From: Firmicutes bacterium ADurb.Bin182
Lineage (GTDB): Bacteria; Bacillota; Clostridia; Christensenellales; CAG-138
Length of the DNA: 64,000 nucleotides
Assembly (NCBI GenBank): GCA_002070205.1
Contig: MWCU01000023.1
Coordinates: forward strand, 6,671-70,670
Reading direction: 5' to 3'
Shown: positions 1 to 64,000 of the stretch, one piece after another
How the letters are laid out: the number at the start of each line of letters is the position of its first letter
Position numbering within the stretch: position 1 is the stretch's first letter
Notes under the pieces: generated by a model
The model's database searches: none
What the model was told of the DNA's origin: nothing
What the model saw: only the letters and a program-made list of their open reading frames with translations
Made by a program: the position numbers and the translations under genes

Positions 1-461
1 GAAATAGTCGCCCAAAAGAATTTCTTAAACATGAGTTTTTTTGATACATATGCCTGTTGTACAGAATTAACCGATGCTATCGGTATACGTATCGCCATAA
101 CTCTTATGATTGGTGTTATAGTATCGTTTTCGTACCAGCTTGCAATAACAGGTGCCATAAAAAAGAGCATGACAAATAGAATGCTGGATAATAATAAACC
201 TGCCCAGAATATCGTTGAGAAGTCTTTACGATCAGCATCTTGTTTTTGTATCAAAGATGCTCCAAGCCCGCTTACAACGAAAGTATCGCAAAGTGTGATA
301 ATAATCGTCACCAAGGCAACAATACCATACTCTTCAGGCAAGAGTATTCGTGCGAGAACAATTGAAACGAGTGTGCTGACAGTTTGTGCTGCAATTCTTT
401 CGGCGAACCTATAGAGTATGCCTGAAACAGCTTTGCTTTTGATATTATCTGTGGATGACAT
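1..461 (-). CDS. wzx: Wzx-type polysaccharide flippase (MOP superfamily); N-terminal part only, the gene runs off the left edge of the window
   Basis: Absent from the ORF track because its stop lies outside the window. Manual reverse translation from the ATG at 461..459 gives MSSTDNIKSKAVSGILYRFAERIAAQTVSTLVSIVLARILLPEEYGIVALVTIIITLCDTFVVSGLGASLIQKQDADRKDFSTIFWAGLLLSSILFVMLFFMAP... This is a typical Wzx N-terminus with its first TM helices. The listed + ORF 31..414 is its antisense shadow. Confidence 0.7.
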   Translation of the reverse strand, partial: MSSTDNIKSKAVSGILYRFAERIAAQTVSTLVSIVLARILLPEEYGIVALVTIIITLCDTFVVSGLGASLIQKQDADRKDFSTIFWAGLLLSSILFVMLFFMAPVIASWYENDTITPIIRVMAIRIPIASVNSVQQAYVSKKLMFKKFFWATI

Positions 462-491
462 GATTACTCACTTCTTACCCTCAACGTATTT

Positions 492-1211
492 CTACTCATA
501 TAAATCGCAAATGTAATTATATGAAGTCATTTTCAAACCGGTATCATCCTTGGTAAAATCCCATTTTTTCGCAGGGGTTTTCCAGTCACCATATCTGTAT
601 GCTAAGTAGTTTTCATTGTCTTTGAATACTTGATAGCCATTGATGTTAGTAAACTTATCTGTATAGTCCTTGGGAATATACCACATATAGAAATCAAACA
701 TCTTGCTGTATTTCTTGTATTGTATTTCAATAGTCTTCCTAGTCACTATCTTCCGAAGCACTCTTTTAAAACTATCTTTAAAGCTTTTTTTACGGCTTTC
801 AATTCCCTCTGCTCCGCTTTTGCGAAGGCGTATCCACCTGAGTTTGATTCTTTGAAATGCTGTCAGCTGATCACGGAAAACTAGCTGTGGACAAATAAAA
901 TCACTTCCACTTGCATGATAAAATTGCATGTCTATTATGTATGGGAAGATTTGAGAAGACTCGGGTATCAGCTTGCATTTATACAACACCTTTCCCCAAA
1001 AAAACTTCACGGCACGAAATCCTTTTGAGATCATCACAGCGATGAACTTATCAATCTGGTCTTCTTTTCCTTCGGATAGTATTCCTATGTCTATATCATG
1101 GTCATGTTTTAGAAACGCACCTTCACGGATCATGCCAAGTAAAGAACCACTATCTAAAAACCAACATACTCCTGACTGCTCCAACAATGATTGCAAATCC
1201 TTTTCCAGCAT
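492..1211 (-). CDS. LicD-family phosphotransferase (phosphocholine or polyol-phosphate transfer to glycans)
   Basis: N-terminal CWFLDSGSLLGMIREGAFLKHDHDIDIG matches the LicD signature (L-D-x-G-T/S-LLG ... D-x-D-x-D). It lies inside the glycan operon, 1 nt after the upstream gene. Confidence 0.65.
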   Translation of the reverse strand: MLEKDLQSLLEQSGVCWFLDSGSLLGMIREGAFLKHDHDIDIGILSEGKEDQIDKFIAVMISKGFRAVKFFWGKVLYKCKLIPESSQIFPYIIDMQFYHASGSDFICPQLVFRDQLTAFQRIKLRWIRLRKSGAEGIESRKKSFKDSFKRVLRKIVTRKTIEIQYKKYSKMFDFYMWYIPKDYTDKFTNINGYQVFKDNENYLAYRYGDWKTPAKKWDFTKDDTGLKMTSYNYICDLYE

Positions 1212-1212
1212 T

Positions 1213-2409
1213 TTATTTTCTCACTACCTTCTTTTTCAATTTATGTTTGTTGAATTGCTTCCCGATTATTCTCATAATGATGTATTTTGTTTTTCCGACA
1301 AGTTCTTCTTTCGCTGAAGTTTTTCTGTACATCCGATTAAATATATCCATTAACTCGGAATGATATTTTTCCACATCACCCCAACCAGGATAGTAGTATG
1401 CTTCACGTACATTTGTATAACGTCTTCTTTCGTTATCATATGCGAGCCTATTCAACATATTAACATTTTCCTGTGGATCGAAATCAATATCATATAGTTC
1501 AAAGCTGTTGTTCAACTTTCTATAGATCAATTTATACCTGTCTTTAATTATCGCAATATTGCGGTTTGGTTGTGCATAATAGGCACTATCCGAAATGACG
1601 TAATCATTTCGCGTACATGATCTTTCGCGAAGTAAAGTCGACAACTGTGTATTCGATGTGAGAAAGTCGATTTTCGGCATTCCATCGATTCGCGGCGTTA
1701 TAAGCGGGATGTGGATTGCCGATTCGTAAACGTCAAAGCCGTATACCCATTTCCCTTTGCTACCATTCATATTACCGTGGTCAGCAGTGATATAAAAGCA
1801 ATCATCATCGGCAATGGTACGTAACAGACCAACAAGTTTATCAACAAGATCGATATCATCACCGTATGAACATCTTCCTAAAATGACATGTGGGAGATGA
1901 ATCCATAAGAAAACATTATCGGTAATTATATCTTTCGCCAGTACATACAGCTTCTCAATAATTTCGTCGGCTTTTTCGTCGTTTCGGCATATCTCATCAA
2001 GACCCTTTATGTACGGACCAACTGGCTGATTCATATCAAGCGTGTGAATGTTTGCATGACCAAAGCAATTAGCAAAAGGATGTGCCACCTTCATATAGTT
2101 ATCACTCCAGATGATATGACTGGAGTAGCCTTGGCTCTCGAGCTCATCAAACAAAGTAGAATCGGAGTATTCCGCTTCGTGAGTATACTTCGTTCGATTC
2201 AGCTGATAAGGATACTTGGAAGTGAACATTGATGTAAATGCCATCGCAGTAGACGGAGCGGCGGTATAATGCTTGAGAAAAACCGTTCCATTCGCTGCAA
2301 GCGCATCAATGTTCGGTGTCTTCCAATATTTATTGCCATATGTCGGTAGGTACCCCGGCATCAAAATATCTTTGGAGATAAGAATGATTGGTTTACTCAT
2401 GAGTTTCAC
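1213..2409 (-). CDS. Sulfatase-like hydrolase/transferase (alkaline-phosphatase superfamily)
   Basis: Motifs seen: TPNIDALAANG..F..HYTAAPSTAMAFTSMFTSKYP, and FYITADHGNMNG (metal-binding DHG). Fold assignment only; the substrate is unknown. Confidence 0.6.
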   Translation of the reverse strand: MKLMSKPIILISKDILMPGYLPTYGNKYWKTPNIDALAANGTVFLKHYTAAPSTAMAFTSMFTSKYPYQLNRTKYTHEAEYSDSTLFDELESQGYSSHIIWSDNYMKVAHPFANCFGHANIHTLDMNQPVGPYIKGLDEICRNDEKADEIIEKLYVLAKDIITDNVFLWIHLPHVILGRCSYGDDIDLVDKLVGLLRTIADDDCFYITADHGNMNGSKGKWVYGFDVYESAIHIPLITPRIDGMPKIDFLTSNTQLSTLLRERSCTRNDYVISDSAYYAQPNRNIAIIKDRYKLIYRKLNNSFELYDIDFDPQENVNMLNRLAYDNERRRYTNVREAYYYPGWGDVEKYHSELMDIFNRMYRKTSAKEELVGKTKYIIMRIIGKQFNKHKLKKKVVRK

Positions 2410-3748
2410 CTTTCATAAATTTCATACATTCATTATTCATGTTTATGGCAGAAGCCACAACAACAAACAGCATCATAACGTGCGCAGATTTAAATATCCT
2501 TCCACTCATAGAATAGAGTATCATACATAAAATAGGGAGAGTATATATGTACATCCGTTTATACTTCTTCATGTCCATTATTAACTCAATAAATAGAATC
2601 ACAGTTATTATTACACCCACCACGCCCCACGCTACATAAACGTCTACTATTGAGTTATGAGGATTCATCATAACTCCAGTTTTCGCTTGCAAATCTTGCA
2701 TGCCAACACCGAAAATTATCTTTAGTGGGTCGTTTGCGAACGCCTCTAAATACTGCTGCGTGATTATGGTTCTGCTTCCCATCGTAACGGTCGATGCGCT
2801 GTCTTGAAACCGGCTAATCATGTTGTTTATTGCTTCTGGCGCTATTGAGTATATAACAATAACTATCAACGCAATCCACAATAGCGTCTTGAGTAGTTTC
2901 TTCATATACTCACGCTGTATACAAAAGCATAACATAATTAACATGCCTATCAGTGCCACAAAAAAAGTGCGCGAGATTGACAAAAGACCTATAAAAAACG
3001 ATGTACACATTAAAACAATAAAGTTCTTTGTATTAATAAATTTCCCGATATACATTGCTATTGATGAAGAGATCGCAATGATCATATGGAAACCGATACT
3101 ATTAGGATTATTGCTCAAGCGATAACCGATAATTTCATCATCAGCAAATGTGTTACCCAATCGCCAATTGTTTTGAATTATGCTGGCAAAGTTTAATGAG
3201 TTCGATTTTAAAGTTAGCGCAACGACAATTACATTTGCAATGATTACAGATATTATGAACGCCATAACCGTATCTGCGTTTAAAACCTTGTACCTTTCTT
3301 TGTCCGAAAAAATTACGAACATGAATACATAAGTGCATGCAAAGGTAATATATGCAGAAAGTGAAAAAGGAGGTATAACGCTGTGCAGTAACTCCATAAG
3401 CATCAACAGTAAGAAGATTATAGATACGCGTGTAAGTTGAACTTTTCTATTTTTGAACAATATTATTAACGCCATCGCGCCTATTATTGTCGAGAACTGA
3501 ACTGCTTGAGCAACAGGAATAAGAGATACTGCATATTTGACTATTGTCTCTTTTTTCGAAGACACTGCAAATAAGATTAGCAATACAGTAATCAGCTGAA
3601 CAGGAATTTGAACAGAAAAAAAGTCACGTAGTAGTATCAGTCCATATAACACACACCAAAATGCAACAAGCTGCCTAGATCCATACTTTGAGGCTGATGC
3701 AGGTATCGGTAAGAGCGTTTCTCTTTCTATGTCGTATTCTTTCAACAT
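2393..3748 (-). CDS. Polytopic membrane protein, probable Wzy-type polysaccharide polymerase / O-antigen-ligase-like
   Basis: 451 aa, about 10 or more hydrophobic helices, very AT-rich. Sits between a GT and a transferase in the glycan operon, where Wzy is expected. No catalytic motif can be verified by eye. Confidence 0.5.
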   Translation of the reverse strand: MLKEYDIERETLLPIPASASKYGSRQLVAFWCVLYGLILLRDFFSVQIPVQLITVLLILFAVSSKKETIVKYAVSLIPVAQAVQFSTIIGAMALIILFKNRKVQLTRVSIIFLLLMLMELLHSVIPPFSLSAYITFACTYVFMFVIFSDKERYKVLNADTVMAFIISVIIANVIVVALTLKSNSLNFASIIQNNWRLGNTFADDEIIGYRLSNNPNSIGFHMIIAISSSIAMYIGKFINTKNFIVLMCTSFFIGLLSISRTFFVALIGMLIMLCFCIQREYMKKLLKTLLWIALIVIVIYSIAPEAINNMISRFQDSASTVTMGSRTIITQQYLEAFANDPLKIIFGVGMQDLQAKTGVMMNPHNSIVDVYVAWGVVGVIITVILFIELIMDMKKYKRMYIYTLPILCMILYSMSGRIFKSAHVMMLFVVVASAINMNNECMKFMKGETHE

Positions 3749-4950
3749 CAGTTTAAACCTTCCCGAGTAATCAGAGTATCGTATTTTTTACACATAACAC
3801 TATTATCAAAGGCTCTAGCACGTTCAAATGCTTTTTTAGAGTATTGGTCTGATAAGTTATCATCGGTTAGTAATCGTTTTAAAGCTCGTGCAAAAATCTT
3901 ATGTGAATCCTCCGTCTGCGAATACTCGTAATTCGGTTTTTTCGGCATAACAGGTGTTAAGATTCCATAATCCGCGAGGTAATAATCACATAAACAATCG
4001 GGGGCTTTTTCACTACTCTCGCAGAGTATTTCACGCGGACCAGTCATACAGTCGGTAGCAACAATCGGCACACCACAGGTCATTGCCTCGACAACAACAT
4101 TCGGAAAGCCTTCAGATACTGAAGGAAGTACGAATACGTCGGCAGCCTTCATATATTTGAACGGATTATCACTGAAGCCGACAAAAAGTATGTCCCCGGA
4201 GTATTTCGAACGGCTTGCCATGTCCTTTATGGTTGACTCAAGATCACCTCTGTAACCAACAAAAACCAGCCCGGCATCGGGTATATCATTCTTCAGTAGT
4301 TCAAAAGCTTTCAATAAGTTCCATTGCCCTTTTTTATCGGTAAAACTTGAAACAGATAACAAAACTTCGTGTGTTTCAAAAAAGTGCTTGTCCTCTGCGG
4401 GTAGCGGTTTTACACTTTCAGATCTTATCATTTCAATATCAAAGGCGTTTTGAACAACGATAGTCCTAGTAATATCCTCTGGATAAAAACTCTCATAGTA
4501 AGTCTGAAGAGCGTATGAGTTAAAAAGAATCATGTTCTTTTTATTCTTGAGCATATTATGATACTTTCCACAATCATTTTTAAGAGAACCGAAGCCGCGG
4601 CATGAAAGGTATACTTTAGCCTTACCTATTGAATATGCGGCTATTTTATTAGCTCCGGAAGCAAAAGCGAATATAACATCATACTTTCTTTTGCATATGA
4701 GCAGGTTATATTTGATGATTCGTTTTGCAATCGTGAATAATCTAGCTAATTTGTTTTTACAGACGCCAGCATTCAAATTTACCAAATTGCCCGCGAATTC
4801 ATAGGCAATTTCATCACTGTCGAATAATACGATATCTACTTCGTTATTTGCAGACAAAAAGAATGAAATCCGGCTCATCATTCTCTCGCTGCCACCGCTC
4901 TTCATGTTTGCTGCTACAAGTGCAATTTTCATCATGTCTGTGATCCACAT
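3748..4950 (-). CDS. Glycosyltransferase family 4 (GT-B)
   Basis: C-terminal VLPSVSEGFPNVVVEAMTCGVPIVATD is the E-x7-E GT4 signature. The start may be the internal MKIALVAAN. Confidence 0.8.
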   Translation of the reverse strand: MWITDMMKIALVAANMKSGGSERMMSRISFFLSANNEVDIVLFDSDEIAYEFAGNLVNLNAGVCKNKLARLFTIAKRIIKYNLLICKRKYDVIFAFASGANKIAAYSIGKAKVYLSCRGFGSLKNDCGKYHNMLKNKKNMILFNSYALQTYYESFYPEDITRTIVVQNAFDIEMIRSESVKPLPAEDKHFFETHEVLLSVSSFTDKKGQWNLLKAFELLKNDIPDAGLVFVGYRGDLESTIKDMASRSKYSGDILFVGFSDNPFKYMKAADVFVLPSVSEGFPNVVVEAMTCGVPIVATDCMTGPREILCESSEKAPDCLCDYYLADYGILTPVMPKKPNYEYSQTEDSHKIFARALKRLLTDDNLSDQYSKKAFERARAFDNSVMCKKYDTLITREGLN

Positions 4951-4977
4951 CCTTGCCCGACATTTCGAGCCATTTGT

Positions 4978-5511
4978 TTATTCATCTTTTCGGTATTTCA
5001 CTATTCTTGCAGGGTTACCCGCCGCGATGCTGTAAGGCGGAACATCCTTTGTAACGACAGCTCCTGCGCCTACAATGGCTCCCGATCCAATACTGACACC
5101 AGGAAGAATAATCACCCTTCCACCGATCCAGACGTCATCACCTATCGTAACCGGTTTATACTCTTCAAATCCTTGTTCCTGCATTGTTATATCTGTTCTG
5201 TTATGTGCATGATTACGTGTATATACAATCACATCGGGACCCATGTTGACATACTTTCCGATGGTAACAGGACCTATTACGCTACAGTTCACACCAAGTC
5301 CTGAACGATCACCAATCGAAACCTTTGAATCAAAGGCGGCGCCCCGCTCAATGTTTACGTTCTTGCCCATGGAGGCCATAATCCGCCGACCGAAAAAGCC
5401 GCGCATTTTTTGAGCAAGCCTCATGTGATAAGATACAGGAAGCCATTTGGCAAATACCATATATCCAATCATCCACTTTTTTTTACTTGCCATAATTATC
5501 CCGTCCTCCAT
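4978..5511 (-). CDS. Left-handed beta-helix (hexapeptide-repeat) O-acetyltransferase
   Basis: VTIGDDVWIGGRVIILPGVSIGSGAIVGAGAVVTKDVPPYSIAAGNPARIV, as in the maltose/colanic-acid (WcaF/LacA-like) acetyltransferase family. Confidence 0.8.
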   Translation of the reverse strand: MEDGIIMASKKKWMIGYMVFAKWLPVSYHMRLAQKMRGFFGRRIMASMGKNVNIERGAAFDSKVSIGDRSGLGVNCSVIGPVTIGKYVNMGPDVIVYTRNHAHNRTDITMQEQGFEEYKPVTIGDDVWIGGRVIILPGVSIGSGAIVGAGAVVTKDVPPYSIAAGNPARIVKYRKDE

Positions 5512-5552
5512 CGTGGTAATATCTGTTTAGCCCACATCTTGATAAACCCATT

Positions 5553-6599
5553 TCATTCTGTGTCAAATACTCGATACATAATTTTCATTATCTCTTCTGG
5601 AGAATAGCGTGCTGTGGCTTTTACGCATTCCACACGCATCGCGTTTATCTTCTCTTGGTTATTTAGGCAGTACAGCAGTTTTTCGGTCAGTGCTTCTTCA
5701 CTCGCAAAATCATAGGTAACACCTGTTACATTCTCAATCACTACATCGTCGCAGGAATTCCAACGTGAGGCGACAACCGGTAGACCAGCATAAAGTGAAT
5801 CGATCAGAGACCCTGGATGCCCCTCGGTCGCATAGTGAGTGGGGAATACCTGAACAAAGTAGTTCTTTAAAACTTCGGCTGTTTTATCGTTATCTACGAC
5901 GCCTTTGTAAGCTATATAGTCCGGACACGCAGCAAGAACCGCCTCAAACTTGTTCTTATATGTTTCGTCTATCGGTCCATAAATATCGAACTTCAACCGA
6001 ATCTCGTCACGGTTTATCTGCTGAATCGCATTTATAGCGTCCTCGACACCTTTTCTTTCGGTTACCCTGGAAATGAAGCAACACGGCAGTGGATACGAAA
6101 AGGCAGGATGTAAATCTTCATTGCCAACTGGTTTCAGATCCTTGAAGTTTGGGAATACTACTGTGTTTAGCACGCCCACTTCTGCGAGCTGCTTTTTCAT
6201 TGTCTCTGTTTGAATAAATAACATGTCAGTCTTTTTTACTGCACGTAATACTTTTTTGTTTTCAGAAAGCAACTTGGGAAGCCAGCCTCCGATAACGTTG
6301 TAGTACACCTTTATTCTAGTTATATTTTTCATAAATACGCACAGCGGCAAAATTACCCGAACTGAACCAGTATTGGGGAAAAGTAGAATGGCTTTGCAGG
6401 AAAAACAAAGCTTTAATATTTTAAGCATTAAGGAAACGGGGTGCTTTCTCCATTGATGCGTGCTTATGCACCGAACATGACTTTCACCGTAATGCTTTGT
6501 GATTTGCTTTCTGATGTTGTTTGTGCGTATTGTCTGACCATTCTCGCCGACAGCGGAAGAATCAAAATGTCCGCACATACCAATTTCATATTTTTTCAT
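5553..6599 (-). CDS. Glycosyltransferase (GT4-like)
   Basis: THYATEGHPGSLIDSLYAGLPVVASRWNSCDDVVIENVTGVTY is a GT-B C-terminal nucleotide-sugar binding motif. Confidence 0.7.
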   Translation of the reverse strand: MKKYEIGMCGHFDSSAVGENGQTIRTNNIRKQITKHYGESHVRCISTHQWRKHPVSLMLKILKLCFSCKAILLFPNTGSVRVILPLCVFMKNITRIKVYYNVIGGWLPKLLSENKKVLRAVKKTDMLFIQTETMKKQLAEVGVLNTVVFPNFKDLKPVGNEDLHPAFSYPLPCCFISRVTERKGVEDAINAIQQINRDEIRLKFDIYGPIDETYKNKFEAVLAACPDYIAYKGVVDNDKTAEVLKNYFVQVFPTHYATEGHPGSLIDSLYAGLPVVASRWNSCDDVVIENVTGVTYDFASEEALTEKLLYCLNNQEKINAMRVECVKATARYSPEEIMKIMYRVFDTE

Positions 6600-7878
6600 T
6601 GAGTACTTCCTTGTCCTCGTAGAATAAGCTATTAATTACCTGGATCAACTTATCGGTAAGTTTCTTATAATCATAATCTTCGGCAGTTTTTACCGCGTTT
6701 GCACAGTATTCGCCGTATTCCTCCTTCGACATGTTACAGAAGCTTTCCAAAGCATCCGCTATTGCCTCCGGTGATTGTTCGGAAAGTTCAATTCCACACT
6801 TATTTCGTTTACACACACTATAACCGACTGAATAGGTCATCAGAATCGGTTTTCCTGCGGCTAGATACTCAAAGAACTTGTTCTGACTCTGTCCGTATTT
6901 GTTCAAAACGGTACTGGTATTATGGAGCAAGGTACATCCTGCATGAGAAAGAACAGCAGGCACACTGTCACGAGGAACAAAACCTTTGAATTTAATGTTT
7001 GTCAGCCCCTTTGCCTTTACCTCGTCCGTAAGAGTGTCGAGCTGATTACCCTTACCATAAATCAGAATACGGATTCTTTCATTACCGCGTTTCTGGAGAA
7101 TCTCTGCGGCATCGATCAGAACTTGAATATTATTCACCATGCTTACAGACCCTGCATATATCGCCAAAAATCTTTCGCTGTCATTTATATCTGCATCTTG
7201 CAAATCAGCGACCGCTCTTTCCGAATACTCTTTGAGTTCCACGCCGTTGCTTATATGATAAATCTTTTCCATAGGGATGACATAAGACCAGTTTTTATCC
7301 TGTATGTATTGCGCGCCGCCCTCCCATGTCATGATGATTCTGTCGGCTTTTTTGTAAATCCACTTTTCAAGCTTGTACAACAACGAGCACGGAAGACTTT
7401 TTTCTTTTAGTACACCGTAAGCGACCAACGACGCAGGCCAAAGATCGCGTATTTCGGCAATGGATTTACAGTGATATTTGCGAGCCAGTTTTATAGCAGC
7501 AACACAGGCCAGCGGATGAACAGACGAACCGATGATGACATCCGGTGATTCGAGATTTCTGGCGATCTTCATGAGATTACGATAATAATCCAGTATGTTC
7601 AGAATACGCTTTTTTCCGTTACCGACATAATCGCGCGCTTTTATGAAAACATAGTTCACTCCATCGGCAGAATCTGTTTTATATAGACTCTCATCTGTGA
7701 TCACATTTTCTCCACCCTTATGCCAAGAGCTAGCGCAGAATATTGTAACACGATAACCGTTTTCAACCAAATGCTTCCCCAGCGAATGGTGTCTTCCTAT
7801 ACGGTAATAAAACATGTTTACTGCATAATGATTAAACATCCATATTTCTTTATTATCAGCCATGTGATACCCCTTCAC
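6586..7878 (-). CDS. Glycosyltransferase family 4, WbuB-like
   Basis: The N-terminus (I)WMFNHYAVNMFYYRIGRHHSLGKHLVENGYRVTIFCAS is typical of WbuB-type GT4 enzymes. The start may be MADNKEIW at 7863. Confidence 0.7.
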   Translation of the reverse strand: MKGYHMADNKEIWMFNHYAVNMFYYRIGRHHSLGKHLVENGYRVTIFCASSWHKGGENVITDESLYKTDSADGVNYVFIKARDYVGNGKKRILNILDYYRNLMKIARNLESPDVIIGSSVHPLACVAAIKLARKYHCKSIAEIRDLWPASLVAYGVLKEKSLPCSLLYKLEKWIYKKADRIIMTWEGGAQYIQDKNWSYVIPMEKIYHISNGVELKEYSERAVADLQDADINDSERFLAIYAGSVSMVNNIQVLIDAAEILQKRGNERIRILIYGKGNQLDTLTDEVKAKGLTNIKFKGFVPRDSVPAVLSHAGCTLLHNTSTVLNKYGQSQNKFFEYLAAGKPILMTYSVGYSVCKRNKCGIELSEQSPEAIADALESFCNMSKEEYGEYCANAVKTAEDYDYKKLTDKLIQVINSLFYEDKEVLNEKI

Positions 7879-8978
7879 TTTATTTCTCGAAAGTATCTTA
7901 CTATTTCATAGATTTCTCGATCAATACTGTCGAAACCATACCGTTGATCGCAGATCAAGGAAAGCTCGGTGTGATATATGTTACGCTGCCGATCTGATAA
8001 ATCGTTATGGTAATCGGTTAACCCCCAATGTATTGGACAATATATATCTCGAGATATTAGGTATCTTCTTAAACCGTTGCGCTCACTTTCATCCAGTATA
8101 ATAGGCACAAACAGTGGCGCATCACAGTCTTTAACTTGTGGTAATACAATACTAAATTTATCATTTGCCAGCCCTGATAAACCTTTGATAAGTCTTCGTG
8201 CGTTTTCACGTCGTGCTGATGCGATGCGCTCAGAATCGATATGTAAGACATAATCGATTTCAGTCTTTTCAGGAGTGTAGCCAGAGTAATCATCCTTAAG
8301 GGCAAGATCGGCGGAATGATAAATGCCAAGGTAATCCTTACTATCGCTTTCACCAGACATATATGCTTCCTTGGCTTTTGCGGCGGCATTTCTTGCTGAA
8401 GTGTAATTACTGTCACAAATTATGGGCATCTCTGAAATAAAACCGTTTTTTGCATTCGCGTATGCTGCGTTTGTATAAAACCATTTTCGATAACTGCAAA
8501 AGGAATAATCGACTTTTTCTAGATCTGTACTTTTACAAAATATCGATTGCGTAGTGTCAAGAACTGTTAATATGCCCTGGTCTGAAGCTTGCTGTACAAG
8601 CCCAGTAGTCGCTTCGGATGTCACCCCAAAGTAATCCATTATAAATACAACGTCTGTATTGCTCAGTTCCGTGTTGAGTTCAAATCCTTCATCACCGACA
8701 AGCACGTCGTAGAATTTAAGACGGCGTATTCCGTTCCGTATAAAGGGTTCTATCATCGAATAACAGCAATACGATGGCAGTGCCACGCTAAACTCACCAT
8801 TATGGACTTTGATATCGGCGATAATATGCTCTAGAGCTGTTCTTCCGGAGATGAAATATCGATGAAACTGCGAATCCGGAGAGACGGTCGCGGAGCTGAC
8901 ACGAGGCTCTGGACGCCGCCAGAATTCACTTCCTATTTCGTTTCTGATCATACAGACATCATCATCCTTCAGCACCAA
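7875..8978 (-). CDS. DegT-like / fold-type-I PLP-dependent enzyme family protein (function unclear)
   Basis: ISGRTALEHIIADI...VALPSYCCYSMIEPF resembles the DegT N-terminal region. CSYRKWF offers a candidate PLP lysine. The start is uncertain (TTG 8978, or ATG 8951). Confidence 0.4.
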   Translation of the reverse strand: MVLKDDDVCMIRNEIGSEFWRRPEPRVSSATVSPDSQFHRYFISGRTALEHIIADIKVHNGEFSVALPSYCCYSMIEPFIRNGIRRLKFYDVLVGDEGFELNTELSNTDVVFIMDYFGVTSEATTGLVQQASDQGILTVLDTTQSIFCKSTDLEKVDYSFCSYRKWFYTNAAYANAKNGFISEMPIICDSNYTSARNAAAKAKEAYMSGESDSKDYLGIYHSADLALKDDYSGYTPEKTEIDYVLHIDSERIASARRENARRLIKGLSGLANDKFSIVLPQVKDCDAPLFVPIILDESERNGLRRYLISRDIYCPIHWGLTDYHNDLSDRQRNIYHTELSLICDQRYGFDSIDREIYEIVRYFREIK

Positions 8979-9918
8979 CTATTAAAACATAGTTCATCTT
9001 GTCGCGGTATGTACCGGATGCGATGTCGTAAACCGTCAGACGCTTGAAGCCGCCGTCATACTTCTCCAGCTTGTAAAGCCCACCGCCAGTCTTTCGACCA
9101 AGCTTGCCGGAGTCAATCAGACATTGAGCGAAAGTAGGTAGCGTGAAGGTCTCGTGAGCGTAATCGTGCGTGTTCTCATACAGGTTATCCACGATAGCCT
9201 TATGGACATCAAGACCGACGAAATCGGAGGTTGTAAGCGGGCTCATGCTTCTGCCAGTGTATGAGCCTAGAATGGCGTCAATGTAGTCGATACCACCGTT
9301 ATCTTTGTACTTCTCGGCATACTGTAATGCCTCGTTGATGAACTGGAAGCCAATTCTATTACCGAGGAATGCCGGGCTATCCTTAACCTCGACAACTGTT
9401 CTGAAAAGGGTGTGCTTCAGATATTCCTTCAGTTCATCAAAGAGCTTTCTATCCGAATACTTAGTCGGCGTGACCTCGCACAGAGTAAGATTGTACGGAG
9501 GGTTAAACATATGAACACCAAAGTAGTGAGAGCGCAGGTTCTCTGGAAAGCACTCGGCTAATGTCGTGATGGACAAACCAGAGGAGCCGGTACAGGCAAT
9601 AGCATGTGGTTGCAGGTAAGCTGCCAATTGCTTCGTTACATCAAGCTTAACGTCCAAATCCTCCTTGGCACTTTCAAAGACCAAATCAGAATCTTCGACA
9701 CATGCTTGAAGCATTGAATAGTCAGCAGCAATCAGATTAGCACTAATGCTTCCAGCCCTAACCGAAGCCGCCGCTTTTGCAACAGCCTTTTTGCTTTTTT
9801 CAATATCACGGCTAACCATATAGACGCGGCAATTGCCGAAAGAGGCAAAAATACCCGAGACATTACAGCCCATTGTGCCGTTCGCGCCTACTACTGTTAT
9901 TATTCTTATGTTCAACAT
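8962..9918 (-). CDS. 3-hydroxyacyl-CoA dehydrogenase family protein (NAD-binding)
   Basis: Rossmann VVGANGTMGCNV, plus CEVTPTKYSD...VEVKDSPAFLGNRIGFQF, which matches the Hbd/FadB 3HCDH core (V-E-V ... PGF-x-NR). A spot count gives 57% GC at 9001-9060 against 37% in the adjacent gene. Confidence 0.7.
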   Translation of the reverse strand: MLNIRIITVVGANGTMGCNVSGIFASFGNCRVYMVSRDIEKSKKAVAKAAASVRAGSISANLIAADYSMLQACVEDSDLVFESAKEDLDVKLDVTKQLAAYLQPHAIACTGSSGLSITTLAECFPENLRSHYFGVHMFNPPYNLTLCEVTPTKYSDRKLFDELKEYLKHTLFRTVVEVKDSPAFLGNRIGFQFINEALQYAEKYKDNGGIDYIDAILGSYTGRSMSPLTTSDFVGLDVHKAIVDNLYENTHDYAHETFTLPTFAQCLIDSGKLGRKTGGGLYKLEKYDGGFKRLTVYDIASGTYRDKMNYVLIVGAEG

Positions 9919-9925
9919 AGAATAC

Positions 9926-10480
9926 TCAATCCCAATAATGGTTCTTTTCGATTAATGCATAATAATCAGATGCTAACACTCCTACGATTGCTAAATCTTT
10001 GAACTGACCACCTTTAAAAACGTACTCTCGTCTAACGCCCTCAACGGACCAACCGCACTTTGTGTAAAGTCCCTTAGAAGCAACATTATCATCAAACCAT
10101 GCACCGTCTAAACGATGAAGCCCTAATTCATCAAAAGTGTAACGCATCAATGCCATGACAGCATCAGTGCCTATACCTTTTGTGCGATTTTTCCTGTTTG
10201 CAAGCTTGATACCGTGATTTGCGCTTCTATTTTTCCAATCGATATCTGTGAGAGTTACGATTCCGACCGCGCCATCGTCTTTCGTTTCTATAATAAAACG
10301 CTTGCTTTTGCTATCGGTCAGTAAGTTAATATACCAATTGTGCTGTTGTTCTTTAGATACGGGGAACGACCAACCGACAACATATTGTTCCATATCGCTG
10401 TCATTCATCATATCTCTCAGCATTTCCAGATCGTCTTCTTCAACGGCTCTAAGAGTAACAAAACGTCCTTTTATATTCAT
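9926..10480 (-). CDS. GNAT-family N-acetyltransferase (RimJ/RimL-like)
   Basis: FVTLRAVEEDDLEMLRDMMND..., and later RTKGIGTDAVMALMRYTFDELGLHRL (acetyl-CoA binding Q/R-x-x-G-x-G/A). Confidence 0.75.
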   Translation of the reverse strand: MNIKGRFVTLRAVEEDDLEMLRDMMNDSDMEQYVVGWSFPVSKEQQHNWYINLLTDSKSKRFIIETKDDGAVGIVTLTDIDWKNRSANHGIKLANRKNRTKGIGTDAVMALMRYTFDELGLHRLDGAWFDDNVASKGLYTKCGWSVEGVRREYVFKGGQFKDLAIVGVLASDYYALIEKNHYWD

Positions 10481-10502
10481 CTATATACTCCTTTTTAACA
10501 GT

Positions 10503-11201
10503 TTATTTTACAGCTTCCGATTCGATAGCTTTCTCGCTTCTTAAAATATTCAAATCTCCAGGTCCAGTCACACCGCGGACTCCAACATCTTTTCTCATTA
10601 ACACTTTTTGAATTGTTTTAAAAAATATACCGGCATCCGTGAGAAATGATATATTCTCGACGTATTTAACATCATATGCGAATCTGTCCTCCCATGACAG
10701 GGTATTACGTCCGTTTATTTGCGCAAGCCCTGTTAAACCACCACGAACAGAATGCCTGATTTGTTCATTTTCTTTGAAGTACGGCTGGTAAAGAACCGGC
10801 AGAGGGCGCGGTCCAATAATGCTCATGTCGCCCTTGATTATGTTTAGTAACTCGGGAAGCTCGTCTATGCTCGTTGCCCGTAGCAGTTTACCGAATTTCC
10901 CCAGCCTTTCTTTGTCGGGTAGCAGCTTGCCTTCGGCATCTGTCTCCATAGACATCGAACGAAATTTGTACATTTTAAATGGCCGCTCATTTTTCCCTAT
11001 TCTCATCTGAGTAAACAAAACAGGGCTTCCGAGTTTTATTCTAACAAGGATCGCTACTATCAAAAGCAACGGGGATAAGATGATCAACGCTATGACGGAC
11101 AGACTCAGATCAAGTACCCGTTTGACGAACGATTTGTAAATAGAATGTTTGCAACCAGCGTTTTTCGGTTGTTTCATATTGCTTCGCTCCGTCAGCTTCA
11201 C
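10503..11201 (-). CDS. Small monotopic phosphoglycosyltransferase (bacterial sugar transferase, PglC/EpsL-like); priming enzyme
   Basis: RVLDLSLSVIALIILSPLLLIVAILVRIKLGSPVLFTQMRIGKNERPFKMYKFRSM ... DELPELLNIIKGDMSIIGPRP is the full PF02397-type signature. Confidence 0.85.
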   Translation of the reverse strand: MKLTERSNMKQPKNAGCKHSIYKSFVKRVLDLSLSVIALIILSPLLLIVAILVRIKLGSPVLFTQMRIGKNERPFKMYKFRSMSMETDAEGKLLPDKERLGKFGKLLRATSIDELPELLNIIKGDMSIIGPRPLPVLYQPYFKENEQIRHSVRGGLTGLAQINGRNTLSWEDRFAYDVKYVENISFLTDAGIFFKTIQKVLMRKDVGVRGVTGPGDLNILRSEKAIESEAVK

Positions 11202-12421
11202 ATCAGATCAAAGGCGACTTGTTTTTCAACGTTCGCCATGATTTCATGTAGCTCATCGATGCTTTCGCAGCAGGCAATATAATAACCAATCCGAGCACCA
11301 TCATTTTTGGGAGGCTCAATTGAACTTCCAACTTCAAAATTTAGCTTCCAGGACACAATTTCAGGCAGGCTGTTAATGTAATCGATGCCGTGAACGGCTT
11401 TGACAACACCACCGTTTCCAGGAGTTGTGAAGAATTTAAGTACAGCCGCGCGTTTTTTGAAACGATCAGCGACACTGAAATCGCGTTTGACATCAAGCCC
11501 GTTTCCGAGGAAGCAATTAACGAGGTATTCGTAATTGTCAACACCGGACATGAACGGCACGATGTGTGAGGAGATGAGATTTCCACCGCCTCTTGCGGCG
11601 GTCTCCATCATGTAGAATTCTCCATTTTCATACTTATACTCAGTATGCGTCAGACCAAACTTCAACGGAGAATTATCCACATATGTATCGATAAGTTCAC
11701 GGATACGACCATAATCGAAGTTGTCGTTTTCGTGCGTAAACAACAGCTCATTTGCAATGTTGTCGTTATGTTTATAGTGTTTCTTTTCTGATATAGCCAG
11801 TGTGAAATGCCCAAACGGTGTCTTTATGCCATCTACCGTGAATTCTACACCATTGATGTATTGCTCAATAAGGAATTCAGGTGCTGTACGCGACTGTGAA
11901 ATAGTTTCCGCCACGTGAGCATCGATGTCTGCTTTGCTGTTAACTACAAAAACGCCTCGACTGCTGTAGCTGTCAATCGGTTTGATTATCGCCTTTCCGT
12001 TTTCATGTTCGAAAAAGTCATAGGCATCAACAGCACTTCTACATAGTTTGTAACGCGGGTGAGGGAATCCATTCTTTTGTGCGTATTCCCTCATCATGTA
12101 TTTATTCACGTACATCAACGCAGCGGCGTGGTTTAGAGTTGTTATGCCTAATATGTCCGCCGCATGAACGATAGTATCCCAAACAATATCGCATTCTTCT
12201 GTAAGAATTGCGTTTGCACCTACTTCTTTACAGTACGCAACGCACGTTTCAACATTAAAAATATCTCCTACAAGGTGACCATCCGCATATTTAAACGATG
12301 GCGCTCCCTCATTTGAGTCAATGACAAAGGCTTTATGACCCATAGACTTAATTTTCTGAACAATTGGTACCTGCCACTTTCCTCCGGGTGTTACGACTAT
12401 GTTTTTACTTTCATTCATCAT
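11198..12421 (-). CDS. ATP-grasp domain carboxylate-amine ligase
   Basis: AIIKPIDSYSSRGVFVV, EFLIEQYINGVEFTVDG and ETAARGGGN follow the ATP-grasp motif order. It overlaps both neighbouring genes by 4 nt (operon coupling). Confidence 0.75.
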   Translation of the reverse strand: MMNESKNIVVTPGGKWQVPIVQKIKSMGHKAFVIDSNEGAPSFKYADGHLVGDIFNVETCVAYCKEVGANAILTEECDIVWDTIVHAADILGITTLNHAAALMYVNKYMMREYAQKNGFPHPRYKLCRSAVDAYDFFEHENGKAIIKPIDSYSSRGVFVVNSKADIDAHVAETISQSRTAPEFLIEQYINGVEFTVDGIKTPFGHFTLAISEKKHYKHNDNIANELLFTHENDNFDYGRIRELIDTYVDNSPLKFGLTHTEYKYENGEFYMMETAARGGGNLISSHIVPFMSGVDNYEYLVNCFLGNGLDVKRDFSVADRFKKRAAVLKFFTTPGNGGVVKAVHGIDYINSLPEIVSWKLNFEVGSSIEPPKNDGARIGYYIACCESIDELHEIMANVEKQVAFDLM

Positions 12422-13689
12422 ACATTAGCCTCATTAATACTTTCTTTATGCGAAGCGCAGAACGGCTTAACACCCATTTCTGTCAGCTTGTTTTGAACAA
12501 AGGATTCGTCGTACTCGTCTGCTGTTATCACTTTACTTATTGTGTTCAGAGCACTTTTGAGGTTTTCTATACTTTCCACGCCTATTCCGACTCGTATGAA
12601 TCTATCCGTACTCTCTCCGTATGCAGAACCAGGAACTACCGCAATCTTGTATTTCATCAGCAAATACATAGCAAATTCTAATGAGCTGCGGCTGTAATTC
12701 CCGATAGAAATGAAGAAGTAGAATGTCGCCGATCCTTCGAGTTTTTTTAGACCGATCTCATCAATATAGGTGCCTATATCTTGCCGCTTTTGCGTAACGG
12801 CTTTGGCTTGTGGAACAGTTATTTCTATCAGTTGATCGAAATACTTCGCAATATACATAAGCAATACTGTCGAAGCACAAGTGATTAAATGCTGATTGAG
12901 TTTTAATACGCTGAATATTACTTCGGGGGTAGAAATCAAGTAACCTATTCTCCAGCCTGAAATTCCTAAATTTTTCGACAAAGAATTGACAATGATTACT
13001 CCGTCTAAGTCTGCTACGACTTTGCTTATAGAAACAAATTCTTCATCTACGAGAAAATCGCTATACGCCTCATCAAGCATAAGATATATACCACGTTTAC
13101 GCGTAGCTTCATAGACATGTCTTAACTGTTCCTTTGTATATACTCTCCCTGCAGGGTTGTTTGGGTTATTAAGAATTAACATGCGCGTTTTTTCAGAGAA
13201 GTAGGCTTCAAAGCTTTCTGGCTCACAATCATACGGAATATACCGAGGAATTGCATCGGCAAGCTTTGCTTCTTCTGGATAGCTAAGCCATGCCGGTTCG
13301 TGTACAAGAACTTCATCACCCGGATTCAACACAGCCTGCATAGCCATAAAAATCAAAGGTTTTGAGCCAGCTGAGATAATTACATTCTTATCTGCATCAA
13401 TTTGCGCGCCGTATACTCGATTATAGTAATCTGCAATTTTCACACGCAATTCTGGCAACCCTTGGCTCTCGGAATAATGATATCCCTTAGTAAAATCAAT
13501 GCCGTTAAAATCGAATCTTGGTATATCAAAATACGCCTCTCCAAGCGAAAGCGTAGTGACGCTCTCTCCTCGTCTGCGCATATTGTAAACCAAGGTATTC
13601 ATGTAAATCGAGAGAGCTTCTGGAATGTCTTTAACCTTCTCGCTGATCTGTAGCTTTGGTAAGCTCATCATTGTTGTTATCCTCCACAT
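12418..13689 (-). CDS. Class I/II pyridoxal-phosphate aminotransferase
   Basis: NNPNNPAGRVY and NSLSKNLGISGWRIGY (PLP-lysine motif S-x-S-K). The start may be MMSLPKL at 13671. Confidence 0.8.
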   Translation of the reverse strand: MWRITTMMSLPKLQISEKVKDIPEALSIYMNTLVYNMRRRGESVTTLSLGEAYFDIPRFDFNGIDFTKGYHYSESQGLPELRVKIADYYNRVYGAQIDADKNVIISAGSKPLIFMAMQAVLNPGDEVLVHEPAWLSYPEEAKLADAIPRYIPYDCEPESFEAYFSEKTRMLILNNPNNPAGRVYTKEQLRHVYEATRKRGIYLMLDEAYSDFLVDEEFVSISKVVADLDGVIIVNSLSKNLGISGWRIGYLISTPEVIFSVLKLNQHLITCASTVLLMYIAKYFDQLIEITVPQAKAVTQKRQDIGTYIDEIGLKKLEGSATFYFFISIGNYSRSSLEFAMYLLMKYKIAVVPGSAYGESTDRFIRVGIGVESIENLKSALNTISKVITADEYDESFVQNKLTEMGVKPFCASHKESINEANV

Positions 13690-13729
13690 ATTTCAACTTG
13701 CAAATCTTTAAAATTGTTAATCGACAAGC

Positions 13730-14992
13730 TTATTCAAAGCAGTTTCTGATAATTTCAATTACCTTCTCCTGCTCCTCAACCGTCATGTTTACGTCGGTCG
13801 GCAAGCAGAAGCCTCTAGCGAAGATATCGTAGCCTATGTCAGCAGGTTTTCCGTCTTTTCCAACCAATCCGCCTGTGATATAGGCATCGGACAATCCGCG
13901 AGCCCAACCATCACGATTAACGAATCCATTCATCCGATAAATTGGTTGTGCGTGCATCGGCTTCCAGATCGGTCTGCCAAGAGCATTAGCCCTGTCGAGA
14001 ACCTCGAACAACTCGGTAGGACAGGACTTGCCATACTCTGGTCTATACACAGCCTTGTGATCATCGCGCGCTTGCGGACACATTGCGTCTGGGTCAATAA
14101 TCAAGCATGAGAGCCAATGGTTAGGAACTGAATTGACTTCATCCCACGGATTCATCGATACTGGTAAGCCTTTGAACCCCTCTTTATACCTGTTATAGAT
14201 AGCCGTCTTCATGGCTATGTGCTCTTCTAGATGGGGCAACTGTCCGCGAACCACACCAGCGATAACATTTGAAATTCTGTAGTTGTAGCCGAGTTCTTCG
14301 TGCTGATACCACGGAGCGTCATCGCGCGCCTGTGTTGACCACTTCCGCACTTTGCACATCTCATGGTAGGAATCAGTCAGCAGCATTCCACCTGCTGAGC
14401 CAGTAATGATTTTGTTACCGTTAAAACTGATGCAGCCGATGTTGCCGAAGGAGCCAGTCTGAATGCCTTTGTAGGTAGAGCCGAGACTCTCTGCCGCGTC
14501 CTCGATAACGATAGCATCATGTTCAGCAGCAATTCTCTTAATCTCATCGATTTTACCGGGAGTGCCATACAGGTGAGCTACTACAATTACTCGAACCTCC
14601 GGATACAACTCGAACGCTTTCTCCAGCGCCACCGGGTCCATGTTCCAGGTATCATACTCTGTGTCAATGAACACAGGAACACCGCCCTCGTAGACAACAG
14701 GATTCACGGTGGCATCGAAGGTCAAATCGGAACAGAACACCTTATCGCCGGGCTTAATCCCCGCCAGCTTCATCGCCATGTGTAGCGCAGCCGTACCGGT
14801 GGACAGACCAACGGCGTACTTCACGCCGATCTTCTCAGCTATCGTCTTTTCAATTTCGTTTATATTCTGACCCACTGTGGACATCCAGTTCGTCTCGTAG
14901 GCTTCCTTCATGTACTGGAGTTCCTCTCCGTGCATCAAGGGACTGGCAAGCCACACACGGCGCTCAAATGGCGTGAAATTTTTTGTGTTCAT
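13730..14992 (-). CDS. DegT/DnrJ/EryC1/StrS-family sugar aminotransferase (EpsN/PglE-like)
   Basis: GLSTGTAALHMAMKLAGIKPGDKVFCSDLTF ... EDAAESLGS ... ISFNGNKIITGSAGGML (PLP lysine). Confidence 0.85.
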   Translation of the reverse strand: MNTKNFTPFERRVWLASPLMHGEELQYMKEAYETNWMSTVGQNINEIEKTIAEKIGVKYAVGLSTGTAALHMAMKLAGIKPGDKVFCSDLTFDATVNPVVYEGGVPVFIDTEYDTWNMDPVALEKAFELYPEVRVIVVAHLYGTPGKIDEIKRIAAEHDAIVIEDAAESLGSTYKGIQTGSFGNIGCISFNGNKIITGSAGGMLLTDSYHEMCKVRKWSTQARDDAPWYQHEELGYNYRISNVIAGVVRGQLPHLEEHIAMKTAIYNRYKEGFKGLPVSMNPWDEVNSVPNHWLSCLIIDPDAMCPQARDDHKAVYRPEYGKSCPTELFEVLDRANALGRPIWKPMHAQPIYRMNGFVNRDGWARGLSDAYITGGLVGKDGKPADIGYDIFARGFCLPTDVNMTVEEQEKVIEIIRNCFE

Positions 14993-15023
14993 ATTGTAAC
15001 CGTTCCTTTGTAACCGATTTTGT

Positions 15024-15998
15024 TTAAAGATTTTCTCTATACCACTGAATGGCTTCAGCTAGTCCTGTCTTGAAATCGTAATCAGGATGATAGCCAAGCA
15101 GTCTTTCAGCCCTTGATATATCGGCGTTACTGTGCTTTATATCACCCTTCCGATCAGGGCCAAACTTCGGCGCTATGTCCTTGCCAAGAGCGGACGTGAG
15201 GGCATGGTAGATGTCAATCAAGTACTCTCTACCACCGTATGCTATGTTGTAGGCTTGACCGGCTGCTTCAGAACTGGACAGACACGCTTTCAGATTTGCC
15301 TCTATAACATTCTCAATATATGTAAAATCACGGCTCTGCTTGCCGTCACCATTAATCGTAGGCTGCTCATCATTCATGAGTTGTTTGATGAACTTCGGTA
15401 TGACAGCGGCATATGCGCCGTTCGGGTCTTGACGGCGGCCGAAAACGTTGAAGTACCTTAAACCTACTGTCTCCAAGCCGTAGTGTCTGGTGTACTGCTT
15501 GCCCCATTCTTCGGTGCATCGTTTTGTGAGAGCATACGGACTTAAGAGATTGCCCTCTCGTCCTTCTGTTTTCGGCAGATTCGGCTCGTCTCCGTAGACA
15601 GACGAACTGGAGGCGTAGACGAACTTCTTCACACCGTTTTGCCGAGCAGCCTCCATCATGTTCAAAGTGCCGCCGATATTATTTGCGTTATAGAAGAGCG
15701 GCATTTCGATAGAACGCGGAACAGACCCCCATGCGGCTTGATGAAGCACGTAGTCCATACCAGCCGTGGCCTGAATACACGTGTTAAAGTCCTTAATATC
15801 GCCTTTCACGAACTCATATCCGTCGCGTCCAAGGAACATATCTACGTTCGCTTGCTTGCCTGTGGAAAGGTCATCAAGGCAACGGACACGATAGCCGAGG
15901 TTCAGAATGGCTTCGCACAGATTCGAGCCGATAAAACCGGCACCACCTGTGACCAAGAATTGCGTCCCTTTCGGAAATTGTAATGTCTTGTAACCCAT
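15024..15998 (-). CDS. NAD-dependent UDP-HexNAc(A) 4-epimerase (WbpP/TviC-like SDR)
   Basis: FLVTGGAGFIGSNLCE, SPYALTKRC (Y-x3-K), RYFNVFGRRQDPNGAYAAVIPKF. Paired with the upstream dehydrogenase, as in tviBC/wbpOP. Confidence 0.8.
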   Translation of the reverse strand: MGYKTLQFPKGTQFLVTGGAGFIGSNLCEAILNLGYRVRCLDDLSTGKQANVDMFLGRDGYEFVKGDIKDFNTCIQATAGMDYVLHQAAWGSVPRSIEMPLFYNANNIGGTLNMMEAARQNGVKKFVYASSSSVYGDEPNLPKTEGREGNLLSPYALTKRCTEEWGKQYTRHYGLETVGLRYFNVFGRRQDPNGAYAAVIPKFIKQLMNDEQPTINGDGKQSRDFTYIENVIEANLKACLSSSEAAGQAYNIAYGGREYLIDIYHALTSALGKDIAPKFGPDRKGDIKHSNADISRAERLLGYHPDYDFKTGLAEAIQWYRENL

Positions 15999-16003
15999 CT
16001 GGT

Positions 16004-17317
16004 TTACAGCCTCCAGTAAATGTAGCCTGCGGCTTCGTATTCAGCCCTATCCAGCAGACCTTTCACATCTACCAGAACCTTCTGACCGTTGCCGAACATT
16101 GCGTCGATCTGTTCCATCTTAAACTCGCTGAACTGTGTATGCGCCACGGCGAGAATAACAGCGTCACAACCGATCACTTCGTCCATTCCGCAGAACTCAA
16201 CGCCGTAGAGCTTCTTAGCTTCAGCCGCGTCTGCCGTGGGGTCGGTGATGAGCGGTTCAATGCCGTATTCACGCAGCTCTTTCACGATGTCGAAAACCTT
16301 AGAGTTTCTCGTATCGGGGCAGTTCTCTTTGAACGTGAAGCCAAGAATAGCTACCTTAGCACCCTTTACAGGCTTTTCAGCTTTGATCAAATTCTTGACC
16401 ACGTTCTCAGCTATGTACTTGCCCATGTCGTCGTTGATACGACGTCCGGACAGTATGACCTGAGAGTGGTAGCCCAGCATTTCAGCCTTGTATGTCAAGT
16501 AATAGGGGTCTACGCCGATGCAATGACCGCCAACGAGTCCGGGGAAGAATTTGAGGAAGTTCCACTTCGTTCCCGCTGCTTCCAGAACGGATTTTGTGTC
16601 GATGCCCATCTTATTGAAGATGATCGACAGCTCGTTCATGAATGCGATATTGATGTCACGCTGGCTGTTTTCGATGACCTTCGCAGCTTCGGCAACCTTG
16701 ATACACGGAGCACGATGAACGCCCGCTTCTACAACTAACTCGTACACTTTCGCCACAGTGTCCAGCGTTTCGGCATCGCAACCGGAAACAATCTTCTTAA
16801 TGGTCTCGAGCCTGTGGACTTTATCGCCGGGGTTGATTCTTTCCGGGCTGTAACCGATCTTGAAGTCCACGCCGCATTTCAACCCAGATTCTTTCTCCAA
16901 AATCGGTACGCAGATGTCTTCAGTAACACCGGGGTAGACCGTGGACTCAAAGACTACGACAGAACCAGCTGTGAGATTCCTACCAAGTATCCTCGATGCA
17001 CCTTCTACAGGGCTCAAATCCGGCGTATGGTCATCGAACACAGGCGTGGGAACGGCAACGATGTGGAACTTGGCGCGACGAAGAGCTGTCTCGTTGGCGG
17101 TGAACTCCACGGTGGTAGCCTTAATCGCCTCATCGCCGACCTCATTCGTCGGGTCAACGCCGTTCTTATAGAGATTGATTTTTGCTTCGTTCAAATCGTA
17201 TCCGATGACGTTGATCTTTTTAGCGAAAGCCACAGCGATTGGCATTCCGACATAACCAAGGCCCACCAGAGACAGGGATTCTTTCTTTTCCACCAGTTGT
17301 TTGTACAGGTCGTTCAT
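16004..17317 (-). CDS. UDP-N-acetyl-hexosamine 6-dehydrogenase (nucleotide-sugar dehydrogenase, TviB/WbpO/Cap5O-like); first gene of the operon
   Basis: LSLVGLGYVGMPIAVAFA (Rossmann), PERINPGD, GLVGGHCIGVDPYYL (catalytic Cys). Confidence 0.85.
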   Translation of the reverse strand: MNDLYKQLVEKKESLSLVGLGYVGMPIAVAFAKKINVIGYDLNEAKINLYKNGVDPTNEVGDEAIKATTVEFTANETALRRAKFHIVAVPTPVFDDHTPDLSPVEGASRILGRNLTAGSVVVFESTVYPGVTEDICVPILEKESGLKCGVDFKIGYSPERINPGDKVHRLETIKKIVSGCDAETLDTVAKVYELVVEAGVHRAPCIKVAEAAKVIENSQRDINIAFMNELSIIFNKMGIDTKSVLEAAGTKWNFLKFFPGLVGGHCIGVDPYYLTYKAEMLGYHSQVILSGRRINDDMGKYIAENVVKNLIKAEKPVKGAKVAILGFTFKENCPDTRNSKVFDIVKELREYGIEPLITDPTADAAEAKKLYGVEFCGMDEVIGCDAVILAVAHTQFSEFKMEQIDAMFGNGQKVLVDVKGLLDRAEYEAAGYIYWRL

Positions 17318-17489
17318 CTTTATATACCGTTCCTTTTTTCGCTGCCGTTTTCCGGTCAGCTTTTGAATATTAGTTTTTCTACAGCCTTTTTATGGCTGTG
17401 GTTATCAATATTTGATATTGCTATTCTCTGACTGTTGTTGTTATCATAAGGCAGTGTACTTTTTCACAGCCCCTCCCGCGCCTCACAAT

Positions 17490-17617
17490 GATATTGCTGA
17501 CATTCGATAGTTGCTGTATGTGGATAGGGAGAAGATGATTTATGCTCTCCACGCTCTCTAAACCAGCTCCATGTGATATTGCCGACATACCAAGGTTGCT
17601 GTATGCGGATAGGGAGA
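17490..17617. repeat. Two 43-bp direct repeats (17490-17532 and 17575-17617, 37/43 identical, 85-bp period) in the operon leader
   Basis: GATATTGCTGACATTCGATAGTTGCTGTATGTGGATAGGGAGA versus GATATTGCCGACATACCAAGGTTGCTGTATGCGGATAGGGAGA, aligned by hand. Confidence 0.8.
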
Positions 17618-17833
17618 GGAAGAAAAATGCCTAATATTGCCATTTTCGACTCTTCCAACCTCATCCCGGTGTGCCAGTGTTCGGGGGTACTAACATACTG
17701 TCGGACTACTTGCTCTAACTTGTGATTTTCCTTTATGCAACTATTATTCATTTCGGGCTTCTTTTATGCATTTTATGGTGCTTTTCTTGCATAAACGGCA
17801 GGATATACTGTATAATTACCCCTCTCCCTATCC
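17607..17833. promoter_or_regulatory. Candidate invertible DNA segment: 13-bp perfect inverted repeat flanking about 200 bp
   Basis: GGATAGGGAGAGG at 17607-17619 and its exact reverse complement CCTCTCCCTATCC at 17821-17833. An imperfect extension (..GCTGT..) continues outward on both arms. Inversion itself is not observable from a single sequence. Confidence 0.35.
17787..17816 (+). promoter_or_regulatory. Near-consensus sigma-A type promoter inside the candidate invertible segment, currently pointing away from the polysaccharide operon
   Basis: TTGCAT (17787-17792), an 18-nt spacer, then TATAAT (17811-17816). It ends 4 nt before the right inverted repeat. Confidence 0.35.
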
Positions 17834-17961
17834 CCTATCAACAGCACTACCTCAACCTGACATTAACCTGCAACAACCTGACATTATATGTGCATATTGC
17901 TCATTTCTACATGCCCGGTTATGTGCATTTTGTACACTCATACTCTCTCAATCAGGCTGCT

Positions 17962-18174
17962 ACATATTGTGGTGGCTGACGCATAAATACACAACATATT
18001 GTGGTTCTTCATTTCTGAAACAACATCACTCAAAATCCGGACAGGATCCCCTCATTTTCGAGATTCGTTCAAAAGGATTGCGAACATTATTCCATATTCT
18101 GCATATAATGTTCGTGTTTTTTGGCATACTGCATGTTGTGGTGCACGACGCATAAACATACAATATATTGTAGC
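17962..18174. repeat. Four copies of a 12-mer (ACATATTGTGGT-like), arranged as two 44-nt modules
   Basis: ACATATTGTGGT at 17962-17973 and 17994-18005, GCATGTTGTGGT at 18131-18142, ATATATTGTAGC at 18163-18174. Spacing within each module is 32 nt. Each module has a GACGCATAAA core between its two copies. Confidence 0.75.
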
Positions 18175-18194
18175 CTCCCCTTTTCTCAACTAGT

Positions 18195-18752
18195 TCACTC
18201 CTCAACTAATCCAATTGTAAAGCTCAGGTTGCCGGAATATGTGCCGGACTGAGTCGGTTTTGCCGCTGGTTGAACCGTTAAAACAACGAAATCTGCCTTT
18301 GTATCAGAGGACACTGCGGACGGCTGGAATCTGTCAATCTCATCTCCGGCTTCTACAATAGTATCACCATATTTTATGGTTAACCCTATTGTCTCCTCAC
18401 CGTTCGTCAAATCTGTGACACCGGCAAGATTACAATACAACTGCCGATTAACCGGAAAATCCGACCATGACGCGATATTTATATCAAGACTGGTTGCTGA
18501 GCCGTCGGAATTCATAGTCAAGCCTGTAGGCACTGAAACAAAATACTGTGTGTTAAAGGCTGGCGTATATGAAAGCGTGACGTTATTTGACGTCTCAGCT
18601 GCCGATGCTGATATTGGAATACCCAAAGCTTCGAGTGCTCCGGACAAATCTAACAGGATGAAGCCTGCGATAAAGCATAGGGCTATGTATGCGGTTAAGA
18701 ACGCATTGATGCAGTGATTAGCTGTGGATCGTTTGCCATCCATGTATCTCAC
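18195..18752 (-). CDS. Hypothetical secreted or membrane-anchored protein (N-terminal TM/signal, beta-rich ectodomain)
   Basis: N-terminal hydrophobic segment AFLTAYIALCFIAGFILL. The C-terminus ends SGTYSGNLSFTIGLVEE, a G-x-Y-x-G-x-L-x-F pattern reminiscent of fimbrial/adhesin beta-sandwich proteins. No family could be assigned. Confidence 0.45.
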   Translation of the reverse strand: MRYMDGKRSTANHCINAFLTAYIALCFIAGFILLDLSGALEALGIPISASAAETSNNVTLSYTPAFNTQYFVSVPTGLTMNSDGSATSLDINIASWSDFPVNRQLYCNLAGVTDLTNGEETIGLTIKYGDTIVEAGDEIDRFQPSAVSSDTKADFVVLTVQPAAKPTQSGTYSGNLSFTIGLVEE

Positions 18753-18797
18753 ATCCTTTCTATGAAATGTTTATTGTTGAACTTGTGATTACTGTGA

Positions 18798-19394
18798 TTA
18801 TTCTACGGGTGCCCATTTACCGTCAGATTTCCTTGTCCAGTCCTTGGCAACATGGAGCTTAACGGGCGTGATTAACGAACCGTAGATATTGCCGAAATCG
18901 TCAACCGGCGTATAAATTATTGTGGCGTCATAATCGCCTGCCTTTAAACCTCTTACCATGTCAACAATTGTCAACATTCGCCCCGGTTTGATGACACTCG
19001 ATTTATAGAGAAGTTCAATGCTTTCATCAGCATTCTCAACTGCTTCTGCATTTCCCAAGTACAGCGTAGCTATCAAACCCTTATCATTTGCGGGGTCGTT
19101 CCACACGGCGAGTTCCTGAGCCGTTGTGTCTGACTTAAAGTAGAGCTGCGAAAAGCAGTTGTGAATGAAGTAACCTTGTTCAACCGTCTTACAATCATAA
19201 TTCTGAAACTCTTTCAAAAACACCGCATCGATTTCCACCGCGTTGGGGTCTTCGAGAAAGGCTTTCACCGTTGTGGACGGTATTGGTTTCTGACCTGAGA
19301 GGAATACTATTATTGCGACTACGAGAAACAAGAGTGCCACTACAAGGATTATGAGTTTTCTCTTATGCTGTTGTAGTATTACCGTGAAGTTCAT
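18798..19394 (-). CDS. Hypothetical membrane-anchored extracytoplasmic protein
   Basis: Single N-terminal TM (LIILVVALLFLVVAIIVFL) followed by a soluble domain of about 160 aa. No recognisable motif. Confidence 0.45.
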   Translation of the reverse strand: MNFTVILQQHKRKLIILVVALLFLVVAIIVFLSGQKPIPSTTVKAFLEDPNAVEIDAVFLKEFQNYDCKTVEQGYFIHNCFSQLYFKSDTTAQELAVWNDPANDKGLIATLYLGNAEAVENADESIELLYKSSVIKPGRMLTIVDMVRGLKAGDYDATIIYTPVDDFGNIYGSLITPVKLHVAKDWTRKSDGKWAPVE

Positions 19395-19815
19395 AATATA
19401 GTTTGGTCGCCATCCTTATAATTCATGCCGTCCATAGCTTATTGCCAAGCCAGTCATCGCGTTACCGCACCTCGAATATGTCAGCCTCACTCTGCCGCAC
19501 TTATTGTGCTTGTATATGTTTGTCGGTAATAAGTTTGTAACGTCTTGCCCGTATTCGATTTATTGTATAATAATGCGCATAAATCGCCCGTTTTACGCTG
19601 ATTTCTGCATATTCTTACCGAGATTACCCGTGCTATTCTTCACCCCCCATTGAATCTATCTCTATAAACACCCTGATGTAAATAAGATAATTACATAACG
19701 GCAATCGATTTCTGTTAGGAACTTATCCAAATAAAATTCTCATCGGTATGTTCTTTCTATTTGTGTAGTAATCACACCAAATTGATAAGCTAAAAGAACC
19801 TTATATCAGCCGTTT

Positions 19816-20049
19816 TTATGCCGTTTTCGCCCTATAATGCCCTGTATAAAACTTGTCATCATGTAAGAAAGTTTTATGTATTCCGACGCGTTTCTGCTTA
19901 AATAAAACTGGACCCGGCGAATCTAACTTTATTGCCACTGCTATTAGAAGCAGTAGGGGAGATAGCACTATTAACGAACATCCCGAAATTAATATATCAA
20001 TTACTCTCTTAAAAAACTTACTGTACATTGATTTTAGTGCCTCTCTCAA
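19816..20049 (-). pseudogene. Truncated remnant (77 codons) of a bacterial sugar transferase / priming phosphoglycosyltransferase
   Basis: FKRVIDILISGCSLIVLSPLLLLIAVAIKLDSPGPVLFKQKRVGIHKTF is the N-terminal PF02397 signature. It degenerates at the K-F-R-T-M position (KFYTGHYRAKTA) and stops. The expected catalytic domain of about 120 aa is missing, and about 420 bp of non-coding DNA follows. Confidence 0.6.
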
Positions 20050-20161
20050 ATCTGTTTACCAAAAATAGGCTTACCCAAATTTCGTTTTACATATACTTCT
20101 GATGCCGACAATATCTAGAATTACCGTGTAGATGGGCATCCCATCTGTAGAAGGTATTCAT

Positions 20162-20713
20162 CTATGCCCACTCCGTCAACTCCCCGTCCTTAAGTTCCAT
20201 CCATTTAAAGGACAACCATACATCCTTGCGTGTCTCTCCGATGGCAATCCGTACAAGCGCGCTTCTTCGCTGCCGGTTGATTTTTATGATCTCGCCTTCA
20301 TAATCCAACAACGGGCCGTCGATGATGGTCGTTTTATCTCCCACGAGCATAGCGCGCGAAAGCTTGATGTGTCCATCATGCTTATAGACCCAGTTCGCAA
20401 AATCAAGGTCTTCGCCAAGCAGGGAGTAGGACTTGTCATGCTGCTGTGCATCCCCGGTGTCCGAATAGCCGAGCACTTTGTTGACGCGCTTTGAGCGGCA
20501 AATCAAATCGGGGGCAAGCACTGTATCAGAGTATAAGAAAAGATAGCCGGGAATCAGCGGGTGCGTTTTTACCGTCCATTTCCCATCTTTGTGTTCCTCG
20601 CGGTCAAACACAGGGTAGAGGATCGTCGCCTCGGGCAGCCGTCCGGATAATTCGCGCTTTAAAACCGCTTCGCTTCCTGCGTTGCAGGCAATGCAATAGG
20701 TGAAATTCGGCAT
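20162..20713 (-). CDS. Specialised NusG paralog (LoaP/UpxY-like transcription antiterminator)
   Basis: My preferred start is the ATG at 20713, preceded by GGGGGAAACTGT. It has an NGN-like N-terminus (FTYCIACNAGSEAVLKRELSG...ILYPVF...IPGYLFL) and a KOW-like C-terminus (GDKTTIIDGPLLDYEGEIIKINRQRRSALVRI). It sits at the head of a glycan locus, as UpxY and LoaP genes do. Confidence 0.65.
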   Translation of the reverse strand: MPNFTYCIACNAGSEAVLKRELSGRLPEATILYPVFDREEHKDGKWTVKTHPLIPGYLFLYSDTVLAPDLICRSKRVNKVLGYSDTGDAQQHDKSYSLLGEDLDFANWVYKHDGHIKLSRAMLVGDKTTIIDGPLLDYEGEIIKINRQRRSALVRIAIGETRKDVWLSFKWMELKDGELTEWA

Positions 20714-20860
20714 ACAGTTTCCCCCACCCATACGCGATGTATGGTTGTTGATCATTGTGTACATCGCAAGCGCCCCGTGCACTGACTGTGTCGCCGTGCC
20801 TTTACGATGATTGCGGGTATATCCTCAAGCGCTTTTAGTAAAGCGCATTAGGGCAATTCT

Positions 20861-22000
20861 TTAAGCCGGTTGCACGTCTACAACAACGCCGCTCGCAATC
20901 CGCGAAAAAGGTTTGATCACCGAATGCTTTTTCACCGTTGCGGAGCAGTTGATGTGGCAGTCTTCTTGAACGACAACATTGACGTCGATCAGCGCACCCG
21001 AACTTACGATGCAGCCCTTACCGATACGCGCATTAGCGCTGATGATGGCTTTTGCCTCCACGATGGTGCCTGCGTCGACGGAGGCGCTCGGGCTCACCGT
21101 CGCCATGGGGTGAATAAGCGTCGGCAGGATAAAACCCGCTTTTTCAAGCCGCTCAATCCACATAGCTCGAAGTTCGCAATTCCCAAAAGACGGAAGCGCG
21201 ATAGGGTAGAGCTCCACATATCGTTTATAGTTCTCGCAAGTATCGATAGCGGATTTGATGTCCGTATTGTCGTCCAGAAATGCAATTTTATGGAACACGC
21301 CCAGCGCCTCGGCGGTTTCCTTGACCACTTGCCCTTGGCTTCCCGCGCCAAGGATGAGCAAATTCATCCGTTTGCCCGAATCGGGGTTAGGCACGAGCAG
21401 CGGCTCGTAATCTAGGCTGTATTTTTCGAGCTTGTCGATTCTTTGGATATATGCCTCAAGATATTGGCCAAATTTGCGCTGCATCTCACTGAGCTGCTTC
21501 ACGCCTACAAACTCGCTGATGGTATAAAGGTCGAGCCCGCACGCAAGGCAGCGGCGAATGAAGGCTTCTCTAAGCATGCCGGTTGAAATCTTATCGACGA
21601 GTTGATATTTCGTGTTGATTGAAGCCAGCTGGTTTTGGAGCATATGCGCCTTGGGCGCGTCCTGCTCGCCGCTGATGATATAGCAGTGCTTATTTGGGTA
21701 AAGATGCGTGTTTTTTTGAAGCAAACGATACACATGCGGCGGAATCGGAATCGTCCGCGCTGCGTCGGAGGAAATGATTTTATATTGCCGACCGGCTTGT
21801 CCGTTGGTGCCAAGCGTACGCGCAAGCGCATTCCTGATTGTCAGCGTTTTAGCCTTAAAGTCGATGTCCTTAATCTTAACGGCGGATGCCTCCGCCACGC
21901 TTAACCCCATATGCAGGCAAAGGTATGCGGCAAGCTTTCTGGGTTCGATGTCTTCCGTCAAGGCTTTTTCCAGCACCATGCATTGGCTTTCAGACAGCAT
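20861..22000 (-). CDS. Fusion protein: degenerate tyrosine-recombinase-like domain (aa 1 to about 200) plus NeuD/PglD/EpsM-type sugar N/O-acetyltransferase (aa about 208-379)
   Basis: The N-terminal half follows integrase catalytic-domain topology (LCLHMGLSVAEASAVKIKDIDFKAKTLTI ... TIPIPPHVYRLL ... MLREAFIRRCLACGLDLYTISEFVGVKQL...F). The Arg-I, His and Tyr positions are substituted. The C-terminal half has LLILGAGSQGQVVKETAEALG (NeuD Rossmann-like) followed by hexapeptide repeats. Confidence 0.6.
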   Translation of the reverse strand: MLSESQCMVLEKALTEDIEPRKLAAYLCLHMGLSVAEASAVKIKDIDFKAKTLTIRNALARTLGTNGQAGRQYKIISSDAARTIPIPPHVYRLLQKNTHLYPNKHCYIISGEQDAPKAHMLQNQLASINTKYQLVDKISTGMLREAFIRRCLACGLDLYTISEFVGVKQLSEMQRKFGQYLEAYIQRIDKLEKYSLDYEPLLVPNPDSGKRMNLLILGAGSQGQVVKETAEALGVFHKIAFLDDNTDIKSAIDTCENYKRYVELYPIALPSFGNCELRAMWIERLEKAGFILPTLIHPMATVSPSASVDAGTIVEAKAIISANARIGKGCIVSSGALIDVNVVVQEDCHINCSATVKKHSVIKPFSRIASGVVVDVQPA

Positions 22001-22359
22001 CTTGCCTCCCCCTTTCCCTGAGCGTTAGCCTCGCACACGAACGCTGCACGAGCCGTAAATCATAAAGATGCGGATTTTTTACAGATCGCCATCCACATCT
22101 ATTCCGGGCGTAACACAGCAAAAAACCCGCATGTATTGCGCCAAATTTATTATATTGTACAGCATAGCATGAGCTTCCAGAAATGTCCACCATATTATTC
22201 ATGCGAAAGCTGATTTTAATAGAATTACACAACACGTCTACTGTGCTGAATCATTCTGGCCCTGCTCTTTAAAGGAAAGCAAGGGCAACTACGATTTGCT
22301 GTGGCTTCGCGCTTATTGATTGAATATAATCTTTTGCATGCTTCGTGATTTTCCACTGT

Positions 22360-23568
22360 TTAGCGTGTTCTTTCTAATACAACTCTCTGCTCAAATTCCT
22401 CCACCGACAAGCTGCCCGCGTCTACCTCTTTAAGCAATCCCTTGGCGTTGTCCATCCACGCGTAATATTCCTCATGCGGGTAAACCTGCGGCGCACGCTC
22501 ACAGCGCATATGATAGGTGTTGCGCAGCCTGCTGTACAGCTTCCTTGCAGCATCGGCATTGCGTTTGTTGAAGTATTTTTCCGTTGGCGCGACTTCCTTG
22601 CAGGTTTTCCCCTCTGAGTTTTCCACAACGCGGTCACAATAGAGCGATGCAGAGGAAAACGGCAAGAAATAGCGGCCGCAATACTCGCATTTGCGCACGG
22701 CAAGCTCGTTCATGCACATGTGCCTGAATTCGGCAAAAACCAAAGCCCGCACATCCTCGCTCGTGTAAAACATATGCGCAAAGAACGTACAGCGTTTTAG
22801 CTCGGCAATAAACTCTGGCGTGATTTTCTCCTCGGGATATTTGAATTCGCCCTCGCGCAGGATACGCTGTTCTGCGCCCAACAACTTATTCTTGACGATA
22901 AGCCTTTCTGTTCGGACAAGCGCTTCAAAGCAGCTAACTTGCATCAAATAAAAGCGCTGTGGCGGCTTCATGTCGGCGAATTCGCTGTCTTTATCCAGCG
23001 AGAACGCCATCATCTCGAGCATGTCGGCTTTGAAAGCGAGCATGTTTTCCATGAGCTCAATAAGATGAACGGAAAAAGCATTCGTAGCTTCTACCAACGA
23101 CCAATCTTTCACGGGCGAACTGAACGCGTCCCCGCTTGATTCGGCAAAGAGCTCCATTCGCTCAACCGATTCCGGCGTACTGGGATAATTGCGAAATAAA
23201 TCAAAAGTGACGTCATGCACCAAATCGTAGTTTTCGGGCAAAACAGAATAGACCGCATCGCATAGCTTCTCGTCAATAATCTGCCCAAGGAAAGGGTGCA
23301 AAGCGTTTAGATTCTTCATAAGAAGCTTATAATACGTCGCCGCAATCATATAGGAGCGGCTTTCGTCGTGCACATTAAAATATGTTTCTCTGTCAATATT
23401 CTCGATATAGCATTTCCGATTCAGATCATTGGCCTCATCATGAAGCTTCATCCAATCAACATCAAGAAAGGCAAATAGCAAACTCCCGATGCCGTATTCT
23501 TCAACCTGTCCGCCGCTCACGATATATTCGTTCTTCCCGCTGAAGCTTAGATATTTCGTCTGATCCAT
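22360..23568 (-). CDS. Hypothetical protein with a C-terminal Cys-rich (zinc-binding-like) region; mobile-element cargo or maintenance gene
   Basis: 402 aa in coding-like composition. Contains VRKCEYCGRYFLPFSSASLYCDRVVENSEGKTCKE (C-x2-C ... C ... C). No enzymatic motif recognised. Confidence 0.5.
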   Translation of the reverse strand: MDQTKYLSFSGKNEYIVSGGQVEEYGIGSLLFAFLDVDWMKLHDEANDLNRKCYIENIDRETYFNVHDESRSYMIAATYYKLLMKNLNALHPFLGQIIDEKLCDAVYSVLPENYDLVHDVTFDLFRNYPSTPESVERMELFAESSGDAFSSPVKDWSLVEATNAFSVHLIELMENMLAFKADMLEMMAFSLDKDSEFADMKPPQRFYLMQVSCFEALVRTERLIVKNKLLGAEQRILREGEFKYPEEKITPEFIAELKRCTFFAHMFYTSEDVRALVFAEFRHMCMNELAVRKCEYCGRYFLPFSSASLYCDRVVENSEGKTCKEVAPTEKYFNKRNADAARKLYSRLRNTYHMRCERAPQVYPHEEYYAWMDNAKGLLKEVDAGSLSVEEFEQRVVLERTR

Positions 23569-23924
23569 ACGCTGCTCCGTGTTTTATCAATTTTTGCCTA
23601 ACGTGTGTGGTTTTGTGTGCGTATTTGTGTTTTATGTATTTATGTGATTAATACTTTAACACATATTGACCGTTACTTCAAGTTGTTTTATTCTAATGTA
23701 GTGTTCTATCATCCACGTAACAGGACAAAAGAACACGACAATTAAATACAAGCGCTACGGCAACAGATCATGAAACTTCCGTCCAGTCACAGTCCGAGTG
23801 GTAACCAATCCATCGCAGGCAATGAGGGCGGCCCGCACAGAGTGGGGGAGGTGAAAATCCTATGGGCGGCAGCCGTCGTAGCGCGAGCAAAAACAAAACG
23901 AGAAACAAAGAAAGGAATGTTCAA

Positions 23925-24128
23925 ATGAAAGACTATACGAATTTTGATTCCCTGCCCATCACCCTCAGCGTGAGCGATGTGGCAAACGTGCTCGGCATCT
24001 CCCGCGTGGGTGCGTACAACCTTTGTCATTCTAAAGGCTTCCCGTCCATGCGGATCGGCAAGCGGATACTGATTCCCAAAGACCGTTTCATCCAATGGCT
24101 CGAAGCGCAGTCCGCTGAATTGGCATGA
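23925..24128 (+). CDS. Excisionase / MerR-superfamily helix-turn-helix DNA-binding protein
   Basis: LSVSDVANVLGISRVGAYNLCHSKGFPSMRIGKRILIPKDRFIQWLE is the classic HTH_17/Xis-type pattern. I chose the start at the ATG after AAAGGAA; the ORF-track start is 23862. Confidence 0.65.
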   Translation: MKDYTNFDSLPITLSVSDVANVLGISRVGAYNLCHSKGFPSMRIGKRILIPKDRFIQWLEAQSAELA

Positions 24129-24220
24129 AGTCAGCCAATTTGGTTTTGTGCATTTACAGGCTCCGTAGCCGGTGAAACGATTGCACAGGCTCAAAACTGG
24201 GGTTAAGAGAGGGGGAATAT

Positions 24221-25108
24221 ATGACGCACATCAAACTCGGTATCGATAACGGCAACTACAACACCAAATCTTCGGAGCGAATGCTCTACGCGTCGGGCTT
24301 CACGCAGAGCGAAAAAAGCTTTATCACAAACGACATGCAACTTTTCTTCGAAGGAACCTATTATGCCCTCGGCGGCAAAAGGATGAGCTTTCAGCAGAAC
24401 AAGACAAAAGAGCCGGACACCTTCATCCTGTCGCTGCCCGCCGTCGCCCATGCCATGCGCCTGACAAGCGTACAGGAAGCGGATATCACATTGGGCGTCG
24501 GGCTTCCGATTGACATCTATGGCACACAGAAAAACATGTTCCGTGATTACTTTCTGCGCGGCGAGGTCGCCTTTGAATATGAAGACATATCCTACCGCTG
24601 CCGAATCGCGGATTGTAAGGTATTCGCGCAAGGCCACGCGGCGCTTTGCAAGCATTATGGCTCTCTGCGGCAATACACGACCATCACGCTCGTGGACATC
24701 GGCGGGTACACGGTGGACATTCTTAGCTTGCGGGACTTCAAGGCCGATCGCGGAAGCTGCGTGAGCCTTCGCATGGGCACAATCACGCTGTTTAACGCCA
24801 TTCGTGGCGAGCTTCAGCAGGCGAACATCATCCTGACCGACGAACTGATTGCCGACGCCATACGTGGGCGCATCCAGCATGCCGATAAGGAGCGGATCAT
24901 ATCGGTTGCGGAGCGGCATGTGCAGCACTACTTCCGCGAACTGCTCAACGCGCTAAGAGAGCGTGGCCTCGATTTGAAGCTGCCCACCGTTTTTGCGGGC
25001 GGCGGCGCGGAACTGCTGGGCGACCGGCTCATCACGCCGGAGGTCGCGACGGTCGATGTTCTTGACCGCTTCGCAAACGCCGAGGGCTATAAGATGCTGC
25101 TCGGGTGA
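24221..25108 (+). CDS. ParM/StbA-family actin-like segregation ATPase
   Basis: The actin-fold phosphate and adenosine motifs appear in order: LGIDNGNYNTK, LVDIGGYTVDI, VFAGGGAELL. A strong RBS (GAGAGGGGGAATAT) precedes the ATG. Confidence 0.7.
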   Translation: MTHIKLGIDNGNYNTKSSERMLYASGFTQSEKSFITNDMQLFFEGTYYALGGKRMSFQQNKTKEPDTFILSLPAVAHAMRLTSVQEADITLGVGLPIDIYGTQKNMFRDYFLRGEVAFEYEDISYRCRIADCKVFAQGHAALCKHYGSLRQYTTITLVDIGGYTVDILSLRDFKADRGSCVSLRMGTITLFNAIRGELQQANIILTDELIADAIRGRIQHADKERIISVAERHVQHYFRELLNALRERGLDLKLPTVFAGGGAELLGDRLITPEVATVDVLDRFANAEGYKMLLG

Positions 25109-25395
25109 ACGCCATGCGGGAAAGGCGTTACCTCACATTCGACATGAACGATCCGCGCCACAGGCAGGCGCTTGCTCTTCTTTCGGCCCGGTCTTCAAAG
25201 CAGCGAAGCGAATACATCATATCCTGCATTCTAAAGGCGGAACAGGAAGTTGAGCTGAAAGAAGTAGTACACGCGGCGGTGCTCGATGCGCTGAAAGGCG
25301 TTTCGCTGACGGAACGAACAGAGCGGCAGAAAGATACAGTTGAAAGTGTCACCGAGTTGCCCGGCGCGTTGCTGTCCATGCTGGACGAAATTTAA
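25105..25395 (+). CDS. Small putative DNA-binding protein (possible ParR-like adaptor, ribbon-helix-helix-like N-terminus)
   Basis: Its start overlaps the parM-like stop (GTGA). RRYLTFDMNDPRHRQALALLSARSSKQRSEYIISCIL has a beta-strand-helix-helix pattern. The functional call rests mainly on position. Confidence 0.35.
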   Translation: MNAMRERRYLTFDMNDPRHRQALALLSARSSKQRSEYIISCILKAEQEVELKEVVHAAVLDALKGVSLTERTERQKDTVESVTELPGALLSMLDEI

Positions 25396-25613
25396 ACCAT
25401 GATGGTTCAGTAAAACGGCGGTAGCACGGGGAAATGCACCATGACGGTGCATTTGATTCGTTTGCCGTACGGCAAACGTTCCGCTGTGCGGACTTGTCCG
25501 CACACGCAGCTGCGGGCGCACCCGGGCCTGCAGCTGCGAAGCCTCGCAGAGCCCACATGACACTTTGCAGCTTGCTGAAAGTGTCATAGTGGGTCATACG
25601 CTTTCGCAAAGCG
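25395..25613 (+). promoter_or_regulatory. oriT-like region: seven inverted repeats or palindromes packed into about 220 bp directly upstream of the relaxase gene
   Basis: AACCAT-G-ATGGTT 25395-25407. AAATGCACC/GGTGCATTT 25432-25454. GTTTGCCGTACGGCAAAC 25460-25477. GTGCGGAC-TT-GTCCGCAC 25486-25503. GCAGCTGC twice, at 25507 and 25530. ATGACACTTT/AAAGTGTCAT 25557-25587. CGCTTT-CGC-AAAGCG 25599-25613. Confidence 0.4.
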
Positions 25614-25780
25614 GATGAAACGCGCCCCCCGGGTTATTTCGAAAGGAAGGTGGTCATATAGCAAGAAACGACGGCGTAGACCGCACCGTTGTACGAAACA
25701 CCGCTTACCGGAAAGCCGCGGTCGGCATTCGTGAACGGCACAACGAGCGCAAAAACGAAAGCTACGCCAATCCGGATGTT

Positions 25781-26890
25781 ATGCCGGAGCGGAGCCATCT
25801 CAACGTTCATTTCAAGCAATGCGGCACCACCTATGCGCAAGCCTTTGACAGCCTGGTGGAAGAAGGAACGATCTCCACGCGCGGCTTGAAGCCGGACGCA
25901 AAGGTAATCGACGAAATGATATTCGATGTGAACACGGCTTATTTTGACCGCCACGGCGGGTACGAATATGCAAGGGAATTTTTTCAACACGCCTATGAAA
26001 TGGCGGTGGAAGAAGCGGGCTCAGAGCAGTACATCCTCTCGGCGGTCATGCACGCGGATGAGCGAAACCGCAGCCTGTCGGATAGCCTCCGGCGCGATGT
26101 GTTCCACTATCACCTCCATGTCGTTTACATTCCCGTTGTGGAAAAGGAAATCAAATGGTCAAAGCGCTGCAAGGATGTGGCGCTTGTAGGCACGGTCAGG
26201 GAGGTTATCCGGCAGGTCAGCCACAGCAAAAAGTGGAAGTCCGAACGCATCACGGACGAACACGGCAATGCTCGACTGATCCCGTCTTACAGCCTTTTGC
26301 AGGACCGCTTCTTCGAGCATATGAAAAATGCCGGATACAGCAATATTGAGCGCGGCGAAAAGCACAGCGCGGAAGTGAATCTCACGGTTGCGGCGTTTAA
26401 GGCGAGGCAAGAACAAGCGAGAGCGCAGGACCTTGAACGCAGCAATAGCCTCGCTGAGAGGGAGCTGAAAAAGCTCAAAACGGAACTTAGCGCGACTATA
26501 AAAACATCGAGCACCATCCGAGAAATTGAAAGCATGGGGAGCAAAACGCTGTTTGGGAAGGTCGAGCTGTCTCCGAAAGAGCATAGCGCCCTCACCGCGC
26601 TTGCAAAGGAGGGCTTGACGTCCCGCGTTAAGATCTCCGGCTTAGAGCGTCAGCTTAATGAGCTCAACCGGCGCTTTTGCCAGCTCAAGGACAGCTATCA
26701 TGAGCTCTATGCCAATACGCGGGAATATTTCCGGGCGGTAAAGCTTGCCCCGCAGGCGGTCAGAGACTTTTTCACGCAGCTGTTCGCCCGCGAGGCACAA
26801 GAGCGCGAAGCAAAAAAACAGGCGCAGCGCGGCAAAACAATCGAACGCAGAAAAAACAGAACAGGAGCATCTCATGAAGAAATATTGTGA
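25781..26890 (+). CDS. MobV-family (Mob_Pre) relaxase; the first canonical start lies downstream of the conserved N-terminal motif (see findings)
   Basis: PERSHLN, HADE...FHYHLHVVYIP (H-x-D-E ... H-x-H metal motif) and a coiled-coil C-terminus. An in-frame upstream extension encodes ...VVRNTAYRKAAVGIRERHNER. Confidence 0.7.
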   Translation: MPERSHLNVHFKQCGTTYAQAFDSLVEEGTISTRGLKPDAKVIDEMIFDVNTAYFDRHGGYEYAREFFQHAYEMAVEEAGSEQYILSAVMHADERNRSLSDSLRRDVFHYHLHVVYIPVVEKEIKWSKRCKDVALVGTVREVIRQVSHSKKWKSERITDEHGNARLIPSYSLLQDRFFEHMKNAGYSNIERGEKHSAEVNLTVAAFKARQEQARAQDLERSNSLAERELKKLKTELSATIKTSSTIREIESMGSKTLFGKVELSPKEHSALTALAKEGLTSRVKISGLERQLNELNRRFCQLKDSYHELYANTREYFRAVKLAPQAVRDFFTQLFAREAQEREAKKQAQRGKTIERRKNRTGASHEEIL

Positions 26891-26950
26891 GCAGAGAAAC
26901 AAAAATGGGCTGCCGAACGGCGAAGCCTGTTCTTGCTGGAGGGCGCGCCA

Positions 26951-28108
26951 ATGGCGAGGATGAAGAAACGCGATGATGGCCTGTATCAGCGCTCTATTAC
27001 AATTGGGCGCAACAGTGACGGTAAGCCGCTGCGCAAAATCATCTATGGGCGAACGCAAAAAGAGCTGGAGGCAAAGGTTGCTGAGTATCAGGAGCAGTTA
27101 AAATACGGCATGCTGCCTGCAAACGAAAATGTCACGTTTGGCGAGATGGCGAAAATCCTCTGCGACGATTATAAACCCATGGTATCCGAGGGCGTTCGCA
27201 AGCGGTATGTCACCACCTGTGAAAAGCATTTGAAGGAGCTGAACAACATACGGCTCCGCGACCTCAAAGCGGCGCATTTGCAGAGCCTCATCAACCGCCT
27301 TGCCCAGGCGGGCTATGCGACAAAATCGCTCAGCGGCATAAAGCAGGTCGCGTCTCAGGTGATGCGCCTTGCGATGGACAACGACATCGTAATGCGCAAC
27401 GTGTTTGAACGGATCAAGATTCCGTCCATCGAAGCGGAAAAGCGAACCCCCTTGACCGAGAAGCAGATCGAGCTGGTAAACGAGCACTGCCTGGATCACC
27501 GCATGGGGCTTCCCGTTATGCTCATGCTGTACGCCGGGCTGCGGCGCGGCGAGCTGATGGCGCTTCGCTGGTCGCACATCGATCTTGAAAACCGCGTCAT
27601 TCATGTACGCGAAGCATGGGCGTTTGAGGCCACAAACGTGGGCCATCGAAAAGCGCCTAAAACCTCGTCAGGCAAGCGCGACATTCCCATACTGGATAAT
27701 CTGTACAGCGTCCTGGTGCGCGTGAAGATGGACGCAAAGAGCTCCCTTGTCTGCCCCACGGCCGAAGGTGTGGAAATGACCAATATCGCGTGGCGGCGGG
27801 CGTGGGAGAGCTATATGCACCATTTGAACATCGCCGCCGGCGGTCGGGTCGGAAGCCGTTCCCGCCCTAAGATAACCGCCATCGAGCCGTTTACTGCCCA
27901 TCAGCTCAGGCACACCTTCATCACCCTTTGCCATGAGGCAGGTATCGATGTGAAGGTCACACAGGACATGGCGGGCCATGCCGATATCCGAACGACCCTT
28001 GGCATCTACACGCACCTCACAAAGGTAAAAAAAGAAGAAGCAGTAGATACATTAAACGCGCATATTGCCGCAAAAAGTAAGACCAAACGGGACGAAATGG
28101 AGCGGTAA
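26951..28108 (+). CDS. int: Tyrosine-type site-specific integrase
   Basis: Complete catalytic set: AGLRRGELMALRWSHIDL (Arg-I), HQLRHTF (His/Arg-II), GHADIRTTLGIYTH (His, Tyr). The start is chosen after GGAGGG; the ORF-track TTG is at 26933. Confidence 0.9.
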   Translation: MARMKKRDDGLYQRSITIGRNSDGKPLRKIIYGRTQKELEAKVAEYQEQLKYGMLPANENVTFGEMAKILCDDYKPMVSEGVRKRYVTTCEKHLKELNNIRLRDLKAAHLQSLINRLAQAGYATKSLSGIKQVASQVMRLAMDNDIVMRNVFERIKIPSIEAEKRTPLTEKQIELVNEHCLDHRMGLPVMLMLYAGLRRGELMALRWSHIDLENRVIHVREAWAFEATNVGHRKAPKTSSGKRDIPILDNLYSVLVRVKMDAKSSLVCPTAEGVEMTNIAWRRAWESYMHHLNIAAGGRVGSRSRPKITAIEPFTAHQLRHTFITLCHEAGIDVKVTQDMAGHADIRTTLGIYTHLTKVKKEEAVDTLNAHIAAKSKTKRDEMER

Positions 28109-28119
28109 GTACTGGTTGG

Positions 28120-28150
28120 AAACAGTAAGAAACAGTAAGGAAACAGTAAA
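28120..28150 (+). repeat. Three tandem copies of AAACAGTAA(G/A) between the integrase stop and tRNA-Asn; possible integrase arm-type sites
   Basis: AAACAGTAAG at 28120-28129, AAACAGTAAG at 28130-28139, AAACAGTAAA at 28141-28150. Partial inverted copies (CTGTTT) occur at 28154-28159 and 28189-28194. Confidence 0.6.
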
Positions 28151-28202
28151 TCGCTGTTTTCAAGGCAAAAAGCACCGTTTCTGACCCCTGTTTCAGGGTA
28201 AG

Positions 28203-28239
28203 AAAAAGTCCCGAAACACCTTGTTTTCGGGACTTTTTT
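28203..28239. terminator. Bidirectional rho-independent terminator
   Basis: AAAAA-GTCCCGAAA(C)-loop-(G)TTTCGGGAC-TTTTTT gives a 9-10 bp GC-containing stem flanked by an A-run and a T-run. It lies just after the tRNA-Asn 3' end (minus strand) and downstream of int (plus strand). Confidence 0.65.
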
Positions 28240-28242
28240 CCT

Positions 28243-28318
28243 TGGCTCCCCCTGCTGGACTCGAACCAGCGACACTGCGGTTAACAGCCGCATGCTCTAC
28301 CGACTGAGCTAAGGAGGA
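28243..28318 (-). tRNA. tRNA-Asn (anticodon GTT), 76 nt with encoded CCA
   Basis: Folded by hand from TCCTCCT-TA-GCTC-AGTCGGTA-GAGC-A-TGCGG-CTGTTAA-CCGCA-GTGTC-GCTGG-TTCGAGT-CCAGC-AGGGGGA-G-CCA. All four stems pair, with one G-U in the acceptor. The anticodon loop is CT-GTT-AA. Confidence 0.9.
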
Positions 28319-28496
28319 ACGGATACGCGTAATATATTACAACATCGCGCTGAATTTCGCAAGAGGTTGCTTTAAAAAATTTTCTGCCGGTATTGCAATT
28401 ATTATGAATGGTAACTTTTACGATATTGTGCATACAAAATATGTTATAATTATAAACGGCAATTATTGTGATATAATGCTATGCGAAACAGGGGGG

Positions 28497-29441
28497 ATGA
28501 GCATGGAATTTTTGAAGGCGCTTGAAGCTTTGCGTACTCCGTTTTTGGACGCGTTTTTCTCCGTCTTTACCTATTTGGGTGATGAATTGACATTGACCGC
28601 CGTTGTTTTGATAATGCTGTGGTGCTTTGATAAAAAAATGGGTTACAGGCTTCTTCTCATCAATTTGGCGGGAAACGGCATAAACCTGTTTTTAAAATCC
28701 GTGTTTGTAGTTCCTCGCCCGTGGGTAAGGGATCCGTCGCTTTCGGTCGTGGAAGGTGCGAAGGCCGGCGCGGGCGGTTATTCCTTTCCGAGCGGCCACA
28801 CGCAATCCGCTTCCGTTCTTTTCGGCAGCCTTGCGCTGTTCTTGAAACGCAGATGGCTGACTATAGTCTGTATAGCATGCATATTGCTGACGGCATTTTC
28901 AAGAATGTATTTGGGAGTTCATACGCCTGCGGACGTCTGCGTTTCTCTTTTGACGGGCGTCGGAACCGTTATGCTTTACGGATGGCTGTTCGATCTTTCG
29001 GATAAAAATCCAAAGCTTAACTCGGTATTGAAGCTGGCGGGCGCGGCGTTCTTGCTGCTTCTGCTCGCGTTTTTGTCGTTCGTTCCGGCTCCCGCGACCG
29101 CAATCGAAGAGTATACCCGCGAGGGCATAGCAAACGCTTATAAACTGGCGGGAACGATGGCGGGATTGCTTATAGCTTGGCATGTCGACGAAAGATATCT
29201 GAAATATGAAAACAGTGCCGTATGGTGGGCTCAGGTACTGAAATGCGCTTTAGGCCTCGGTCTGGTAATGCTTATCAGATCCGTATGCAAGGCTCCCCTG
29301 GCCTCGCTTTTTAACGGGCACGCCGTTGCGGACGCCGTGAGGTATTTGCTCATGGTCGTTTTCGCCGGTATCGTCTGGCCTTTGTCGTTCAAATTCTGGT
29401 CAAGGCTTAGCGGAAAGCGGGAGCTAAGCAAAAATATTTAA
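28497..29441 (+). CDS. PAP2-family phosphatase (membrane lipid-phosphate phosphatase)
   Basis: KSVFVVPRP, SFPSGHT and SRMYLGVHTPADV are the three PAP2 motifs. Multiple TM helices. The start is chosen at MSMEFLK after GGGGGGA; the ORF-track start is 28404. Confidence 0.8.
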   Translation: MSMEFLKALEALRTPFLDAFFSVFTYLGDELTLTAVVLIMLWCFDKKMGYRLLLINLAGNGINLFLKSVFVVPRPWVRDPSLSVVEGAKAGAGGYSFPSGHTQSASVLFGSLALFLKRRWLTIVCIACILLTAFSRMYLGVHTPADVCVSLLTGVGTVMLYGWLFDLSDKNPKLNSVLKLAGAAFLLLLLAFLSFVPAPATAIEEYTREGIANAYKLAGTMAGLLIAWHVDERYLKYENSAVWWAQVLKCALGLGLVMLIRSVCKAPLASLFNGHAVADAVRYLLMVVFAGIVWPLSFKFWSRLSGKRELSKNI

Positions 29442-29520
29442 CGGGAAATCGCTTAAAAAATTTTGTTTTTGATCACGTGAAAGCTCGAAGGAGTCTATTC
29501 CGGACTTCTTCGACAGGCTG

Positions 29521-29561
29521 AAAAGCCCGCATGCTCATTATCGGAGCGTACAGGCTTTTTT
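29521..29561. terminator. Probable bidirectional terminator between convergent genes
   Basis: AAAAGCCCGCATGCTC-attatcg-GAGCGTACAGGCTTTTTT forms an imperfect stem (2 mismatches, 1 G-U) with an A-run and a T-run. Confidence 0.4.
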
Positions 29562-29573
29562 CGTATTGGATTC

Positions 29574-30443
29574 TTATTCCCTTTTCGTTCCCAGGAAGAA
29601 AAGCGCGAGCGTACCGGGTCCTGCATGCGCGCCGATGATCGCTCCTATCATTGAGATGTTTATTGCAGGTTTTTTGAATCTTTCCTCGATAAGGCCTTTA
29701 AGGTAAAGGGCGTCCTCTTCGCAGTCCGCATGTGTAATGTTCACGAATTTGTTGTCATCCCCGTCGGCAAAATCGCACATGCGCTCGAACATGCGCTTTA
29801 TCGCCGCCCGCCTTCCTTTGACTTTTTCCTGCGGGATCAGCTTGCCTTCCGAGTCGACGTTCAAAACCGGCTTTATGCTTAAAAGATTCGCGAGAAAAGC
29901 CGCGGTCGGGGTGACTCTGCCTCCGCGTTTTAAATACACAAGGTCGTCCACCGTAAACCAGTGATGTATGCGAAGTTTGATCTGCTCCAAATAATTAAAG
30001 CATTCAAGCGCCCCGGCTCCTGTTTTTTTATTTTCCACGGCAAGCATCAAAAGATAGCCTTCTCCGCCGGAAGCGCATAATGAATCGACGACAAATATTT
30101 TCCGGTCGGGAAAACTCTCCTTCAAATCCCTGGCCGCAAGCATCGCGCAGTTCGTCGAGCCGGATAATCCGCTTGAAAAGCCGACGTGCACGATATCCGT
30201 TCCCTTTTCAAGATACGGAGTCCAAAGTTCAATAAAATCCTCCGTATTCACCTGAGCCGTGGTGGGGACCTTTCCTTCGCGCATCAGGCCGTACATGAAA
30301 AGCGCCGATTTATCCGTCATATCGTCCCTGTACTCTTTATCCTCAACGATATAGCTCATGTACGCGCAGGGTATGTTCAGTTCATCCATGATTTTTTTGG
30401 GAATATCGACCGTTGAGTCCGTCGTAATAATATAATCAGCCAT
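29574..30443 (-). CDS. DegV-family fatty-acid-binding protein
   Basis: MADYIITTDSTVDIPKK..., GFSSGLSGS and HAGPGTLALFF are the DegV signatures. The start is placed at MADYII. Confidence 0.85.
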   Translation of the reverse strand: MADYIITTDSTVDIPKKIMDELNIPCAYMSYIVEDKEYRDDMTDKSALFMYGLMREGKVPTTAQVNTEDFIELWTPYLEKGTDIVHVGFSSGLSGSTNCAMLAARDLKESFPDRKIFVVDSLCASGGEGYLLMLAVENKKTGAGALECFNYLEQIKLRIHHWFTVDDLVYLKRGGRVTPTAAFLANLLSIKPVLNVDSEGKLIPQEKVKGRRAAIKRMFERMCDFADGDDNKFVNITHADCEEDALYLKGLIEERFKKPAINISMIGAIIGAHAGPGTLALFFLGTKRE

Positions 30444-30597
30444 ATGTCCCCTCCTTTTACCGTTATTTCCTGATTTTATTTTATGGGTTGGACGTTTAAA
30501 AAGCAAGTATGATATAATCGATATGGAAAAAATGGAACAATAAAGAAAACATTCGGATTTCAGGCTTCAGTTCAAATACAAAAAAGAGGTGGATCGG

Positions 30598-31476
30598 ATG
30601 AAAGGCAAAGAATTAGTCGGAGTTCTCAAAGAGTATGTTGAAAGCAGCTCGCTTCTGAGGTTCTTAAGCAAGCTTGCGATCATATCGGTTTTTATTTGTC
30701 CTCTTGTTTTTCTGCTGGGCCAGGTCTTAATGGTTGATGCGGTATCCCAGTTCACAAATCTTTCGTTCTACGTTATGCTGCTCAGCATCGCGCTGCTGTT
30801 TGTCGGCGGCAATTGGCTGATATTGATGATTTCCTGTGGTATTCAGGCTCTTTTGGAGCTGTTTGTTTTATTAAGGCTTCTTATTGCATTCGGTTTTTTC
30901 AGCATCAATGTGCTTACGGATTTCGTTCTGTTCGGACTTTTATGTTTGCCGGCTGTCATTAAGTTCATCGCAAGTTACAAAGCGACGCATGTTCCGAAGC
31001 CGAAAGCGCCTAAACCGGTAAAAGTCATGCAGCCGTCAGCCGGCGGAGCCGCAGCCGGTTTCGTCTGCGGCCGCTGCGGGGCCGCGGTGGTAAACCCCGA
31101 AGCCGTGTTTTGCAACAGCTGCGGCAACAAGCTGGAAAAGCCGGCCGCGATTTTGACCGGCGCTCAAGCGGGCGGGCAGGATGTCTGTCCTGTCTGCAAA
31201 AAAGCGTATCTGAGTGCAGATGCTTTGTTCTGCAACGGCTGCGGCGCGAAGCGCCCCGCGCCCGTTACCTTCAATTCTTCAAAAGCGCCTTCCGCCGATA
31301 AAAGCGACGGGGAAGCTTCGGGCAAAGATAGCACCCTTGAAGCGGAATCGGCTGCGGAACCTCAAAATGAACAGGCACAGGCCGTATATTGCCCTTGCTG
31401 CGGCAAACAGTGCGGGGACGGAGTTTCGTTTTGCACGAGCTGCGGAACTCCGGTGAAAATTACACCGTCGTTATAA
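30598..31476 (+). CDS. Membrane protein with three C-terminal double-CxxC zinc-ribbon repeats
   Basis: About 4 TM helices, then CGRCG..x..CNSCG, CPVCK..x..CNGCG and CPCCG..x..CTSCG, separated by low-complexity linkers. Confidence 0.6.
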   Translation: MKGKELVGVLKEYVESSSLLRFLSKLAIISVFICPLVFLLGQVLMVDAVSQFTNLSFYVMLLSIALLFVGGNWLILMISCGIQALLELFVLLRLLIAFGFFSINVLTDFVLFGLLCLPAVIKFIASYKATHVPKPKAPKPVKVMQPSAGGAAAGFVCGRCGAAVVNPEAVFCNSCGNKLEKPAAILTGAQAGGQDVCPVCKKAYLSADALFCNGCGAKRPAPVTFNSSKAPSADKSDGEASGKDSTLEAESAAEPQNEQAQAVYCPCCGKQCGDGVSFCTSCGTPVKITPSL

Positions 31477-31496
31477 GACAAAACAGGTTTGGAGAA

Positions 31497-32408
31497 ATGA
31501 TGAAAACCACATTGGCAATAATGGCGGCGGGTCTCGGCAGCCGCTATGGCGGGATAAAGCAAATCGAGCCTTTAGGGCCAAACGGCGAGATACTTATGGA
31601 CTACGCCGTATACGATTCGCAAAAGGCGGGCTTCAATAAAGTCGTGCTGATCATAAAGAAGGAGATGCTTCATGATTTTCGCGAAGTCATCGGAAAGCGG
31701 ATCGAAAAGAAGATAGAGACCGAATATGTGTTTCAGTCTTTTGAAACCCTGCCATCGTTTTATAAAGTCCCAGCGGGAAGAATAAAGCCGTTCGGTACCG
31801 CGCAAGCGCTTTTAAGCGCCAAAAATGCGATCAATGAGCCGTTTGCGATAATAAATGCCGATGATTTCTATGGCGGAAGCGCTTTCTCCTCGATGCATTC
31901 CTTTCTGGCGGATCGTCCGCAAGGCGAAAGGCAAGCCGCAATGGCAGGTTATTATCTCGAAAATACGATTTCGGAGCACGGGCACGTAACTCGCGGCGTC
32001 TGTGACGTTAAGGACGGGAATTTGATCGCAATAAAAGAAACGTTCAAGATAATGCGGTTTCCGGACGGCACCGTAAGGGATGTTCACGATGCCCCCGAAG
32101 GCGTCATCCTTGACCCGAGATCCGTCGTATCCATGAACTTCTGGGGTTTTGATACGTCCGTATTCGCCTTTGCAGAGGATTATTTCAACGGATTCTTAAA
32201 AGCGCTTCCGGCGGACGACATCAAGTCCGAATGCCTTCTGCCTTCTATGGTCGGCCATCTTATTCGGAATGAGCGTTTCTCGGTCCGCGTTCTTTCGACG
32301 GGCTCCAAATGGTTCGGCGTTACGTATAAGGAGGACGGCGAAAAAGTAAAAACAAAGCTGAGATTCCTGCACGCGAGCGGGGAATACCCCGACCTTGTAA
32401 ACGGATGA
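31497..32408 (+). CDS. Sugar-phosphate nucleotidyltransferase family protein
   Basis: LAIMAAGLGSRYGGIKQIEPLGP (G-x-G-x-R signature), FGTAQAL, INADDFYG. The start is placed at MMKTT after GGAGAA. Confidence 0.7.
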   Translation: MMKTTLAIMAAGLGSRYGGIKQIEPLGPNGEILMDYAVYDSQKAGFNKVVLIIKKEMLHDFREVIGKRIEKKIETEYVFQSFETLPSFYKVPAGRIKPFGTAQALLSAKNAINEPFAIINADDFYGGSAFSSMHSFLADRPQGERQAAMAGYYLENTISEHGHVTRGVCDVKDGNLIAIKETFKIMRFPDGTVRDVHDAPEGVILDPRSVVSMNFWGFDTSVFAFAEDYFNGFLKALPADDIKSECLLPSMVGHLIRNERFSVRVLSTGSKWFGVTYKEDGEKVKTKLRFLHASGEYPDLVNG

Positions 32409-32517
32409 TTTGCCGCACATAACGGATATGTACCGTTACACCCTGTTATAACAGACATACATGCCCCCCGTCCGTCATATGCTGTACAAGTATTATTATG
32501 CGGGGAGGGGTATCGGT

Positions 32518-32766
32518 TTGACTGATTATATCGAGGAGCGGGTGCTGGAAACGGCGGAATATATAATCGAAAACGGAGCCACGGTACGCGACGCTGCAAA
32601 GGTATTCAATATAAGCAAAAGTACCGTTCACAAAGACATGTCCGACAGGCTGAGACATTTAAACCCTTTGCTCTACAAGCTGGTTTGCGCGGTAATGGAA
32701 CACAACAAGGCGGAAAGGCATATCAGAGGCGGTCAGGCTACATACAGAAAGTATAAATGTCAATAA
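32518..32766 (+). CDS. spoIIID: Stage III sporulation transcription factor SpoIIID
   Basis: DYIEERVLETAEYIIENGATVRDAAKVFNISKSTVHKDMSDRL...LNPLLY...HNKAERHIRGGQATYRKY closely parallels B. subtilis SpoIIID (..SKSTVHKDL..RHLRGGEAT). The likely start is the TTG at 32518 after GGGGAGGGG; the ORF-track ATG is at 32461. Confidence 0.85.
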   Translation: MTDYIEERVLETAEYIIENGATVRDAAKVFNISKSTVHKDMSDRLRHLNPLLYKLVCAVMEHNKAERHIRGGQATYRKYKCQ

Positions 32767-32840
32767 CATGCCGTGTACTCATGATAAGAAATATCTAGTT
32801 TTTATGGAAAATATATCGGGTTTTACTTTTGGCAGTACTC

Positions 32841-32869
32841 TTGCATCGCTGCAGGCGTACTGCTATACT
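32841..32869 (+). promoter_or_regulatory. Candidate sigma-A promoter for the aconitase-icd operon
   Basis: TTGCAT (32841-32846), a 17-nt spacer, then TATACT (32864-32869), about 65 nt upstream of the ATG. Confidence 0.35.
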
Positions 32870-32932
32870 GTCATGTGGAGTAGGATGTTCTATTAAACAA
32901 TTCTTAACAAATATTGACACGAGGAGAGAGTC

Positions 32933-35182
32933 ATGCTGGAATTAATCAAAGAAGGTATATACCTGGTAAACGGGGAGCCCGTAAAGAGCGGTGAAGGTAT
33001 ACTTCCGCCCGAGCAGGCCCGGGAAAAAACGATTGCTTATTCCATCCTGAGAGCTCACGACAAAAGTGAAAATCCCGAGAAGATGCGCATTAAGTTCGAT
33101 TCGCTCGCTTCTCACGACATCACTTATGTCGGAATTATCCAGTCTGCGCGCATAGGCGGGCTTAAGGAGTTCCCGGTGCCCTATGCGATGACGAACTGCC
33201 ACAACTCCCTTTGCGCGGTCGGCGGAACAATAAATGAGGATGACCATGTGTTCGGTTTGTCCGCCGCCAGGAAGTACGGAGGCATATTCGTGCCTGTTAA
33301 TCAAAGCGTTATCCACATGTACGCAAGGGAAGCGCTTGCAGCATGCGGAAATATGATACTCGGTTCAGACTCTCATACGCGCTACGGTGCTTTGGGCACT
33401 ATGGGCGTCGGAGAGGGAGGGCCGGAAATCGTAAAGCAGCTTCTTTCCAATACTTATGACATAGACGCTCCCGAAGTCGTTCTCGTCTATCTTGAAGGCA
33501 CTCCCAAGCCCGGCGTAGGTCCTCACGACGTAGCCATAACGCTTGTGGCCGCCACTTTCTCAAACGGGTTTGTGAAGAATAAGGTTATGGAATTCGCCGG
33601 TCCGGGCGTTAAAAATCTTCCCGTGGAATTCAGAAACGGAATAGACGTCATGACGACTGAGACCACTTGCCTCTCCTCCGTTTGGGAAACGGACGACAAG
33701 GTCAAAGAGTATTTCACCGTGCATAAAAGGCCGGAAGCATATAAAGAGCTTAAGCCCGGAAACGGAGCATATTATGACGGAATGATCCGCATAGATCTTT
33801 CCGAAATAGAGTGCATGATAGCGCTTCCTTTCCATCCGAGCAACGCGTATACCATAAAAGAGCTGAATGCCGATCCGAAAGATATTTTCGCGTCCGTCGA
33901 AAAAGAAGCCAACAGCCTTTTCGGCGAAAAGATCGGCTTCTCCCTTATGTCAAAAATCAAAAACGGAAGGATCTACGCCGATCAAGGCATAATCGCGGGC
34001 TGCGCCGGCGGTCTTTTCGATAATATTTGCGACGCGGCGGCTATTCTCGAAGGAGGGTCGACGGGCAACGGCTACTTCAGCCTTTCGGTCTACCCGGGCT
34101 CCATGCCGGTCAGCATTGAGCTTTCAAGAAACGGCGTTTTGACCAAGCTTATGGCGGCGGGCGCCGTGGTGAAACCCGCATTCTGCGGGCCCTGCTTCGG
34201 CGCCGGAGACGTGCCCGCAAACAACGGCTTCTCAATCCGCCACACAACGCGCAACTTCCCCAACAGGGAAGGCAGCAAACCCGGGCAGGGACAGATCTCG
34301 TCCGTTGCGCTCATGGATGCGCGCTCAATTGCCGCTACCGCACGCAATCAAGGCGCGCTTACGCCCGCGACGGAGTGTGAGCATTGCATAGGCGGTCAGA
34401 AATATCATTTTGATGAGAGCATCTATGAAAAACGCGTATACAACGGATTCGGAAAGCCGATGCGTGACGAGGAGCTCAAAATGGGTCCCAACATCACGGA
34501 TTGGCCTTTGATGTATCCTTTGACCGAAAACCTTTTCCTCGAATTGACCGCGGTAATTAAGGATCCGGTTACCACCACGGACGAGCTTATCCCCTCGGGA
34601 GAAACCTCTTCGTATCGATCCAATCCCCGGAAGCTCGCGGAATTCACGCTGTCAAGGCGCGTTCCCGAATATGTGGTTTTAAGCAAACAGGCAGCAAAGC
34701 TCGAGGAAGACCGCAGGGCTGGCAAGCTTCCGGAGAAAGTGCTTTCAGCGCTGTCACGCGTCGTCGGCGATCCTGCGCAAACTTTAAAGGAAACGGCGAT
34801 AGGCTCCGCAATATTTGCAAACAAACCGGGCGACGGTTCCGCGCGCGAGCAGGCGGCTTCCAGCCAGAAGGTGCTCGGCGGGCTTGCGAATATCTGCTAT
34901 GAATATGCGACCAAGAGGTATCGCAGCAACTGCATCAACTGGGGTATCGTGCCCTTTACAATCGACAGGGAAACGCCTTTCGATTACGAGCAGGGAGATT
35001 TTGTGTACGTTCCGAATATCCGTGAAGCTATAGAGCGGGGCAGGGAAGAGATCCCGGCTAAAGTGATCACGAAAAATTCCGTTCACGATATCATCCTTTA
35101 TGTAAAGAACCTTACGAAGGATGAAAAAAGCATCATACTCGAAGGCTGTCTGATGAATTTTTACGCGGCAAAAAACAAGTGA
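32933..35182 (+). CDS. Aconitate hydratase
   Basis: GSDSHTRYGALGTMGVGEGG, IAGCAGG and FCGPCFGAGD carry the three Fe-S cluster cysteines. The swivel domain has NCINWGI. It is followed directly by icd. Confidence 0.85.
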   Translation: MLELIKEGIYLVNGEPVKSGEGILPPEQAREKTIAYSILRAHDKSENPEKMRIKFDSLASHDITYVGIIQSARIGGLKEFPVPYAMTNCHNSLCAVGGTINEDDHVFGLSAARKYGGIFVPVNQSVIHMYAREALAACGNMILGSDSHTRYGALGTMGVGEGGPEIVKQLLSNTYDIDAPEVVLVYLEGTPKPGVGPHDVAITLVAATFSNGFVKNKVMEFAGPGVKNLPVEFRNGIDVMTTETTCLSSVWETDDKVKEYFTVHKRPEAYKELKPGNGAYYDGMIRIDLSEIECMIALPFHPSNAYTIKELNADPKDIFASVEKEANSLFGEKIGFSLMSKIKNGRIYADQGIIAGCAGGLFDNICDAAAILEGGSTGNGYFSLSVYPGSMPVSIELSRNGVLTKLMAAGAVVKPAFCGPCFGAGDVPANNGFSIRHTTRNFPNREGSKPGQGQISSVALMDARSIAATARNQGALTPATECEHCIGGQKYHFDESIYEKRVYNGFGKPMRDEELKMGPNITDWPLMYPLTENLFLELTAVIKDPVTTTDELIPSGETSSYRSNPRKLAEFTLSRRVPEYVVLSKQAAKLEEDRRAGKLPEKVLSALSRVVGDPAQTLKETAIGSAIFANKPGDGSAREQAASSQKVLGGLANICYEYATKRYRSNCINWGIVPFTIDRETPFDYEQGDFVYVPNIREAIERGREEIPAKVITKNSVHDIILYVKNLTKDEKSIILEGCLMNFYAAKNK

Positions 35183-35212
35183 AAGGATAAAGCACAAGAA
35201 AGGGATACGACA

Positions 35213-36421
35213 ATGGCAAAAATCAGAATGGCTAACCCCATCGTCGAGATGGACGGCGACGAAATGACGAGGATCATATGGAAGCTTATAAAAGATGAAC
35301 TGCTGCTGCCGTTCGTTGATCTTAACACCGAGTATTATGATCTCGGGCTTCAAAGACGCGATGAGACTCTGGACCGCATAACCCACGAAGCCGGCAATGC
35401 CATCAAAAAGCACGGGGTCGGCGTGAAATGCGCTACCATCACGCCAAATGCGCAAAGGATGACGGAGTATAATCTTAAAGAGATGTGGAAGAGCCCGAAC
35501 GGCACTATCCGCTCCATATTGGACGGCACTGTGTTCAGAGCTCCTATTCTTATCGATTCTATCAAGCCCGTAGTCAAGAACTGGAAAAAGCCCATAACGA
35601 TAGCCCGTCATGCTTACGGCGACGTATACAAGGCGACTGAACACCGCGTGACGGAAAAGGGCAAAGCTGAGCTCCTGTTCACCGGAGAAAGCGGGACTCA
35701 ATGGCGCGAAACCGTTTATGATTTCGAGTGCCCGGGAGTCATCCAGGGGATGTTCAACAAGGATTCTTCAATAAAATCCTTCGCTCACGCCTGCTTCAAG
35801 TATGCTATCGCTACAAAGCAAAGCCTCTGGTTCTCTACGAAGGATACCATCTCCAAAAAATACGACCATACGTTCAAAGAGCTGTTCCAGCAGATTTACG
35901 AAACGGAGTATAAAGCGAAATTCGAAGAACTGGGGCTTGAATATTTCTATACGCTTATAGACGACGCCGTAGCGCGCGTTATTCGTTCGGAAGGCGGATA
36001 CATTTGGGCATGCAAAAACTACGACGGCGACGTTATGAGCGATATGGTCAGCACGGCGTTCGGCTCGCTTGCCATGATGACCAGCGTGCTAGTTAGCCCC
36101 GACGGCAACTTTGAGTATGAGGCGGCCCACGGAACGGTCACCAAGCATTACTACAAATACCTAAAGGGCGAGGAAACGTCCACCAATCCCATGGCGACCA
36201 TTTACGCGTGGAGCGGGGCGCTAAGAAAGCGCGGCGAGATGGATAACAACAAGGAACTGACGGATTTCGCGGATAAGCTTGAAAAAGCCTGCATCGATAC
36301 GTTGAACGCGGGAATAATGACAAAGGACCTCGTCGGTCTTGTCGAGGAAGGCAATCCGCAGGCCGTCAACACATTGACATTCATCAAGGAGATAAGGAAG
36401 AGGCTGGAGAAGACGGTCTGA
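35213..36421 (+). CDS. icd: NADP-dependent isocitrate dehydrogenase (subfamily II, eukaryote-like, about 400 aa)
   Basis: NPIVEMDGDEMTRIIW, TITPNAQR..., NYDGDVMSD, GTVTKHY. Confidence 0.9.
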   Translation: MAKIRMANPIVEMDGDEMTRIIWKLIKDELLLPFVDLNTEYYDLGLQRRDETLDRITHEAGNAIKKHGVGVKCATITPNAQRMTEYNLKEMWKSPNGTIRSILDGTVFRAPILIDSIKPVVKNWKKPITIARHAYGDVYKATEHRVTEKGKAELLFTGESGTQWRETVYDFECPGVIQGMFNKDSSIKSFAHACFKYAIATKQSLWFSTKDTISKKYDHTFKELFQQIYETEYKAKFEELGLEYFYTLIDDAVARVIRSEGGYIWACKNYDGDVMSDMVSTAFGSLAMMTSVLVSPDGNFEYEAAHGTVTKHYYKYLKGEETSTNPMATIYAWSGALRKRGEMDNNKELTDFADKLEKACIDTLNAGIMTKDLVGLVEEGNPQAVNTLTFIKEIRKRLEKTV

Positions 36422-36429
36422 AAAGAGCT

Positions 36430-37056
36430 TTAATTTCCGCGGGCGCAGGCACAAAGCGCGTAGACTTTGCCTGCGCCCGCTTTTTTTAAGACTTTCGCGC
36501 ATTCGGACAGCGTGCTCCCAGTCGTTATAACGTCATCGATAAGCACTATATCGAGTCCCTTGACGTTCGATAAAACCGAGAACGCGCCTTTTACGTTCTT
36601 TTCGCGCTGTTTGTGGGACAGCTTTGTTTGAGTCCCGGTATCCCTCGTTCTGGCTATGATATGCGGATCGAAGCGGATATTCTCGCGCTCTGCTATCTTT
36701 TTTGCCAAAAGCTCGCTTTGGTTGTAACCTCTCTGCCGCTGTCTGTTCTTATGAAGGGGCACGGGAACTATCACGTCTATCTTTTTATCGGGAACCTTCA
36801 TATATGAAATAAAAAACGAAGTCAGGTATTTCCCGTTGTTATATTTGAAGCGGTGAAGACAGGGGCCTGTCAATTCATCATATATAAGTCCCGCCGATAT
36901 TCCGTCTACATGCGGAATGAGCGGAAGCTCGGGACAGACTCTTACCTCTTTTTCACATCCTGAACATATGCCCCGTTCGTTGACGACAGCCTCGTTCCCG
37001 CATAAATGGCAGACGAGGTTTTCGGGGAAAAGCAGATCCAGTATTTTGTTAAGCAT
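36430..37056 (-). CDS. comFC: ComF-family phosphoribosyltransferase-domain protein (ComFC)
   Basis: N-terminal C-x2-C ... C-x2-C zinc finger, and the PRT motif IVLIDDVITTGSTL. Confidence 0.8.
   Translation of the reverse strand: MLNKILDLLFPENLVCHLCGNEAVVNERGICSGCEKEVRVCPELPLIPHVDGISAGLIYDELTGPCLHRFKYNNGKYLTSFFISYMKVPDKKIDVIVPVPLHKNRQRQRGYNQSELLAKKIAERENIRFDPHIIARTRDTGTQTKLSHKQREKNVKGAFSVLSNVKGLDIVLIDDVITTGSTLSECAKVLKKAGAGKVYALCACARGN
36439..36487 (+). terminator. Rho-independent terminator of icd (overlaps the 3' end of the convergent comFC)
   Basis: GCGGGCGCAGGC (36439-36450) pairs perfectly with GCCTGCGCCCGC (36469-36480), followed by TTTTTTT. Confidence 0.7.
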
Positions 37057-39279
37057 TTACAGTTCCCCCGATGCCGAAGCGGATTCACTGAGGAAATACT
37101 GAAGCGAACTGTACCGTTTCCTTGTCAGATTGTTGTTTACCATTTGAGCGACGCTCTCGCGCTTTCCTAAGATATACACCCGCTCTTTTGCCCTGGTTAT
37201 GGCGGTGTATAAAAGGTTTCTTGTCATGAGCATCGGAGGGCCCCCTGCAAGGGGCAGAACGGCGACCGTAAACTCGCTGCCCTGGCTTTTGTGAATGGAT
37301 ACGCAGTACGCGAGCTCCAGTTCGTCAAGTTGAGTGAAATCGTAGCACACCAGCCGTTCGTCGTCAAAAAGCACGTTCATTTCGTGCTGATCCTGATCTA
37401 TGCTTATTATTGTTCCGATGTCGCCGTTGAAAACGCCGGCTCCTTCTTCGGATGCTTTTCCGTCCGCATTTTTGATCCATTCCGTCCGGTAGTTGTTTTT
37501 TATCTGCATGACTTTATCGCCTTCTCGAAACAGCGTGTCGCCGAATGTTTTTTCGGTTTTTCTCCCGTCCGGCGGATTTAGCGCCGCCTGAATGCGTACA
37601 TTCAGGTTTTTTACGCCCAGCATGCCCTTTTTCATGGGTGAGAGCACCTGAATATCCTTCATGGGGTCGAAAGACGAATTCCTCGAAGCGCCCTTCAACA
37701 GCCTTATAACTTCATTCATGATATCCTCCGGCCTGTCGATTTGCAAAAACCGAAAGTCAGAGTCCGGCTTGTTCAGTATGGGCTGGCGGCCTTTGTTGAC
37801 CCTGTGGGCGTTATGTACGATAAGGCTGTTTTCTTCCTGCCTGTATATTTCGTTGAGCCTTACGACCGGGATTTCGCCGCTCATGCAGATATCCCTCAAA
37901 ACGTTTCCCGCCCCGACGGGCGGCAGCTGGTCCGCGTCGCCGACCATAATAAGGCGCGTATCGGGGTGCAGGGCCCTGAGCAGCGAGTGCATGAGCGGAG
38001 CGTCGACCATAGACATCTCGTCGACTATCACCGCGTCGGACAAAACGGGATTATCTTCATTGCGCGAAAATCCGTCCGCGGCAAAACCGTACTCAAGCAG
38101 TCTGTGTATTGTGCGCGCTTCAAAGCCCGTCGCTTCGGTCATCCGCTTCGCGGCCCTTCCCGTCGGGGCGCAGAGCTCAAAATCCATTCCGAGCTTGGTC
38201 ATGATTTGTATAATGAATCGCAATATCGTGGTCTTTCCCGTTCCGGGGCCTCCCGTGATAACCAGAGCTCCTTCGGTAAGCGCCATGAATACCGCGTCAC
38301 GCTGCTGTCCGGCGAGCTCCATATCCCATTCTTTCTCAAGCTTGTGAAGTTCGTCTTTTACGTTTATAAACGGATTTTCCACAAGCGGTTTAGCCGCCGC
38401 AAGCAAACGCTTCGCCAAATCGCTTTCTATATAATGGAAAAATGGCAGGAATACCGCATCCGTTCCGTCGATCGTTTTTGATATGAACTCTGTCTGCTCC
38501 AGCATTTTTTCAAGTATGTTTTCAATCTTTGCAAGGTCGCATTCCAGAGTTTCCCGAGCGAGCTCAACAAGCTTTTCCCTCGGCAGGTATGTATGGCCTT
38601 CTCTTCCGACCCACGAAAGCACGTATTTGAGCCCGGCCCTGATCCTGAAAGGAGACTCGTGCTCCACACCCGCTTTCAATGCTATCTTGTCGGCGGTTTT
38701 AAAGCCGATGCTCTCCACGTCGTCTATAAGGCTGTAGGGGTTTTCCCTGATGCGGGCTATGCAAAGCGGCCCGTAAAGCTTATACAGCTTTACCGCCTGG
38801 TTGACTGTAACGCCGTACTCCTGAAGGGCTATCATGATGTCCCGCATGTCCCTCTGCTTCCGGAAGGATTCGATTATCATCGCGGCCCGCATTTTCCCTA
38901 TACCCGCGACTTCCGTCAGCCTTTCGGGCGTATTCTCCATTACGCTGAGCGTATCCATACCGAAGCACTGCACGATGCTTCTTGCGGTAGATTCGCCGAC
39001 TCCGCGAATCAAGCCGCTGGATAGGTAATTTTCAAGCGCACGAAGCGTTGCGGGCGCCAGCGTACGGCAGGAATCTGCTTTAAACTGAGAGCCGTATACT
39101 TTGTGATCGGTCCACTCTCCCGTAAGTTCGATCCGCTCGCCGAGGCCGGCCAAAGTCAGCGGGCCCACGGCCACGATTTCTTCGCCTTGCTCGTCGGTAA
39201 GCTCCAATACGGTGAAACCGTTTTCTTCGTTTCTGTAAATTATGTTTTTAACAGTTCCGTTCAGTTCCATTGCCTTCAC
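37057..39279 (-). CDS. recD2: RecD2-type SF1B ATP-dependent DNA helicase
   Basis: ITGGPGTGKTT (Walker A), VIVDEMSMVD (Walker B), GDADQLPPVGAG, SIHKSQGSEF, LLYTAITRAK. The N-terminus has an OB/HhH region. Confidence 0.85.
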   Translation of the reverse strand: MKAMELNGTVKNIIYRNEENGFTVLELTDEQGEEIVAVGPLTLAGLGERIELTGEWTDHKVYGSQFKADSCRTLAPATLRALENYLSSGLIRGVGESTARSIVQCFGMDTLSVMENTPERLTEVAGIGKMRAAMIIESFRKQRDMRDIMIALQEYGVTVNQAVKLYKLYGPLCIARIRENPYSLIDDVESIGFKTADKIALKAGVEHESPFRIRAGLKYVLSWVGREGHTYLPREKLVELARETLECDLAKIENILEKMLEQTEFISKTIDGTDAVFLPFFHYIESDLAKRLLAAAKPLVENPFINVKDELHKLEKEWDMELAGQQRDAVFMALTEGALVITGGPGTGKTTILRFIIQIMTKLGMDFELCAPTGRAAKRMTEATGFEARTIHRLLEYGFAADGFSRNEDNPVLSDAVIVDEMSMVDAPLMHSLLRALHPDTRLIMVGDADQLPPVGAGNVLRDICMSGEIPVVRLNEIYRQEENSLIVHNAHRVNKGRQPILNKPDSDFRFLQIDRPEDIMNEVIRLLKGASRNSSFDPMKDIQVLSPMKKGMLGVKNLNVRIQAALNPPDGRKTEKTFGDTLFREGDKVMQIKNNYRTEWIKNADGKASEEGAGVFNGDIGTIISIDQDQHEMNVLFDDERLVCYDFTQLDELELAYCVSIHKSQGSEFTVAVLPLAGGPPMLMTRNLLYTAITRAKERVYILGKRESVAQMVNNNLTRKRYSSLQYFLSESASASGEL

Positions 39280-39437
39280 ATTTTACCATATTGGAACGCC
39301 GTTTACAAACTTCGAAGGAATGAGTGGATAAGTGAGTATCGCAATAAACGATCAACGAATAACGATTGACCTGTGTGTTTTCCAACCGGCGTCCTCTGTG
39401 TTATACTTATTTAAATCAATATATGCGGAGGATCAAA

Positions 39438-40127
39438 ATGACCGGAGCAAAAATACTTGTCGCGGATGATGACAAAGTCGTTCACGAAGCGCTGGGCATA
39501 TACCTTAAAGCGGAGGGATTCGAGCCCGTTGACGTATTCGACGGAAACGAGGCGCTTTCAAAAATCAATACGACGGATATTTCGCTGTGCGTGCTCGACA
39601 TAATGATGCCGGGCGTTTCCGGAATAGAGGTATGCAAGGAGATACGAAAAACTTCGAGGCTGCCGGTTATAATGCTGACTGCAAAAGGCGAAGAGATCGA
39701 CAGGATCATAGGGCTCGAGCTCGGCGCCGACGATTATATAGTAAAGCCTTTCAGCCCCCGGGAGGTCGTCGCGAGGATAAAGGCGGTGCTCAGACGCACT
39801 CAGGAGCAGCAGGAAGGCAATGAGGAAGGAATAATAAAGCACGATGAGCTCGTAATCGATATGAAAAGCTACACCGTAATTTTAAGGGGGCAGCCCGTCG
39901 TCTGCACGCCGAAGGAGATCGAAATACTTTATTTACTCGCATCAAACCCGGGAAACGTTTTCACAAGGGAACAGCTACTCAATAAAGTCTGGGGCTATGA
40001 TTTTGCAGGCGAGACCCGTACGGTGGATACGCATATCAAAAGGATACGGGCGAAACTCAACAATGCCAACCTCAACTGGAGCATAAAAACGATTTACGGG
40101 GTGGGCTATAAGTTCGAGGTCGACTGA
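39438..40127 (+). CDS. OmpR/PhoB-family response regulator
   Basis: ILVADDD...LDIMMPG (receiver Asp), LTAKG, and the winged helix TVDTHIKRIRAKL...GVGYKF. The start follows GGAGG. Confidence 0.9.
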   Translation: MTGAKILVADDDKVVHEALGIYLKAEGFEPVDVFDGNEALSKINTTDISLCVLDIMMPGVSGIEVCKEIRKTSRLPVIMLTAKGEEIDRIIGLELGADDYIVKPFSPREVVARIKAVLRRTQEQQEGNEEGIIKHDELVIDMKSYTVILRGQPVVCTPKEIEILYLLASNPGNVFTREQLLNKVWGYDFAGETRTVDTHIKRIRAKLNNANLNWSIKTIYGVGYKFEVD

Positions 40128-42055
40128 TGAAAAGCGTGTTCCTTCGAAGGTTGTTTTTAATGCTCGTGGTTACGATGCTGTTCGCAGCCTTGTTCATGGC
40201 AATCGGGTTTATATTTCTGAGCCGTGATACCTACGAGAAGATGAAGCTTTCGGAAATGCTGCCGAAAGCCCGGGCTCTTGACCAGCTTTATCGCGAATAT
40301 GAATCCGGGAATCTCAACGAGGACACGTTCTTTCGCCTCGCGGATAAATTGATGGCTGCCGCGAATGCAGATACCCTTATTACGGACAGCAGGGGAAATG
40401 TTATCTATCTTAATAAAACGGGCGAAGGGCAAAGCGGGCCCGAAGCGGCGGATTCCATAAAGGACCTTATCCAGAATGTGTTGGAAGGAAATACCGTTCA
40501 AACCCGGGCGGAGCTTTTCGATAATCGCAGCGTCCTTTTGGTCGGCATACCCATCACCGGTATTGACGGGGCGGTGAGGGGCTCGGTGTTCATTATAAAG
40601 TCCTATTCCGAGATCGCGCTTGCTACGGGAAGGTTCAATTCCGCTCTGTTGCTTGCGATAGCGGTCGTGAGCCCCGTTGTGATTTTGTTATCGGCGCTCG
40701 GAATAAGGAGAATAACGGAACCGCTTCACAATATGGCTATAGCGGCCATCGAAATGTCCAGAGGCGACTTTAAAGTCAGGGTAAACGAAAACGAGAGCGG
40801 GGAAATAGGCCTTCTTGCCCGCGCGCTGAACAACCTGTGCGATACGCTCTCCCAAACGATATTTCATCTTCGCGCGGAAAAGGGGCAGCTCAACAAGATT
40901 TTGCAAAGCCTTACCGACGGCGTTGCAGCTACGGACGAGCTCGGCCTTCTGACTCATTATAACGCCGCGCTTATGAAGATGTTCGGCGCGGTCGTCGTGA
41001 ATAAACGCGAGGACCTTATTAAGGACGCGTCGGTATGGAAGGCGTTCGACAGAGTGTTTGAAACCGGAGAGCAGCAAACGATAAGATATTCGCTGCCTGC
41101 GAATAAAAAGCTCTGGATTACGATATCCCCGGTCGTAACGGAAGAAAACGTCATAATGGGAGTTGTCGGCCTTTTTAAGGACATGTCCGAAATGGAGCGC
41201 ATTGAATGCATGCAAAGCGAATATATAGCGAACATATCCCATGAGCTTCGCTCCCCGCTTACCGCGGTCAGGGGGCTTTTGGAGCCTTTATCGGATAATA
41301 TGATAAAGGATGAAGAGACCCGCCAGCGCTACTATAAAATCATGCTGCGGGAGGTGATGCGGCTTACCCGATTGATCAGCGACATGATGATGATTAGCCG
41401 CCTGCAGGCGGGAACGGAATACATGGAGCTTAAAAGGGTGGATGTGGACGAGCTGGTGAACGATATGGCGCAAGGCTACGTCAACGCAGCCGCCTCGAAG
41501 GGGATCGCTCTTCATGTGGATGCGCCCGATATGCCGGACGCGCTGACCGATCCGGACAGAGTGGAGCAGGTCCTTGTCATACTGCTCGACAACGCCATGC
41601 GCTTTACGGAAAAAGGCGGAAGCATAACCGTCAAAGTCGAAGACGGAGAACGCCTCCTGGTAAGCGTATGCGATACCGGCTGCGGCATCATGCCCGAGGA
41701 CCTTCCGCATGTGTTTGAAAGGTTTTATAAGGCGAATAAATCGCGCAGCGATGAAGGCACGGGGCTCGGCCTTTCAATAGCGAAGTTCATTATGGATAAG
41801 CTGGGGGAAACGATTACGGTCGAAAGCGAGCCCGGCAAAGGAGCCTGCTTCACGTTTACGCTCAAAAAGTTCGTCGCAAACGCCATCGCGCTGGGTCCTG
41901 CGATGCAGGAGCAGGAAAAAAAGTTTGCGGCCGGGGATGTTTTGAAGCCGGAAACCTCCGGACCTGCCGGAAAGGCGGGCAGAAGCGCTCAGGACGCTCC
42001 TTACGAAGTGATTGAAAAGAAAAACCGGATAAAAAAGAAAGGCCGGGAATCATGA
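40127..42055 (+). CDS. Sensor histidine kinase (TM-sensor-TM, HAMP, PAS-like, HisKA, HATPase_c)
   Basis: H-box SHELRSPLT, N-box LLDNAMRF, G-boxes DTGCGI and GTGLGLSI. Overlaps the response-regulator stop (ATGA). Confidence 0.9.
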   Translation: MKSVFLRRLFLMLVVTMLFAALFMAIGFIFLSRDTYEKMKLSEMLPKARALDQLYREYESGNLNEDTFFRLADKLMAAANADTLITDSRGNVIYLNKTGEGQSGPEAADSIKDLIQNVLEGNTVQTRAELFDNRSVLLVGIPITGIDGAVRGSVFIIKSYSEIALATGRFNSALLLAIAVVSPVVILLSALGIRRITEPLHNMAIAAIEMSRGDFKVRVNENESGEIGLLARALNNLCDTLSQTIFHLRAEKGQLNKILQSLTDGVAATDELGLLTHYNAALMKMFGAVVVNKREDLIKDASVWKAFDRVFETGEQQTIRYSLPANKKLWITISPVVTEENVIMGVVGLFKDMSEMERIECMQSEYIANISHELRSPLTAVRGLLEPLSDNMIKDEETRQRYYKIMLREVMRLTRLISDMMMISRLQAGTEYMELKRVDVDELVNDMAQGYVNAAASKGIALHVDAPDMPDALTDPDRVEQVLVILLDNAMRFTEKGGSITVKVEDGERLLVSVCDTGCGIMPEDLPHVFERFYKANKSRSDEGTGLGLSIAKFIMDKLGETITVESEPGKGACFTFTLKKFVANAIALGPAMQEQEKKFAAGDVLKPETSGPAGKAGRSAQDAPYEVIEKKNRIKKKGRES

Positions 42056-42933
42056 GAGGCTGCAGGCTGTGTCCTAGAGAATGCGGGGCGGACAGGGAAA
42101 ACCAAAAAGGAGCCTGCGGATGCGGAAAGAATCCCTTTGTTGCGAGGGCGGCTCTGCACATGTGGGAGGAGCCTTGCATCAGCGGGTCAAACGGTTCGGG
42201 CGCGATTTTTTTTTGCGGCTGCAATCTCAAATGCGTATTTTGCCAGAATCACGAGATAAGCAGAAAAGAGGCCGGCAGGGAGTTCGATTCGGACGACGTT
42301 GCGGAGCTTATGCTGCGCATGCAGGATCTTGGCGCGCACAACGTGAATCTCGTCACGCCTTCCGTGCATGCGCTCACCCTTGTCAAATCGATTGACAAAG
42401 CAAAGGGGAACGGGCTAAAAATACCCGTCGTATACAATACGAACGCTTATGAAAAAACAGAGACGCTGAGGCTTTTCAAGGGCCTCGTGGATATATACCT
42501 TCCGGATTTAAAGTATGTCAGCAGCACAGTCTCGTGCAAATACAGCAGCGCCGCCGACTATTTCAGCTTTGCCGCGCCTGCTGTGATGGAAATGTTCGAC
42601 CAATGCGGTCCGCTTAAGCTGTCTGAGGACGGCATAGCTCAAAAGGGGCTGATTATACGGCATCTCGTATTGCCGGGCTCCGTGGATGAGACACGGAAGG
42701 TGCTTGATTTTATAGCTTCAAACCTTCCTTTGAATACGGCTATCTCCTTGATGAGCCAGTATACGCCGGTATTTGACGATCTGCCCGCGCCGCTGAACAG
42801 AAAGCTCACGGCAAGGGAGTACGACAGAGCTGTGGATCATTGCATAACGCTCGGGCTTGACAATGTGCTTATCCAAACCGGCGGCTGCTGCGAAAAAACG
42901 TTCATACCCGAATTCAACGGGTATTATGAATAA
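42052..42933 (+). CDS. Radical SAM protein (PflX-like activase family)
   Basis: GCNLKCVFCQN is the C-x3-C-x2-C radical SAM cluster motif. An N-terminal Cys-rich segment (CRLCPRECG) is also present. Confidence 0.8.
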   Translation: MRGCRLCPRECGADRENQKGACGCGKNPFVARAALHMWEEPCISGSNGSGAIFFCGCNLKCVFCQNHEISRKEAGREFDSDDVAELMLRMQDLGAHNVNLVTPSVHALTLVKSIDKAKGNGLKIPVVYNTNAYEKTETLRLFKGLVDIYLPDLKYVSSTVSCKYSSAADYFSFAAPAVMEMFDQCGPLKLSEDGIAQKGLIIRHLVLPGSVDETRKVLDFIASNLPLNTAISLMSQYTPVFDDLPAPLNRKLTAREYDRAVDHCITLGLDNVLIQTGGCCEKTFIPEFNGYYE

Positions 42934-43012
42934 AGTATTAATTTTGAAATAACGTTATATTTTGTGGAATAATATTGTTGTAACACACTATATTTAGTGA
43001 TATAATTAAAGC

Positions 43013-43182
43013 GTAAAAGGATATTGATAATCTCCGCCGTCCGGAAAGCAATGCGGTTTTCTTCATCAGTGTTCTTCCTCCTTACCTTCATTCATGAATC
43101 TCGTAATAATTGTACTCAATTGGACCCAAAACGCCGGACGGATTTGAACAGGAACAGCCAAACAAGCTGTTCCTGATTTTTT
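43013..43182 (+). ncRNA. Candidate small RNA of about 170 nt (orphan promoter plus terminator in a 390-bp intergenic region)
   Basis: TTGTAA (42978-42983), a 17-nt spacer, then TG-extended TATAAT (42998-43006). The terminator is CAGGAACAGC-caaacaa-GCTGTTCCTG (43149-43175) followed by ATTTTTT. There is long-range complementarity between CCGTCCGG (about 43036) and CCGGACGG (about 43134). No known RNA family was recognised. Confidence 0.25.
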
Positions 43183-43289
43183 GCTTCCGTTCGGAGCCTG
43201 CATAAGGAAGACGGATACCGGCGCCGTCCGGGACGCGGAGAAATAAATCCATATTCGGACCGGCAGTCTCTGTATTTTTCATGTATTGG

Positions 43290-43323
43290 AAAATCCTCCA
43301 TAAATATAGGAAGGGAGGATTTT
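43290..43323 (+). promoter_or_regulatory. Perfect 10-bp hairpin sequestering the Shine-Dalgarno sequence of the 43327 gene
   Basis: AAAATCCTCC (43290-43299) pairs with GGAGGATTTT (43314-43323). The right arm contains the GGAGG SD, 4 nt upstream of the ATG. Confidence 0.4.
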
Positions 43324-43326
43324 ATT

Positions 43327-44475
43327 ATGTCGCTTTTCAAACGGATCATATTCGCTTTTATCTCGGTGTGCGTTGCCGTATTCCTCGTTTGTTCTCCCGT
43401 TTATATATTTCAAGCGCTCGGGGAAAACAAATACAGGGAATGGCTGGAGGTAAAGCCGGAGCCATACAGCGGCATAATAACGCTTTGGCATATCGTGGGA
43501 TTCAAGCCTTATGAGGGAAGCGCCGGCAGCTGGCTTATCAAGCGGGCCAAGAAATTCGAAAAGAAATATAACGGGGTGTTCATTGAAGTTTTGTCTATGA
43601 CGGAAGAGGAAGCGGCTCAGCGCCTTGACCGGGGGGAGAAGCCGGATATGTATTCATTCGCGCTCGGCTGGAGCTATCCCGAAAGGTTCGTTCCTTTGGA
43701 GAATTTCGATTATCCGTTTATCGGAAACTTGAAGTCATGCGGCTATGCAAACGGAAGCTGTTATGCGGTGCCTTTCATGCTTTCGGGTTATCTGCTGCTT
43801 GTCAATGTCGAGCTGGCGCAGGAGCGGTCTCTGCCTTTGCCGAAGAAACCGGAGGATATAAGCCCGCAGTGGCTTGCCGAAGCGCAAAAGACATTGACGT
43901 TCTCGCGGGGAAAAAAGAAAGCACAAATCGCGGGACTCGCAGCGTCTCCCGAGATTGCTGCCTACACGGGAGCCGGAGCGGAAACCGCCGATCCCGAGGC
44001 TTTCAAAAGCAAGCAGGCCGCGATGGCGATAGCGGACTTGAGGTTTGCGGGTGACGTATCCCGGTCGCTCGAGGAAGGAAACGGTTTTTTGTTTGAGGCA
44101 TACCCAGTAACGTCATATACGAACCTTGTTCAGCTTATAGGAATCAGCCGCGATATTGATGAACGGGAAGCCGCGTACGCGAATGTGTTCATAGATATGC
44201 TGCTCGGCGAGCAGGCCCAGGCTTCGCTTGCCGAAATAGGCGCTCTTCCGGTCATCGAATTATCTGGAGAAACCGAAAAACCCGCTGCGCCCGGGCTTTC
44301 CGCCATGTTGGCGCCATGCATGGCGGAGCCGGTTGTCCCGAACGCTTTTCTGTATCAGAGGTATAAAACGGCGCTGACCGAAGCGGCGCTAAGGGCGCTT
44401 AAGGGGGACGAAGCCGGGAGGACCGAATTTGACGAACGCGTTAAAGAACTTGTTAAACCCGGTCCGATGGAGTAA
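43327..44475 (+). CDS. Hypothetical membrane-anchored extracytoplasmic protein (solute-binding-protein-like)
   Basis: N-terminal TM IIFAFISVCVAVFLV. The remainder is weakly reminiscent of ABC substrate-binding proteins. No firm motif. Confidence 0.5.
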   Translation: MSLFKRIIFAFISVCVAVFLVCSPVYIFQALGENKYREWLEVKPEPYSGIITLWHIVGFKPYEGSAGSWLIKRAKKFEKKYNGVFIEVLSMTEEEAAQRLDRGEKPDMYSFALGWSYPERFVPLENFDYPFIGNLKSCGYANGSCYAVPFMLSGYLLLVNVELAQERSLPLPKKPEDISPQWLAEAQKTLTFSRGKKKAQIAGLAASPEIAAYTGAGAETADPEAFKSKQAAMAIADLRFAGDVSRSLEEGNGFLFEAYPVTSYTNLVQLIGISRDIDEREAAYANVFIDMLLGEQAQASLAEIGALPVIELSGETEKPAAPGLSAMLAPCMAEPVVPNAFLYQRYKTALTEAALRALKGDEAGRTEFDERVKELVKPGPME

Positions 44476-44541
44476 AATCATATACAGGTTTAAATGCTAG
44501 CTGATAATCACTTTTCATGAGCGGGAGAGGCCAAAGCCGTT

Positions 44542-45444
44542 ATGTATGACGCAAACCTTTTATGCGACAGGCTTCGTGAACTCAATATCGAAAGAAACGC
44601 TCCCATGCGTTCCTATACCACATTTCGCATCGGCGGAAACGCCGATGTAATGCTGCATCCGGGAAGCTCCTCAGATATAATCAAAGCAATCACAGAAGCT
44701 TTGGCGTGCGGTGCGCCTTACCACGTTATCGGTAACGGCTCTAATCTTCTGGTACGCGACGGAGGAATACGCGCTCTTGTTATACGAATAGGCGAGGATA
44801 TGGCCGGCATCGAGCAGGACGGCCCCGTTTTCCGGGTCGGCGCGGGATGCCTACTTTCATCTTTCGCGAAAGAGACAATAAACAGGGGATTCATGGGAAT
44901 GGAATGGGCCACCGGCATCCCGGGCACGGTTGGCGGAGCCGTCGCCATGAATGCGGGCGCCTACGGCGGCGAGATCAAGCAGGTTTTAAAGAGCGTAAAT
45001 GCCGTTGTCGACCTGAAGCAGGCGGACCTGACGGTAAATGACGCCGATATGGGATACAGACGAAGCGCGTTTTCCGCTCCCGGATGCATCGTCTGTTCCG
45101 CGGTATTCGAATTAAAGCCCGATGACGGGCATGCCGCGGACCGCGAGGCCGAGTACAGGCTGAGGAGAAGGGCGAAGCAGCCGCTCTCATATCCCAGCGC
45201 GGGAAGCGTTTTCAAGCGGCCCGCGGGATATTTCGCAGGCAGCCTTATCGAAAACGCCGGCCTTAAGGGGACGAGGATAGGGGACGCCGAAGTCAGCGAG
45301 CTTCATGCGGGGTTTATAATCAACCGGGGAAAAGCTTCCGCAAAGGATGTTCTTTCTCTAATTGAGCTCGTCAAAATCGCGGTGCGCGAGCACAGCGGAG
45401 TCACGCTTGAACCTGAAATCGTTATTTTAGGCGAGGATGCGTAA
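44542..45444 (+). CDS. murB: UDP-N-acetylenolpyruvoylglucosamine reductase
   Basis: TTFRIGGNAD, GNGSNLLVRDGG, GIPGTVGGAVAMNAGAYG, AGSVFKRP. Confidence 0.9.
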   Translation: MYDANLLCDRLRELNIERNAPMRSYTTFRIGGNADVMLHPGSSSDIIKAITEALACGAPYHVIGNGSNLLVRDGGIRALVIRIGEDMAGIEQDGPVFRVGAGCLLSSFAKETINRGFMGMEWATGIPGTVGGAVAMNAGAYGGEIKQVLKSVNAVVDLKQADLTVNDADMGYRRSAFSAPGCIVCSAVFELKPDDGHAADREAEYRLRRRAKQPLSYPSAGSVFKRPAGYFAGSLIENAGLKGTRIGDAEVSELHAGFIINRGKASAKDVLSLIELVKIAVREHSGVTLEPEIVILGEDA

Positions 45445-45445
45445 T

Positions 45446-46333
45446 ATGTATTTGCTTATCGTTACGGGGCTCTCGGGGGCCGGAAAATCGCAAGCGCTTC
45501 GAAACCTTGAGGACATGGGCTTTTTCTGCGTCGATAACATGCCGGGCGAAATGGCCGGCAGCTTCGTGCAGCTTTGCATGAGGACAGTCCCGCCCATAGA
45601 TAAAGCCGCGCTGGTCATCGACAGCCGCGAAAGCGTATTCAGGCAGGATACCGAAAAAACGCTGCACGCTCTTGACGGCCTGGACGTTAAGTACGAGGTT
45701 TTGTTTCTTGACTGCAGGGACGATGTTCTTGAAATGCGGTATAACGAGACGCGCCGGATGCACCCTATGGGGCACGATATAAGAGAAGCGATACGCATCG
45801 AACGCGAGCTTTTAATGGCCCTTCGCGAGCGCGCGAACTATATAGTCGATACTTCAAAGCTCAAGCCGGTGGAGCTTACGCGCGTGCTTCAAGGAACGCT
45901 GGTCGAAAGCGGGGCGCATCCGTTCATACTTATCTGCTCCAGCTTCGGCTATAAGCGCGGCGTGCCTTTTGAGGCGGACATTGTGCTTGACATGCGCTTT
46001 TCACCCAATCCATTCTATGAGCCCTCTCTTCGTCACCTTTCCGGTTTGGACAAGCCGGTGCGCGATTTCGTGCTTTCCGATCCCAATGTCGTCATGTTTT
46101 TGGACGATGTCACGCGAATGCTCCACAAGCTGATCCCAAGGTTCAAGGAGCAGGGAAAACACAGGCTGATGGTCGCATTCGGCTGCACGGGAGGACGCCA
46201 CAGGTCCGTATGCGCGGCGAGCGAGGTTTACTCAAGGGTAAAAGGAGTGTACCATACGAAGCTTATCCACCGCGATCTGTGTTCGGAAGCGGAGGACATC
46301 AATCAAAGATTTAACGGGAACGGGGCGGACTGA
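45446..46333 (+). CDS. rapZ: RNase adapter / nucleotide-binding protein RapZ (YvcJ)
   Basis: LLIVTGLSGAGKSQALRNLEDMGFFCVDNMP, and GCTGGRHRSV. An alternative start at 45437 overlaps the murB stop. Confidence 0.85.
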   Translation: MYLLIVTGLSGAGKSQALRNLEDMGFFCVDNMPGEMAGSFVQLCMRTVPPIDKAALVIDSRESVFRQDTEKTLHALDGLDVKYEVLFLDCRDDVLEMRYNETRRMHPMGHDIREAIRIERELLMALRERANYIVDTSKLKPVELTRVLQGTLVESGAHPFILICSSFGYKRGVPFEADIVLDMRFSPNPFYEPSLRHLSGLDKPVRDFVLSDPNVVMFLDDVTRMLHKLIPRFKEQGKHRLMVAFGCTGGRHRSVCAASEVYSRVKGVYHTKLIHRDLCSEAEDINQRFNGNGAD

Positions 46334-47281
46334 GTGTCATTTTCCTCCTGCGCCAAGGATGAATTGGTAAAAATCAAATTAAAAACCGGAGAGGAAAAAC
46401 TGGCGGCGCTGTGCGCACTGACCAATACCGCGGGCTCGCTGACTATGGGAAGAAGCGACCGCGTCGGCGTTCAGTTCTCATCCGAAAGCTTTTCGGTCGG
46501 CAAATACATCGCCCAGCTCGCGGGTTCGCTTTACCGGGTGGACGCGTCCATTTCGGTACGCGAGCATAAAAGGCTCAATGCGCGAAGCGCCTTGGTACGG
46601 CTCAGCGGGGGAGATACTCTGAAACTCCTGCTTGATATCGGTGCGCTTATCGCTCAAAACGGCGTCCTTTCTTTCGGAGACTCTGTGCCCGAAAACCTTT
46701 TGAAAAGCGACAGCGCGAGGAGGGCATTCCTTAGGGGAGCGTTTTTGGGCGCGGGCTCCGTCAGCGACCCTTCTCACGGCTATCATCTCGAGATAGTCTG
46801 CCGCAGGGAAAGTTTTGCGGATACTGTTTGTTCACTCATGTGCGAACAGGGAATGAATGCCAAAACCATGCTCCGGAAGAACAGTTTTGTGATATACTTA
46901 AAGGACGGGGAAATGATTTCGGATTTTCTTGCGTTCATCAGCGCCTCGGGCACAACTCTCGAGCTTGAAAATGTCAGGGTCGAAAAGAGCTTGCGCAATT
47001 ATCTGAACCGTACAAATAACTGCGAAATGGCCAATGTGCAAAAAACAATACGCGCAGCGGTTTCGCAGATCGCGGGAATCCAGCTTATCAGAAAAGAACG
47101 GGGCCTTGAATCGCTGCCGCCGCCCCTTAGGCAGGTTGCGGAAGCGAGGCTGAATAACCCCGATGCGTCCCTCGAAATGCTTGCGGATCTTCTGGGAATA
47201 GGAAAATCGGGAGTCAATCACAGGCTTTTAAAGCTTATGAAAATCGCTCAGGAAATCAACATAGAGAGGGGAGGGGTTTGA
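46334..47281 (+). CDS. whiA: DNA-binding protein WhiA
   Basis: SFSSCAKDEL..., degenerate LAGLIDADG-like repeats (FLRGAFLGAGS), and a C-terminal HTH (SGVNHRLLKL). GTG start. Confidence 0.9.
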   Translation: MSFSSCAKDELVKIKLKTGEEKLAALCALTNTAGSLTMGRSDRVGVQFSSESFSVGKYIAQLAGSLYRVDASISVREHKRLNARSALVRLSGGDTLKLLLDIGALIAQNGVLSFGDSVPENLLKSDSARRAFLRGAFLGAGSVSDPSHGYHLEIVCRRESFADTVCSLMCEQGMNAKTMLRKNSFVIYLKDGEMISDFLAFISASGTTLELENVRVEKSLRNYLNRTNNCEMANVQKTIRAAVSQIAGIQLIRKERGLESLPPPLRQVAEARLNNPDASLEMLADLLGIGKSGVNHRLLKLMKIAQEINIERGGV

Positions 47282-47544
47282 TGCTGCATACGGAGCTTAT
47301 ATTAAAAAGCGAAAAGGGTCTTGACGCCGGATTCGCCGCGAAGCTTGCTGACGCGATGAGCGGCTTTTCATCCCGCATCCTTATCGAAAAAAACAATAAA
47401 AAAGTCAACGCCAAATCCGTTATGGGAATTCTGTCTCTCGCTGTCAAGAAGGACGAGCCTGTTCGTTTCATAATCATGGGCGAGGATGAGCAGGAAGCTT
47501 TAAAAGCGCTTTCTTCATTGGCTGAGGGAGGTTTCATCAGTTGA
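47278..47544 (+). CDS. HPr-family protein, Crh-like (lacks the His15 phosphorylation site, retains Ser46)
   Basis: KGLDAGFAA aligns to HPr SGIHARPAT (His to Asp). KKVNAKSVMGILSLAV and GEDEQEALKAL closely parallel B. subtilis Crh. Confidence 0.8.
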   Translation: MMLHTELILKSEKGLDAGFAAKLADAMSGFSSRILIEKNNKKVNAKSVMGILSLAVKKDEPVRFIIMGEDEQEALKALSSLAEGGFIS

Positions 47545-50500
47545 GCCGATTCACGCATTTGCATGTGCATACGCAATACAGCCTCCTGGACGGCGCCGCG
47601 AGGATCCATGACCTGGTCGGGAGAGCGCGCGAGCTTAAAATGGACGCGCTCGCAATCACGGACCACGGGGTGCTCTACGGCGTCATCGATTTTTACAAAG
47701 CCTGCAAAGCGGCCGGAATCAAGCCGATAATCGGGATGGAGGCCTATGTTGCTCCCAAATCCTATCTGGACAGGGATAATATGCGCGATTACGCACACCT
47801 TATCCTTCTTGCGAAAAATGAGACCGGCTATAAAAATTTGATGCGCCTTTCTTCCATCTCTTTCATCGACGGATTTTACTTCAGGCCCCGGATAGATTAC
47901 GATCTGCTGCAAAAGCATTCGGAAGGCCTCATCTGCACTTCCGCGTGCCTTGCAGGCGACATTCCGAGCCTTCTTCTTAATAATAAGGACAGGGAGGCAA
48001 AGGAGCTCGCAAAAAGGCTGTCTTTCATATTCAAAGATGATTTTTATATCGAGCTTCAAAACCACGGGCTCCCCGAGCAAGTAAAGGTGCTGCCCAAGCT
48101 CGATGAACTTGCGAAAGAGCTCGGCATCAAAACCGTCGCGGCAAACGATATCCATTATGTCAACAAAGAGGACGCCCCTGCCCAGGATGCGCTTCTTTGC
48201 ATACAGACAAACCGCTTTGTGGACGAGGAAGACCGCATGAAGATGTCCGCGGACGAATTCTATTTGAAATCCGCGGAAGAGATGCGTGAAGCGCTTTTTG
48301 ATTATCCCGAATCGCTGGAAAGCACGGCCGAGATTGCTGATAAATGCAATGTCGAGATCAGGTTCGGCGAAAGGCACATGCCGGGATTTCAGGCGCCCCC
48401 CGGTCTGACGAACGCTCAGTACTTGCGCAAGCTCTGCTATGAAGGCCTGGAGCGAAAGTTTACGGAGCCGGAGGCTGTTTGTGAGAGGCTCGATTATGAG
48501 CTCGGCGTCGTTGAAAGCATGGGGTTTGTCGATTATTTTTTGATAGTTTGGGATTTTATCCACTACGCAAAAACTCACGGTATCGCCGTGGGTCCCGGCA
48601 GGGGAAGCGGCGCGGGAAGCGTCGCCGCATACTGCCTTGATATAACGGACGTAGACCCTATCAAATATGACCTCCTGTTTGAGCGCTTTCTCAATCCGGA
48701 CAGGATCTCGATGCCGGATTTCGACATTGATTTTTGTTATGAGCGGCGCCAGGAGGTCATCGACTACGTCGTTGAAAAATACGGCGCCGACCATGTTGCC
48801 CAAATAATCACATTTGGTTCAATGGCAGCAAGGGCGGCGATACGGGACGTCGGGCGGGTGCTTCGAATGCCTTACGGCGAAGTGGACCGCATAGCGAAAA
48901 TGATACCCGGCGAACTTAATATCACGATAGCGCGGGCTTTGGAGATATCGACGGAGCTTCGCGACTTATACGACCGGGACGAGCAGGTAAAGAAGCTCAT
49001 CGACCTTGCGCGAAAGCTGGAGGGACTGCCGAGGCATGCTTCCACCCACGCGGCGGGAGTAGTTATCTCGGCGCTGCCAACGGCGGAGCTTGTGCCTCTT
49101 CAAAAAAACGATGAAGCCGTAACGACTCAGTTTCCCATGGGCACGCTCGAGGAACTGGGCCTTCTCAAAATGGACTTTTTGGGTCTTAGAACGCTTACGG
49201 TAATCAGGGATGCTCTGGATTTCATTCGGCAAGGCGGGCATGAAGTTCCGGATTTCAGCAGGATGGAATTTGACGACCCCGGAGTATATGAGCTTATGTC
49301 AAGGGGCGATACCGACGGCGTTTTCCAGTTTGAATCCTCGGGAATGAGGCTTTTCCTGAATCAGCTCAAGCCCGATTGCTTCGAGGATATAATCGCGGGG
49401 ATTTCCCTTTACCGCCCCGGCCCCATGGAGCAGATACCGCGCTATATCGAAGGGAAAAACGATCCCGCGAGCGTTCATTATGAGCATGAACTTCTAAAGC
49501 CCATATTGAAAAAAACCTACGGGTGCATGGTCTATCAGGAACAGGTCATGCAGATAGTGCGCGATCTTGCGGGGTATTCTCTGGGGCGGAGTGACCTTGT
49601 CCGCAGAGCCATGGCAAAGAAGAAGCACGACGTAATGGCGAAGGAAAGGCAGTATTTTATCAGCGGAATCGAGAAGGACGGAAAAGTCATCGTTCCGGGA
49701 GCCCTTAAAAACGGAGTGAGCCGCGCGTCCGCGGAGAGAATATTCGACGAGATGATGGAGTTTGCTTCCTACGCGTTCAACAAGTCGCATGCGGCGGCAT
49801 ACGCGGTTCTCGCTTACCGGACGGCCTATTTGAAGCTCCATTACCCCGTCGAATTCATGACCGCGCTCATAAACAGCTTTCTCGGTTCACCCGAGAAGAT
49901 CGCCGAATATATTTACAGCTGCAATCAGAGCGGCATAAAGATACTTCCTCCCGACATAAACAAAAGCATGCCGAGATTTTCCGTGGAAGGTGAAAATATC
50001 CGCTTCGGGCTCGCGGCTGTGCGCAACGTCGGGGAAGGCGCGATAGGCGACATCGTGAAAGAGCGCGACAAAAACGGACCTTTCACTGATTTTTACGACT
50101 TTTTGCGAAGGTCCGAAAACATCAACAAGCGCATGGTGGAAGGTCTCATAAAATCGGGCTGCTTCGATTGCTTCAAAGTCCGGCGTTCTCAGCTGATGGC
50201 CGTTCATGAAAGCGCCGTCGCATCCGTCGCCAACGACAGAAAAAACCAGGAAGACGGGCAGATATCGCTGTTTGACGTTAAGGATGTACCGGCTTTCGAA
50301 CCGTTGAAAATGGACTTCCCGAACATCAAGGAATACGATACAAAAACGCTGCTTTCAATGGAAAAGGAGGCTCTCGGCGTTTATATAAGCGGGCACCCTC
50401 TGCACGAATACAGGAGCGTTCTTTCCAAAATGAGCGCTTCCGTAATTGACGTCGTTCAGGCGGACGGAAAGGGGAGAATAAAGGACAACGACCGCATAAG

Positions 50501-50984
50501 GCTCGGCGGCCTTGTAACGGGAGTCAAGAAAAAGGCGACGAAATCCGGCAACGGCATGATGGGCTTTGTAACGCTGGAGGACCTTACGGGGTCTATTGAG
50601 CTGACGGTATTCCCCACTGTCCTTCAAAAATTCTCTTCGCTTTTGGAGCAGGACAGCGCGGTGTGCGTAAGCGGCAGAGTGAGCATGCGGGAGGATCAGG
50701 CAAATACAGTTGTTGCGGATGAGGTCGTTCCTCTGTCCTCGGGCATGGTTTCTCAAAAGCTGTATTTAAAGCTCAAGCCGGGAAATGCGACCGTATTGCC
50801 CCGCTTGAAACAGCTTTTGCAGCGATTCCCGGGAAATATTCCCGTTATCATATATGATGAGGAAAGCAACAAAAAGATGCTTGTCCCCAAGGAATACTAT
50901 GTCAACGCGACGAGCGCTTTTCTGGACCTGATGGATGAAATGCTCGGCCGGGAAAACGTAAAGACCGTAGACTCAAAACAATAA
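47541..50984 (+). CDS. dnaE: DNA polymerase III alpha subunit (DnaE type)
   Basis: PHP domain FTHLHVHTQYSLLDG, GRGSGAGSVAAYCL..TDVDP, MPDFDIDF, and a C-terminal OB fold. TTG start. Confidence 0.9.
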   Translation: MSRFTHLHVHTQYSLLDGAARIHDLVGRARELKMDALAITDHGVLYGVIDFYKACKAAGIKPIIGMEAYVAPKSYLDRDNMRDYAHLILLAKNETGYKNLMRLSSISFIDGFYFRPRIDYDLLQKHSEGLICTSACLAGDIPSLLLNNKDREAKELAKRLSFIFKDDFYIELQNHGLPEQVKVLPKLDELAKELGIKTVAANDIHYVNKEDAPAQDALLCIQTNRFVDEEDRMKMSADEFYLKSAEEMREALFDYPESLESTAEIADKCNVEIRFGERHMPGFQAPPGLTNAQYLRKLCYEGLERKFTEPEAVCERLDYELGVVESMGFVDYFLIVWDFIHYAKTHGIAVGPGRGSGAGSVAAYCLDITDVDPIKYDLLFERFLNPDRISMPDFDIDFCYERRQEVIDYVVEKYGADHVAQIITFGSMAARAAIRDVGRVLRMPYGEVDRIAKMIPGELNITIARALEISTELRDLYDRDEQVKKLIDLARKLEGLPRHASTHAAGVVISALPTAELVPLQKNDEAVTTQFPMGTLEELGLLKMDFLGLRTLTVIRDALDFIRQGGHEVPDFSRMEFDDPGVYELMSRGDTDGVFQFESSGMRLFLNQLKPDCFEDIIAGISLYRPGPMEQIPRYIEGKNDPASVHYEHELLKPILKKTYGCMVYQEQVMQIVRDLAGYSLGRSDLVRRAMAKKKHDVMAKERQYFISGIEKDGKVIVPGALKNGVSRASAERIFDEMMEFASYAFNKSHAAAYAVLAYRTAYLKLHYPVEFMTALINSFLGSPEKIAEYIYSCNQSGIKILPPDINKSMPRFSVEGENIRFGLAAVRNVGEGAIGDIVKERDKNGPFTDFYDFLRRSENINKRMVEGLIKSGCFDCFKVRRSQLMAVHESAVASVANDRKNQEDGQISLFDVKDVPAFEPLKMDFPNIKEYDTKTLLSMEKEALGVYISGHPLHEYRSVLSKMSASVIDVVQADGKGRIKDNDRIRLGGLVTGVKKKATKSGNGMMGFVTLEDLTGSIELTVFPTVLQKFSSLLEQDSAVCVSGRVSMREDQANTVVADEVVPLSSGMVSQKLYLKLKPGNATVLPRLKQLLQRFPGNIPVIIYDEESNKKMLVPKEYYVNATSAFLDLMDEMLGRENVKTVDSKQ

Positions 50985-50996
50985 GGATGGTTGCGG

Positions 50997-51959
50997 ATGA
51001 AAAGAATAGGGATATTGACGAGCGGCGGGGACACGCCGGGCATGAACGCTGCCATACGCTCGGTTTTCAAGGAAGGGCTTGCGCGAGGATACGCGGTTAT
51101 GGGGATCTATCACGGATACAAGGGCTTGATAGAAGGCAGCGTCCGGCAGCTTGATCACGGCGATGTTGAAAATATCATGCATAAAGGGGGAACCATACTT
51201 AGAACTGCGCGAAGCGCCGAATTCATGCAGGCGGGCGGAATGCAAAAAGCGCTTGATGTCATTCGGGCTTATAACATGGACGGCCTGGTTGTCGTCGGGG
51301 GCGACGGCAGCTTCAGAGGAGTAAAGGCATTGTCGGACGCGGGCATACGCGCCGTAGGCATTCCCGGCACCATAGATAACGATATGGGATATACGGATTT
51401 CACAATAGGTTTTGACACGGCTATCAACAACGTGATGGCGGAAATCTATAAAATCAGGGATACGATGCTTTCTCACGACCGGGTCGGAATCATCGAAGTG
51501 ATGGGGCGCGCATGCGGAGATATCGCGCTGTGGGCAGGCGTCGCCGCGGCGGCCGATATAATAATAGTGCCCGAGATACCGCTGCCGTGGGAAAAGGTAG
51601 CGGAGCAGCTGACCGTCAACAAAATAAAGGGAAAGAAAACGAGTATAGTAATGATTTCCGAGGGGGCGGGAAAGGCTTCGGATCTCGTGAAATACTTGTG
51701 CGACAATACTGATATCGAAAGCAAATCCGTGGTCCTCGGCTATATACAGCGCGGAGGCAACCCGACCGCGCACGACCGGATAATAGCGGTGAGGATGGGA
51801 GCCAGAGCGGTCGAACTCATCGACGAGGGCAAGACCGGAAGGGCCGTAGGCATCAAGGAAAACCGGGTGATAGATGTTGATATCGCGGAGGCGGTCAGCA
51901 CGCCGGACAGGATTGACGCAAGCCTGTACGCGGTCAACGCAACTTTAGCAAAGTTTTAA
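50997..51959 (+). CDS. pfkA: ATP-dependent 6-phosphofructokinase
   Basis: IGILTSGGDTPGMNAAIR, VVVGGDGSF, IPGTIDND, MGRACGDIAL, LGYIQRGG. Confidence 0.9.
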   Translation: MKRIGILTSGGDTPGMNAAIRSVFKEGLARGYAVMGIYHGYKGLIEGSVRQLDHGDVENIMHKGGTILRTARSAEFMQAGGMQKALDVIRAYNMDGLVVVGGDGSFRGVKALSDAGIRAVGIPGTIDNDMGYTDFTIGFDTAINNVMAEIYKIRDTMLSHDRVGIIEVMGRACGDIALWAGVAAAADIIIVPEIPLPWEKVAEQLTVNKIKGKKTSIVMISEGAGKASDLVKYLCDNTDIESKSVVLGYIQRGGNPTAHDRIIAVRMGARAVELIDEGKTGRAVGIKENRVIDVDIAEAVSTPDRIDASLYAVNATLAKF

Positions 51960-51978
51960 TCGACAGAACGGTGGACAG

Positions 51979-53346
51979 ATGAAGCTTCAGCCGCCCGTAA
52001 AAAAGAACGACGATATCGTTATCGAGATCACGTCCCTCAACTCGCAGGGGCAGGGAGTCGGGAGGTATGAAGATTATGCGGTATTCGTCCCGGGAGCGAT
52101 CCCGGGCGAAAAGGTGCAAGCGCATATAATCAAGGTCAATCAGGGGTACGGCGTCGGAAAGCTTCAAAATATTTTGACTTCTTCCGCCGAAAGGGTCGAT
52201 CCGTTATGCCCGGCATACGGAAGCTGCGGAGGATGCGTTTTGCAGCATATCCGTTACGAGGCGCAGCTGAAATTCAAACGGCAGGCCGTAACGGACGCCC
52301 TCGAGCGTATCGGCGGCTTCAAAGGCATCGGCGTAAACGATACCATCGGCATGAGCAAGCCCTGGTCCTATCGAAATAAAGGCGCTTTCCCCGTCTCATT
52401 CGTAAACGGAAAAATCGAAGCCGGTTTTTTCGCCCCCCGAAGCCACAGGATAATCCCGATAAGCGACTGCTCAATCCAGGATGAATCGGTAATCCTTTGT
52501 GTCAACGCGGTCAGGGACTGGGCAAACGAGTTCGGCATCCGCGCGTATGACGAGCAAACGCAAAAAGGTACACTCCGCCATGTCGTCGCGAGGACGAGCT
52601 CAAACGGAGAGGTGATGGCCGTCGTAGTTACGATGGGCAGCCTGCCCCGCAAGGACGAACTTATAACGATTCTCCGCGAACGGGTCCCGGGGCTTGCTTC
52701 GATAATCCACAATGTCAATTCAAAACAAACCAGCGTGATACTCGGCGAAAAATACACCGTATTATGGGGCAAGGAAAGGCTCGAGGAGCAGATTTGCTCT
52801 TTAAAATTCATGGTCAGCCCCGCCTCCTTTTTGCAGGTGAATCCCGTTCAAACCGAAAAACTGTACGGAACGGCCCTTGAATATGCGGCTCTTACCGGAA
52901 ACGAAACCGTAATCGATATCTACTGCGGCATAGGCACGATAACGCTGCTGCTCGCTCAAAAAGCAAAGACCGTGATCGGAATAGAATACGTGCCCGAGGC
53001 CGTGAAGGACGCGAAAAACAACGCGAACATAAACGGTATCACAAACGCGAAGTTTATTTGCGCAAAGGCGGAAGAAGAACTTCCGCGGCTGGTGAGCGAA
53101 GGTATCCGTCCGGATGTTGCGGTGCTTGACCCGCCGAGAAAAGGCGCGGAGCCGGAACTTCTTCACGCCATAATCGAATCAAAAACTCCCAAAGTCGTTT
53201 ACGTCTCCTGCAATCCGACAACCCTCGCAAGGGACCTTAAAATACTTGCGGAAGGCGGTTATGAGATCAGGAAGGTCCAACCCGTCGATATGTTCCCGCA
53301 CACGGAGCACGTTGAGTGTTGTTGTCTGCTCGCAAAAATAAAATAG
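51979..53346 (+). CDS. 23S rRNA (uracil-5)-methyltransferase, RumA/RlmD family (TRAM, Fe-S and SAM-MTase domains)
   Basis: TRAM N-terminus, Fe-S cysteines CPAYGSCGGC, SAM motif DIYCGIGT, DPPRKG, and VYVSCNP (catalytic Cys). Confidence 0.85.
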   Translation: MKLQPPVKKNDDIVIEITSLNSQGQGVGRYEDYAVFVPGAIPGEKVQAHIIKVNQGYGVGKLQNILTSSAERVDPLCPAYGSCGGCVLQHIRYEAQLKFKRQAVTDALERIGGFKGIGVNDTIGMSKPWSYRNKGAFPVSFVNGKIEAGFFAPRSHRIIPISDCSIQDESVILCVNAVRDWANEFGIRAYDEQTQKGTLRHVVARTSSNGEVMAVVVTMGSLPRKDELITILRERVPGLASIIHNVNSKQTSVILGEKYTVLWGKERLEEQICSLKFMVSPASFLQVNPVQTEKLYGTALEYAALTGNETVIDIYCGIGTITLLLAQKAKTVIGIEYVPEAVKDAKNNANINGITNAKFICAKAEEELPRLVSEGIRPDVAVLDPPRKGAEPELLHAIIESKTPKVVYVSCNPTTLARDLKILAEGGYEIRKVQPVDMFPHTEHVECCCLLAKIK

Positions 53347-53814
53347 CGAGGGCTGAAATAGGCCTGAAATAAAGGAATTTGGGGGGGATGTACCAAGAAA
53401 TCTAATTATGAAACTTGCATTTCTCTTTCGAATAGAGAGGTTTTCCTTTACAAAAAGCGAGTTATAATTACTCTGACATGGGAACGATTGTGTGGGAATA
53501 TATACAAAGCCTAATTTTGCACTATTACATGTCTCTCAAAACGGTTGTTAAGAGTGTTATTTACCGGGGGAAAAAGCGAAAAGTCTTTTTTATCTCAGCA
53601 AGCTAGAATATTATATTTTGGAGTTCTTTCAAAGGCATGTAAAACCAATTATGATAGTTTTCATTTAAGTATATTTACGGAGCACATTTAAATCACTTAC
53701 TACCTGAAGATTACAAAATTCTTATGTTCATTAAGGGCATCTTCGTAATATTCTATCCATCCTTTATCGTTCAAATATAAGCGGTAAAAATGCTTGAGGA
53801 TCCTGTTTTTTAGC

Positions 53815-54960
53815 TTAAAAGTTCCGCCTTTTCATTATTTTTGCGTAAACATCGCATACTGCTGACACAATGGTATCTACTTCGTTTATTGTGTTGTGTC
53901 TTCCATATGAAATACGAATGGCTGACTTTGCTTGTTGCTCAGTTAATCCTAAAGCAAGAAGTACGTGCGATGGCTCGTCTTTACCAGAATTGCAAGCTGA
54001 ACTCGTAGACACACAAACCCCTTTCAAGTCAAGCAAGTGCATAAGTGATTCGCCCGAAACGCCACCAAAGCCAAGATTTATAATACCAGGTAGACTGCAT
54101 TCAGCATCACCATTAACTCTTACAAGGGGTATTTTTTCTTTTATAATATCTACAGTAGCCTCTATCATTATTCTTAATCGCTTTGCTGTCTCAGCCATTT
54201 CAGCGACGCTTTCTTCAAGGGCGTAACCCGCCGCAACGATTGCAGCAACATTCTCCGTTCCGGCACGGAGTCCGCATTCTTGTTCGCCGCCGAACAATAA
54301 TGGCAATAATTTTATTCCTGCTCGCTTGTATAGAATTCCTGTACCTTTCGCTCCATTGAACTTGTGGGCAGAAGCAGTTAAGAAATCGACTTGCAAGTCA
54401 TTAACGTTGACAGGAATATGCCCAACAGCTTGCACGGCATCGGTATGGAACAGAACCCCTTCGCTTTTCAATAATCGCCCGATCTCAGTTATTGGCTGGA
54501 TCGTGCCAATTTCGTTGTTGGCGAGCATAATCGACGCCAGTTTGGTATGCGGCTTGATTGCCTTTTTTACATCATCTACCGAAACCAGCCCCACATTATC
54601 GACAGGGAGGAAAGTAACCTCTATACCGCTCTGTTCAAGAGCGCGGCAAGCATTCAAGACAGAATGGTGTTCGATAGCAGTAGTTATAATGTGTATCGGC
54701 TCGTTGCGGTAGGCTTCGGCCACACTCCGCAACACCCAACTATTTGCTTCAGAACCACCAGAGGTGAATGTGATTTCAGACGGTTCCGCACCGATAGCTG
54801 CTGCAACTTTTTTGCGGGCCTGCTCCACGGCACGTTTGGCTTTTACTCCATGTGAATACTGACTAGAGGCGTTACCATATTGTTCGCGCAGAAACGGAAG
54901 CATCTGCTCGAATGCGCGGTCGGAAATTCGCGTTGTTGCAGCATTATCTGCGTAGATCAC
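53815..54960 (-). CDS. Cysteine desulfurase (class V aminotransferase, NifS/IscS/DndA type); last gene of the BREX-like operon
   Basis: IYADNAATT, TSGGSEANS, SAHKFNGAKGTG (PLP lysine), VSTSSACNSG (catalytic Cys loop). Its start lies 18 nt after the brxL-like stop on the same strand. No IscU/NifU-type scaffold gene follows, only about 470 bp of non-coding DNA. Confidence 0.85.
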   Translation of the reverse strand: MIYADNAATTRISDRAFEQMLPFLREQYGNASSQYSHGVKAKRAVEQARKKVAAAIGAEPSEITFTSGGSEANSWVLRSVAEAYRNEPIHIITTAIEHHSVLNACRALEQSGIEVTFLPVDNVGLVSVDDVKKAIKPHTKLASIMLANNEIGTIQPITEIGRLLKSEGVLFHTDAVQAVGHIPVNVNDLQVDFLTASAHKFNGAKGTGILYKRAGIKLLPLLFGGEQECGLRAGTENVAAIVAAGYALEESVAEMAETAKRLRIMIEATVDIIKEKIPLVRVNGDAECSLPGIINLGFGGVSGESLMHLLDLKGVCVSTSSACNSGKDEPSHVLLALGLTEQQAKSAIRISYGRHNTINEVDTIVSAVCDVYAKIMKRRNF

Positions 54961-54978
54961 GGCAACTGTCTTCCTTTC

Positions 54979-56412
54979 TTAATCTCTGTATTGAATGTCC
55001 GGTACGTCAGGGTTGACGTATTCCTTTGGCGCAACAACGTGCAACTGATTTCTTATCACTTGGCGCATTGCCTTAGCAGGTTCAAGGCAATACTTCACGA
55101 ATTCTTCCCGTGGAATATCAGCACTGGTTTTTGCGTGAGGGAATAAGAGTTTAACAAACCCTGTGCAGAGACGAGAGATTGCATCAAGGTCACGCTTGTA
55201 TGCTTTCGGAGGGACAGAGAGACATGAATCCACCAAAGTTGAATAATGCAGTTCATCGCGCAGTGAATGTAGGACTTCTGCAAAATACTCAGTATTTAAA
55301 GCCCATCCATTAGCAACCAAGTTTTGATGGAATTTTGGTATTTTCCATCCCGGTATAAAGCCATGTATCCGATCAAGTGTTTCTGCTTTACGGAAAATTG
55401 GGTTTATCGCATCGACCATGTTGACCTGCGTGTTAAATTTCTCCGCTTCTATATTCCCCAAAACAACAATCCCTGAACTGGCAGGAATTTCAGAATCAAA
55501 CCCCTTAACGATACCGTCTTGCATATAGGTGGTAAGAGCAGCCTGTATCTGTGCAGGTTCAAGGAATTTCATGTTCTGTATTTCATCAAAAGCAACGTAA
55601 TCGAAGCGTGTAACAAGCCCTGGGGTTTTTAAATTATTATCATAGAATAGAGTAGCTCTTGATACCGTGCCACCCGAAACAACCCAGCCGCGTTTGCTAA
55701 TTTTTTCGTACACATAACTTTTACCTGTACCACGCGGAGCAAGCTCAATCAAGTTTACGCGCCGTTCAACGAAAGGTAACAATCGACGGATAAAATACAT
55801 TTTTTGTTCCTCGGTGTCATATCCGTCAGGATTATAGTCTACGGAAGAAATAAGCAAATCGAGCCATTCCTCAGTAGTGAAATTGTTACGAGCTTCTCGG
55901 TAAAATTCCAAGTCCACACTATATGGGCAGAACGGCTGGTAACCAATCAGCTTGACATAGCCGAGCGGAGGCTTTTTAGAGAAGTCCTGCTCCCATACCA
56001 GGTCAATGATTCCCCAGTTCTCACTTTCACGGAGTAATGTGTCCTGCCATCTGTTGACCACGTCGTTAGCAACTTCACCACCAGCACCAGATTTCGTGCC
56101 GCCGAAGTCTGGTAGCTCAAACAGAGTCTTTCCCGTTCTGACATCGACACCAACTCGAATTCTGGCAAGAAAACGGATGCTCTCCCCATTGACCATCTGG
56201 AACTTAAATTGCTCGTAATCCTCACGGTTTGGGATATATTTCTTAATATAGCGAGCTACACCGTTGTAGTCAATTTTCCCGTTTTCATCAGAAAATTTCA
56301 TTACAAGCCAGTCTCTCATGTAAGATGGCAGACTGAGGTCGGCAAAAAACTTTGTACGTTCCGGATTCTTAAGTACCACCATCTCTGCGAAGACTTCTTT
56401 AATCTTGTCCAT
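54979..56412 (-). CDS. brxL: BrxL-like AAA+ ATPase (short form, no recognisable Lon protease domain)
   Basis: Walker A ELAPRGTGKSYVY and Walker B YVAFDEIQ. Overall resemblance to the family of about 470 aa (TIGR02688-type) that co-occurs with PglZ. Positioned immediately downstream of pglZ. Confidence 0.7.
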   Translation of the reverse strand: MDKIKEVFAEMVVLKNPERTKFFADLSLPSYMRDWLVMKFSDENGKIDYNGVARYIKKYIPNREDYEQFKFQMVNGESIRFLARIRVGVDVRTGKTLFELPDFGGTKSGAGGEVANDVVNRWQDTLLRESENWGIIDLVWEQDFSKKPPLGYVKLIGYQPFCPYSVDLEFYREARNNFTTEEWLDLLISSVDYNPDGYDTEEQKMYFIRRLLPFVERRVNLIELAPRGTGKSYVYEKISKRGWVVSGGTVSRATLFYDNNLKTPGLVTRFDYVAFDEIQNMKFLEPAQIQAALTTYMQDGIVKGFDSEIPASSGIVVLGNIEAEKFNTQVNMVDAINPIFRKAETLDRIHGFIPGWKIPKFHQNLVANGWALNTEYFAEVLHSLRDELHYSTLVDSCLSVPPKAYKRDLDAISRLCTGFVKLLFPHAKTSADIPREEFVKYCLEPAKAMRQVIRNQLHVVAPKEYVNPDVPDIQYRD

Positions 56413-56423
56413 TGGCTATCCTC

Positions 56424-56624
56424 CTAAAGAAACAAAGTGCAGCCTTGTTCCTTGAACTCTTCAATCTTAACCTCTAAATCACTGCGATGGCATTCAAGAT
56501 ATTCAGCAAGACAGTCAATACAGTAAAACTCGGTTATATCTCTTCCGAGCATTTTCTGTGTTAGTGCTACCTCATCCTTGCTCAAAATCTTCTTGCACTC
56601 TGTGCATGTCTTTTTTTCTCTCAT
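56424..56624 (-). CDS. 66-aa four-cysteine zinc-ribbon protein
   Basis: CTEC (aa 7-10) and CIDC (aa 35-38). The start codon overlaps the pglZ stop (TAATG). The stop is 11 nt before brxL, whose RBS is AGGAGG. Confidence 0.6.
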   Translation of the reverse strand: MREKKTCTECKKILSKDEVALTQKMLGRDITEFYCIDCLAEYLECHRSDLEVKIEEFKEQGCTLFL

Positions 56625-58735
56625 TATGGCAACCCCAGAATATCATCATTAATCGTTATTCCCTTTGGCTTTTTTATTGTTTCCTTGGGAGGAAGTGGAG
56701 TTTTTCGGGTTACGACTAGAACAGGTACAAGGTATTCTTCAGGTGTCATGCCGCCATGAACTTCACCTGCAACAGCCTTTTCGTCGGTATTGCCGCCCGC
56801 CGCATTGCCTGACAGTTTAAAATGCTCATAGGTTTTCATAACGATATAGTGTTTCCCATCAATTTCTGTATGCTCCATTGACGCGGTCAGTGCAACATAA
56901 CTCTCTTCCTTTAACTCGACAAACCTTCCAAAGGAGTGTACGATGGCGTCCTTGGGTGGCTCAACAGCAAAATTTTCTGCATCGTGAAAGAGTAAGGCTG
57001 CAAGCCTGCTGCTACCGTGATCTCCAGTTACAATAACCCTGTTTACTTTAGACAGCATTTCTGACACATGTTCAACAATCTCATTCATAATTTCCAACTG
57101 ACGAGCAATACACAGGAAGTAATCCTTATCATCCGGCATACCATTATGAGAGAGTTTGTCGAGCCTATCCCATTTTATATCCGCAGCCGTCCACTTATGG
57201 TTGTATTCAGTTTCCGTCGGCAAAAGTGCTTTTGCAATTAACGGCTTTACGGTCACTGCAATACCTAGAGAATTTAGCCGCCTCAATAAAATAGGAATCC
57301 ATTCTGCACCTAAGCCGTCAACCCAAAACTGAAGAGTATCGTCAGTGCTATTTTGTTGAATAGCTTTATTTCTGCTGTCGATAGAATCAAAATCAATAAT
57401 ACAGGGTATATCTGTGTTCGGCTTATTTAACAATTTACTCCGGCGATACCAATTAAAATACTGTGTTATTGCTCCTGTATCAGTTGAATCAGGATTTAAA
57501 TACTCGGCTAAATCAGGGTAATCCGATTTGAGTAGTTCGACGAGAGCATTGATTTCAGCACCACTACGCAAGAGACCGCTTACTACTCTCACAGCATATG
57601 CACGTTCCGCAAGCGTCCTATATGTCAGCATCATCAACCGGGATTCAGGGGCAGGGATTTTGTCGAGTCTTACAAAATACCCATCACTATAAGATAGGTC
57701 AAGAACCCTCAATACAGCAGTCCTTTGCTGAATGAAAGAGTCCGTCAATTTAGGCAATTCGAAAATTGAGTCTCTAAGCGAGATAGGTATCTCATCCGCT
57801 GATGCTACTTTATTGATAGCATAAGTGTAATAATCATCTGATGGGTAGAGTTTATACCATAAACGCAATAAATTTAATTCTATATCCGAGAGTTCGTTAA
57901 AGCGCGCCAAAACACTGATGGGGTTAAAACTGTGTCCGATGTTAAGCAGAAACTTAATGGTTTCTGCAAAGGGTTGACCTTGTTTGGTGTTCTGAGCAAT
58001 GTGCTTCCAAAATTCTTCGTTTCCGTCATCCTTCCTAAGCTTCTCACCATCGGCAACAAGAGAAGCAACATAAGCAAATGGTTCATCAATGATACTCAAC
58101 CGGACCCCGCCATATGTTGGTTCTGCATACCGATATAGTTTCGTTTGGAATGAAAAGCTGTTTCGGTTCTTGTCGCTGAACAATGTTGTCCACTTCAAAA
58201 ACCATTCTTGCAAATTCGTAGCATCTACGGTTATTGCATCCGTAAAATCCGGTGAATAAATAACAAGGCTGTATTCCGACTCAGCCGATGACTCGTTTAC
58301 CTCCCAAACGAATTGCTGCTGACGCTCATCTTGGATAGGCATAATCGAATCAAATATTTCTCTGCTGCCAAATATAGGAATTATATACTTCGTTGTAGAT
58401 TTTTCCGACTGTTGTTGCTCCCATAGGCTGGGGAAATTAGCGGTTGTCTTATCGCGTTCCCGCTTTATACAGATACGGAGATATTCCCCAAGCGAGAGGA
58501 GAAGCAGTTGCTTTTCCGAATGCTTGCTTAACTCGTTTTTGAAATCCTTGAAACGTGGTAGGACATCTCCTTTAGTGAAAGCCGAGAGGTCAATGACCTC
58601 ATCGCACACAGTCTTAAGTTCACCGACCAAGGAGAGATAGTCGGCGAAGTTGTGAGCAAATATTAGCCGCGTCGGGAATCTACCGGGCGTTTGTCGCTCG
58701 TTGGACACCTTTGTAACAATTTCAGCAATGTTCAT
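56624..58735 (-). CDS. pglZ: PglZ-domain alkaline-phosphatase-superfamily protein
   Basis: FWVDGLGAEWIPIL (start of the PglZ domain) and RVIVTGDHGSSRL (metal-binding DHG). 703 aa. Flanked by BrxC-like and BrxL-like genes. Confidence 0.85.
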   Translation of the reverse strand: MNIAEIVTKVSNERQTPGRFPTRLIFAHNFADYLSLVGELKTVCDEVIDLSAFTKGDVLPRFKDFKNELSKHSEKQLLLLSLGEYLRICIKRERDKTTANFPSLWEQQQSEKSTTKYIIPIFGSREIFDSIMPIQDERQQQFVWEVNESSAESEYSLVIYSPDFTDAITVDATNLQEWFLKWTTLFSDKNRNSFSFQTKLYRYAEPTYGGVRLSIIDEPFAYVASLVADGEKLRKDDGNEEFWKHIAQNTKQGQPFAETIKFLLNIGHSFNPISVLARFNELSDIELNLLRLWYKLYPSDDYYTYAINKVASADEIPISLRDSIFELPKLTDSFIQQRTAVLRVLDLSYSDGYFVRLDKIPAPESRLMMLTYRTLAERAYAVRVVSGLLRSGAEINALVELLKSDYPDLAEYLNPDSTDTGAITQYFNWYRRSKLLNKPNTDIPCIIDFDSIDSRNKAIQQNSTDDTLQFWVDGLGAEWIPILLRRLNSLGIAVTVKPLIAKALLPTETEYNHKWTAADIKWDRLDKLSHNGMPDDKDYFLCIARQLEIMNEIVEHVSEMLSKVNRVIVTGDHGSSRLAALLFHDAENFAVEPPKDAIVHSFGRFVELKEESYVALTASMEHTEIDGKHYIVMKTYEHFKLSGNAAGGNTDEKAVAGEVHGGMTPEEYLVPVLVVTRKTPLPPKETIKKPKGITINDDILGLP

Positions 58736-58746
58736 CGTAGCGCCCC

Positions 58747-61700
58747 CTAATTCAGGAAATAGCTGTACAATTCGGGATTCTCATCAAGAAGTTTAAGTAC
58801 GATATCTCTTAGATCTTTCTCTGACATTTTTGACCCTATACGCTTCTTTGCTTCATCAATATATGTCTTCTGTAGGTAGGAATCAAGAACAGCACGTATC
58901 TCGGGAATTTTGCTTTCCCATGTATAAACGTCTGAAGTCAACTTCGAATTAGTCTTGAGCCTGTCAATAAGAATTTTCCTGTCCGTGTTGAATGCTGGAC
59001 GGTAATTTTCCCCGATGTGAGCGAAGAATCTGTCGGCAATATACACCGAGTCCTTGAGTACAGCAAGCCCACCGCCATTTAAGAAAGTGATGGCTTTTGC
59101 GAGAGCATCTTTTTCTACTACTTGTCCATCTTGTAGTGCCTTAATTGTCCTTATAGCCATAATGCTCGCTCCGTCAAATAACCACGCTATTGGTATGTTA
59201 GCGTTGTTGCACCATTCCCGTACACTTTCCATACCAGTGGCATCATAAAATAGTTTTTTAGCTTTTGCTGAGTCACGGGTGTACTGAACATTGTCCAGCA
59301 AACCATTCAACTTGGTATCAAAGACACTTATCGGCGTTTCATATGGCTGCTGTTTTAGAGCAGTATATACCTCTTCCAACTCATTCTCAGTAACTGTAAT
59401 ACGGCGGGCATTGAAGACCGCTTCAAGGAGCAGCTTAGGTTGGGAGAGATTTTCCCATGTGGTTTTTGCGCTTCCTTCTAAAGTTCCTGCAACACTTTCC
59501 TTGTTAGCAAGCTCAGCCCATGATACTTTTGAAATCTCACGCAGAAGTTTTAGTGCCGGTATCCAGCTAAAAGGCAAAGTTTCTAAAACTGTGCCAGGAA
59601 TCTTCATGTGTTCAAAAACATTATTCAAAGCGTTCTGTGCGGCGCGATAGGTCTTTAGATTTGCACCAATTTCAGCTTTGATGGTGGCAATCACCTTTAA
59701 CTCCTGTGCCAATTCTACAAGTTTATCCGATACCTGTTCTTCACGCCATGCCGATATGGAATCCTGTAGATAAACCCGTAATGCGTCAAAAATATCCTTA
59801 TCCGTAAGATCAAGACTATGGCTCAGGGTTTCCATCTCAACGGCCTTAGAAAACATGAATTGCTTGAAAGCTGAGAGCATGGCCGTTTTATCAGCAAGGG
59901 AAGTGGTTATAGATTGGCGAAGGTGTCCCCGACCATTAAACTGTGTAAGTACTTCCGCCATGACCGTTTCTTGGTCTTCAGTCGTTTCGTAGATAAAGCT
60001 GCAAAGCAAATCGGTTATCTTAACAACTACTGTTTTAAACTCATCACCGCCGAACTTCTCGGCAGGCATATATTTCAAAGCCCAAATAGGAATACCATTT
60101 CTTGTAATCGTCTGCTTTATGAATTTTCGTGCTTCGGTATCGCTCACTGCTTCCTGTGCCGAAAGCCCGAATAGTTTTTGTATGTACTGTTTGAACTTTT
60201 GCCAAATGGCAGAGCCAGATGATAGGTTATGGTTGATAGTTTTACCATCGAGCATATTACTGACCATGCTCGCAAGATTGCCCGCTGTTGGGGGCAGGGT
60301 GTTTACGCCATCGAACCAGTTAAACGATCCGTTGACGAGTGATCGCATTGCAAGCCCAAGAAAGCAACCGACCGTCATCGAGTTGTAATATCCGAAAGGG
60401 GGCTGTTGCAGCTTCGCCCAAAGTACATCAAGTGGAATTTTTGCGCCTCGGGCAAATTCCTGCTGAAAATATGAGGCTAGAGCAGAAATGATATCTGCGT
60501 TTCCACCGCTAAGATTTATCAGGCCGTCCAAGTCATCAATTTCCCACGCTCCAATAACCTTTAATGCATTTACGATGTTGTTAACTTGCGCGTTGGTCAC
60601 CTCTTTAGTAAGGCCAGCCAGGACAACTTTATCAGTACACTTTTTATATGCCGTGTTAACCGTCACAAGGCGTTCGGGAGCAGCTGGGAAAACGTTATAA
60701 AGTACATCTTTTTCTATCCGCTTCATCAGGTCGCTCTTCCCATAAATCCCTGTGAATTGGATATCGCCGTAGCAAGCATAAATCTGGGAGTCTAATGCGG
60801 GACCTGCCCATGTGGCAACAATCATATTCGCTTCTGTTTCATATTTGCCCGCATCACCAGACTTACCTTCTTCAGCGCAGAGTTCTTTGTGCGTAATGGC
60901 TTTGTGCCAACGGTCAAGCAAATCTGCCGTACATGGTTCACGGAGCATTGCGATGACTAGACGCTTGCTATCGTCTTCAGATGCAAGTTGCCTTATCTTG
61001 GCTTGGAAACTGGTATACTCTCTCGCTTCGGAAATAGTCACAACAAGTATACCAATTTTATATGGGTGCTTTTGGACTTCCTTCTTGACCTCACCAAGAC
61101 GTGTAGAAAAAGAATTGGTCTCCGACGAACAAGCCGCGATGTACACACGTCCTGCTGTAGCTCTCGTAGAATCCCACATCCCATTCTCAAGTGCCTTTGA
61201 GAAAATCCCCTTTTCAGCGAAGAGGGCATATCGCGTATACTTTTTCTTCGTCATCTCAAGCCTAATATCGAATGTATCTATGTTCCCTGTATATGGCAGC
61301 TCCAAGCGAGCATCGCCGTTAGGCTGCTCTCCAATACTAAGCAAGCCGATTTCCTTAAAGGAAGTAAGATATTCATCAATAGTTGTCTGTTCAATTTGAC
61401 CACGAAAGCATTTATAGAGTGTATTTCTTGTTGCACCGATTTTACCATTTGAATGGCTTTGTTTGCTATACAAATTACTTATGTTACTACCGCTCATTAC
61501 GGCAATGAGAAGCAATGCGGCTTTAAAGACATGCAATGCATACTCGTCGGAAATCGAATTAGCTTTATTTTGAAAGTATTGTATAGCTTTTAATGCTTCT
61601 GGAGTAAAAGTCTTTACATCTTTATCGCGTGTGTCGGATTCTACAGTAAAGAAATAATCCCAAAGGTAGTCAACAGTCAACCACTGCCATTTGTCTGGTT

Positions 61701-62982
61701 CATTATTTTCTATATAGTGAATAAAGCCAATACCTTTTGAGGATTTTGCTCCATCTTTCATAAAGCGGAACAGTGTTCTCTGGGAAGCACCAAAGTGTTC
61801 TGCTACAGTTGCAAGCATCGCAAGCGTCATAGGGTGAATCGGACAAAGCTTCGTAAGACGCTCATTTATATTAATGCTCTGGTCAAGATTGTCGAACTCG
61901 GTCTTATACTTTGCAATGGATTTCATCAAGTCCTTTTTCACTTCATCCCATTGGGTTGCCATACCCGGACGCGGCATAATGGAATCGCCTATCAAATCAT
62001 ATGCAGCGCTCTCAGTGATATGGAACTTCAATTCGTGGTAGCGGTGTAGAATTCTCTCATAGGTTTCATCACCAAGTTCAGATACCCAAGTCGGGTCACG
62101 GTGAACAATCAGACACATGAAGAAAGGTGCATTGGGCTTTGCTTTTCCGTCTTTGTCCACAGATTTGCAGAATTCAGAAAGTCGTTGTAGTACATTATCA
62201 TCACCGCAATCCCGCAAAAATCCGGTAAATTCATCCCATATAAAGACGATGCCAGTATCAGAGAGGTTATTACCGGAAATGATGTCCTTTATCCATTCTT
62301 CAAATCTATCTACAACACTCGTGAACATGGTGCGCTTATTATCGTCACAGATTCGCTTGACTAGATGGATGGCATCCGAGTCTCCGTCCAAAACTGCTTG
62401 TCGGAACTCAGCGAAATCGGAATATTGGTCGGAAAGACCGTACTGAATATCCGTGAATAGATATGTCCAGTTGATGCTCTGATCGTTAATTGCGTCCTTC
62501 GCAGCGTTTATAAGCGAACTTGTCCCATAGTAAGCCTTGTCGCCGAACTTTTCTTTCAGTTTTTCCTTTATCTTTACCTCCATCTCCATCATGAGATGAG
62601 TGCCACTTTTGATGTCAGTTGCTCCGCTTTTCCAAACAACTAGAAAGTCACCTTTTTCGCGGATCTTGATAAACCGCTTCTTGTATTCAGCAAGAGAGGG
62701 GCGACTTAAAAAGGAATCGATATTAGAAATACTGTCCTCGAAAAGATGCTTGAGTACGATGGCAGCGTAACTCTTGCCCGTGCCATACGCCCCATGAATC
62801 CAGAAAGAACGGCGCTTGTCGTTATCCTCCCATAGCATTGTTTGACATACTGCGTCAATAGCATTTTTCATATCATCGTGGACAATGTACTCTTTCCACA
62901 GATTAGGATTGCGCTCTTCTGCATCCAAGTCTACAACAGATTCGTAGTTTGCAGACAATTCAATATAGTTGCTGTACCTCAT
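58747..62982 (-). CDS. brxC: BrxC/PglY-like large P-loop ATPase (1411 aa)
   Basis: Walker A HGAYGTGKSYAA (aa about 64-75) and Walker B IVFIWDEFTGF. Very large alpha-helical remainder. Sits upstream of pglZ, as in BREX operons. Confidence 0.7.
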   Translation of the reverse strand: MRYSNYIELSANYESVVDLDAEERNPNLWKEYIVHDDMKNAIDAVCQTMLWEDNDKRRSFWIHGAYGTGKSYAAIVLKHLFEDSISNIDSFLSRPSLAEYKKRFIKIREKGDFLVVWKSGATDIKSGTHLMMEMEVKIKEKLKEKFGDKAYYGTSSLINAAKDAINDQSINWTYLFTDIQYGLSDQYSDFAEFRQAVLDGDSDAIHLVKRICDDNKRTMFTSVVDRFEEWIKDIISGNNLSDTGIVFIWDEFTGFLRDCGDDNVLQRLSEFCKSVDKDGKAKPNAPFFMCLIVHRDPTWVSELGDETYERILHRYHELKFHITESAAYDLIGDSIMPRPGMATQWDEVKKDLMKSIAKYKTEFDNLDQSININERLTKLCPIHPMTLAMLATVAEHFGASQRTLFRFMKDGAKSSKGIGFIHYIENNEPDKWQWLTVDYLWDYFFTVESDTRDKDVKTFTPEALKAIQYFQNKANSISDEYALHVFKAALLLIAVMSGSNISNLYSKQSHSNGKIGATRNTLYKCFRGQIEQTTIDEYLTSFKEIGLLSIGEQPNGDARLELPYTGNIDTFDIRLEMTKKKYTRYALFAEKGIFSKALENGMWDSTRATAGRVYIAACSSETNSFSTRLGEVKKEVQKHPYKIGILVVTISEAREYTSFQAKIRQLASEDDSKRLVIAMLREPCTADLLDRWHKAITHKELCAEEGKSGDAGKYETEANMIVATWAGPALDSQIYACYGDIQFTGIYGKSDLMKRIEKDVLYNVFPAAPERLVTVNTAYKKCTDKVVLAGLTKEVTNAQVNNIVNALKVIGAWEIDDLDGLINLSGGNADIISALASYFQQEFARGAKIPLDVLWAKLQQPPFGYYNSMTVGCFLGLAMRSLVNGSFNWFDGVNTLPPTAGNLASMVSNMLDGKTINHNLSSGSAIWQKFKQYIQKLFGLSAQEAVSDTEARKFIKQTITRNGIPIWALKYMPAEKFGGDEFKTVVVKITDLLCSFIYETTEDQETVMAEVLTQFNGRGHLRQSITTSLADKTAMLSAFKQFMFSKAVEMETLSHSLDLTDKDIFDALRVYLQDSISAWREEQVSDKLVELAQELKVIATIKAEIGANLKTYRAAQNALNNVFEHMKIPGTVLETLPFSWIPALKLLREISKVSWAELANKESVAGTLEGSAKTTWENLSQPKLLLEAVFNARRITVTENELEEVYTALKQQPYETPISVFDTKLNGLLDNVQYTRDSAKAKKLFYDATGMESVREWCNNANIPIAWLFDGASIMAIRTIKALQDGQVVEKDALAKAITFLNGGGLAVLKDSVYIADRFFAHIGENYRPAFNTDRKILIDRLKTNSKLTSDVYTWESKIPEIRAVLDSYLQKTYIDEAKKRIGSKMSEKDLRDIVLKLLDENPELYSYFLN

Positions 62983-62995
62983 AACTCAATCTCCT

Positions 62996-64000
62996 TCACT
63001 CTGCGAAAATATCAAGGACATCGATCGCTTTCTTTTCATGCACAAGCATAACATTATCGAGGTCTTGGACAAACGCCACACGGATGAATTCGGGATACTG
63101 AAGTGCGATATCCTGCACGATAGCTTTGAAATTATTTGGGTTCAAACCGAAGATAGCTACAGGATCTACACCTTTAGCTTCAGCATGACCGCGGGCGTTA
63201 TTAAGTTGCGTCAAGGTAAATGTGTATCGCCCTGTTTCCTCAGCAAACTTATAGAGTGCGTAGAGAATTGCTGCAGCTTCCGGCGTATCCCAACCTTGCT
63301 TCATGAATTTAAAACTGGTGCCATCAGGAATCGGGATGCCCTGCTTGAGAGCGGTTCCAACTGGCGAGTGACGGAAAGTTTCAAGCAAGGCAGTCACAGC
63401 ATTATCACGCGTGGATGGCGAGTAGTCGTCGCCAAGCATGAATACAAGTTCGGCCTTATCATAGGTCTCGCCAGTTTGTGCATACAGCATATACCACTTT
63501 GAGATGATTGAGTTATAAGCGAGATTTGTCCAAATCACAGCCCACACCATCGGGTTACCTGCTCCAAGGTGAATGAGCCTATTGCATAGCTCGGTCATTG
63601 TTCCTGATTTTTCTCCCTTGTTCGAAGGTGTAAGCAGTTCAGCCTCACGTAACCAAACACGCAATGCATCGTATTGCCTGTTGCCAAGCTGTCCTTGTGT
63701 AAAGCAATCCGTGCCATGTTCAAAGAAGTGCTCCAACCACGGACGACGAAAGCCAAATGTTTGATACCTATTCATACCTTTTAATTGCATATTATTTCCC
63801 TCCGTTGTGGATAGAGATTTCGCGACAAGGCAACCTTTACCCTCTGTAAAGCCAATGCAGTTACCGCAATGAGTGCAAAGTTCCTCGCGAACGAGGATTT
63901 TTCTATCCTCCATTATTTCAAATGCCCCTGTCGGACATTGAACGACACATGCCTTGCAGCCAACACAATATGCCACCTTATACGCAACACCGCGCAATCT
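62996..64000 (-). CDS. C-terminal part (at least 335 aa) of a protein that runs off the window: a 2x[4Fe-4S] ferredoxin-type motif followed by an unassigned domain of about 270 aa. It occupies the BrxP position of a type-4 BREX operon
   Basis: The reading frame is open to the window edge, and the track's M at 63997 is a TTG. Motifs CVGCKACVVQCPTGAF and CTHCGNC are present. The stop is 13 nt before brxC, whose RBS is AAGGAGA. No PAPS-reductase motif is visible in the portion present. Confidence 0.5.
   Translation of the reverse strand, partial: RLRGVAYKVAYCVGCKACVVQCPTGAFEIMEDRKILVREELCTHCGNCIGFTEGKGCLVAKSLSTTEGNNMQLKGMNRYQTFGFRRPWLEHFFEHGTDCFTQGQLGNRQYDALRVWLREAELLTPSNKGEKSGTMTELCNRLIHLGAGNPMVWAVIWTNLAYNSIISKWYMLYAQTGETYDKAELVFMLGDDYSPSTRDNAVTALLETFRHSPVGTALKQGIPIPDGTSFKFMKQGWDTPEAAAILYALYKFAEETGRYTFTLTQLNNARGHAEAKGVDPVAIFGLNPNNFKAIVQDIALQYPEFIRVAFVQDLDNVMLVHEKKAIDVLDIFAE

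What the first reader, a model, noticed from the sequence alone, without database searches (positions are those of the whole stretch)
17490..17886. Candidate invertible promoter (phase-variation switch) in the leader of the polysaccharide operon
Seen in the sequence:
- A perfect 13-bp inverted repeat: GGATAGGGAGAGG at 17607-17619 and CCTCTCCCTATCC at 17821-17833. An imperfect outward extension follows on both arms.
- The repeat brackets about 200 bp. Just inside the right arm lies a near-consensus promoter: TTGCAT, an 18-nt spacer, then TATAAT (17787-17816).
- That promoter is on the plus strand, pointing away from the minus-strand operon that starts at 17317.

Inference:
- Inversion between the arms would place the -10 element at about 17624-17629 on the minus strand, firing into the operon. 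The present orientation would then be OFF.
- The left arm belongs to a 43-bp unit that is duplicated 85 bp further left (17490-17532, also containing GGATAGGGAGA). This offers a second possible recombination partner.
- Beyond the right arm sit two CAACCTGACATTA copies (17853-17865 and 17874-17886).

Established knowledge: invertible promoters control capsule loci in Bacteroides and several surface structures in Clostridioides difficile, and their recombinases are often encoded elsewhere in the genome.
Basis: partly seen in the sequence, partly recalled or inferred. Interest (0 to 1): 0.7.

Follow-up and report, generated by a model that had tools for sequence, protein, structure and literature searches.

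The report
Inverted repeat in polysaccharide-operon leader
A 13-bp inverted repeat around a 201-bp promoter-like segment upstream of a polysaccharide operon is real and strongly conserved, but no public assembly or read set shows it flipped, so it is more likely a fixed regulatory leader than a working phase-variation switch.

Summary
GGATAGGGAGAGG (17607-17619) and its complement (17821-17833) bracket 201 bp that carry TTGCAT-18-TATAAT on the + strand. A 57-nt unit is duplicated 85 bp to the left, and CAACCTGACATTA occurs twice to the right.

The repeat is functional, not chance. In at least 8 diverged variants (interior 56-69% identical) the distal arm is invariant, and the arms extend to 21-26 bp in relatives. 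The left arm is the end of a ~50-bp unit present in 2-5 direct copies; the right arm is one partial inverted copy.

Inversion is unsupported. All 18 independent contigs have the same orientation. Contigs from 17 DNA-type and 11 RNA runs show no strand-changing joint. RNA contigs run colinearly from upstream, through both arms, into the operon. The leader RNA is more abundant than the flanking genes, and the first gene is expressed.

My best reading (0.45) is a fixed, bidirectionally promoter-like 5' leader of an operon that has a LoaP-like NusG paralog upstream. A rarely flipping inverton remains possible (0.3), because only assembled contigs could be examined, not raw reads. No intact recombinase is linked to the element across its contexts.

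The parts
17607..17619 (.). Operon-proximal arm (GGATAGGGAGAGG on +). It is the end of repeat unit 1.
   Evidence: 9/13 columns invariant across variants
17821..17833 (.). Distal arm (CCTCTCCCTATCC on +).
   Evidence: 13/13 invariant in five full variants
17834..17848 (.). Outer extension of the distal arm ('box b', reverse complement AGTGCTGTTGATAGG). Homology with loci that have unrelated upstream flanks (L001, L006) begins exactly here.
17594..17606 (.). Outer extension of the proximal arm (GGTTGCTGTATGC). In relatives the two extensions match, giving inverted repeats of 21 nt (L006) or 24/26 nt (L005/L009).
17620..17820 (.). 201-bp segment between the arms (191 bp in some relatives). Four TGCATAA-type boxes lie at about 17729-17739, 17760-17771, 17787-17796 and 17808-17818.
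17691..17707 (.). Most conserved interior box, TAACATACTGTCGGACT. It always lies 131 nt from the distal arm.
17787..17816 (+). Plus-strand promoter-like site TTGCAT-18-TATAAT, pointing away from the operon. The hexamers and the 18-nt spacer length are conserved; the spacer sequence is not.
17812..17841 (-). Sense-strand promoter-like site TTGATA-18-AATTAT. Its -35 lies in box b, its spacer is the distal arm, and its -10 overlaps the + strand TATAAT by 5 bp (bidirectional geometry).
17574..17630 (.). Repeat unit 1 (GATATTGC ... GTTGCTGTATGC GGATAGGGAGAGG).
   Evidence: 2-5 such units in relatives
17489..17545 (.). Repeat unit 2 (81% identical to unit 1).
17410..17445 (.). Degenerate third unit (keeps GATATTGC and TGTTGTTG; the arm is lost).
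   Evidence: (family D8)
17883..17911 (-). Sense-strand promoter-like site P_A, TGTAGA-17-TATAAT, with a predicted start near 17876, upstream of the repeat-bounded segment.
   Evidence: The RNA contig 17571-17874 in run X16 has almost no RNA to its right.
17853..17886 (.). Two exact CAACCTGACATTA copies. The right one overlaps the -10 of P_A.
17891..17935 (+). Plus-strand terminator-like hairpin with a U-rich tail, the first of three downstream of the + promoter.
17960..18012 (+). Second plus-strand terminator-like hairpin.
18080..18123 (+). Third and best plus-strand terminator-like hairpin (11-bp stem, then GUUUUUUG).
17379..17402 (-). Conserved hairpin (ACAGCC / GGCTGT) just upstream of the ribosome-binding site of the first gene.
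16004..17317 (-). First gene of the operon, a UDP-sugar dehydrogenase.
18195..18743 (-). 182-aa gene. It forms part of a conserved cassette directly upstream of the leader.
18798..19394 (-). 198-aa membrane-anchored protein gene, part of the same cassette.
20162..20782 (-). LoaP-like NusG paralog.
   Evidence: NF033641, E 1.4e-21, 77 bits, below the 125-bit cut-off

Best explanation
The 13-bp repeat is the core of a longer element, GATGTTGT-(3-5 nt)-GGATAGGGAGAGG. Leaders of this operon family carry 2-5 direct copies of a ~50-bp unit ending in that element. They also carry one partial copy in the opposite orientation about 200 bp further upstream. That pair is the 'inverted repeat'. I read the region as a fixed-orientation promoter and 5' leader, not a DNA switch.

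Shown:
- The orientation is the same everywhere it has been assembled.
- RNA contigs run colinearly from upstream of the distal arm, through both arms, toward the first gene.
- The leader RNA is 1.3- to 13-fold deeper than the flanking genes. In one variant it has a reproducible end about 185 nt before the first gene.
- A LoaP-like NusG paralog lies upstream.

Inferred:
- Transcription toward the operon starts upstream of, or at, the distal arm. The candidates are P_A (17911-17883) and TTGATA-18-AATTAT (17841-17812).
- The + strand TTGCAT-18-TATAAT is the divergent half of a bidirectional promoter with overlapping -10 elements. Its short transcripts are stopped by the + strand hairpins at 17891-18123.
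- Most sense transcripts end inside the leader.
- The C-rich repeat units, and the G-rich distal arm that can pair with any of them over 13-26 bp, are the cis elements at which elongation is controlled. The NusG paralog probably takes part.
For: Orientation:
- Identical in 18 independent contigs and at least 8 variants. There are 27 native and 0 inverted junctions in all held sequences.
- No strand-changing joint in contigs of 17 DNA-type and 11 RNA runs.

RNA:
- The L005-type leader contig 2772-3479 has depth 86.5 / 15.8 / 22.3 in runs X25 / X29 / X30. The first gene has 10.7 / 4-6 / 7.7 and the upstream genes 6-10.
- The same end at L005:2771-2772 appears in independent studies, once with an adaptor attached.
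- The window-type RNA contig 17571-17874 has depth 10.6 and nearly nothing to its right, and the first gene has 6.3. This fits the predicted start of P_A.

Sequence features:
- The repeat unit recurs 2-5 times in direct orientation, and its motifs are conserved even in copies that have no inverted partner.
- A sense-strand -35/-10 pair straddling the distal arm is conserved, and it overlaps the + strand -10 by 5 bp.
- A LoaP-like gene lies upstream.
- The only recombinase-like domain near the element lacks the box-I catalytic arginine (GLS in place of GLR).
Against: - The strand of the RNA is unknown, because only unstranded assembled contigs were available. Depths are means per contig, so start sites are not mapped.
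- No UNCG hairpin of the known LoaP type is present. No intrinsic terminator is found on the sense strand.
- RNAalifold finds no convincing covariation (covariation term +3.2 kcal/mol, six sequences).
- An outward promoter 4 bp from one arm, an interior of constant length, arms shared by several loci, and + strand terminators in two unrelated flanks form exactly the design expected of an invertible promoter parked OFF.
Confidence: 0.45

Rival explanations
1. The region is a true invertible promoter whose ON form is rare or conditional. A recombinase encoded elsewhere in the genome exchanges the 13-26-bp arms. This turns TTGCAT-18-TATAAT toward the operon. In the parked orientation its transcripts are stopped by the + strand terminators. 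Several polysaccharide loci share the same arms, as in Bacteroides, so each locus is OFF in most cells and assemblies show only OFF.
For: - The arms are the best-conserved part of the region (13/13 against 41% for the interior). They extend to 21-26 bp in relatives.
- The interior length is constant at 191 or 201 bp.
- The outward -35/-10 pair has a fixed 18-nt spacer of variable sequence in all variants, including L031.
- Plus-strand terminators follow the distal arm in two unrelated flanks. In L006 one begins 5 nt after the arm.
- The same arms occur at the head of several different polysaccharide loci.
- Break points between contexts fall at the arms (17848/17849 in L001; 17607 in a contig of run X8).
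- Transcripts from an ON promoter would start inside the arm, so RNA contigs could not reveal them.
Against: - Zero of 18 contigs and zero of 28 read sets show the other orientation.
- The interior itself is transcribed in the assembled orientation, at a depth equal to or above that of the first gene.
- No intact recombinase is linked to the element in any of at least 5 contexts.
- Known invertons do not carry 2-5 further direct copies of one arm.
Confidence: 0.3
2. The arms and units are DNA operators for a sequence-specific protein. Binding at the distal arm, which lies between the -35 and -10 of the sense promoter and over the start of the + promoter, together with binding at the downstream units, would loop or block the region and set the operon's expression.
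For: - The units are conserved as primary sequence in three boxes (GGCAATATCAC, ACAACATC, CCTCTCCCTATCC) and have no conserved hairpin.
- The distal arm coincides with the spacer of a promoter-like site.
- The TGCATAA boxes occur as two direct pairs in opposite orientation.
Against: No candidate DNA-binding protein is shared by all contexts. Nothing tested here separates this reading from an RNA-level role.
Confidence: 0.12
3. The + strand promoter makes a short regulatory RNA, about 45-300 nt long. It has a C/U-rich 5' end (the arm sequence) and an intrinsic terminator. The inverted repeat is incidental to this small-RNA gene.
For: - The + promoter is conserved and + strand terminators follow it in unrelated flanks.
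- Only the arm and box b are shared between the predicted RNAs of the window type and the L006 type.
- Modules to the right of the arm are about twice as deep in RNA as the upstream genes.
Against: - In run X16, RNA stops about 40 nt to the right of the arm rather than at a terminator.
- In run X25 the contig to the right of the arm is much shallower than the one to the left (32 against 86).
- The strand is unknown.
Confidence: 0.08

Closest known systems
Bacteroides capsular-polysaccharide invertible promoters (Mpi-dependent, followed by upxY/upxZ)
   Same: A segment of about 200 bp bounded by inverted repeats sits at the head of polysaccharide operons. A promoter lies next to one repeat. The repeats are shared by several loci in one organism, and a NusG paralog is encoded in the locus.
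   Different: Inversion was not observed here. The organism is a Bacillota member. The NusG paralog is LoaP-like and lies upstream of the element, not downstream. The arms bear no resemblance to the Mpi site. One arm is repeated 2-5 times in direct orientation. The comparison with Bacteroides rests on my own knowledge and on the abstract of PMC11685472.
Clostridioides difficile RecV switches (cwpV, flgB, cmrRST)
   Same: These also occur in a clostridial lineage. They are inverted-repeat-bounded segments of about 150-200 bp lying in a 5' leader downstream of a promoter, so that control can act after initiation. The recombinase is encoded elsewhere.
   Different: No second orientation was found here. 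Neither strand of the interior carries a terminator. The comparison rests on my own knowledge.
LoaP-dependent antitermination leaders (dfn/mln of Bacillus velezensis)
   Same: A LoaP-like gene lies next to a long biosynthetic operon. The 5' leader is long, and most of its RNA ends before the first gene.
   Different: The defining UNCG hairpin is absent from the sense leader, as are intrinsic terminators on that strand. The LoaP match is below the curated cut-off. The features of the dfn leader are taken from PMC12691694.
RfaH ops / JUMPStart elements of enterobacterial polysaccharide operons
   Same: A short conserved element, sometimes repeated, lies in the leader of polysaccharide operons that are served by a NusG paralog.
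   Different: There is no sequence similarity. The units here are about 50 bp long, and one copy is inverted. The comparison rests on my own knowledge.
Bidirectional bacterial promoters with overlapping -10 elements
   Same: The + strand TATAAT (17811-17816) and the - strand AATTAT (17817-17812) overlap by 5 bp. Each has its own -35 at an 18-nt spacing.
   Different: The start sites are not mapped here. The geometry rule is from my own knowledge of published work on divergent transcription.

Membership tests
Invertible promoter (inverton) | Inverted repeats flank a short segment. | tested here: met
   The arms are a perfect 13 nt, and 21-26 nt in relatives. The interior is 191 or 201 bp.
Invertible promoter (inverton) | A promoter lies inside the segment and faces one repeat. 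| tested here: inconclusive
   A conserved TTGCAT-18-(T/C)ATA(A/T)T lies 4 bp from the distal arm. It is a consensus match only, and a sense-strand site overlaps it. No start site has been mapped.
Invertible promoter (inverton) | Both orientations exist in populations. | tested here: not met
   All 18 contigs have one orientation, and 28 read sets show no strand-changing joint. Sensitivity is limited, because assembled contigs drop minor forms.
Invertible promoter (inverton) | A site-specific recombinase acts on the repeats. | tested here: inconclusive
   No intact recombinase is linked to the element across contexts. The integrase-like domain at 20861-22000 lacks the box-I arginine. An island integrase at 26933-28108 sits next to a tRNA gene. 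A recombinase acting in trans cannot be excluded.
LoaP antitermination leader | A LoaP gene is associated with the operon. | tested here: inconclusive
   The best NCBIfam hit is antiterm_LoaP, E 1.4e-21, but 77 bits is below the 125-bit cut-off. The gene is absent from the other upstream contexts of the same leader.
LoaP antitermination leader | A UNCG-type RNA hairpin lies in the leader. | tested here: not met
   The sense leader has none in four variants, and only one, non-conserved, hairpin in L018.
LoaP antitermination leader | Intrinsic terminator(s) lie in the leader, to be read through. | tested here: not met
   The window, L009 and most other variants have no sense-strand hairpin with a U-tail. 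An RNA end exists at L005:2771-2772 but has no terminator shape.
Known RNA families (Rfam 15) | A covariance-model match. | tested here: not met
   Only noise matches with E above 0.2 were found in 17250-18250.

The most novel reading that the evidence does not exclude
This is a Bacillota counterpart of the Bacteroides capsule system. A family of invertible promoters with shared 26-bp arms heads several polysaccharide loci in one uncultured wastewater and digester bacterium, working together with a LoaP-type NusG paralog. Each locus is OFF in most cells. The 2-5 extra direct copies of one arm would offer alternative partners, giving nested inversions or deletions that change the leader length.
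Probability: 0.3. Interest if true: 0.7.

Novelty: new variant of a known kind. Interest (0 to 1): 0.45.

Why it matters
If the fixed-leader reading is right, this is an undescribed cis-regulatory architecture for polysaccharide operons that have a NusG paralog upstream. It has repeated ~50-bp units, one inverted partial copy, and an abundant leader RNA that mostly ends early. It does not use the only known LoaP recognition hairpin, so it would widen what is known about how such paralogs are targeted.

If the element does invert, it would show that Bacillota and Bacteroidota evolved the same two-layer capsule control independently. Either way, the locus is a good target for raw-read analysis. 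It is common in wastewater, activated-sludge and digester metagenomes and is transcribed there.

Tried and rejected
- **Genome and other collections.** A scan of species-representative genomes for the repeat pair found nothing. A protein-guided scan found a single contig that ends before the leader. The plasmid collection and viral contigs gave no match.
- **Rfam.** Nothing was found at gathering thresholds or at permissive thresholds.
- **RNA structure.** The arms pair in every minimum-free-energy fold, but that follows trivially from a long inverted repeat. RNAalifold on six variants gives a positive (unfavourable) covariation term and only four weakly compensatory pairs. The RNA-helix idea is therefore neither supported nor excluded.
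- **LoaP hairpin.** No conserved UNCG hairpin was found.
- **Shared promoter family.** I asked whether the distal arm belongs to the same promoter family as the TTGAGA-16-TATATT site after the 182-aa gene. The similarity is not significant (z 1.7 and 3.2, against 15-23 between modules A and B), so I dropped the idea.
- **Integrase-like domain at 20861-22000.** As a local invertase it is rejected. The Pfam score is below threshold. The N-terminal DNA-binding domain is missing, and the box-I arginine is replaced by serine.
- **Homologs of the first gene in other taxa.** They lack this leader, so they gave no further comparison points.
- **Literature.** Searches for the 13-mer and for Ruminococcus invertons found nothing relevant.
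- **Promoter scanning.** Consensus scans give many hits on both strands of this A/T-rich region and cannot decide direction.
- I repeated it on the equivalent locus L005.

Full report
**What is there.** The reported features are all present at the stated coordinates.
- The perfect 13-nt inverted repeat lies at 17607-17619 / 17821-17833 with 201 nt between the arms.
- A duplicated unit lies to the left. It is 57 nt rather than 43, 81% identical, with 85-nt spacing.
- Two exact CAACCTGACATTA copies lie to the right.
- TTGCAT-18-TATAAT sits on the + strand, 4 bp inside the right arm.
- The 13-mer occurs in the window only at these sites, plus a one-mismatch copy in the second unit.

A 13-mer inverted pair within 500 nt is not remarkable window-wide. 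I found three, against 0.62 expected, and 30% of shuffles have at least one. The -35 hexamer matches the consensus at only 3 of 6 positions. The evidence that the repeat matters therefore has to come from comparison with relatives.

**Context.** The region is the 877-bp gap (17318-18194) between two parts of a minus-strand gene array.
- Downstream lies a polysaccharide operon: a UDP-sugar dehydrogenase, an epimerase, aminotransferases, a priming sugar transferase, glycosyltransferases and a Wzy-like polymerase.
- Upstream lie two small genes of unknown function (182 and 198 aa), a LoaP-like NusG paralog (best NCBIfam hit antiterm_LoaP, E 1.4e-21, below cut-off), and a gene that fuses a degenerate integrase-like domain to a PglD-type acetyltransferase.
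- Further on are a ParM-like gene, a Mob_Pre relaxase and a tyrosine integrase next to a tRNA gene. The locus therefore sits in or beside an integrated island.
- The rest of the window is ordinary chromosome, with DnaE, PFK, MurB and WhiA.
- One MAG carrying the cassette is labelled uncultured Ruminococcus sp.. A close homolog of the first gene is labelled Bacilli bacterium. I therefore place the organism only in Bacillota.
- The sequence is common in wastewater, activated-sludge and digester metagenomes.

**Relatives.** I fetched the same leader from 17 further independent contigs. They came from an exact scan for the repeat pair in metagenome contigs and from exact-protein look-ups of the neighbouring genes. 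At least eight sequence variants exist, counting two seen only as contigs of sequencing runs.
- The interiors are 56-69% identical between types, and 41% of interior columns are invariant. The distal arm is invariant at 13/13 and the proximal arm at 9/13.
- In relatives the arms are longer: 21 nt perfect in L006 and L020, and 24 of 26 in the commonest type.
- Homology between loci with unrelated upstream flanks begins exactly 15 nt outside the distal arm.
- The interior is always 191 or 201 bp long. A fully conserved box, GACAGTATGTTA, always lies 131 nt from the distal arm.

The inverted repeat is therefore a selected feature and not a chance match.

The proximal arm is the end of a ~50-bp unit made of GGCAATATCAC, a variable 10 nt, ACAACATC and CCTCTCCCTATCC (read on the operon strand). 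This unit occurs 2-5 times in direct orientation along the leader. The distal arm is a single partial copy, the last 26-28 nt, in the opposite orientation.
- Copies that have no inverted partner keep the same motifs.
- Unit number is polymorphic in natural populations. Contigs show an exact 85-bp skip and several 'goes back' joints.
- The two modules between the distal arm and the 182-aa gene are themselves homologous repeats. One of them is duplicated in the commonest variant.

**Does it invert?**
- All 18 contigs have the interior in the same orientation relative to the operon.
- A pattern search of everything held found 27 native and no inverted junctions.
- I laid the contigs of 17 DNA-type and 11 RNA runs on the region. 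No strand-changing joint appeared at either arm, although the tool did place pieces on opposite strands where the arm itself matched.

Two cautions apply.
- These runs are available only as assembled contigs, which drop minor forms. An orientation present in fewer than roughly a fifth of cells could be missed.
- If several loci share one invertase and each is ON in a minority of cells, as in Bacteroides, assemblies would show OFF nearly everywhere. With an 80:20 bias, eight variants would all agree about one time in five.

The absence is therefore evidence against frequent inversion. It is not proof against rare inversion.

**Transcription.** Metatranscriptome contigs cover the region in its assembled arrangement.
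- For the commonest variant, one contig runs from just outside the distal arm, through the interior and the proximal arm, into the units (L005:2772-3479). Its depth is 86.5, 15.8 and 22.3 in three runs. The first gene has 10.7, 4-6 and 7.7, and the upstream genes have 6-10.
- Its end at 2771-2772 recurs in another study, with a sequencing adaptor attached. That suggests a discrete RNA end about 185 nt before the first gene.
- For the window's own variant, run X16 has an RNA contig at 17571-17874 (depth 10.6) with almost nothing to its right. The first gene has depth 6.3.
- That boundary fits a sense-strand site TGTAGA-17-TATAAT (17911-17883), with a predicted start near 17876, which lies outside the repeat-bounded segment.
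- A second sense-strand site, TTGATA-18-AATTAT (17841-17812), straddles the distal arm. Its -10 overlaps the + strand TATAAT by 5 bp, which is the geometry of bidirectional promoters.

Limits on these data:
- The contigs carry no strand information.
- Depths are means per contig.
- Transcripts from a flipped promoter would start inside the arm and would carry no diagnostic junction.

The data show that the assembled orientation is not silent toward the operon. They do not map start sites.

**Points in favour of the inverton reading.**
- The outward -35/-10 pair is conserved in all variants. The spacer keeps its 18-nt length but varies in sequence, which is the pattern of a real promoter.
- Terminator-like hairpins with U-tails occur almost only on the + strand to the right of the distal arm. 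There are three in the window type, and in the unrelated L006 flank a good one starts 5 nt after the arm.
- Break points between genomic contexts fall at the arms.
- These are what one expects of a promoter parked facing away from its operon. They are also what one expects of the divergent half of a bidirectional promoter that must not run antisense into the upstream genes.

**Points against a local recombinase, and other tests.**
- The integrase-like domain at 20861-22000 scores below the Pfam threshold.
- It has no N-terminal DNA-binding domain.
- It has serine where the first catalytic arginine should be.
- The other upstream contexts of the same leader have no recombinase. One context (L001) has a large serine recombinase 2.3 kb away, belonging to what looks like an inserted element.
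- The leader has no UNCG hairpin of the kind LoaP binds in Bacillus (PMC12691694), no Rfam match, and no convincing covariation.

**Verdict.**
- The interpretation as a phase-variation switch caught in the OFF state is not borne out by any data I could reach. I put it at about 0.3.
- My preferred reading, at about 0.45, is a fixed promoter and 5' leader built from repeated units. It produces an abundant, mostly prematurely ended leader RNA. The arms and units are the cis elements of elongation control, or of protein binding, and a LoaP-like factor lies nearby.
- Raw-read or long-read analysis of the many samples that carry this locus would settle the question quickly.

Noticed in passing
window 18195-19394; loci L009-L031: The 198-aa and 182-aa genes plus the leader form a cassette. 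It is found with identical protein sequences behind at least five different upstream contexts, and each time it lies directly after a truncated gene (fragments of PglD_N, Bac_transf or DegT). The 198-aa protein has only one other cluster (81% identical) among 5.8 billion proteins. A relative of the 182-aa protein has a weak CS1-fimbrial Pfam hit.
   Followed up: partly
window 20861-22000 (-): A 379-aa protein fuses a degenerate tyrosine-recombinase catalytic domain to a PglD/NeuD-type sugar acetyltransferase. The recombinase domain has no N-terminal domain and has GLS instead of GLR at box I. The same fusion is called in the NCBI MAG GCA_022706985.1.
   Followed up: partly
window 22360-28318: These look like remnants of an integrative mobilisable element next to a tRNA gene (28246-28318). 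It comprises a tyrosine integrase (26933-28108), a Mob_Pre relaxase (25781-26890), a ParM-like actin (24221-25108), a pemK RNA motif (23767-23865) and a DUF6076 protein. GC content is lower to the left of about 24000, so the polysaccharide locus may belong to the island.
   Followed up: no
L001:1-3470 against window 17848/17849: One metagenome contig is 100% identical to the window from the operon up to 17848, which is 15 nt outside the distal arm. Beyond that it continues into unrelated DNA that carries a large serine recombinase and an HTH gene. The same junction appears in contigs of several runs (X2, X3, X8, X10, X18).
   Followed up: partly
window 17488-17620; runs X1, X4, X8, X10, X18: The number of units is polymorphic in natural samples. 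Contigs show an exact 85-bp skip (17488 to 17574) and several 'goes back' joints of 52-130 nt.
   Followed up: partly
window 18019-18179; L005:3450-3777: The 161-bp module that holds the best + strand terminator hairpin is present in one or two extra tandem copies (89% identical) in the commonest variant. These copies lie between the distal arm and module A. A degenerate arm-like sequence sits at the junction.
   Followed up: partly
L005:2771-2772: A reproducible contig end lies inside the leader, about 185 nt before the first gene. It appears in an RNA run of 2017 and, with an adaptor attached, in a run of 2025. It is possibly a discrete 3' end or processing site of the leader RNA.
   Followed up: partly
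window 54979-62982 (-): A BrxL-type Lon-like protease (BREX) lies next to a 703-aa protein and a 1411-aa protein with almost no family matches. This is likely a defence island.
   Followed up: no
window 31801-32210 and 47224-47507: The window's two other perfect 13-mer inverted pairs are built on self-palindromic, low-complexity words (AAGCGCTT, GCTTTTAAAGC). The first lies inside a nucleotidyl-transferase gene and the second between whiA and dnaE. They look like chance matches.
   Followed up: partly
L008: The only other metagenome hit to the repeat-pair pattern is an unrelated GC-rich contig in which the 13-mers are part of a palindrome of about 80 nt.
   Followed up: no

What the first reader, a model, noticed from the sequence alone, without database searches (positions are those of the whole stretch)
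53815..64000. Type-4-like BREX operon ending in a DndA/NifS-type cysteine desulfurase: candidate sulfur-dependent DNA-marking defence
Seen in the sequence:
- Six co-directional minus-strand genes are packed with gaps of 0-18 nt inside an AT-rich island (40% GC spot count against about 57% in core genes).
- The order is: partial Fe-S protein, 1411-aa P-loop ATPase, PglZ, 66-aa zinc ribbon, BrxL-like AAA+ ATPase, cysteine desulfurase.
- No PglX-type methyltransferase is present in the visible part.

Established knowledge:
- In the BREX classification (Goldfarb et al. 2015), type 4 is BrxP-BrxC-PglZ-BrxL. A PAPS-reductase-domain protein (BrxP) takes the place of the methyltransferase.
- In Dnd phosphorothioation, the PAPS-reductase-fold Fe-S protein DndC obtains sulfur from the cysteine desulfurase DndA.

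Inference:
- A desulfurase hard-wired to the 3' end of a BrxP-type BREX operon, with no IscU/NifU scaffold gene beside it, suggests a sulfur-containing self mark (phosphorothioate or thiolated base) instead of N6-methyladenine.
- That would make this a BREX/Dnd hybrid logic. I am not aware of it having been characterised.
Basis: partly seen in the sequence, partly recalled or inferred. Interest (0 to 1): 0.85.

Follow-up and report, generated by a model that had tools for sequence, protein, structure and literature searches.

The report
BREX type 4 operon with desulfurase

Summary
Six co-directional minus-strand genes (gaps -1 to 18 nt) sit in a 43% GC island next to 51.5% GC core genes: BrxP (cut by the window end), BrxC, PglZ type 4, a 66-aa zinc-finger protein, short BrxL and a class-I cysteine desulfurase. 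An identical contig extends the locus. It shows a full 775-aa BrxP with a PAPS-reductase domain and an SGGKDS PP-loop, and no methyltransferase.

All seven sampled close relatives of the desulfurase (76-82% identity, from Dehalococcoides to Methanoregula) are the last gene of a BREX-4 operon. In my survey, 46 of 64 assessable BREX-4 loci carry such a gene.

It is not novel. Yuan et al. (PMC12914056) showed experimentally that BREX-4 BrxP and BrxC make phosphorothioate DNA. [quoted passage not shown]

Small additions from this work:
- The desulfurase slot is an exchangeable cassette. The nearest operon relatives share 85% DNA identity up to 28 nt into the gene, then carry a desulfurase only 48% identical.
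- A 660-aa HARE-HTH protein precedes BrxP in all 35 loci of this architecture.
- The zinc-finger protein has five invariant cysteines and is fused to a BrxP-like PAPS reductase in one relative.

The parts
62996..64000 (-). brxP, 3' part: the C-terminal 333 aa of a 775-aa protein. The visible part holds the ferredoxin-type CxxCxxCxxxC Fe-S region and the DUF4007/SspB-like C-terminal region. The PAPS-reductase/PP-loop N-terminus lies beyond the window end.
   Evidence: PADLOC BrxP 1e-86 (profile 455-775 of 779) and Fer4 families. The full protein from the identical contig L001 scores PADLOC BrxP 5.5e-234 and PF01507 4.9e-30, and has SGGKDS at residues 136-141. DUF4007 is only weak (E 0.0057 and 0.079).
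58747..62982 (-). brxC, a 1411-aa P-loop ATPase (BrxC/PglY, SspC-like). Walker A is GAYGTGKS at residues 64-71.
   Evidence: PADLOC BrxC 1.5e-66 and SspC 8e-21. Precomputed PF19557 BrxC-PglY_N. Motif.
56624..58735 (-). pglZ (brxZ), the type-4 variant, 703 aa, an alkaline-phosphatase-fold protein.
   Evidence: NF033445 BREX-4 PglZ, 270.9 bits against a cutoff of 140. PADLOC PglZ 2.5e-34. Invariant DHG, E..H and D/T/N columns across 11 homologs.
56424..56624 (-). A 66-aa zinc-finger protein. Its start overlaps the pglZ stop by 1 nt. It has CxxC (7, 10), CxxC (35, 38) and an invariant C62 in the C-terminal motif KIxEFKEQGCxLF.
   Evidence: Translation. It is present in almost all surveyed BREX-4 loci. 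C7, C10, C35, C38 and C62 are 100% conserved in 73 sequences. The family has 456 representatives, mostly stand-alone proteins of about 65 aa. There is no Pfam, NCBIfam, PADLOC or PDB match.
54979..56412 (-). brxL, short form (477 aa): BrxL_N plus a AAA+ ATPase domain and no Lon protease domain. Walker A is APRGTGKS at residues 225-232.
   Evidence: TIGR02688, 405.7 bits against a cutoff of 329.3. PF13337 5e-104 and PF20442 6e-24. Motif.
53815..54960 (-). Class-I (IscS/NifS-type) cysteine desulfurase, 381 aa, with a GTG start 18 nt after the brxL stop and an AAGAAAGGAAG ribosome-binding site. The PLP lysine is K200 (SAHK) and the catalytic cysteine is C323 (TSSACNSG).
   Evidence: PF00266 3.8e-83. 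PADLOC DndA 6e-138 and SspA 8e-136. NF002806 IscS-subfamily, 327 bits against a cutoff of 304. Sequence. Nearest solved structures are NFS1, IscS and T. maritima NifS-like; SspA 6M4J scores 1.9e-62 and DndA 3VAX scores 8e-62.
54932..54976 (.). Recombination boundary of the desulfurase cassette.
   Evidence: DNA homology to the nearest operon relatives L008 and L013 (84.9% over 9075 bp) stops at 54932, which is 28 nt inside the desulfurase ORF. Homology to L010, which has no desulfurase, stops at 54976. Homology to L012 and L011 runs on to 53839 and 53837.
53347..53814 (.). AT-rich (33.8% GC) spacer that forms the island's left border, between the desulfurase stop and the convergent core gene for an RNA methyltransferase (51979-53346, plus strand).
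   Evidence: No convincing terminator or promoter was found.

Best explanation
The locus is an intact type 4 BREX system on a horizontally acquired island in a Bacillota metagenome-assembled genome. An identical protein is recorded as 'Firmicutes bacterium ADurb.Bin182'.

It has two parts.

Modification module, which works like SspABCD (inferred by homology, not shown for this locus):
- The operon's own PLP-dependent cysteine desulfurase takes sulfur from L-cysteine as a persulfide on C323.
- It passes the sulfur to BrxP. BrxP is a fusion of a PAPS-reductase/PP-loop ATP pyrophosphatase, a ferredoxin-like Fe-S region and a DUF4007 (SspB-like) DNA-binding region.
- By analogy with DndA and DndC, the desulfurase probably also supplies sulfide for BrxP's Fe-S cluster.

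Exclusion side (mechanism unknown): PglZ and the short AAA+ BrxL, probably together with the conserved zinc-finger protein and the upstream 660-aa HARE-HTH multi-winged-helix protein, act against unmarked incoming DNA.

The desulfurase is an accessory, interchangeable part. It is present in most but not all BREX-4 operons, and it has been swapped between operon lineages.
For: - Domain identities with curated cutoffs met for PglZ-4 and BrxL, and a full-length PADLOC BrxP match.
- All catalytic motifs are intact: SGGKDS, CxxCxxCxxxC, two Walker A motifs, SAHK and the catalytic cysteine loop.
- The genes are packed like an operon.
- Seven of seven sampled desulfurase homologs at 76-82% identity, from Chloroflexota, Nitrospirota, Euryarchaeota and Bacillota, are the terminal gene of a BREX-4 operon.
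- 46 of 64 assessable BREX-4 loci have a co-directional desulfurase within 84 nt. The figure is 38 of 41 in the window's gene order and 8 of 19 in the other order.
- Published experiments on homologs: B. salyersiae BREX-4 DNA carries phosphorothioate dinucleotides. Deleting brxC abolishes them. brxP plus brxC are sufficient in B. thetaiotaomicron, with a host SufS as the presumed sulfur source. brxZ and brxL are not needed for the modification (PMC12914056).
- Cassette exchange: (DNA breakpoints). Against the other gene order, the window's desulfurase is 78-82% identical, while BrxC, PglZ, BrxP and BrxL are only 25-41% identical.
Against: - Nothing here shows phosphorothioate in this organism's DNA or any phage defence by this locus.
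- The experimentally studied system made phosphorothioate with a host desulfurase, so no one has shown that the operon-encoded enzyme is needed.
- By sequence the desulfurase is nearer to generic IscS/NifS/NFS1 than to SspA or DndA. It fails the equivalog cutoffs for NifS, IscS and DndA.
- The DUF4007 match in BrxP is below threshold here.
- The rest of the genome could not be searched for a second desulfurase.
Confidence: 0.8

Rival explanations
1. The desulfurase serves only to build BrxP's Fe-S cluster, as DndA can do for DndC, and is not the donor of the sulfur that ends up in DNA. That sulfur would come from a housekeeping IscS or SufS.
For: BrxP has a conserved ferredoxin-type CxxCxxCxxxC region. 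BREX-4 phosphorothioate synthesis works with a host SufS only (PMC12914056). 28% of BREX-4 loci lack the gene. You et al. 2007, cited in PMC12914056, showed that DndA assembles DndC's cluster.
Against: In the Dnd and Ssp systems the same enzyme is held to do both jobs. If it were only a cluster-building helper, there would be little reason for the gene to be kept at one fixed operon position across phyla and replaced by another desulfurase when lost.
Confidence: 0.1
2. The desulfurase is the organism's housekeeping NifS/IscS and lies next to the island by chance.
For: Its best curated family match is the generic IscS subfamily. The NifS equivalog score is high (450 bits) though below the cutoff. 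The nearest solved structures are housekeeping enzymes.
Against: The gap to brxL is 18 nt on the same strand, with no NifU/IscU gene beside it. Its GC3 of 0.41 matches the island, not the core genes at about 0.62. All seven sampled nearest relatives are BREX-4 terminal genes in unrelated phyla. The DNA homology to related operons includes or excludes exactly this gene.
Confidence: 0.04
3. The sulfur mark is not a backbone phosphorothioate but a thiolated base or another sulfur adduct.
For: PP-loop/PAPS-reductase-fold enzymes also make thiolated nucleosides in tRNA. No chemistry was measured for this locus or for this gene order in Bacillota.
Against: BrxP and BrxC are homologous to SspD/SspB and SspC. 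LC-MS/MS and PT-seq found phosphorothioates in several BREX-4 carriers, including members of the same broad family (PMC12914056).
Confidence: 0.04
4. The locus is a decaying, non-functional remnant.
For: A close relative (L007/L012) appears to have a frameshifted pglZ. This is a MAG, so expression is unknown.
Against: All six window ORFs and the two upstream genes are full length with intact catalytic motifs. The locus aligns with relatives over 9-10 kb.
Confidence: 0.03

Closest known systems
BREX type 4 (brxP-brxC-pglZ-brxL; Goldfarb et al. 2015), as characterised in Bacteroides salyersiae and surveyed in PMC12914056 and PMC12839542
   Same: All four defining genes are present and in the same order, with no PglX. 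BrxP is a fusion of PAPS reductase, an Fe-S region and DUF4007. The desulfurase and the small zinc-finger protein are the accessory pair that PMC12839542 reports in 56% of type-4 taxa.
   Different: The experimentally studied B. salyersiae operon carries an mcrA-like gene, and its phosphorothioate pathway was rebuilt with a host SufS. Here the sulfur donor is encoded in the operon, there is no mcrA, and a 660-aa HARE-HTH protein precedes brxP. I did not find that protein tied to type 4 in the text or the held supplements of PMC12839542.
SspABCD phosphorothioation module (Xiong et al. 2020)
   Same: The parts match one to one: desulfurase with SspA (PADLOC 8e-136), BrxC with SspC (8e-21), BrxP N-terminus with SspD (1.8e-6), and BrxP C-terminus with SspB/DUF4007 (weak here, supported by HHpred in PMC12914056).
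   Different: SspD and SspB are fused into one protein with an extra ferredoxin-like region. The partners are PglZ and BrxL, not SspE or SspFGH. By sequence the desulfurase is closer to IscS/NifS than to the solved SspA.
DndABCDE phosphorothioation (DndA desulfurase plus DndC)
   Same: A class-I desulfurase feeds a PAPS-reductase-fold Fe-S protein. PADLOC DndA scores 6e-138 and DndC 1.8e-7.
   Different: There are no DndB, DndD or DndE homologs. The DndA equivalog model TIGR03235 scores 355.7 against a cutoff of 480, so it is not met. PMC12839542 reports that BrxP lacks a cysteine pair unique to DndC.
BREX type 1 (BrxA, BrxB, BrxC, PglX, PglZ, BrxL)
   Same: It shares the BrxC, PglZ and BrxL core.
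   Different: There is no PglX methyltransferase. BrxL is the short 477-aa form without the Lon protease domain. The self mark is sulfur rather than m6A.

Membership tests
BREX type 4 | BrxP: a protein with a PAPS-reductase domain in place of the PglX methyltransferase | tested here: met
   The window holds only the C-terminal 333 aa (PADLOC BrxP 1e-86). The identical contig L001 gives the full 775 aa, with PF01507 4.9e-30, PADLOC BrxP 5.5e-234 and SGGKDS. No methyltransferase is present in the locus.
BREX type 4 | BrxC/PglY P-loop ATPase | tested here: met
   PADLOC BrxC 1.5e-66 and Walker A GAYGTGKS. The NCBIfam BrxC model built on type 1 is not met (25.6 bits against 400), as expected for the divergent type-4, SspC-like form.
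BREX type 4 | PglZ of the type-4 subfamily | tested here: met
   NF033445 scores 270.9 bits against a cutoff of 140.
BREX type 4 | BrxL | tested here: met
   TIGR02688 scores 405.7 bits against a cutoff of 329.3. PF13337 and PF20442 also match.
BREX type 4 | Phosphorothioate modification of host DNA, and phage exclusion | not testable with these tools
   The modification has been shown only for homologs (PMC12914056). Anti-phage activity of such variants 'awaits investigation' according to that paper.
BREX type 4 accessory pair (PMC12839542) | [quoted passage not shown] | tested here: met
   Genes at 53815-54960 and 56424-56624. The same pairing was seen in 46 of 64 surveyed loci, and the zinc-finger protein in nearly all of them.
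DndA (TIGR03235 equivalog) | Score above the curated equivalog cutoff | tested here: not met
   355.7 bits against a cutoff of 480. The solved DndA 3VAX ranks below IscS, NFS1 and NifS-like structures.
NifS (TIGR03402) and IscS (TIGR02006, NF010611) equivalogs | Score above the curated equivalog cutoff | tested here: not met
   450.7 against 530.75, 353.6 against 643.2, and 361.1 against 548.
Class-I (IscS-subfamily) cysteine desulfurase | Subfamily model cutoff met, PLP lysine in SxHK, and a catalytic cysteine loop | tested here: met
   NF002806 scores 327.2 against 304. SAHK at 197-200 and SSAC at 320-323.
SspABCD | A separate SspB (DUF4007) and SspD, with an SspE or SspFGH partner | tested here: not met
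   The SspD-like and DUF4007-like regions are fused in BrxP. DUF4007 is only weak here (E 0.0057 and 0.079). No SspE, F, G or H hits were found. The partners are PglZ and BrxL.

The most novel reading that the evidence does not exclude
The invariant 66-aa zinc-finger protein is not a transcription regulator. Instead it is a dedicated subunit of the sulfur-insertion machinery, working with BrxP. It might act as a persulfide or Fe-S relay through its fifth invariant cysteine (C62, in the KIxEFKEQGCxLF tail), or as a DNA-targeting adaptor.

Around this fixed BrxP-plus-zinc-finger core, the desulfurase slot would be a freely exchangeable sulfur-supply cassette. The 660-aa HARE-HTH multi-winged-helix protein would be the so far undescribed DNA reader of this gene-order subtype.

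The evidence is compatible with this but does not prove it:
- The zinc-finger protein is present in nearly all BREX-4 loci, including those without a desulfurase.
- Five cysteines are 100% conserved.
- In one family representative the domain is fused to the C-terminus of a BrxP-like PAPS reductase, where it replaces the ferredoxin and DUF4007 part.
- The HARE-like gene lies upstream of brxP in 35 of 35 loci of this gene order.

Against it:
- The domain is also fused to a NusG/KOW protein.
- PMC12839542 likens it to HTH regulators.
- The predicted three-helix content would also fit a DNA-binding regulator, although that model has low confidence.
Probability: 0.2. Interest if true: 0.45.

Novelty: already known. 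Interest (0 to 1): 0.22.

Why it matters
That matches what was later published: phosphorothioate synthesis by BrxP and BrxC (2024 preprint, Nat Commun 2026), and the desulfurase as a sixth core component (NAR 2026). This locus therefore adds an environmental Bacillota example and not a new principle.

What is still open, and testable with loci like this one:
- whether the operon-encoded desulfurase is really needed;
- what the invariant zinc-finger protein and the HARE-HTH protein do;
- how PglZ and BrxL exclude DNA that lacks phosphorothioate.

The evidence that the desulfurase is swapped between operon lineages fits the published idea that any class-I desulfurase can serve. It argues against tight co-evolution with BrxP.

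Tried and rejected
- AlphaFold2 on the 66-aa zinc-finger protein without an alignment gave a poor model (pLDDT 52). I used it only for rough helix content.
- A PDB sequence search with the zinc-finger protein found nothing meaningful (E 0.67). Pfam, NCBIfam and PADLOC gave no hit.
- AlphaFold2 on the 660-aa HARE-HTH protein with 30 homologs gave pLDDT 79. Foldseek against the PDB gave no match at E <= 0.001, only weak winged-helix hits (VPS25, Fur/Zur, LOTUS, Dcc1) and no nuclease or other enzyme fold. The idea that it is a phosphorothioate-dependent nuclease therefore has no support.
- The gene upstream of brxP in the other gene order (L081, 510 aa) is unrelated to the HARE protein (hhalign probability 0.6%) and has no Pfam hit.
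- The C-terminal 450 aa of BrxC has no recognisable domain.
- The promoter and terminator scan gave nothing convincing around the desulfurase. It neither supports nor excludes an internal promoter.
- The source genome is not among the GTDB species representatives at 100% identity (best PglZ match 84%). I therefore could not search the rest of the genome for a second desulfurase.
- No tRNA or integrase marks the visible island border. No direct repeats flank the separate mobile element at tRNA-Asn.

Full report
**1. Observation**

- 53815-54960 (381 aa)
- 54979-56412 (477 aa)
- 56424-56624 (66 aa)
- 56624-58735 (703 aa)
- 58747-62982 (1411 aa)
- 62996 to the window end (at least 333 aa)

The spacers are 18, 11, -1, 11 and 13 nt. 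Profile searches identify them firmly:
- The first is a class-V aminotransferase-fold cysteine desulfurase (PF00266 3.8e-83; PADLOC DndA 6e-138 and SspA 8e-136).
- The second is the short form of BrxL (TIGR02688, 405.7 bits, cutoff 329.3).
- The 703-aa protein is the type-4 PglZ (NF033445, 270.9 bits, cutoff 140).
- The 1411-aa protein is BrxC (PADLOC 1.5e-66, with secondary SspC hits).
- The truncated ORF is the C-terminal 43% of BrxP (PADLOC 1e-86 over profile positions 455-775 of 779), with a ferredoxin-type cluster motif.
- The 66-aa ORF has no family match. It reads MREKKTCTECKK...FYCIDCLAEY...EFKEQGCTLFL, a CxxC/CxxC zinc-finger pattern.

It is 43.2% GC (GC3 about 0.42) against 51.5% (GC3 about 0.62) for the adjacent core genes.

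**2. Extending the locus**

An exact-protein look-up for BrxC returned an 11.3-kb contig, L001. It matches the window with 0 mismatches over the shared 7577 nt and continues past the window end.
- BrxP is 775 aa. It has PF01507 PAPS_reduct (4.9e-30), the PP-loop SGGKDS at 136-141, CVGCKACVVQC at 453-463, and a full-length PADLOC BrxP match (5.5e-234), with weaker DndC and SspD hits.
- Upstream, 5 nt from brxP, lies a 660-aa protein with a HARE-HTH domain. Before that lies a 70-aa HTH_17 protein.
- No methyltransferase is present.
- An identical copy of the 660-aa protein is recorded as a hypothetical protein of 'Firmicutes bacterium ADurb.Bin182'. That is presumably the source organism.

The flanking genes are a standard Bacillota core block: murB, rapZ, whiA, dnaE, pfkA and a TRAM-domain RNA methyltransferase. 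The island begins right after the convergent methyltransferase gene.

**3. Is the desulfurase part of the system?**

Three lines of evidence say yes.

(a) The nearest relatives.
- The 120 best database relatives are all 76-82% identical and come from very different organisms, including Dehalococcoides mccartyi, Nitrospirota, Deltaproteobacteria, Smithellaceae, Syntrophomonadaceae, Desulfitobacterium and the archaeon Methanoregula.
- I looked up seven of them. In every case the desulfurase is the last gene of a BrxP-BrxC-PglZ-BrxL operon.

(b) An independent survey anchored on PglZ, not on the desulfurase.
- A scan of one genome per GTDB species found 365 stretches that encode a relative of the window's PglZ, and 80 loci were kept.
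- Of 64 loci with enough downstream sequence, 46 (72%) have a co-directional desulfurase gene starting 8-84 nt after the last operon gene.
- The figure is 38 of 41 for the window's gene order (PglZ, zinc finger, BrxL) and 8 of 19 for the alternative order (PglZ, BrxL, zinc finger).

(c) Local features.
- The gap is 18 nt with a good ribosome-binding site, and the gene's GC3 matches the island.
- No NifU/IscU scaffold gene or second desulfurase occurs anywhere in the 64-kb window.
- The PLP lysine (SAHK, K200) and the catalytic cysteine loop (TSSACNSG, C323) are intact.

The housekeeping-gene rival is therefore unlikely. I could not search the rest of the genome.

**4. What is already published**

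Yuan, DeMott ... Dedon (bioRxiv June 2024; Nat Commun Jan 2026; PMC12914056) report the following:
- BrxP is in effect an SspD-SspB fusion, and BrxC is an SspC homolog.
- Bacteroides salyersiae carrying a BREX-4 operon has phosphorothioate dinucleotides by LC-MS/MS.
- Deleting brxC abolishes them.
- brxP plus brxC suffice in B. thetaiotaomicron, given a host SufS.
- brxZ and brxL are dispensable for the modification.

A comparative study in NAR (Jan 2026; PMC12839542) states the following:
- A cysteine desulfurase 'not previously associated with BREX' occurs in 255 of 457 (56%) type-4 taxa.
[quoted passage not shown] - It closely resembles DndA.
- Its patchy presence probably reflects substitution by IscS, NifS or SufS.

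My 72% figure and the near-universal zinc-finger gene agree with that account.

**5. Mechanism**

Shown by homologs and inferred here:
- The desulfurase forms a persulfide from cysteine.
- BrxP, with BrxC, installs phosphorothioate at host motifs.
- The desulfurase may also feed BrxP's Fe-S cluster, as DndA does for DndC.

Still unknown: how PglZ and the short BrxL exclude DNA. PMC12914056 itself says that anti-phage activity of these variants awaits investigation.

On formal membership:
- All four defining genes of BREX type 4 are met.
- The desulfurase belongs to the IscS subfamily (NF002806 met). It fails the equivalog cutoffs for DndA, NifS and IscS.
- By sequence it is closer to NFS1, IscS and T. 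maritima NifS-like than to the solved SspA or DndA.
- 'DndA/NifS-type' is therefore right as a description of how it works, not as a clade assignment.

(i) The desulfurase is an exchangeable cassette.
- The window's closest operon relatives (L008, L013) share 84.9% DNA identity over 9075 bp. Their proteins are 84-95% identical to the window's BrxP (90%), BrxC (89%), PglZ (84%) and BrxL (95%).
- That homology stops 28 nt inside the desulfurase ORF, at window position 54932.
- From there they carry a desulfurase only 48% identical.
- In L010 the homology stops right after brxL and there is no desulfurase.
- In L012 and L011 the homology continues to the desulfurase stop codon.
- Conversely, the window's desulfurase is 78-82% identical to those of the other gene order, whose BrxC, PglZ, BrxP and BrxL are only 25, 27, 33 and 41% identical.
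- Those other operons are 77-96% identical to one another in every gene across Dehalococcoides, Nitrospirota and Methanoregula, so the operon has spread recently across phyla and domains.

(ii) The zinc-finger protein.
- It is found in nearly every BREX-4 locus, including those without a desulfurase.
- C7, C10, C35, C38 and C62 are invariant in 73 sequences, and the C-terminal motif KIxEFKEQGCxLF is conserved.
- The family has 456 representatives at 50% clustering, mostly stand-alone proteins of about 65 aa.
- Fusions exist. One is to a BrxP-like PAPS reductase with SGGKDS, where it takes the place of the ferredoxin and DUF4007 part. One is to a NusG/KOW protein. One is to the N-terminal part of a PglZ, which may be a read-through artefact.

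(iii) The 660-aa HARE-HTH protein.
- A homolog, conserved mainly in its C-terminal half, lies upstream of brxP on the same strand in 35 of 35 assessable loci of the window's gene order. It is found in 0 of 14 loci of the other order.
- Its AlphaFold model (pLDDT 79) is a chain of helical and winged-helix modules with no detectable enzyme fold.
- It is not mentioned in connection with type 4 in the text or the held supplements of PMC12839542.

None of these changes the classification.

**7. Verdict**

The novelty rating is 'already known': this is an uncharacterised instance of a described system. Interest is low. What remains of value lies in the untested roles of the operon-encoded desulfurase, the zinc-finger protein and the HARE-HTH protein.

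Noticed in passing
window 22363-28318: A likely integrative mobilisable element next to tRNA-Asn (28243-28318, minus strand). It holds a DUF6076 protein, an actin-like ParM/Alp protein, a Mob_Pre relaxase and a tyrosine integrase. Its GC of 0.54-0.56 is higher than both flanks. No flanking direct repeat of 16 nt or more was found.
   Followed up: partly
window 492-22000: A second AT-rich block (GC 0.35-0.50) of co-directional minus-strand genes for a surface polysaccharide: sulfatase-like, Wzy_C polymerase/ligase, three GT4 glycosyltransferases, hexapeptide and GNAT acyltransferases, Bac_transf initiating transferase, ATP-grasp amino-acid ligase, DegT and class-I aminotransferases, an epimerase and UDP-glucose dehydrogenase. 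It looks ordinary.
   Followed up: partly
L001 403-2385 (just beyond window position 64000): A 660-aa HARE-HTH multi-winged-helix protein lies 5 nt upstream of brxP. A homolog sits upstream of brxP in 35 of 35 BREX-4 loci with the window's gene order and in 0 of 14 with the other order. No enzyme fold was detected. It may be an undescribed DNA-reading component of this subtype.
   Followed up: partly
L001 168-380: A 70-aa HTH_17 (excisionase/MerR-like) protein starts the gene row upstream of the HARE gene. It has a PADLOC 'mad1' hit at 3e-8. Similar genes were seen in only two surveyed loci, L010 and L021.
   Followed up: no
P0351 (414 aa, from the representative library): The BREX-4 zinc-finger domain is fused to the C-terminus of a BrxP-like PAPS reductase that has SGGKDS. 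Another representative, P0342, fuses it to a NusG/KOW protein.
   Followed up: partly
L007/L012 about 6221-8330 (Syntrophomonadaceae MAG): In this close relative, pglZ matches the window's PglZ in three pieces in different frames. This points to a frameshifted gene or an assembly error.
   Followed up: no
L002, L003, L005 (Dehalococcoides mccartyi, Nitrospirota MAG, Methanoregula MAG): BREX-4 operons of the other gene order are 77-96% identical in every protein across two bacterial phyla and an archaeon. This indicates recent transfer of the whole operon between phyla and domains. In L002 and L089, serine recombinase genes lie next to the operon.
   Followed up: partly
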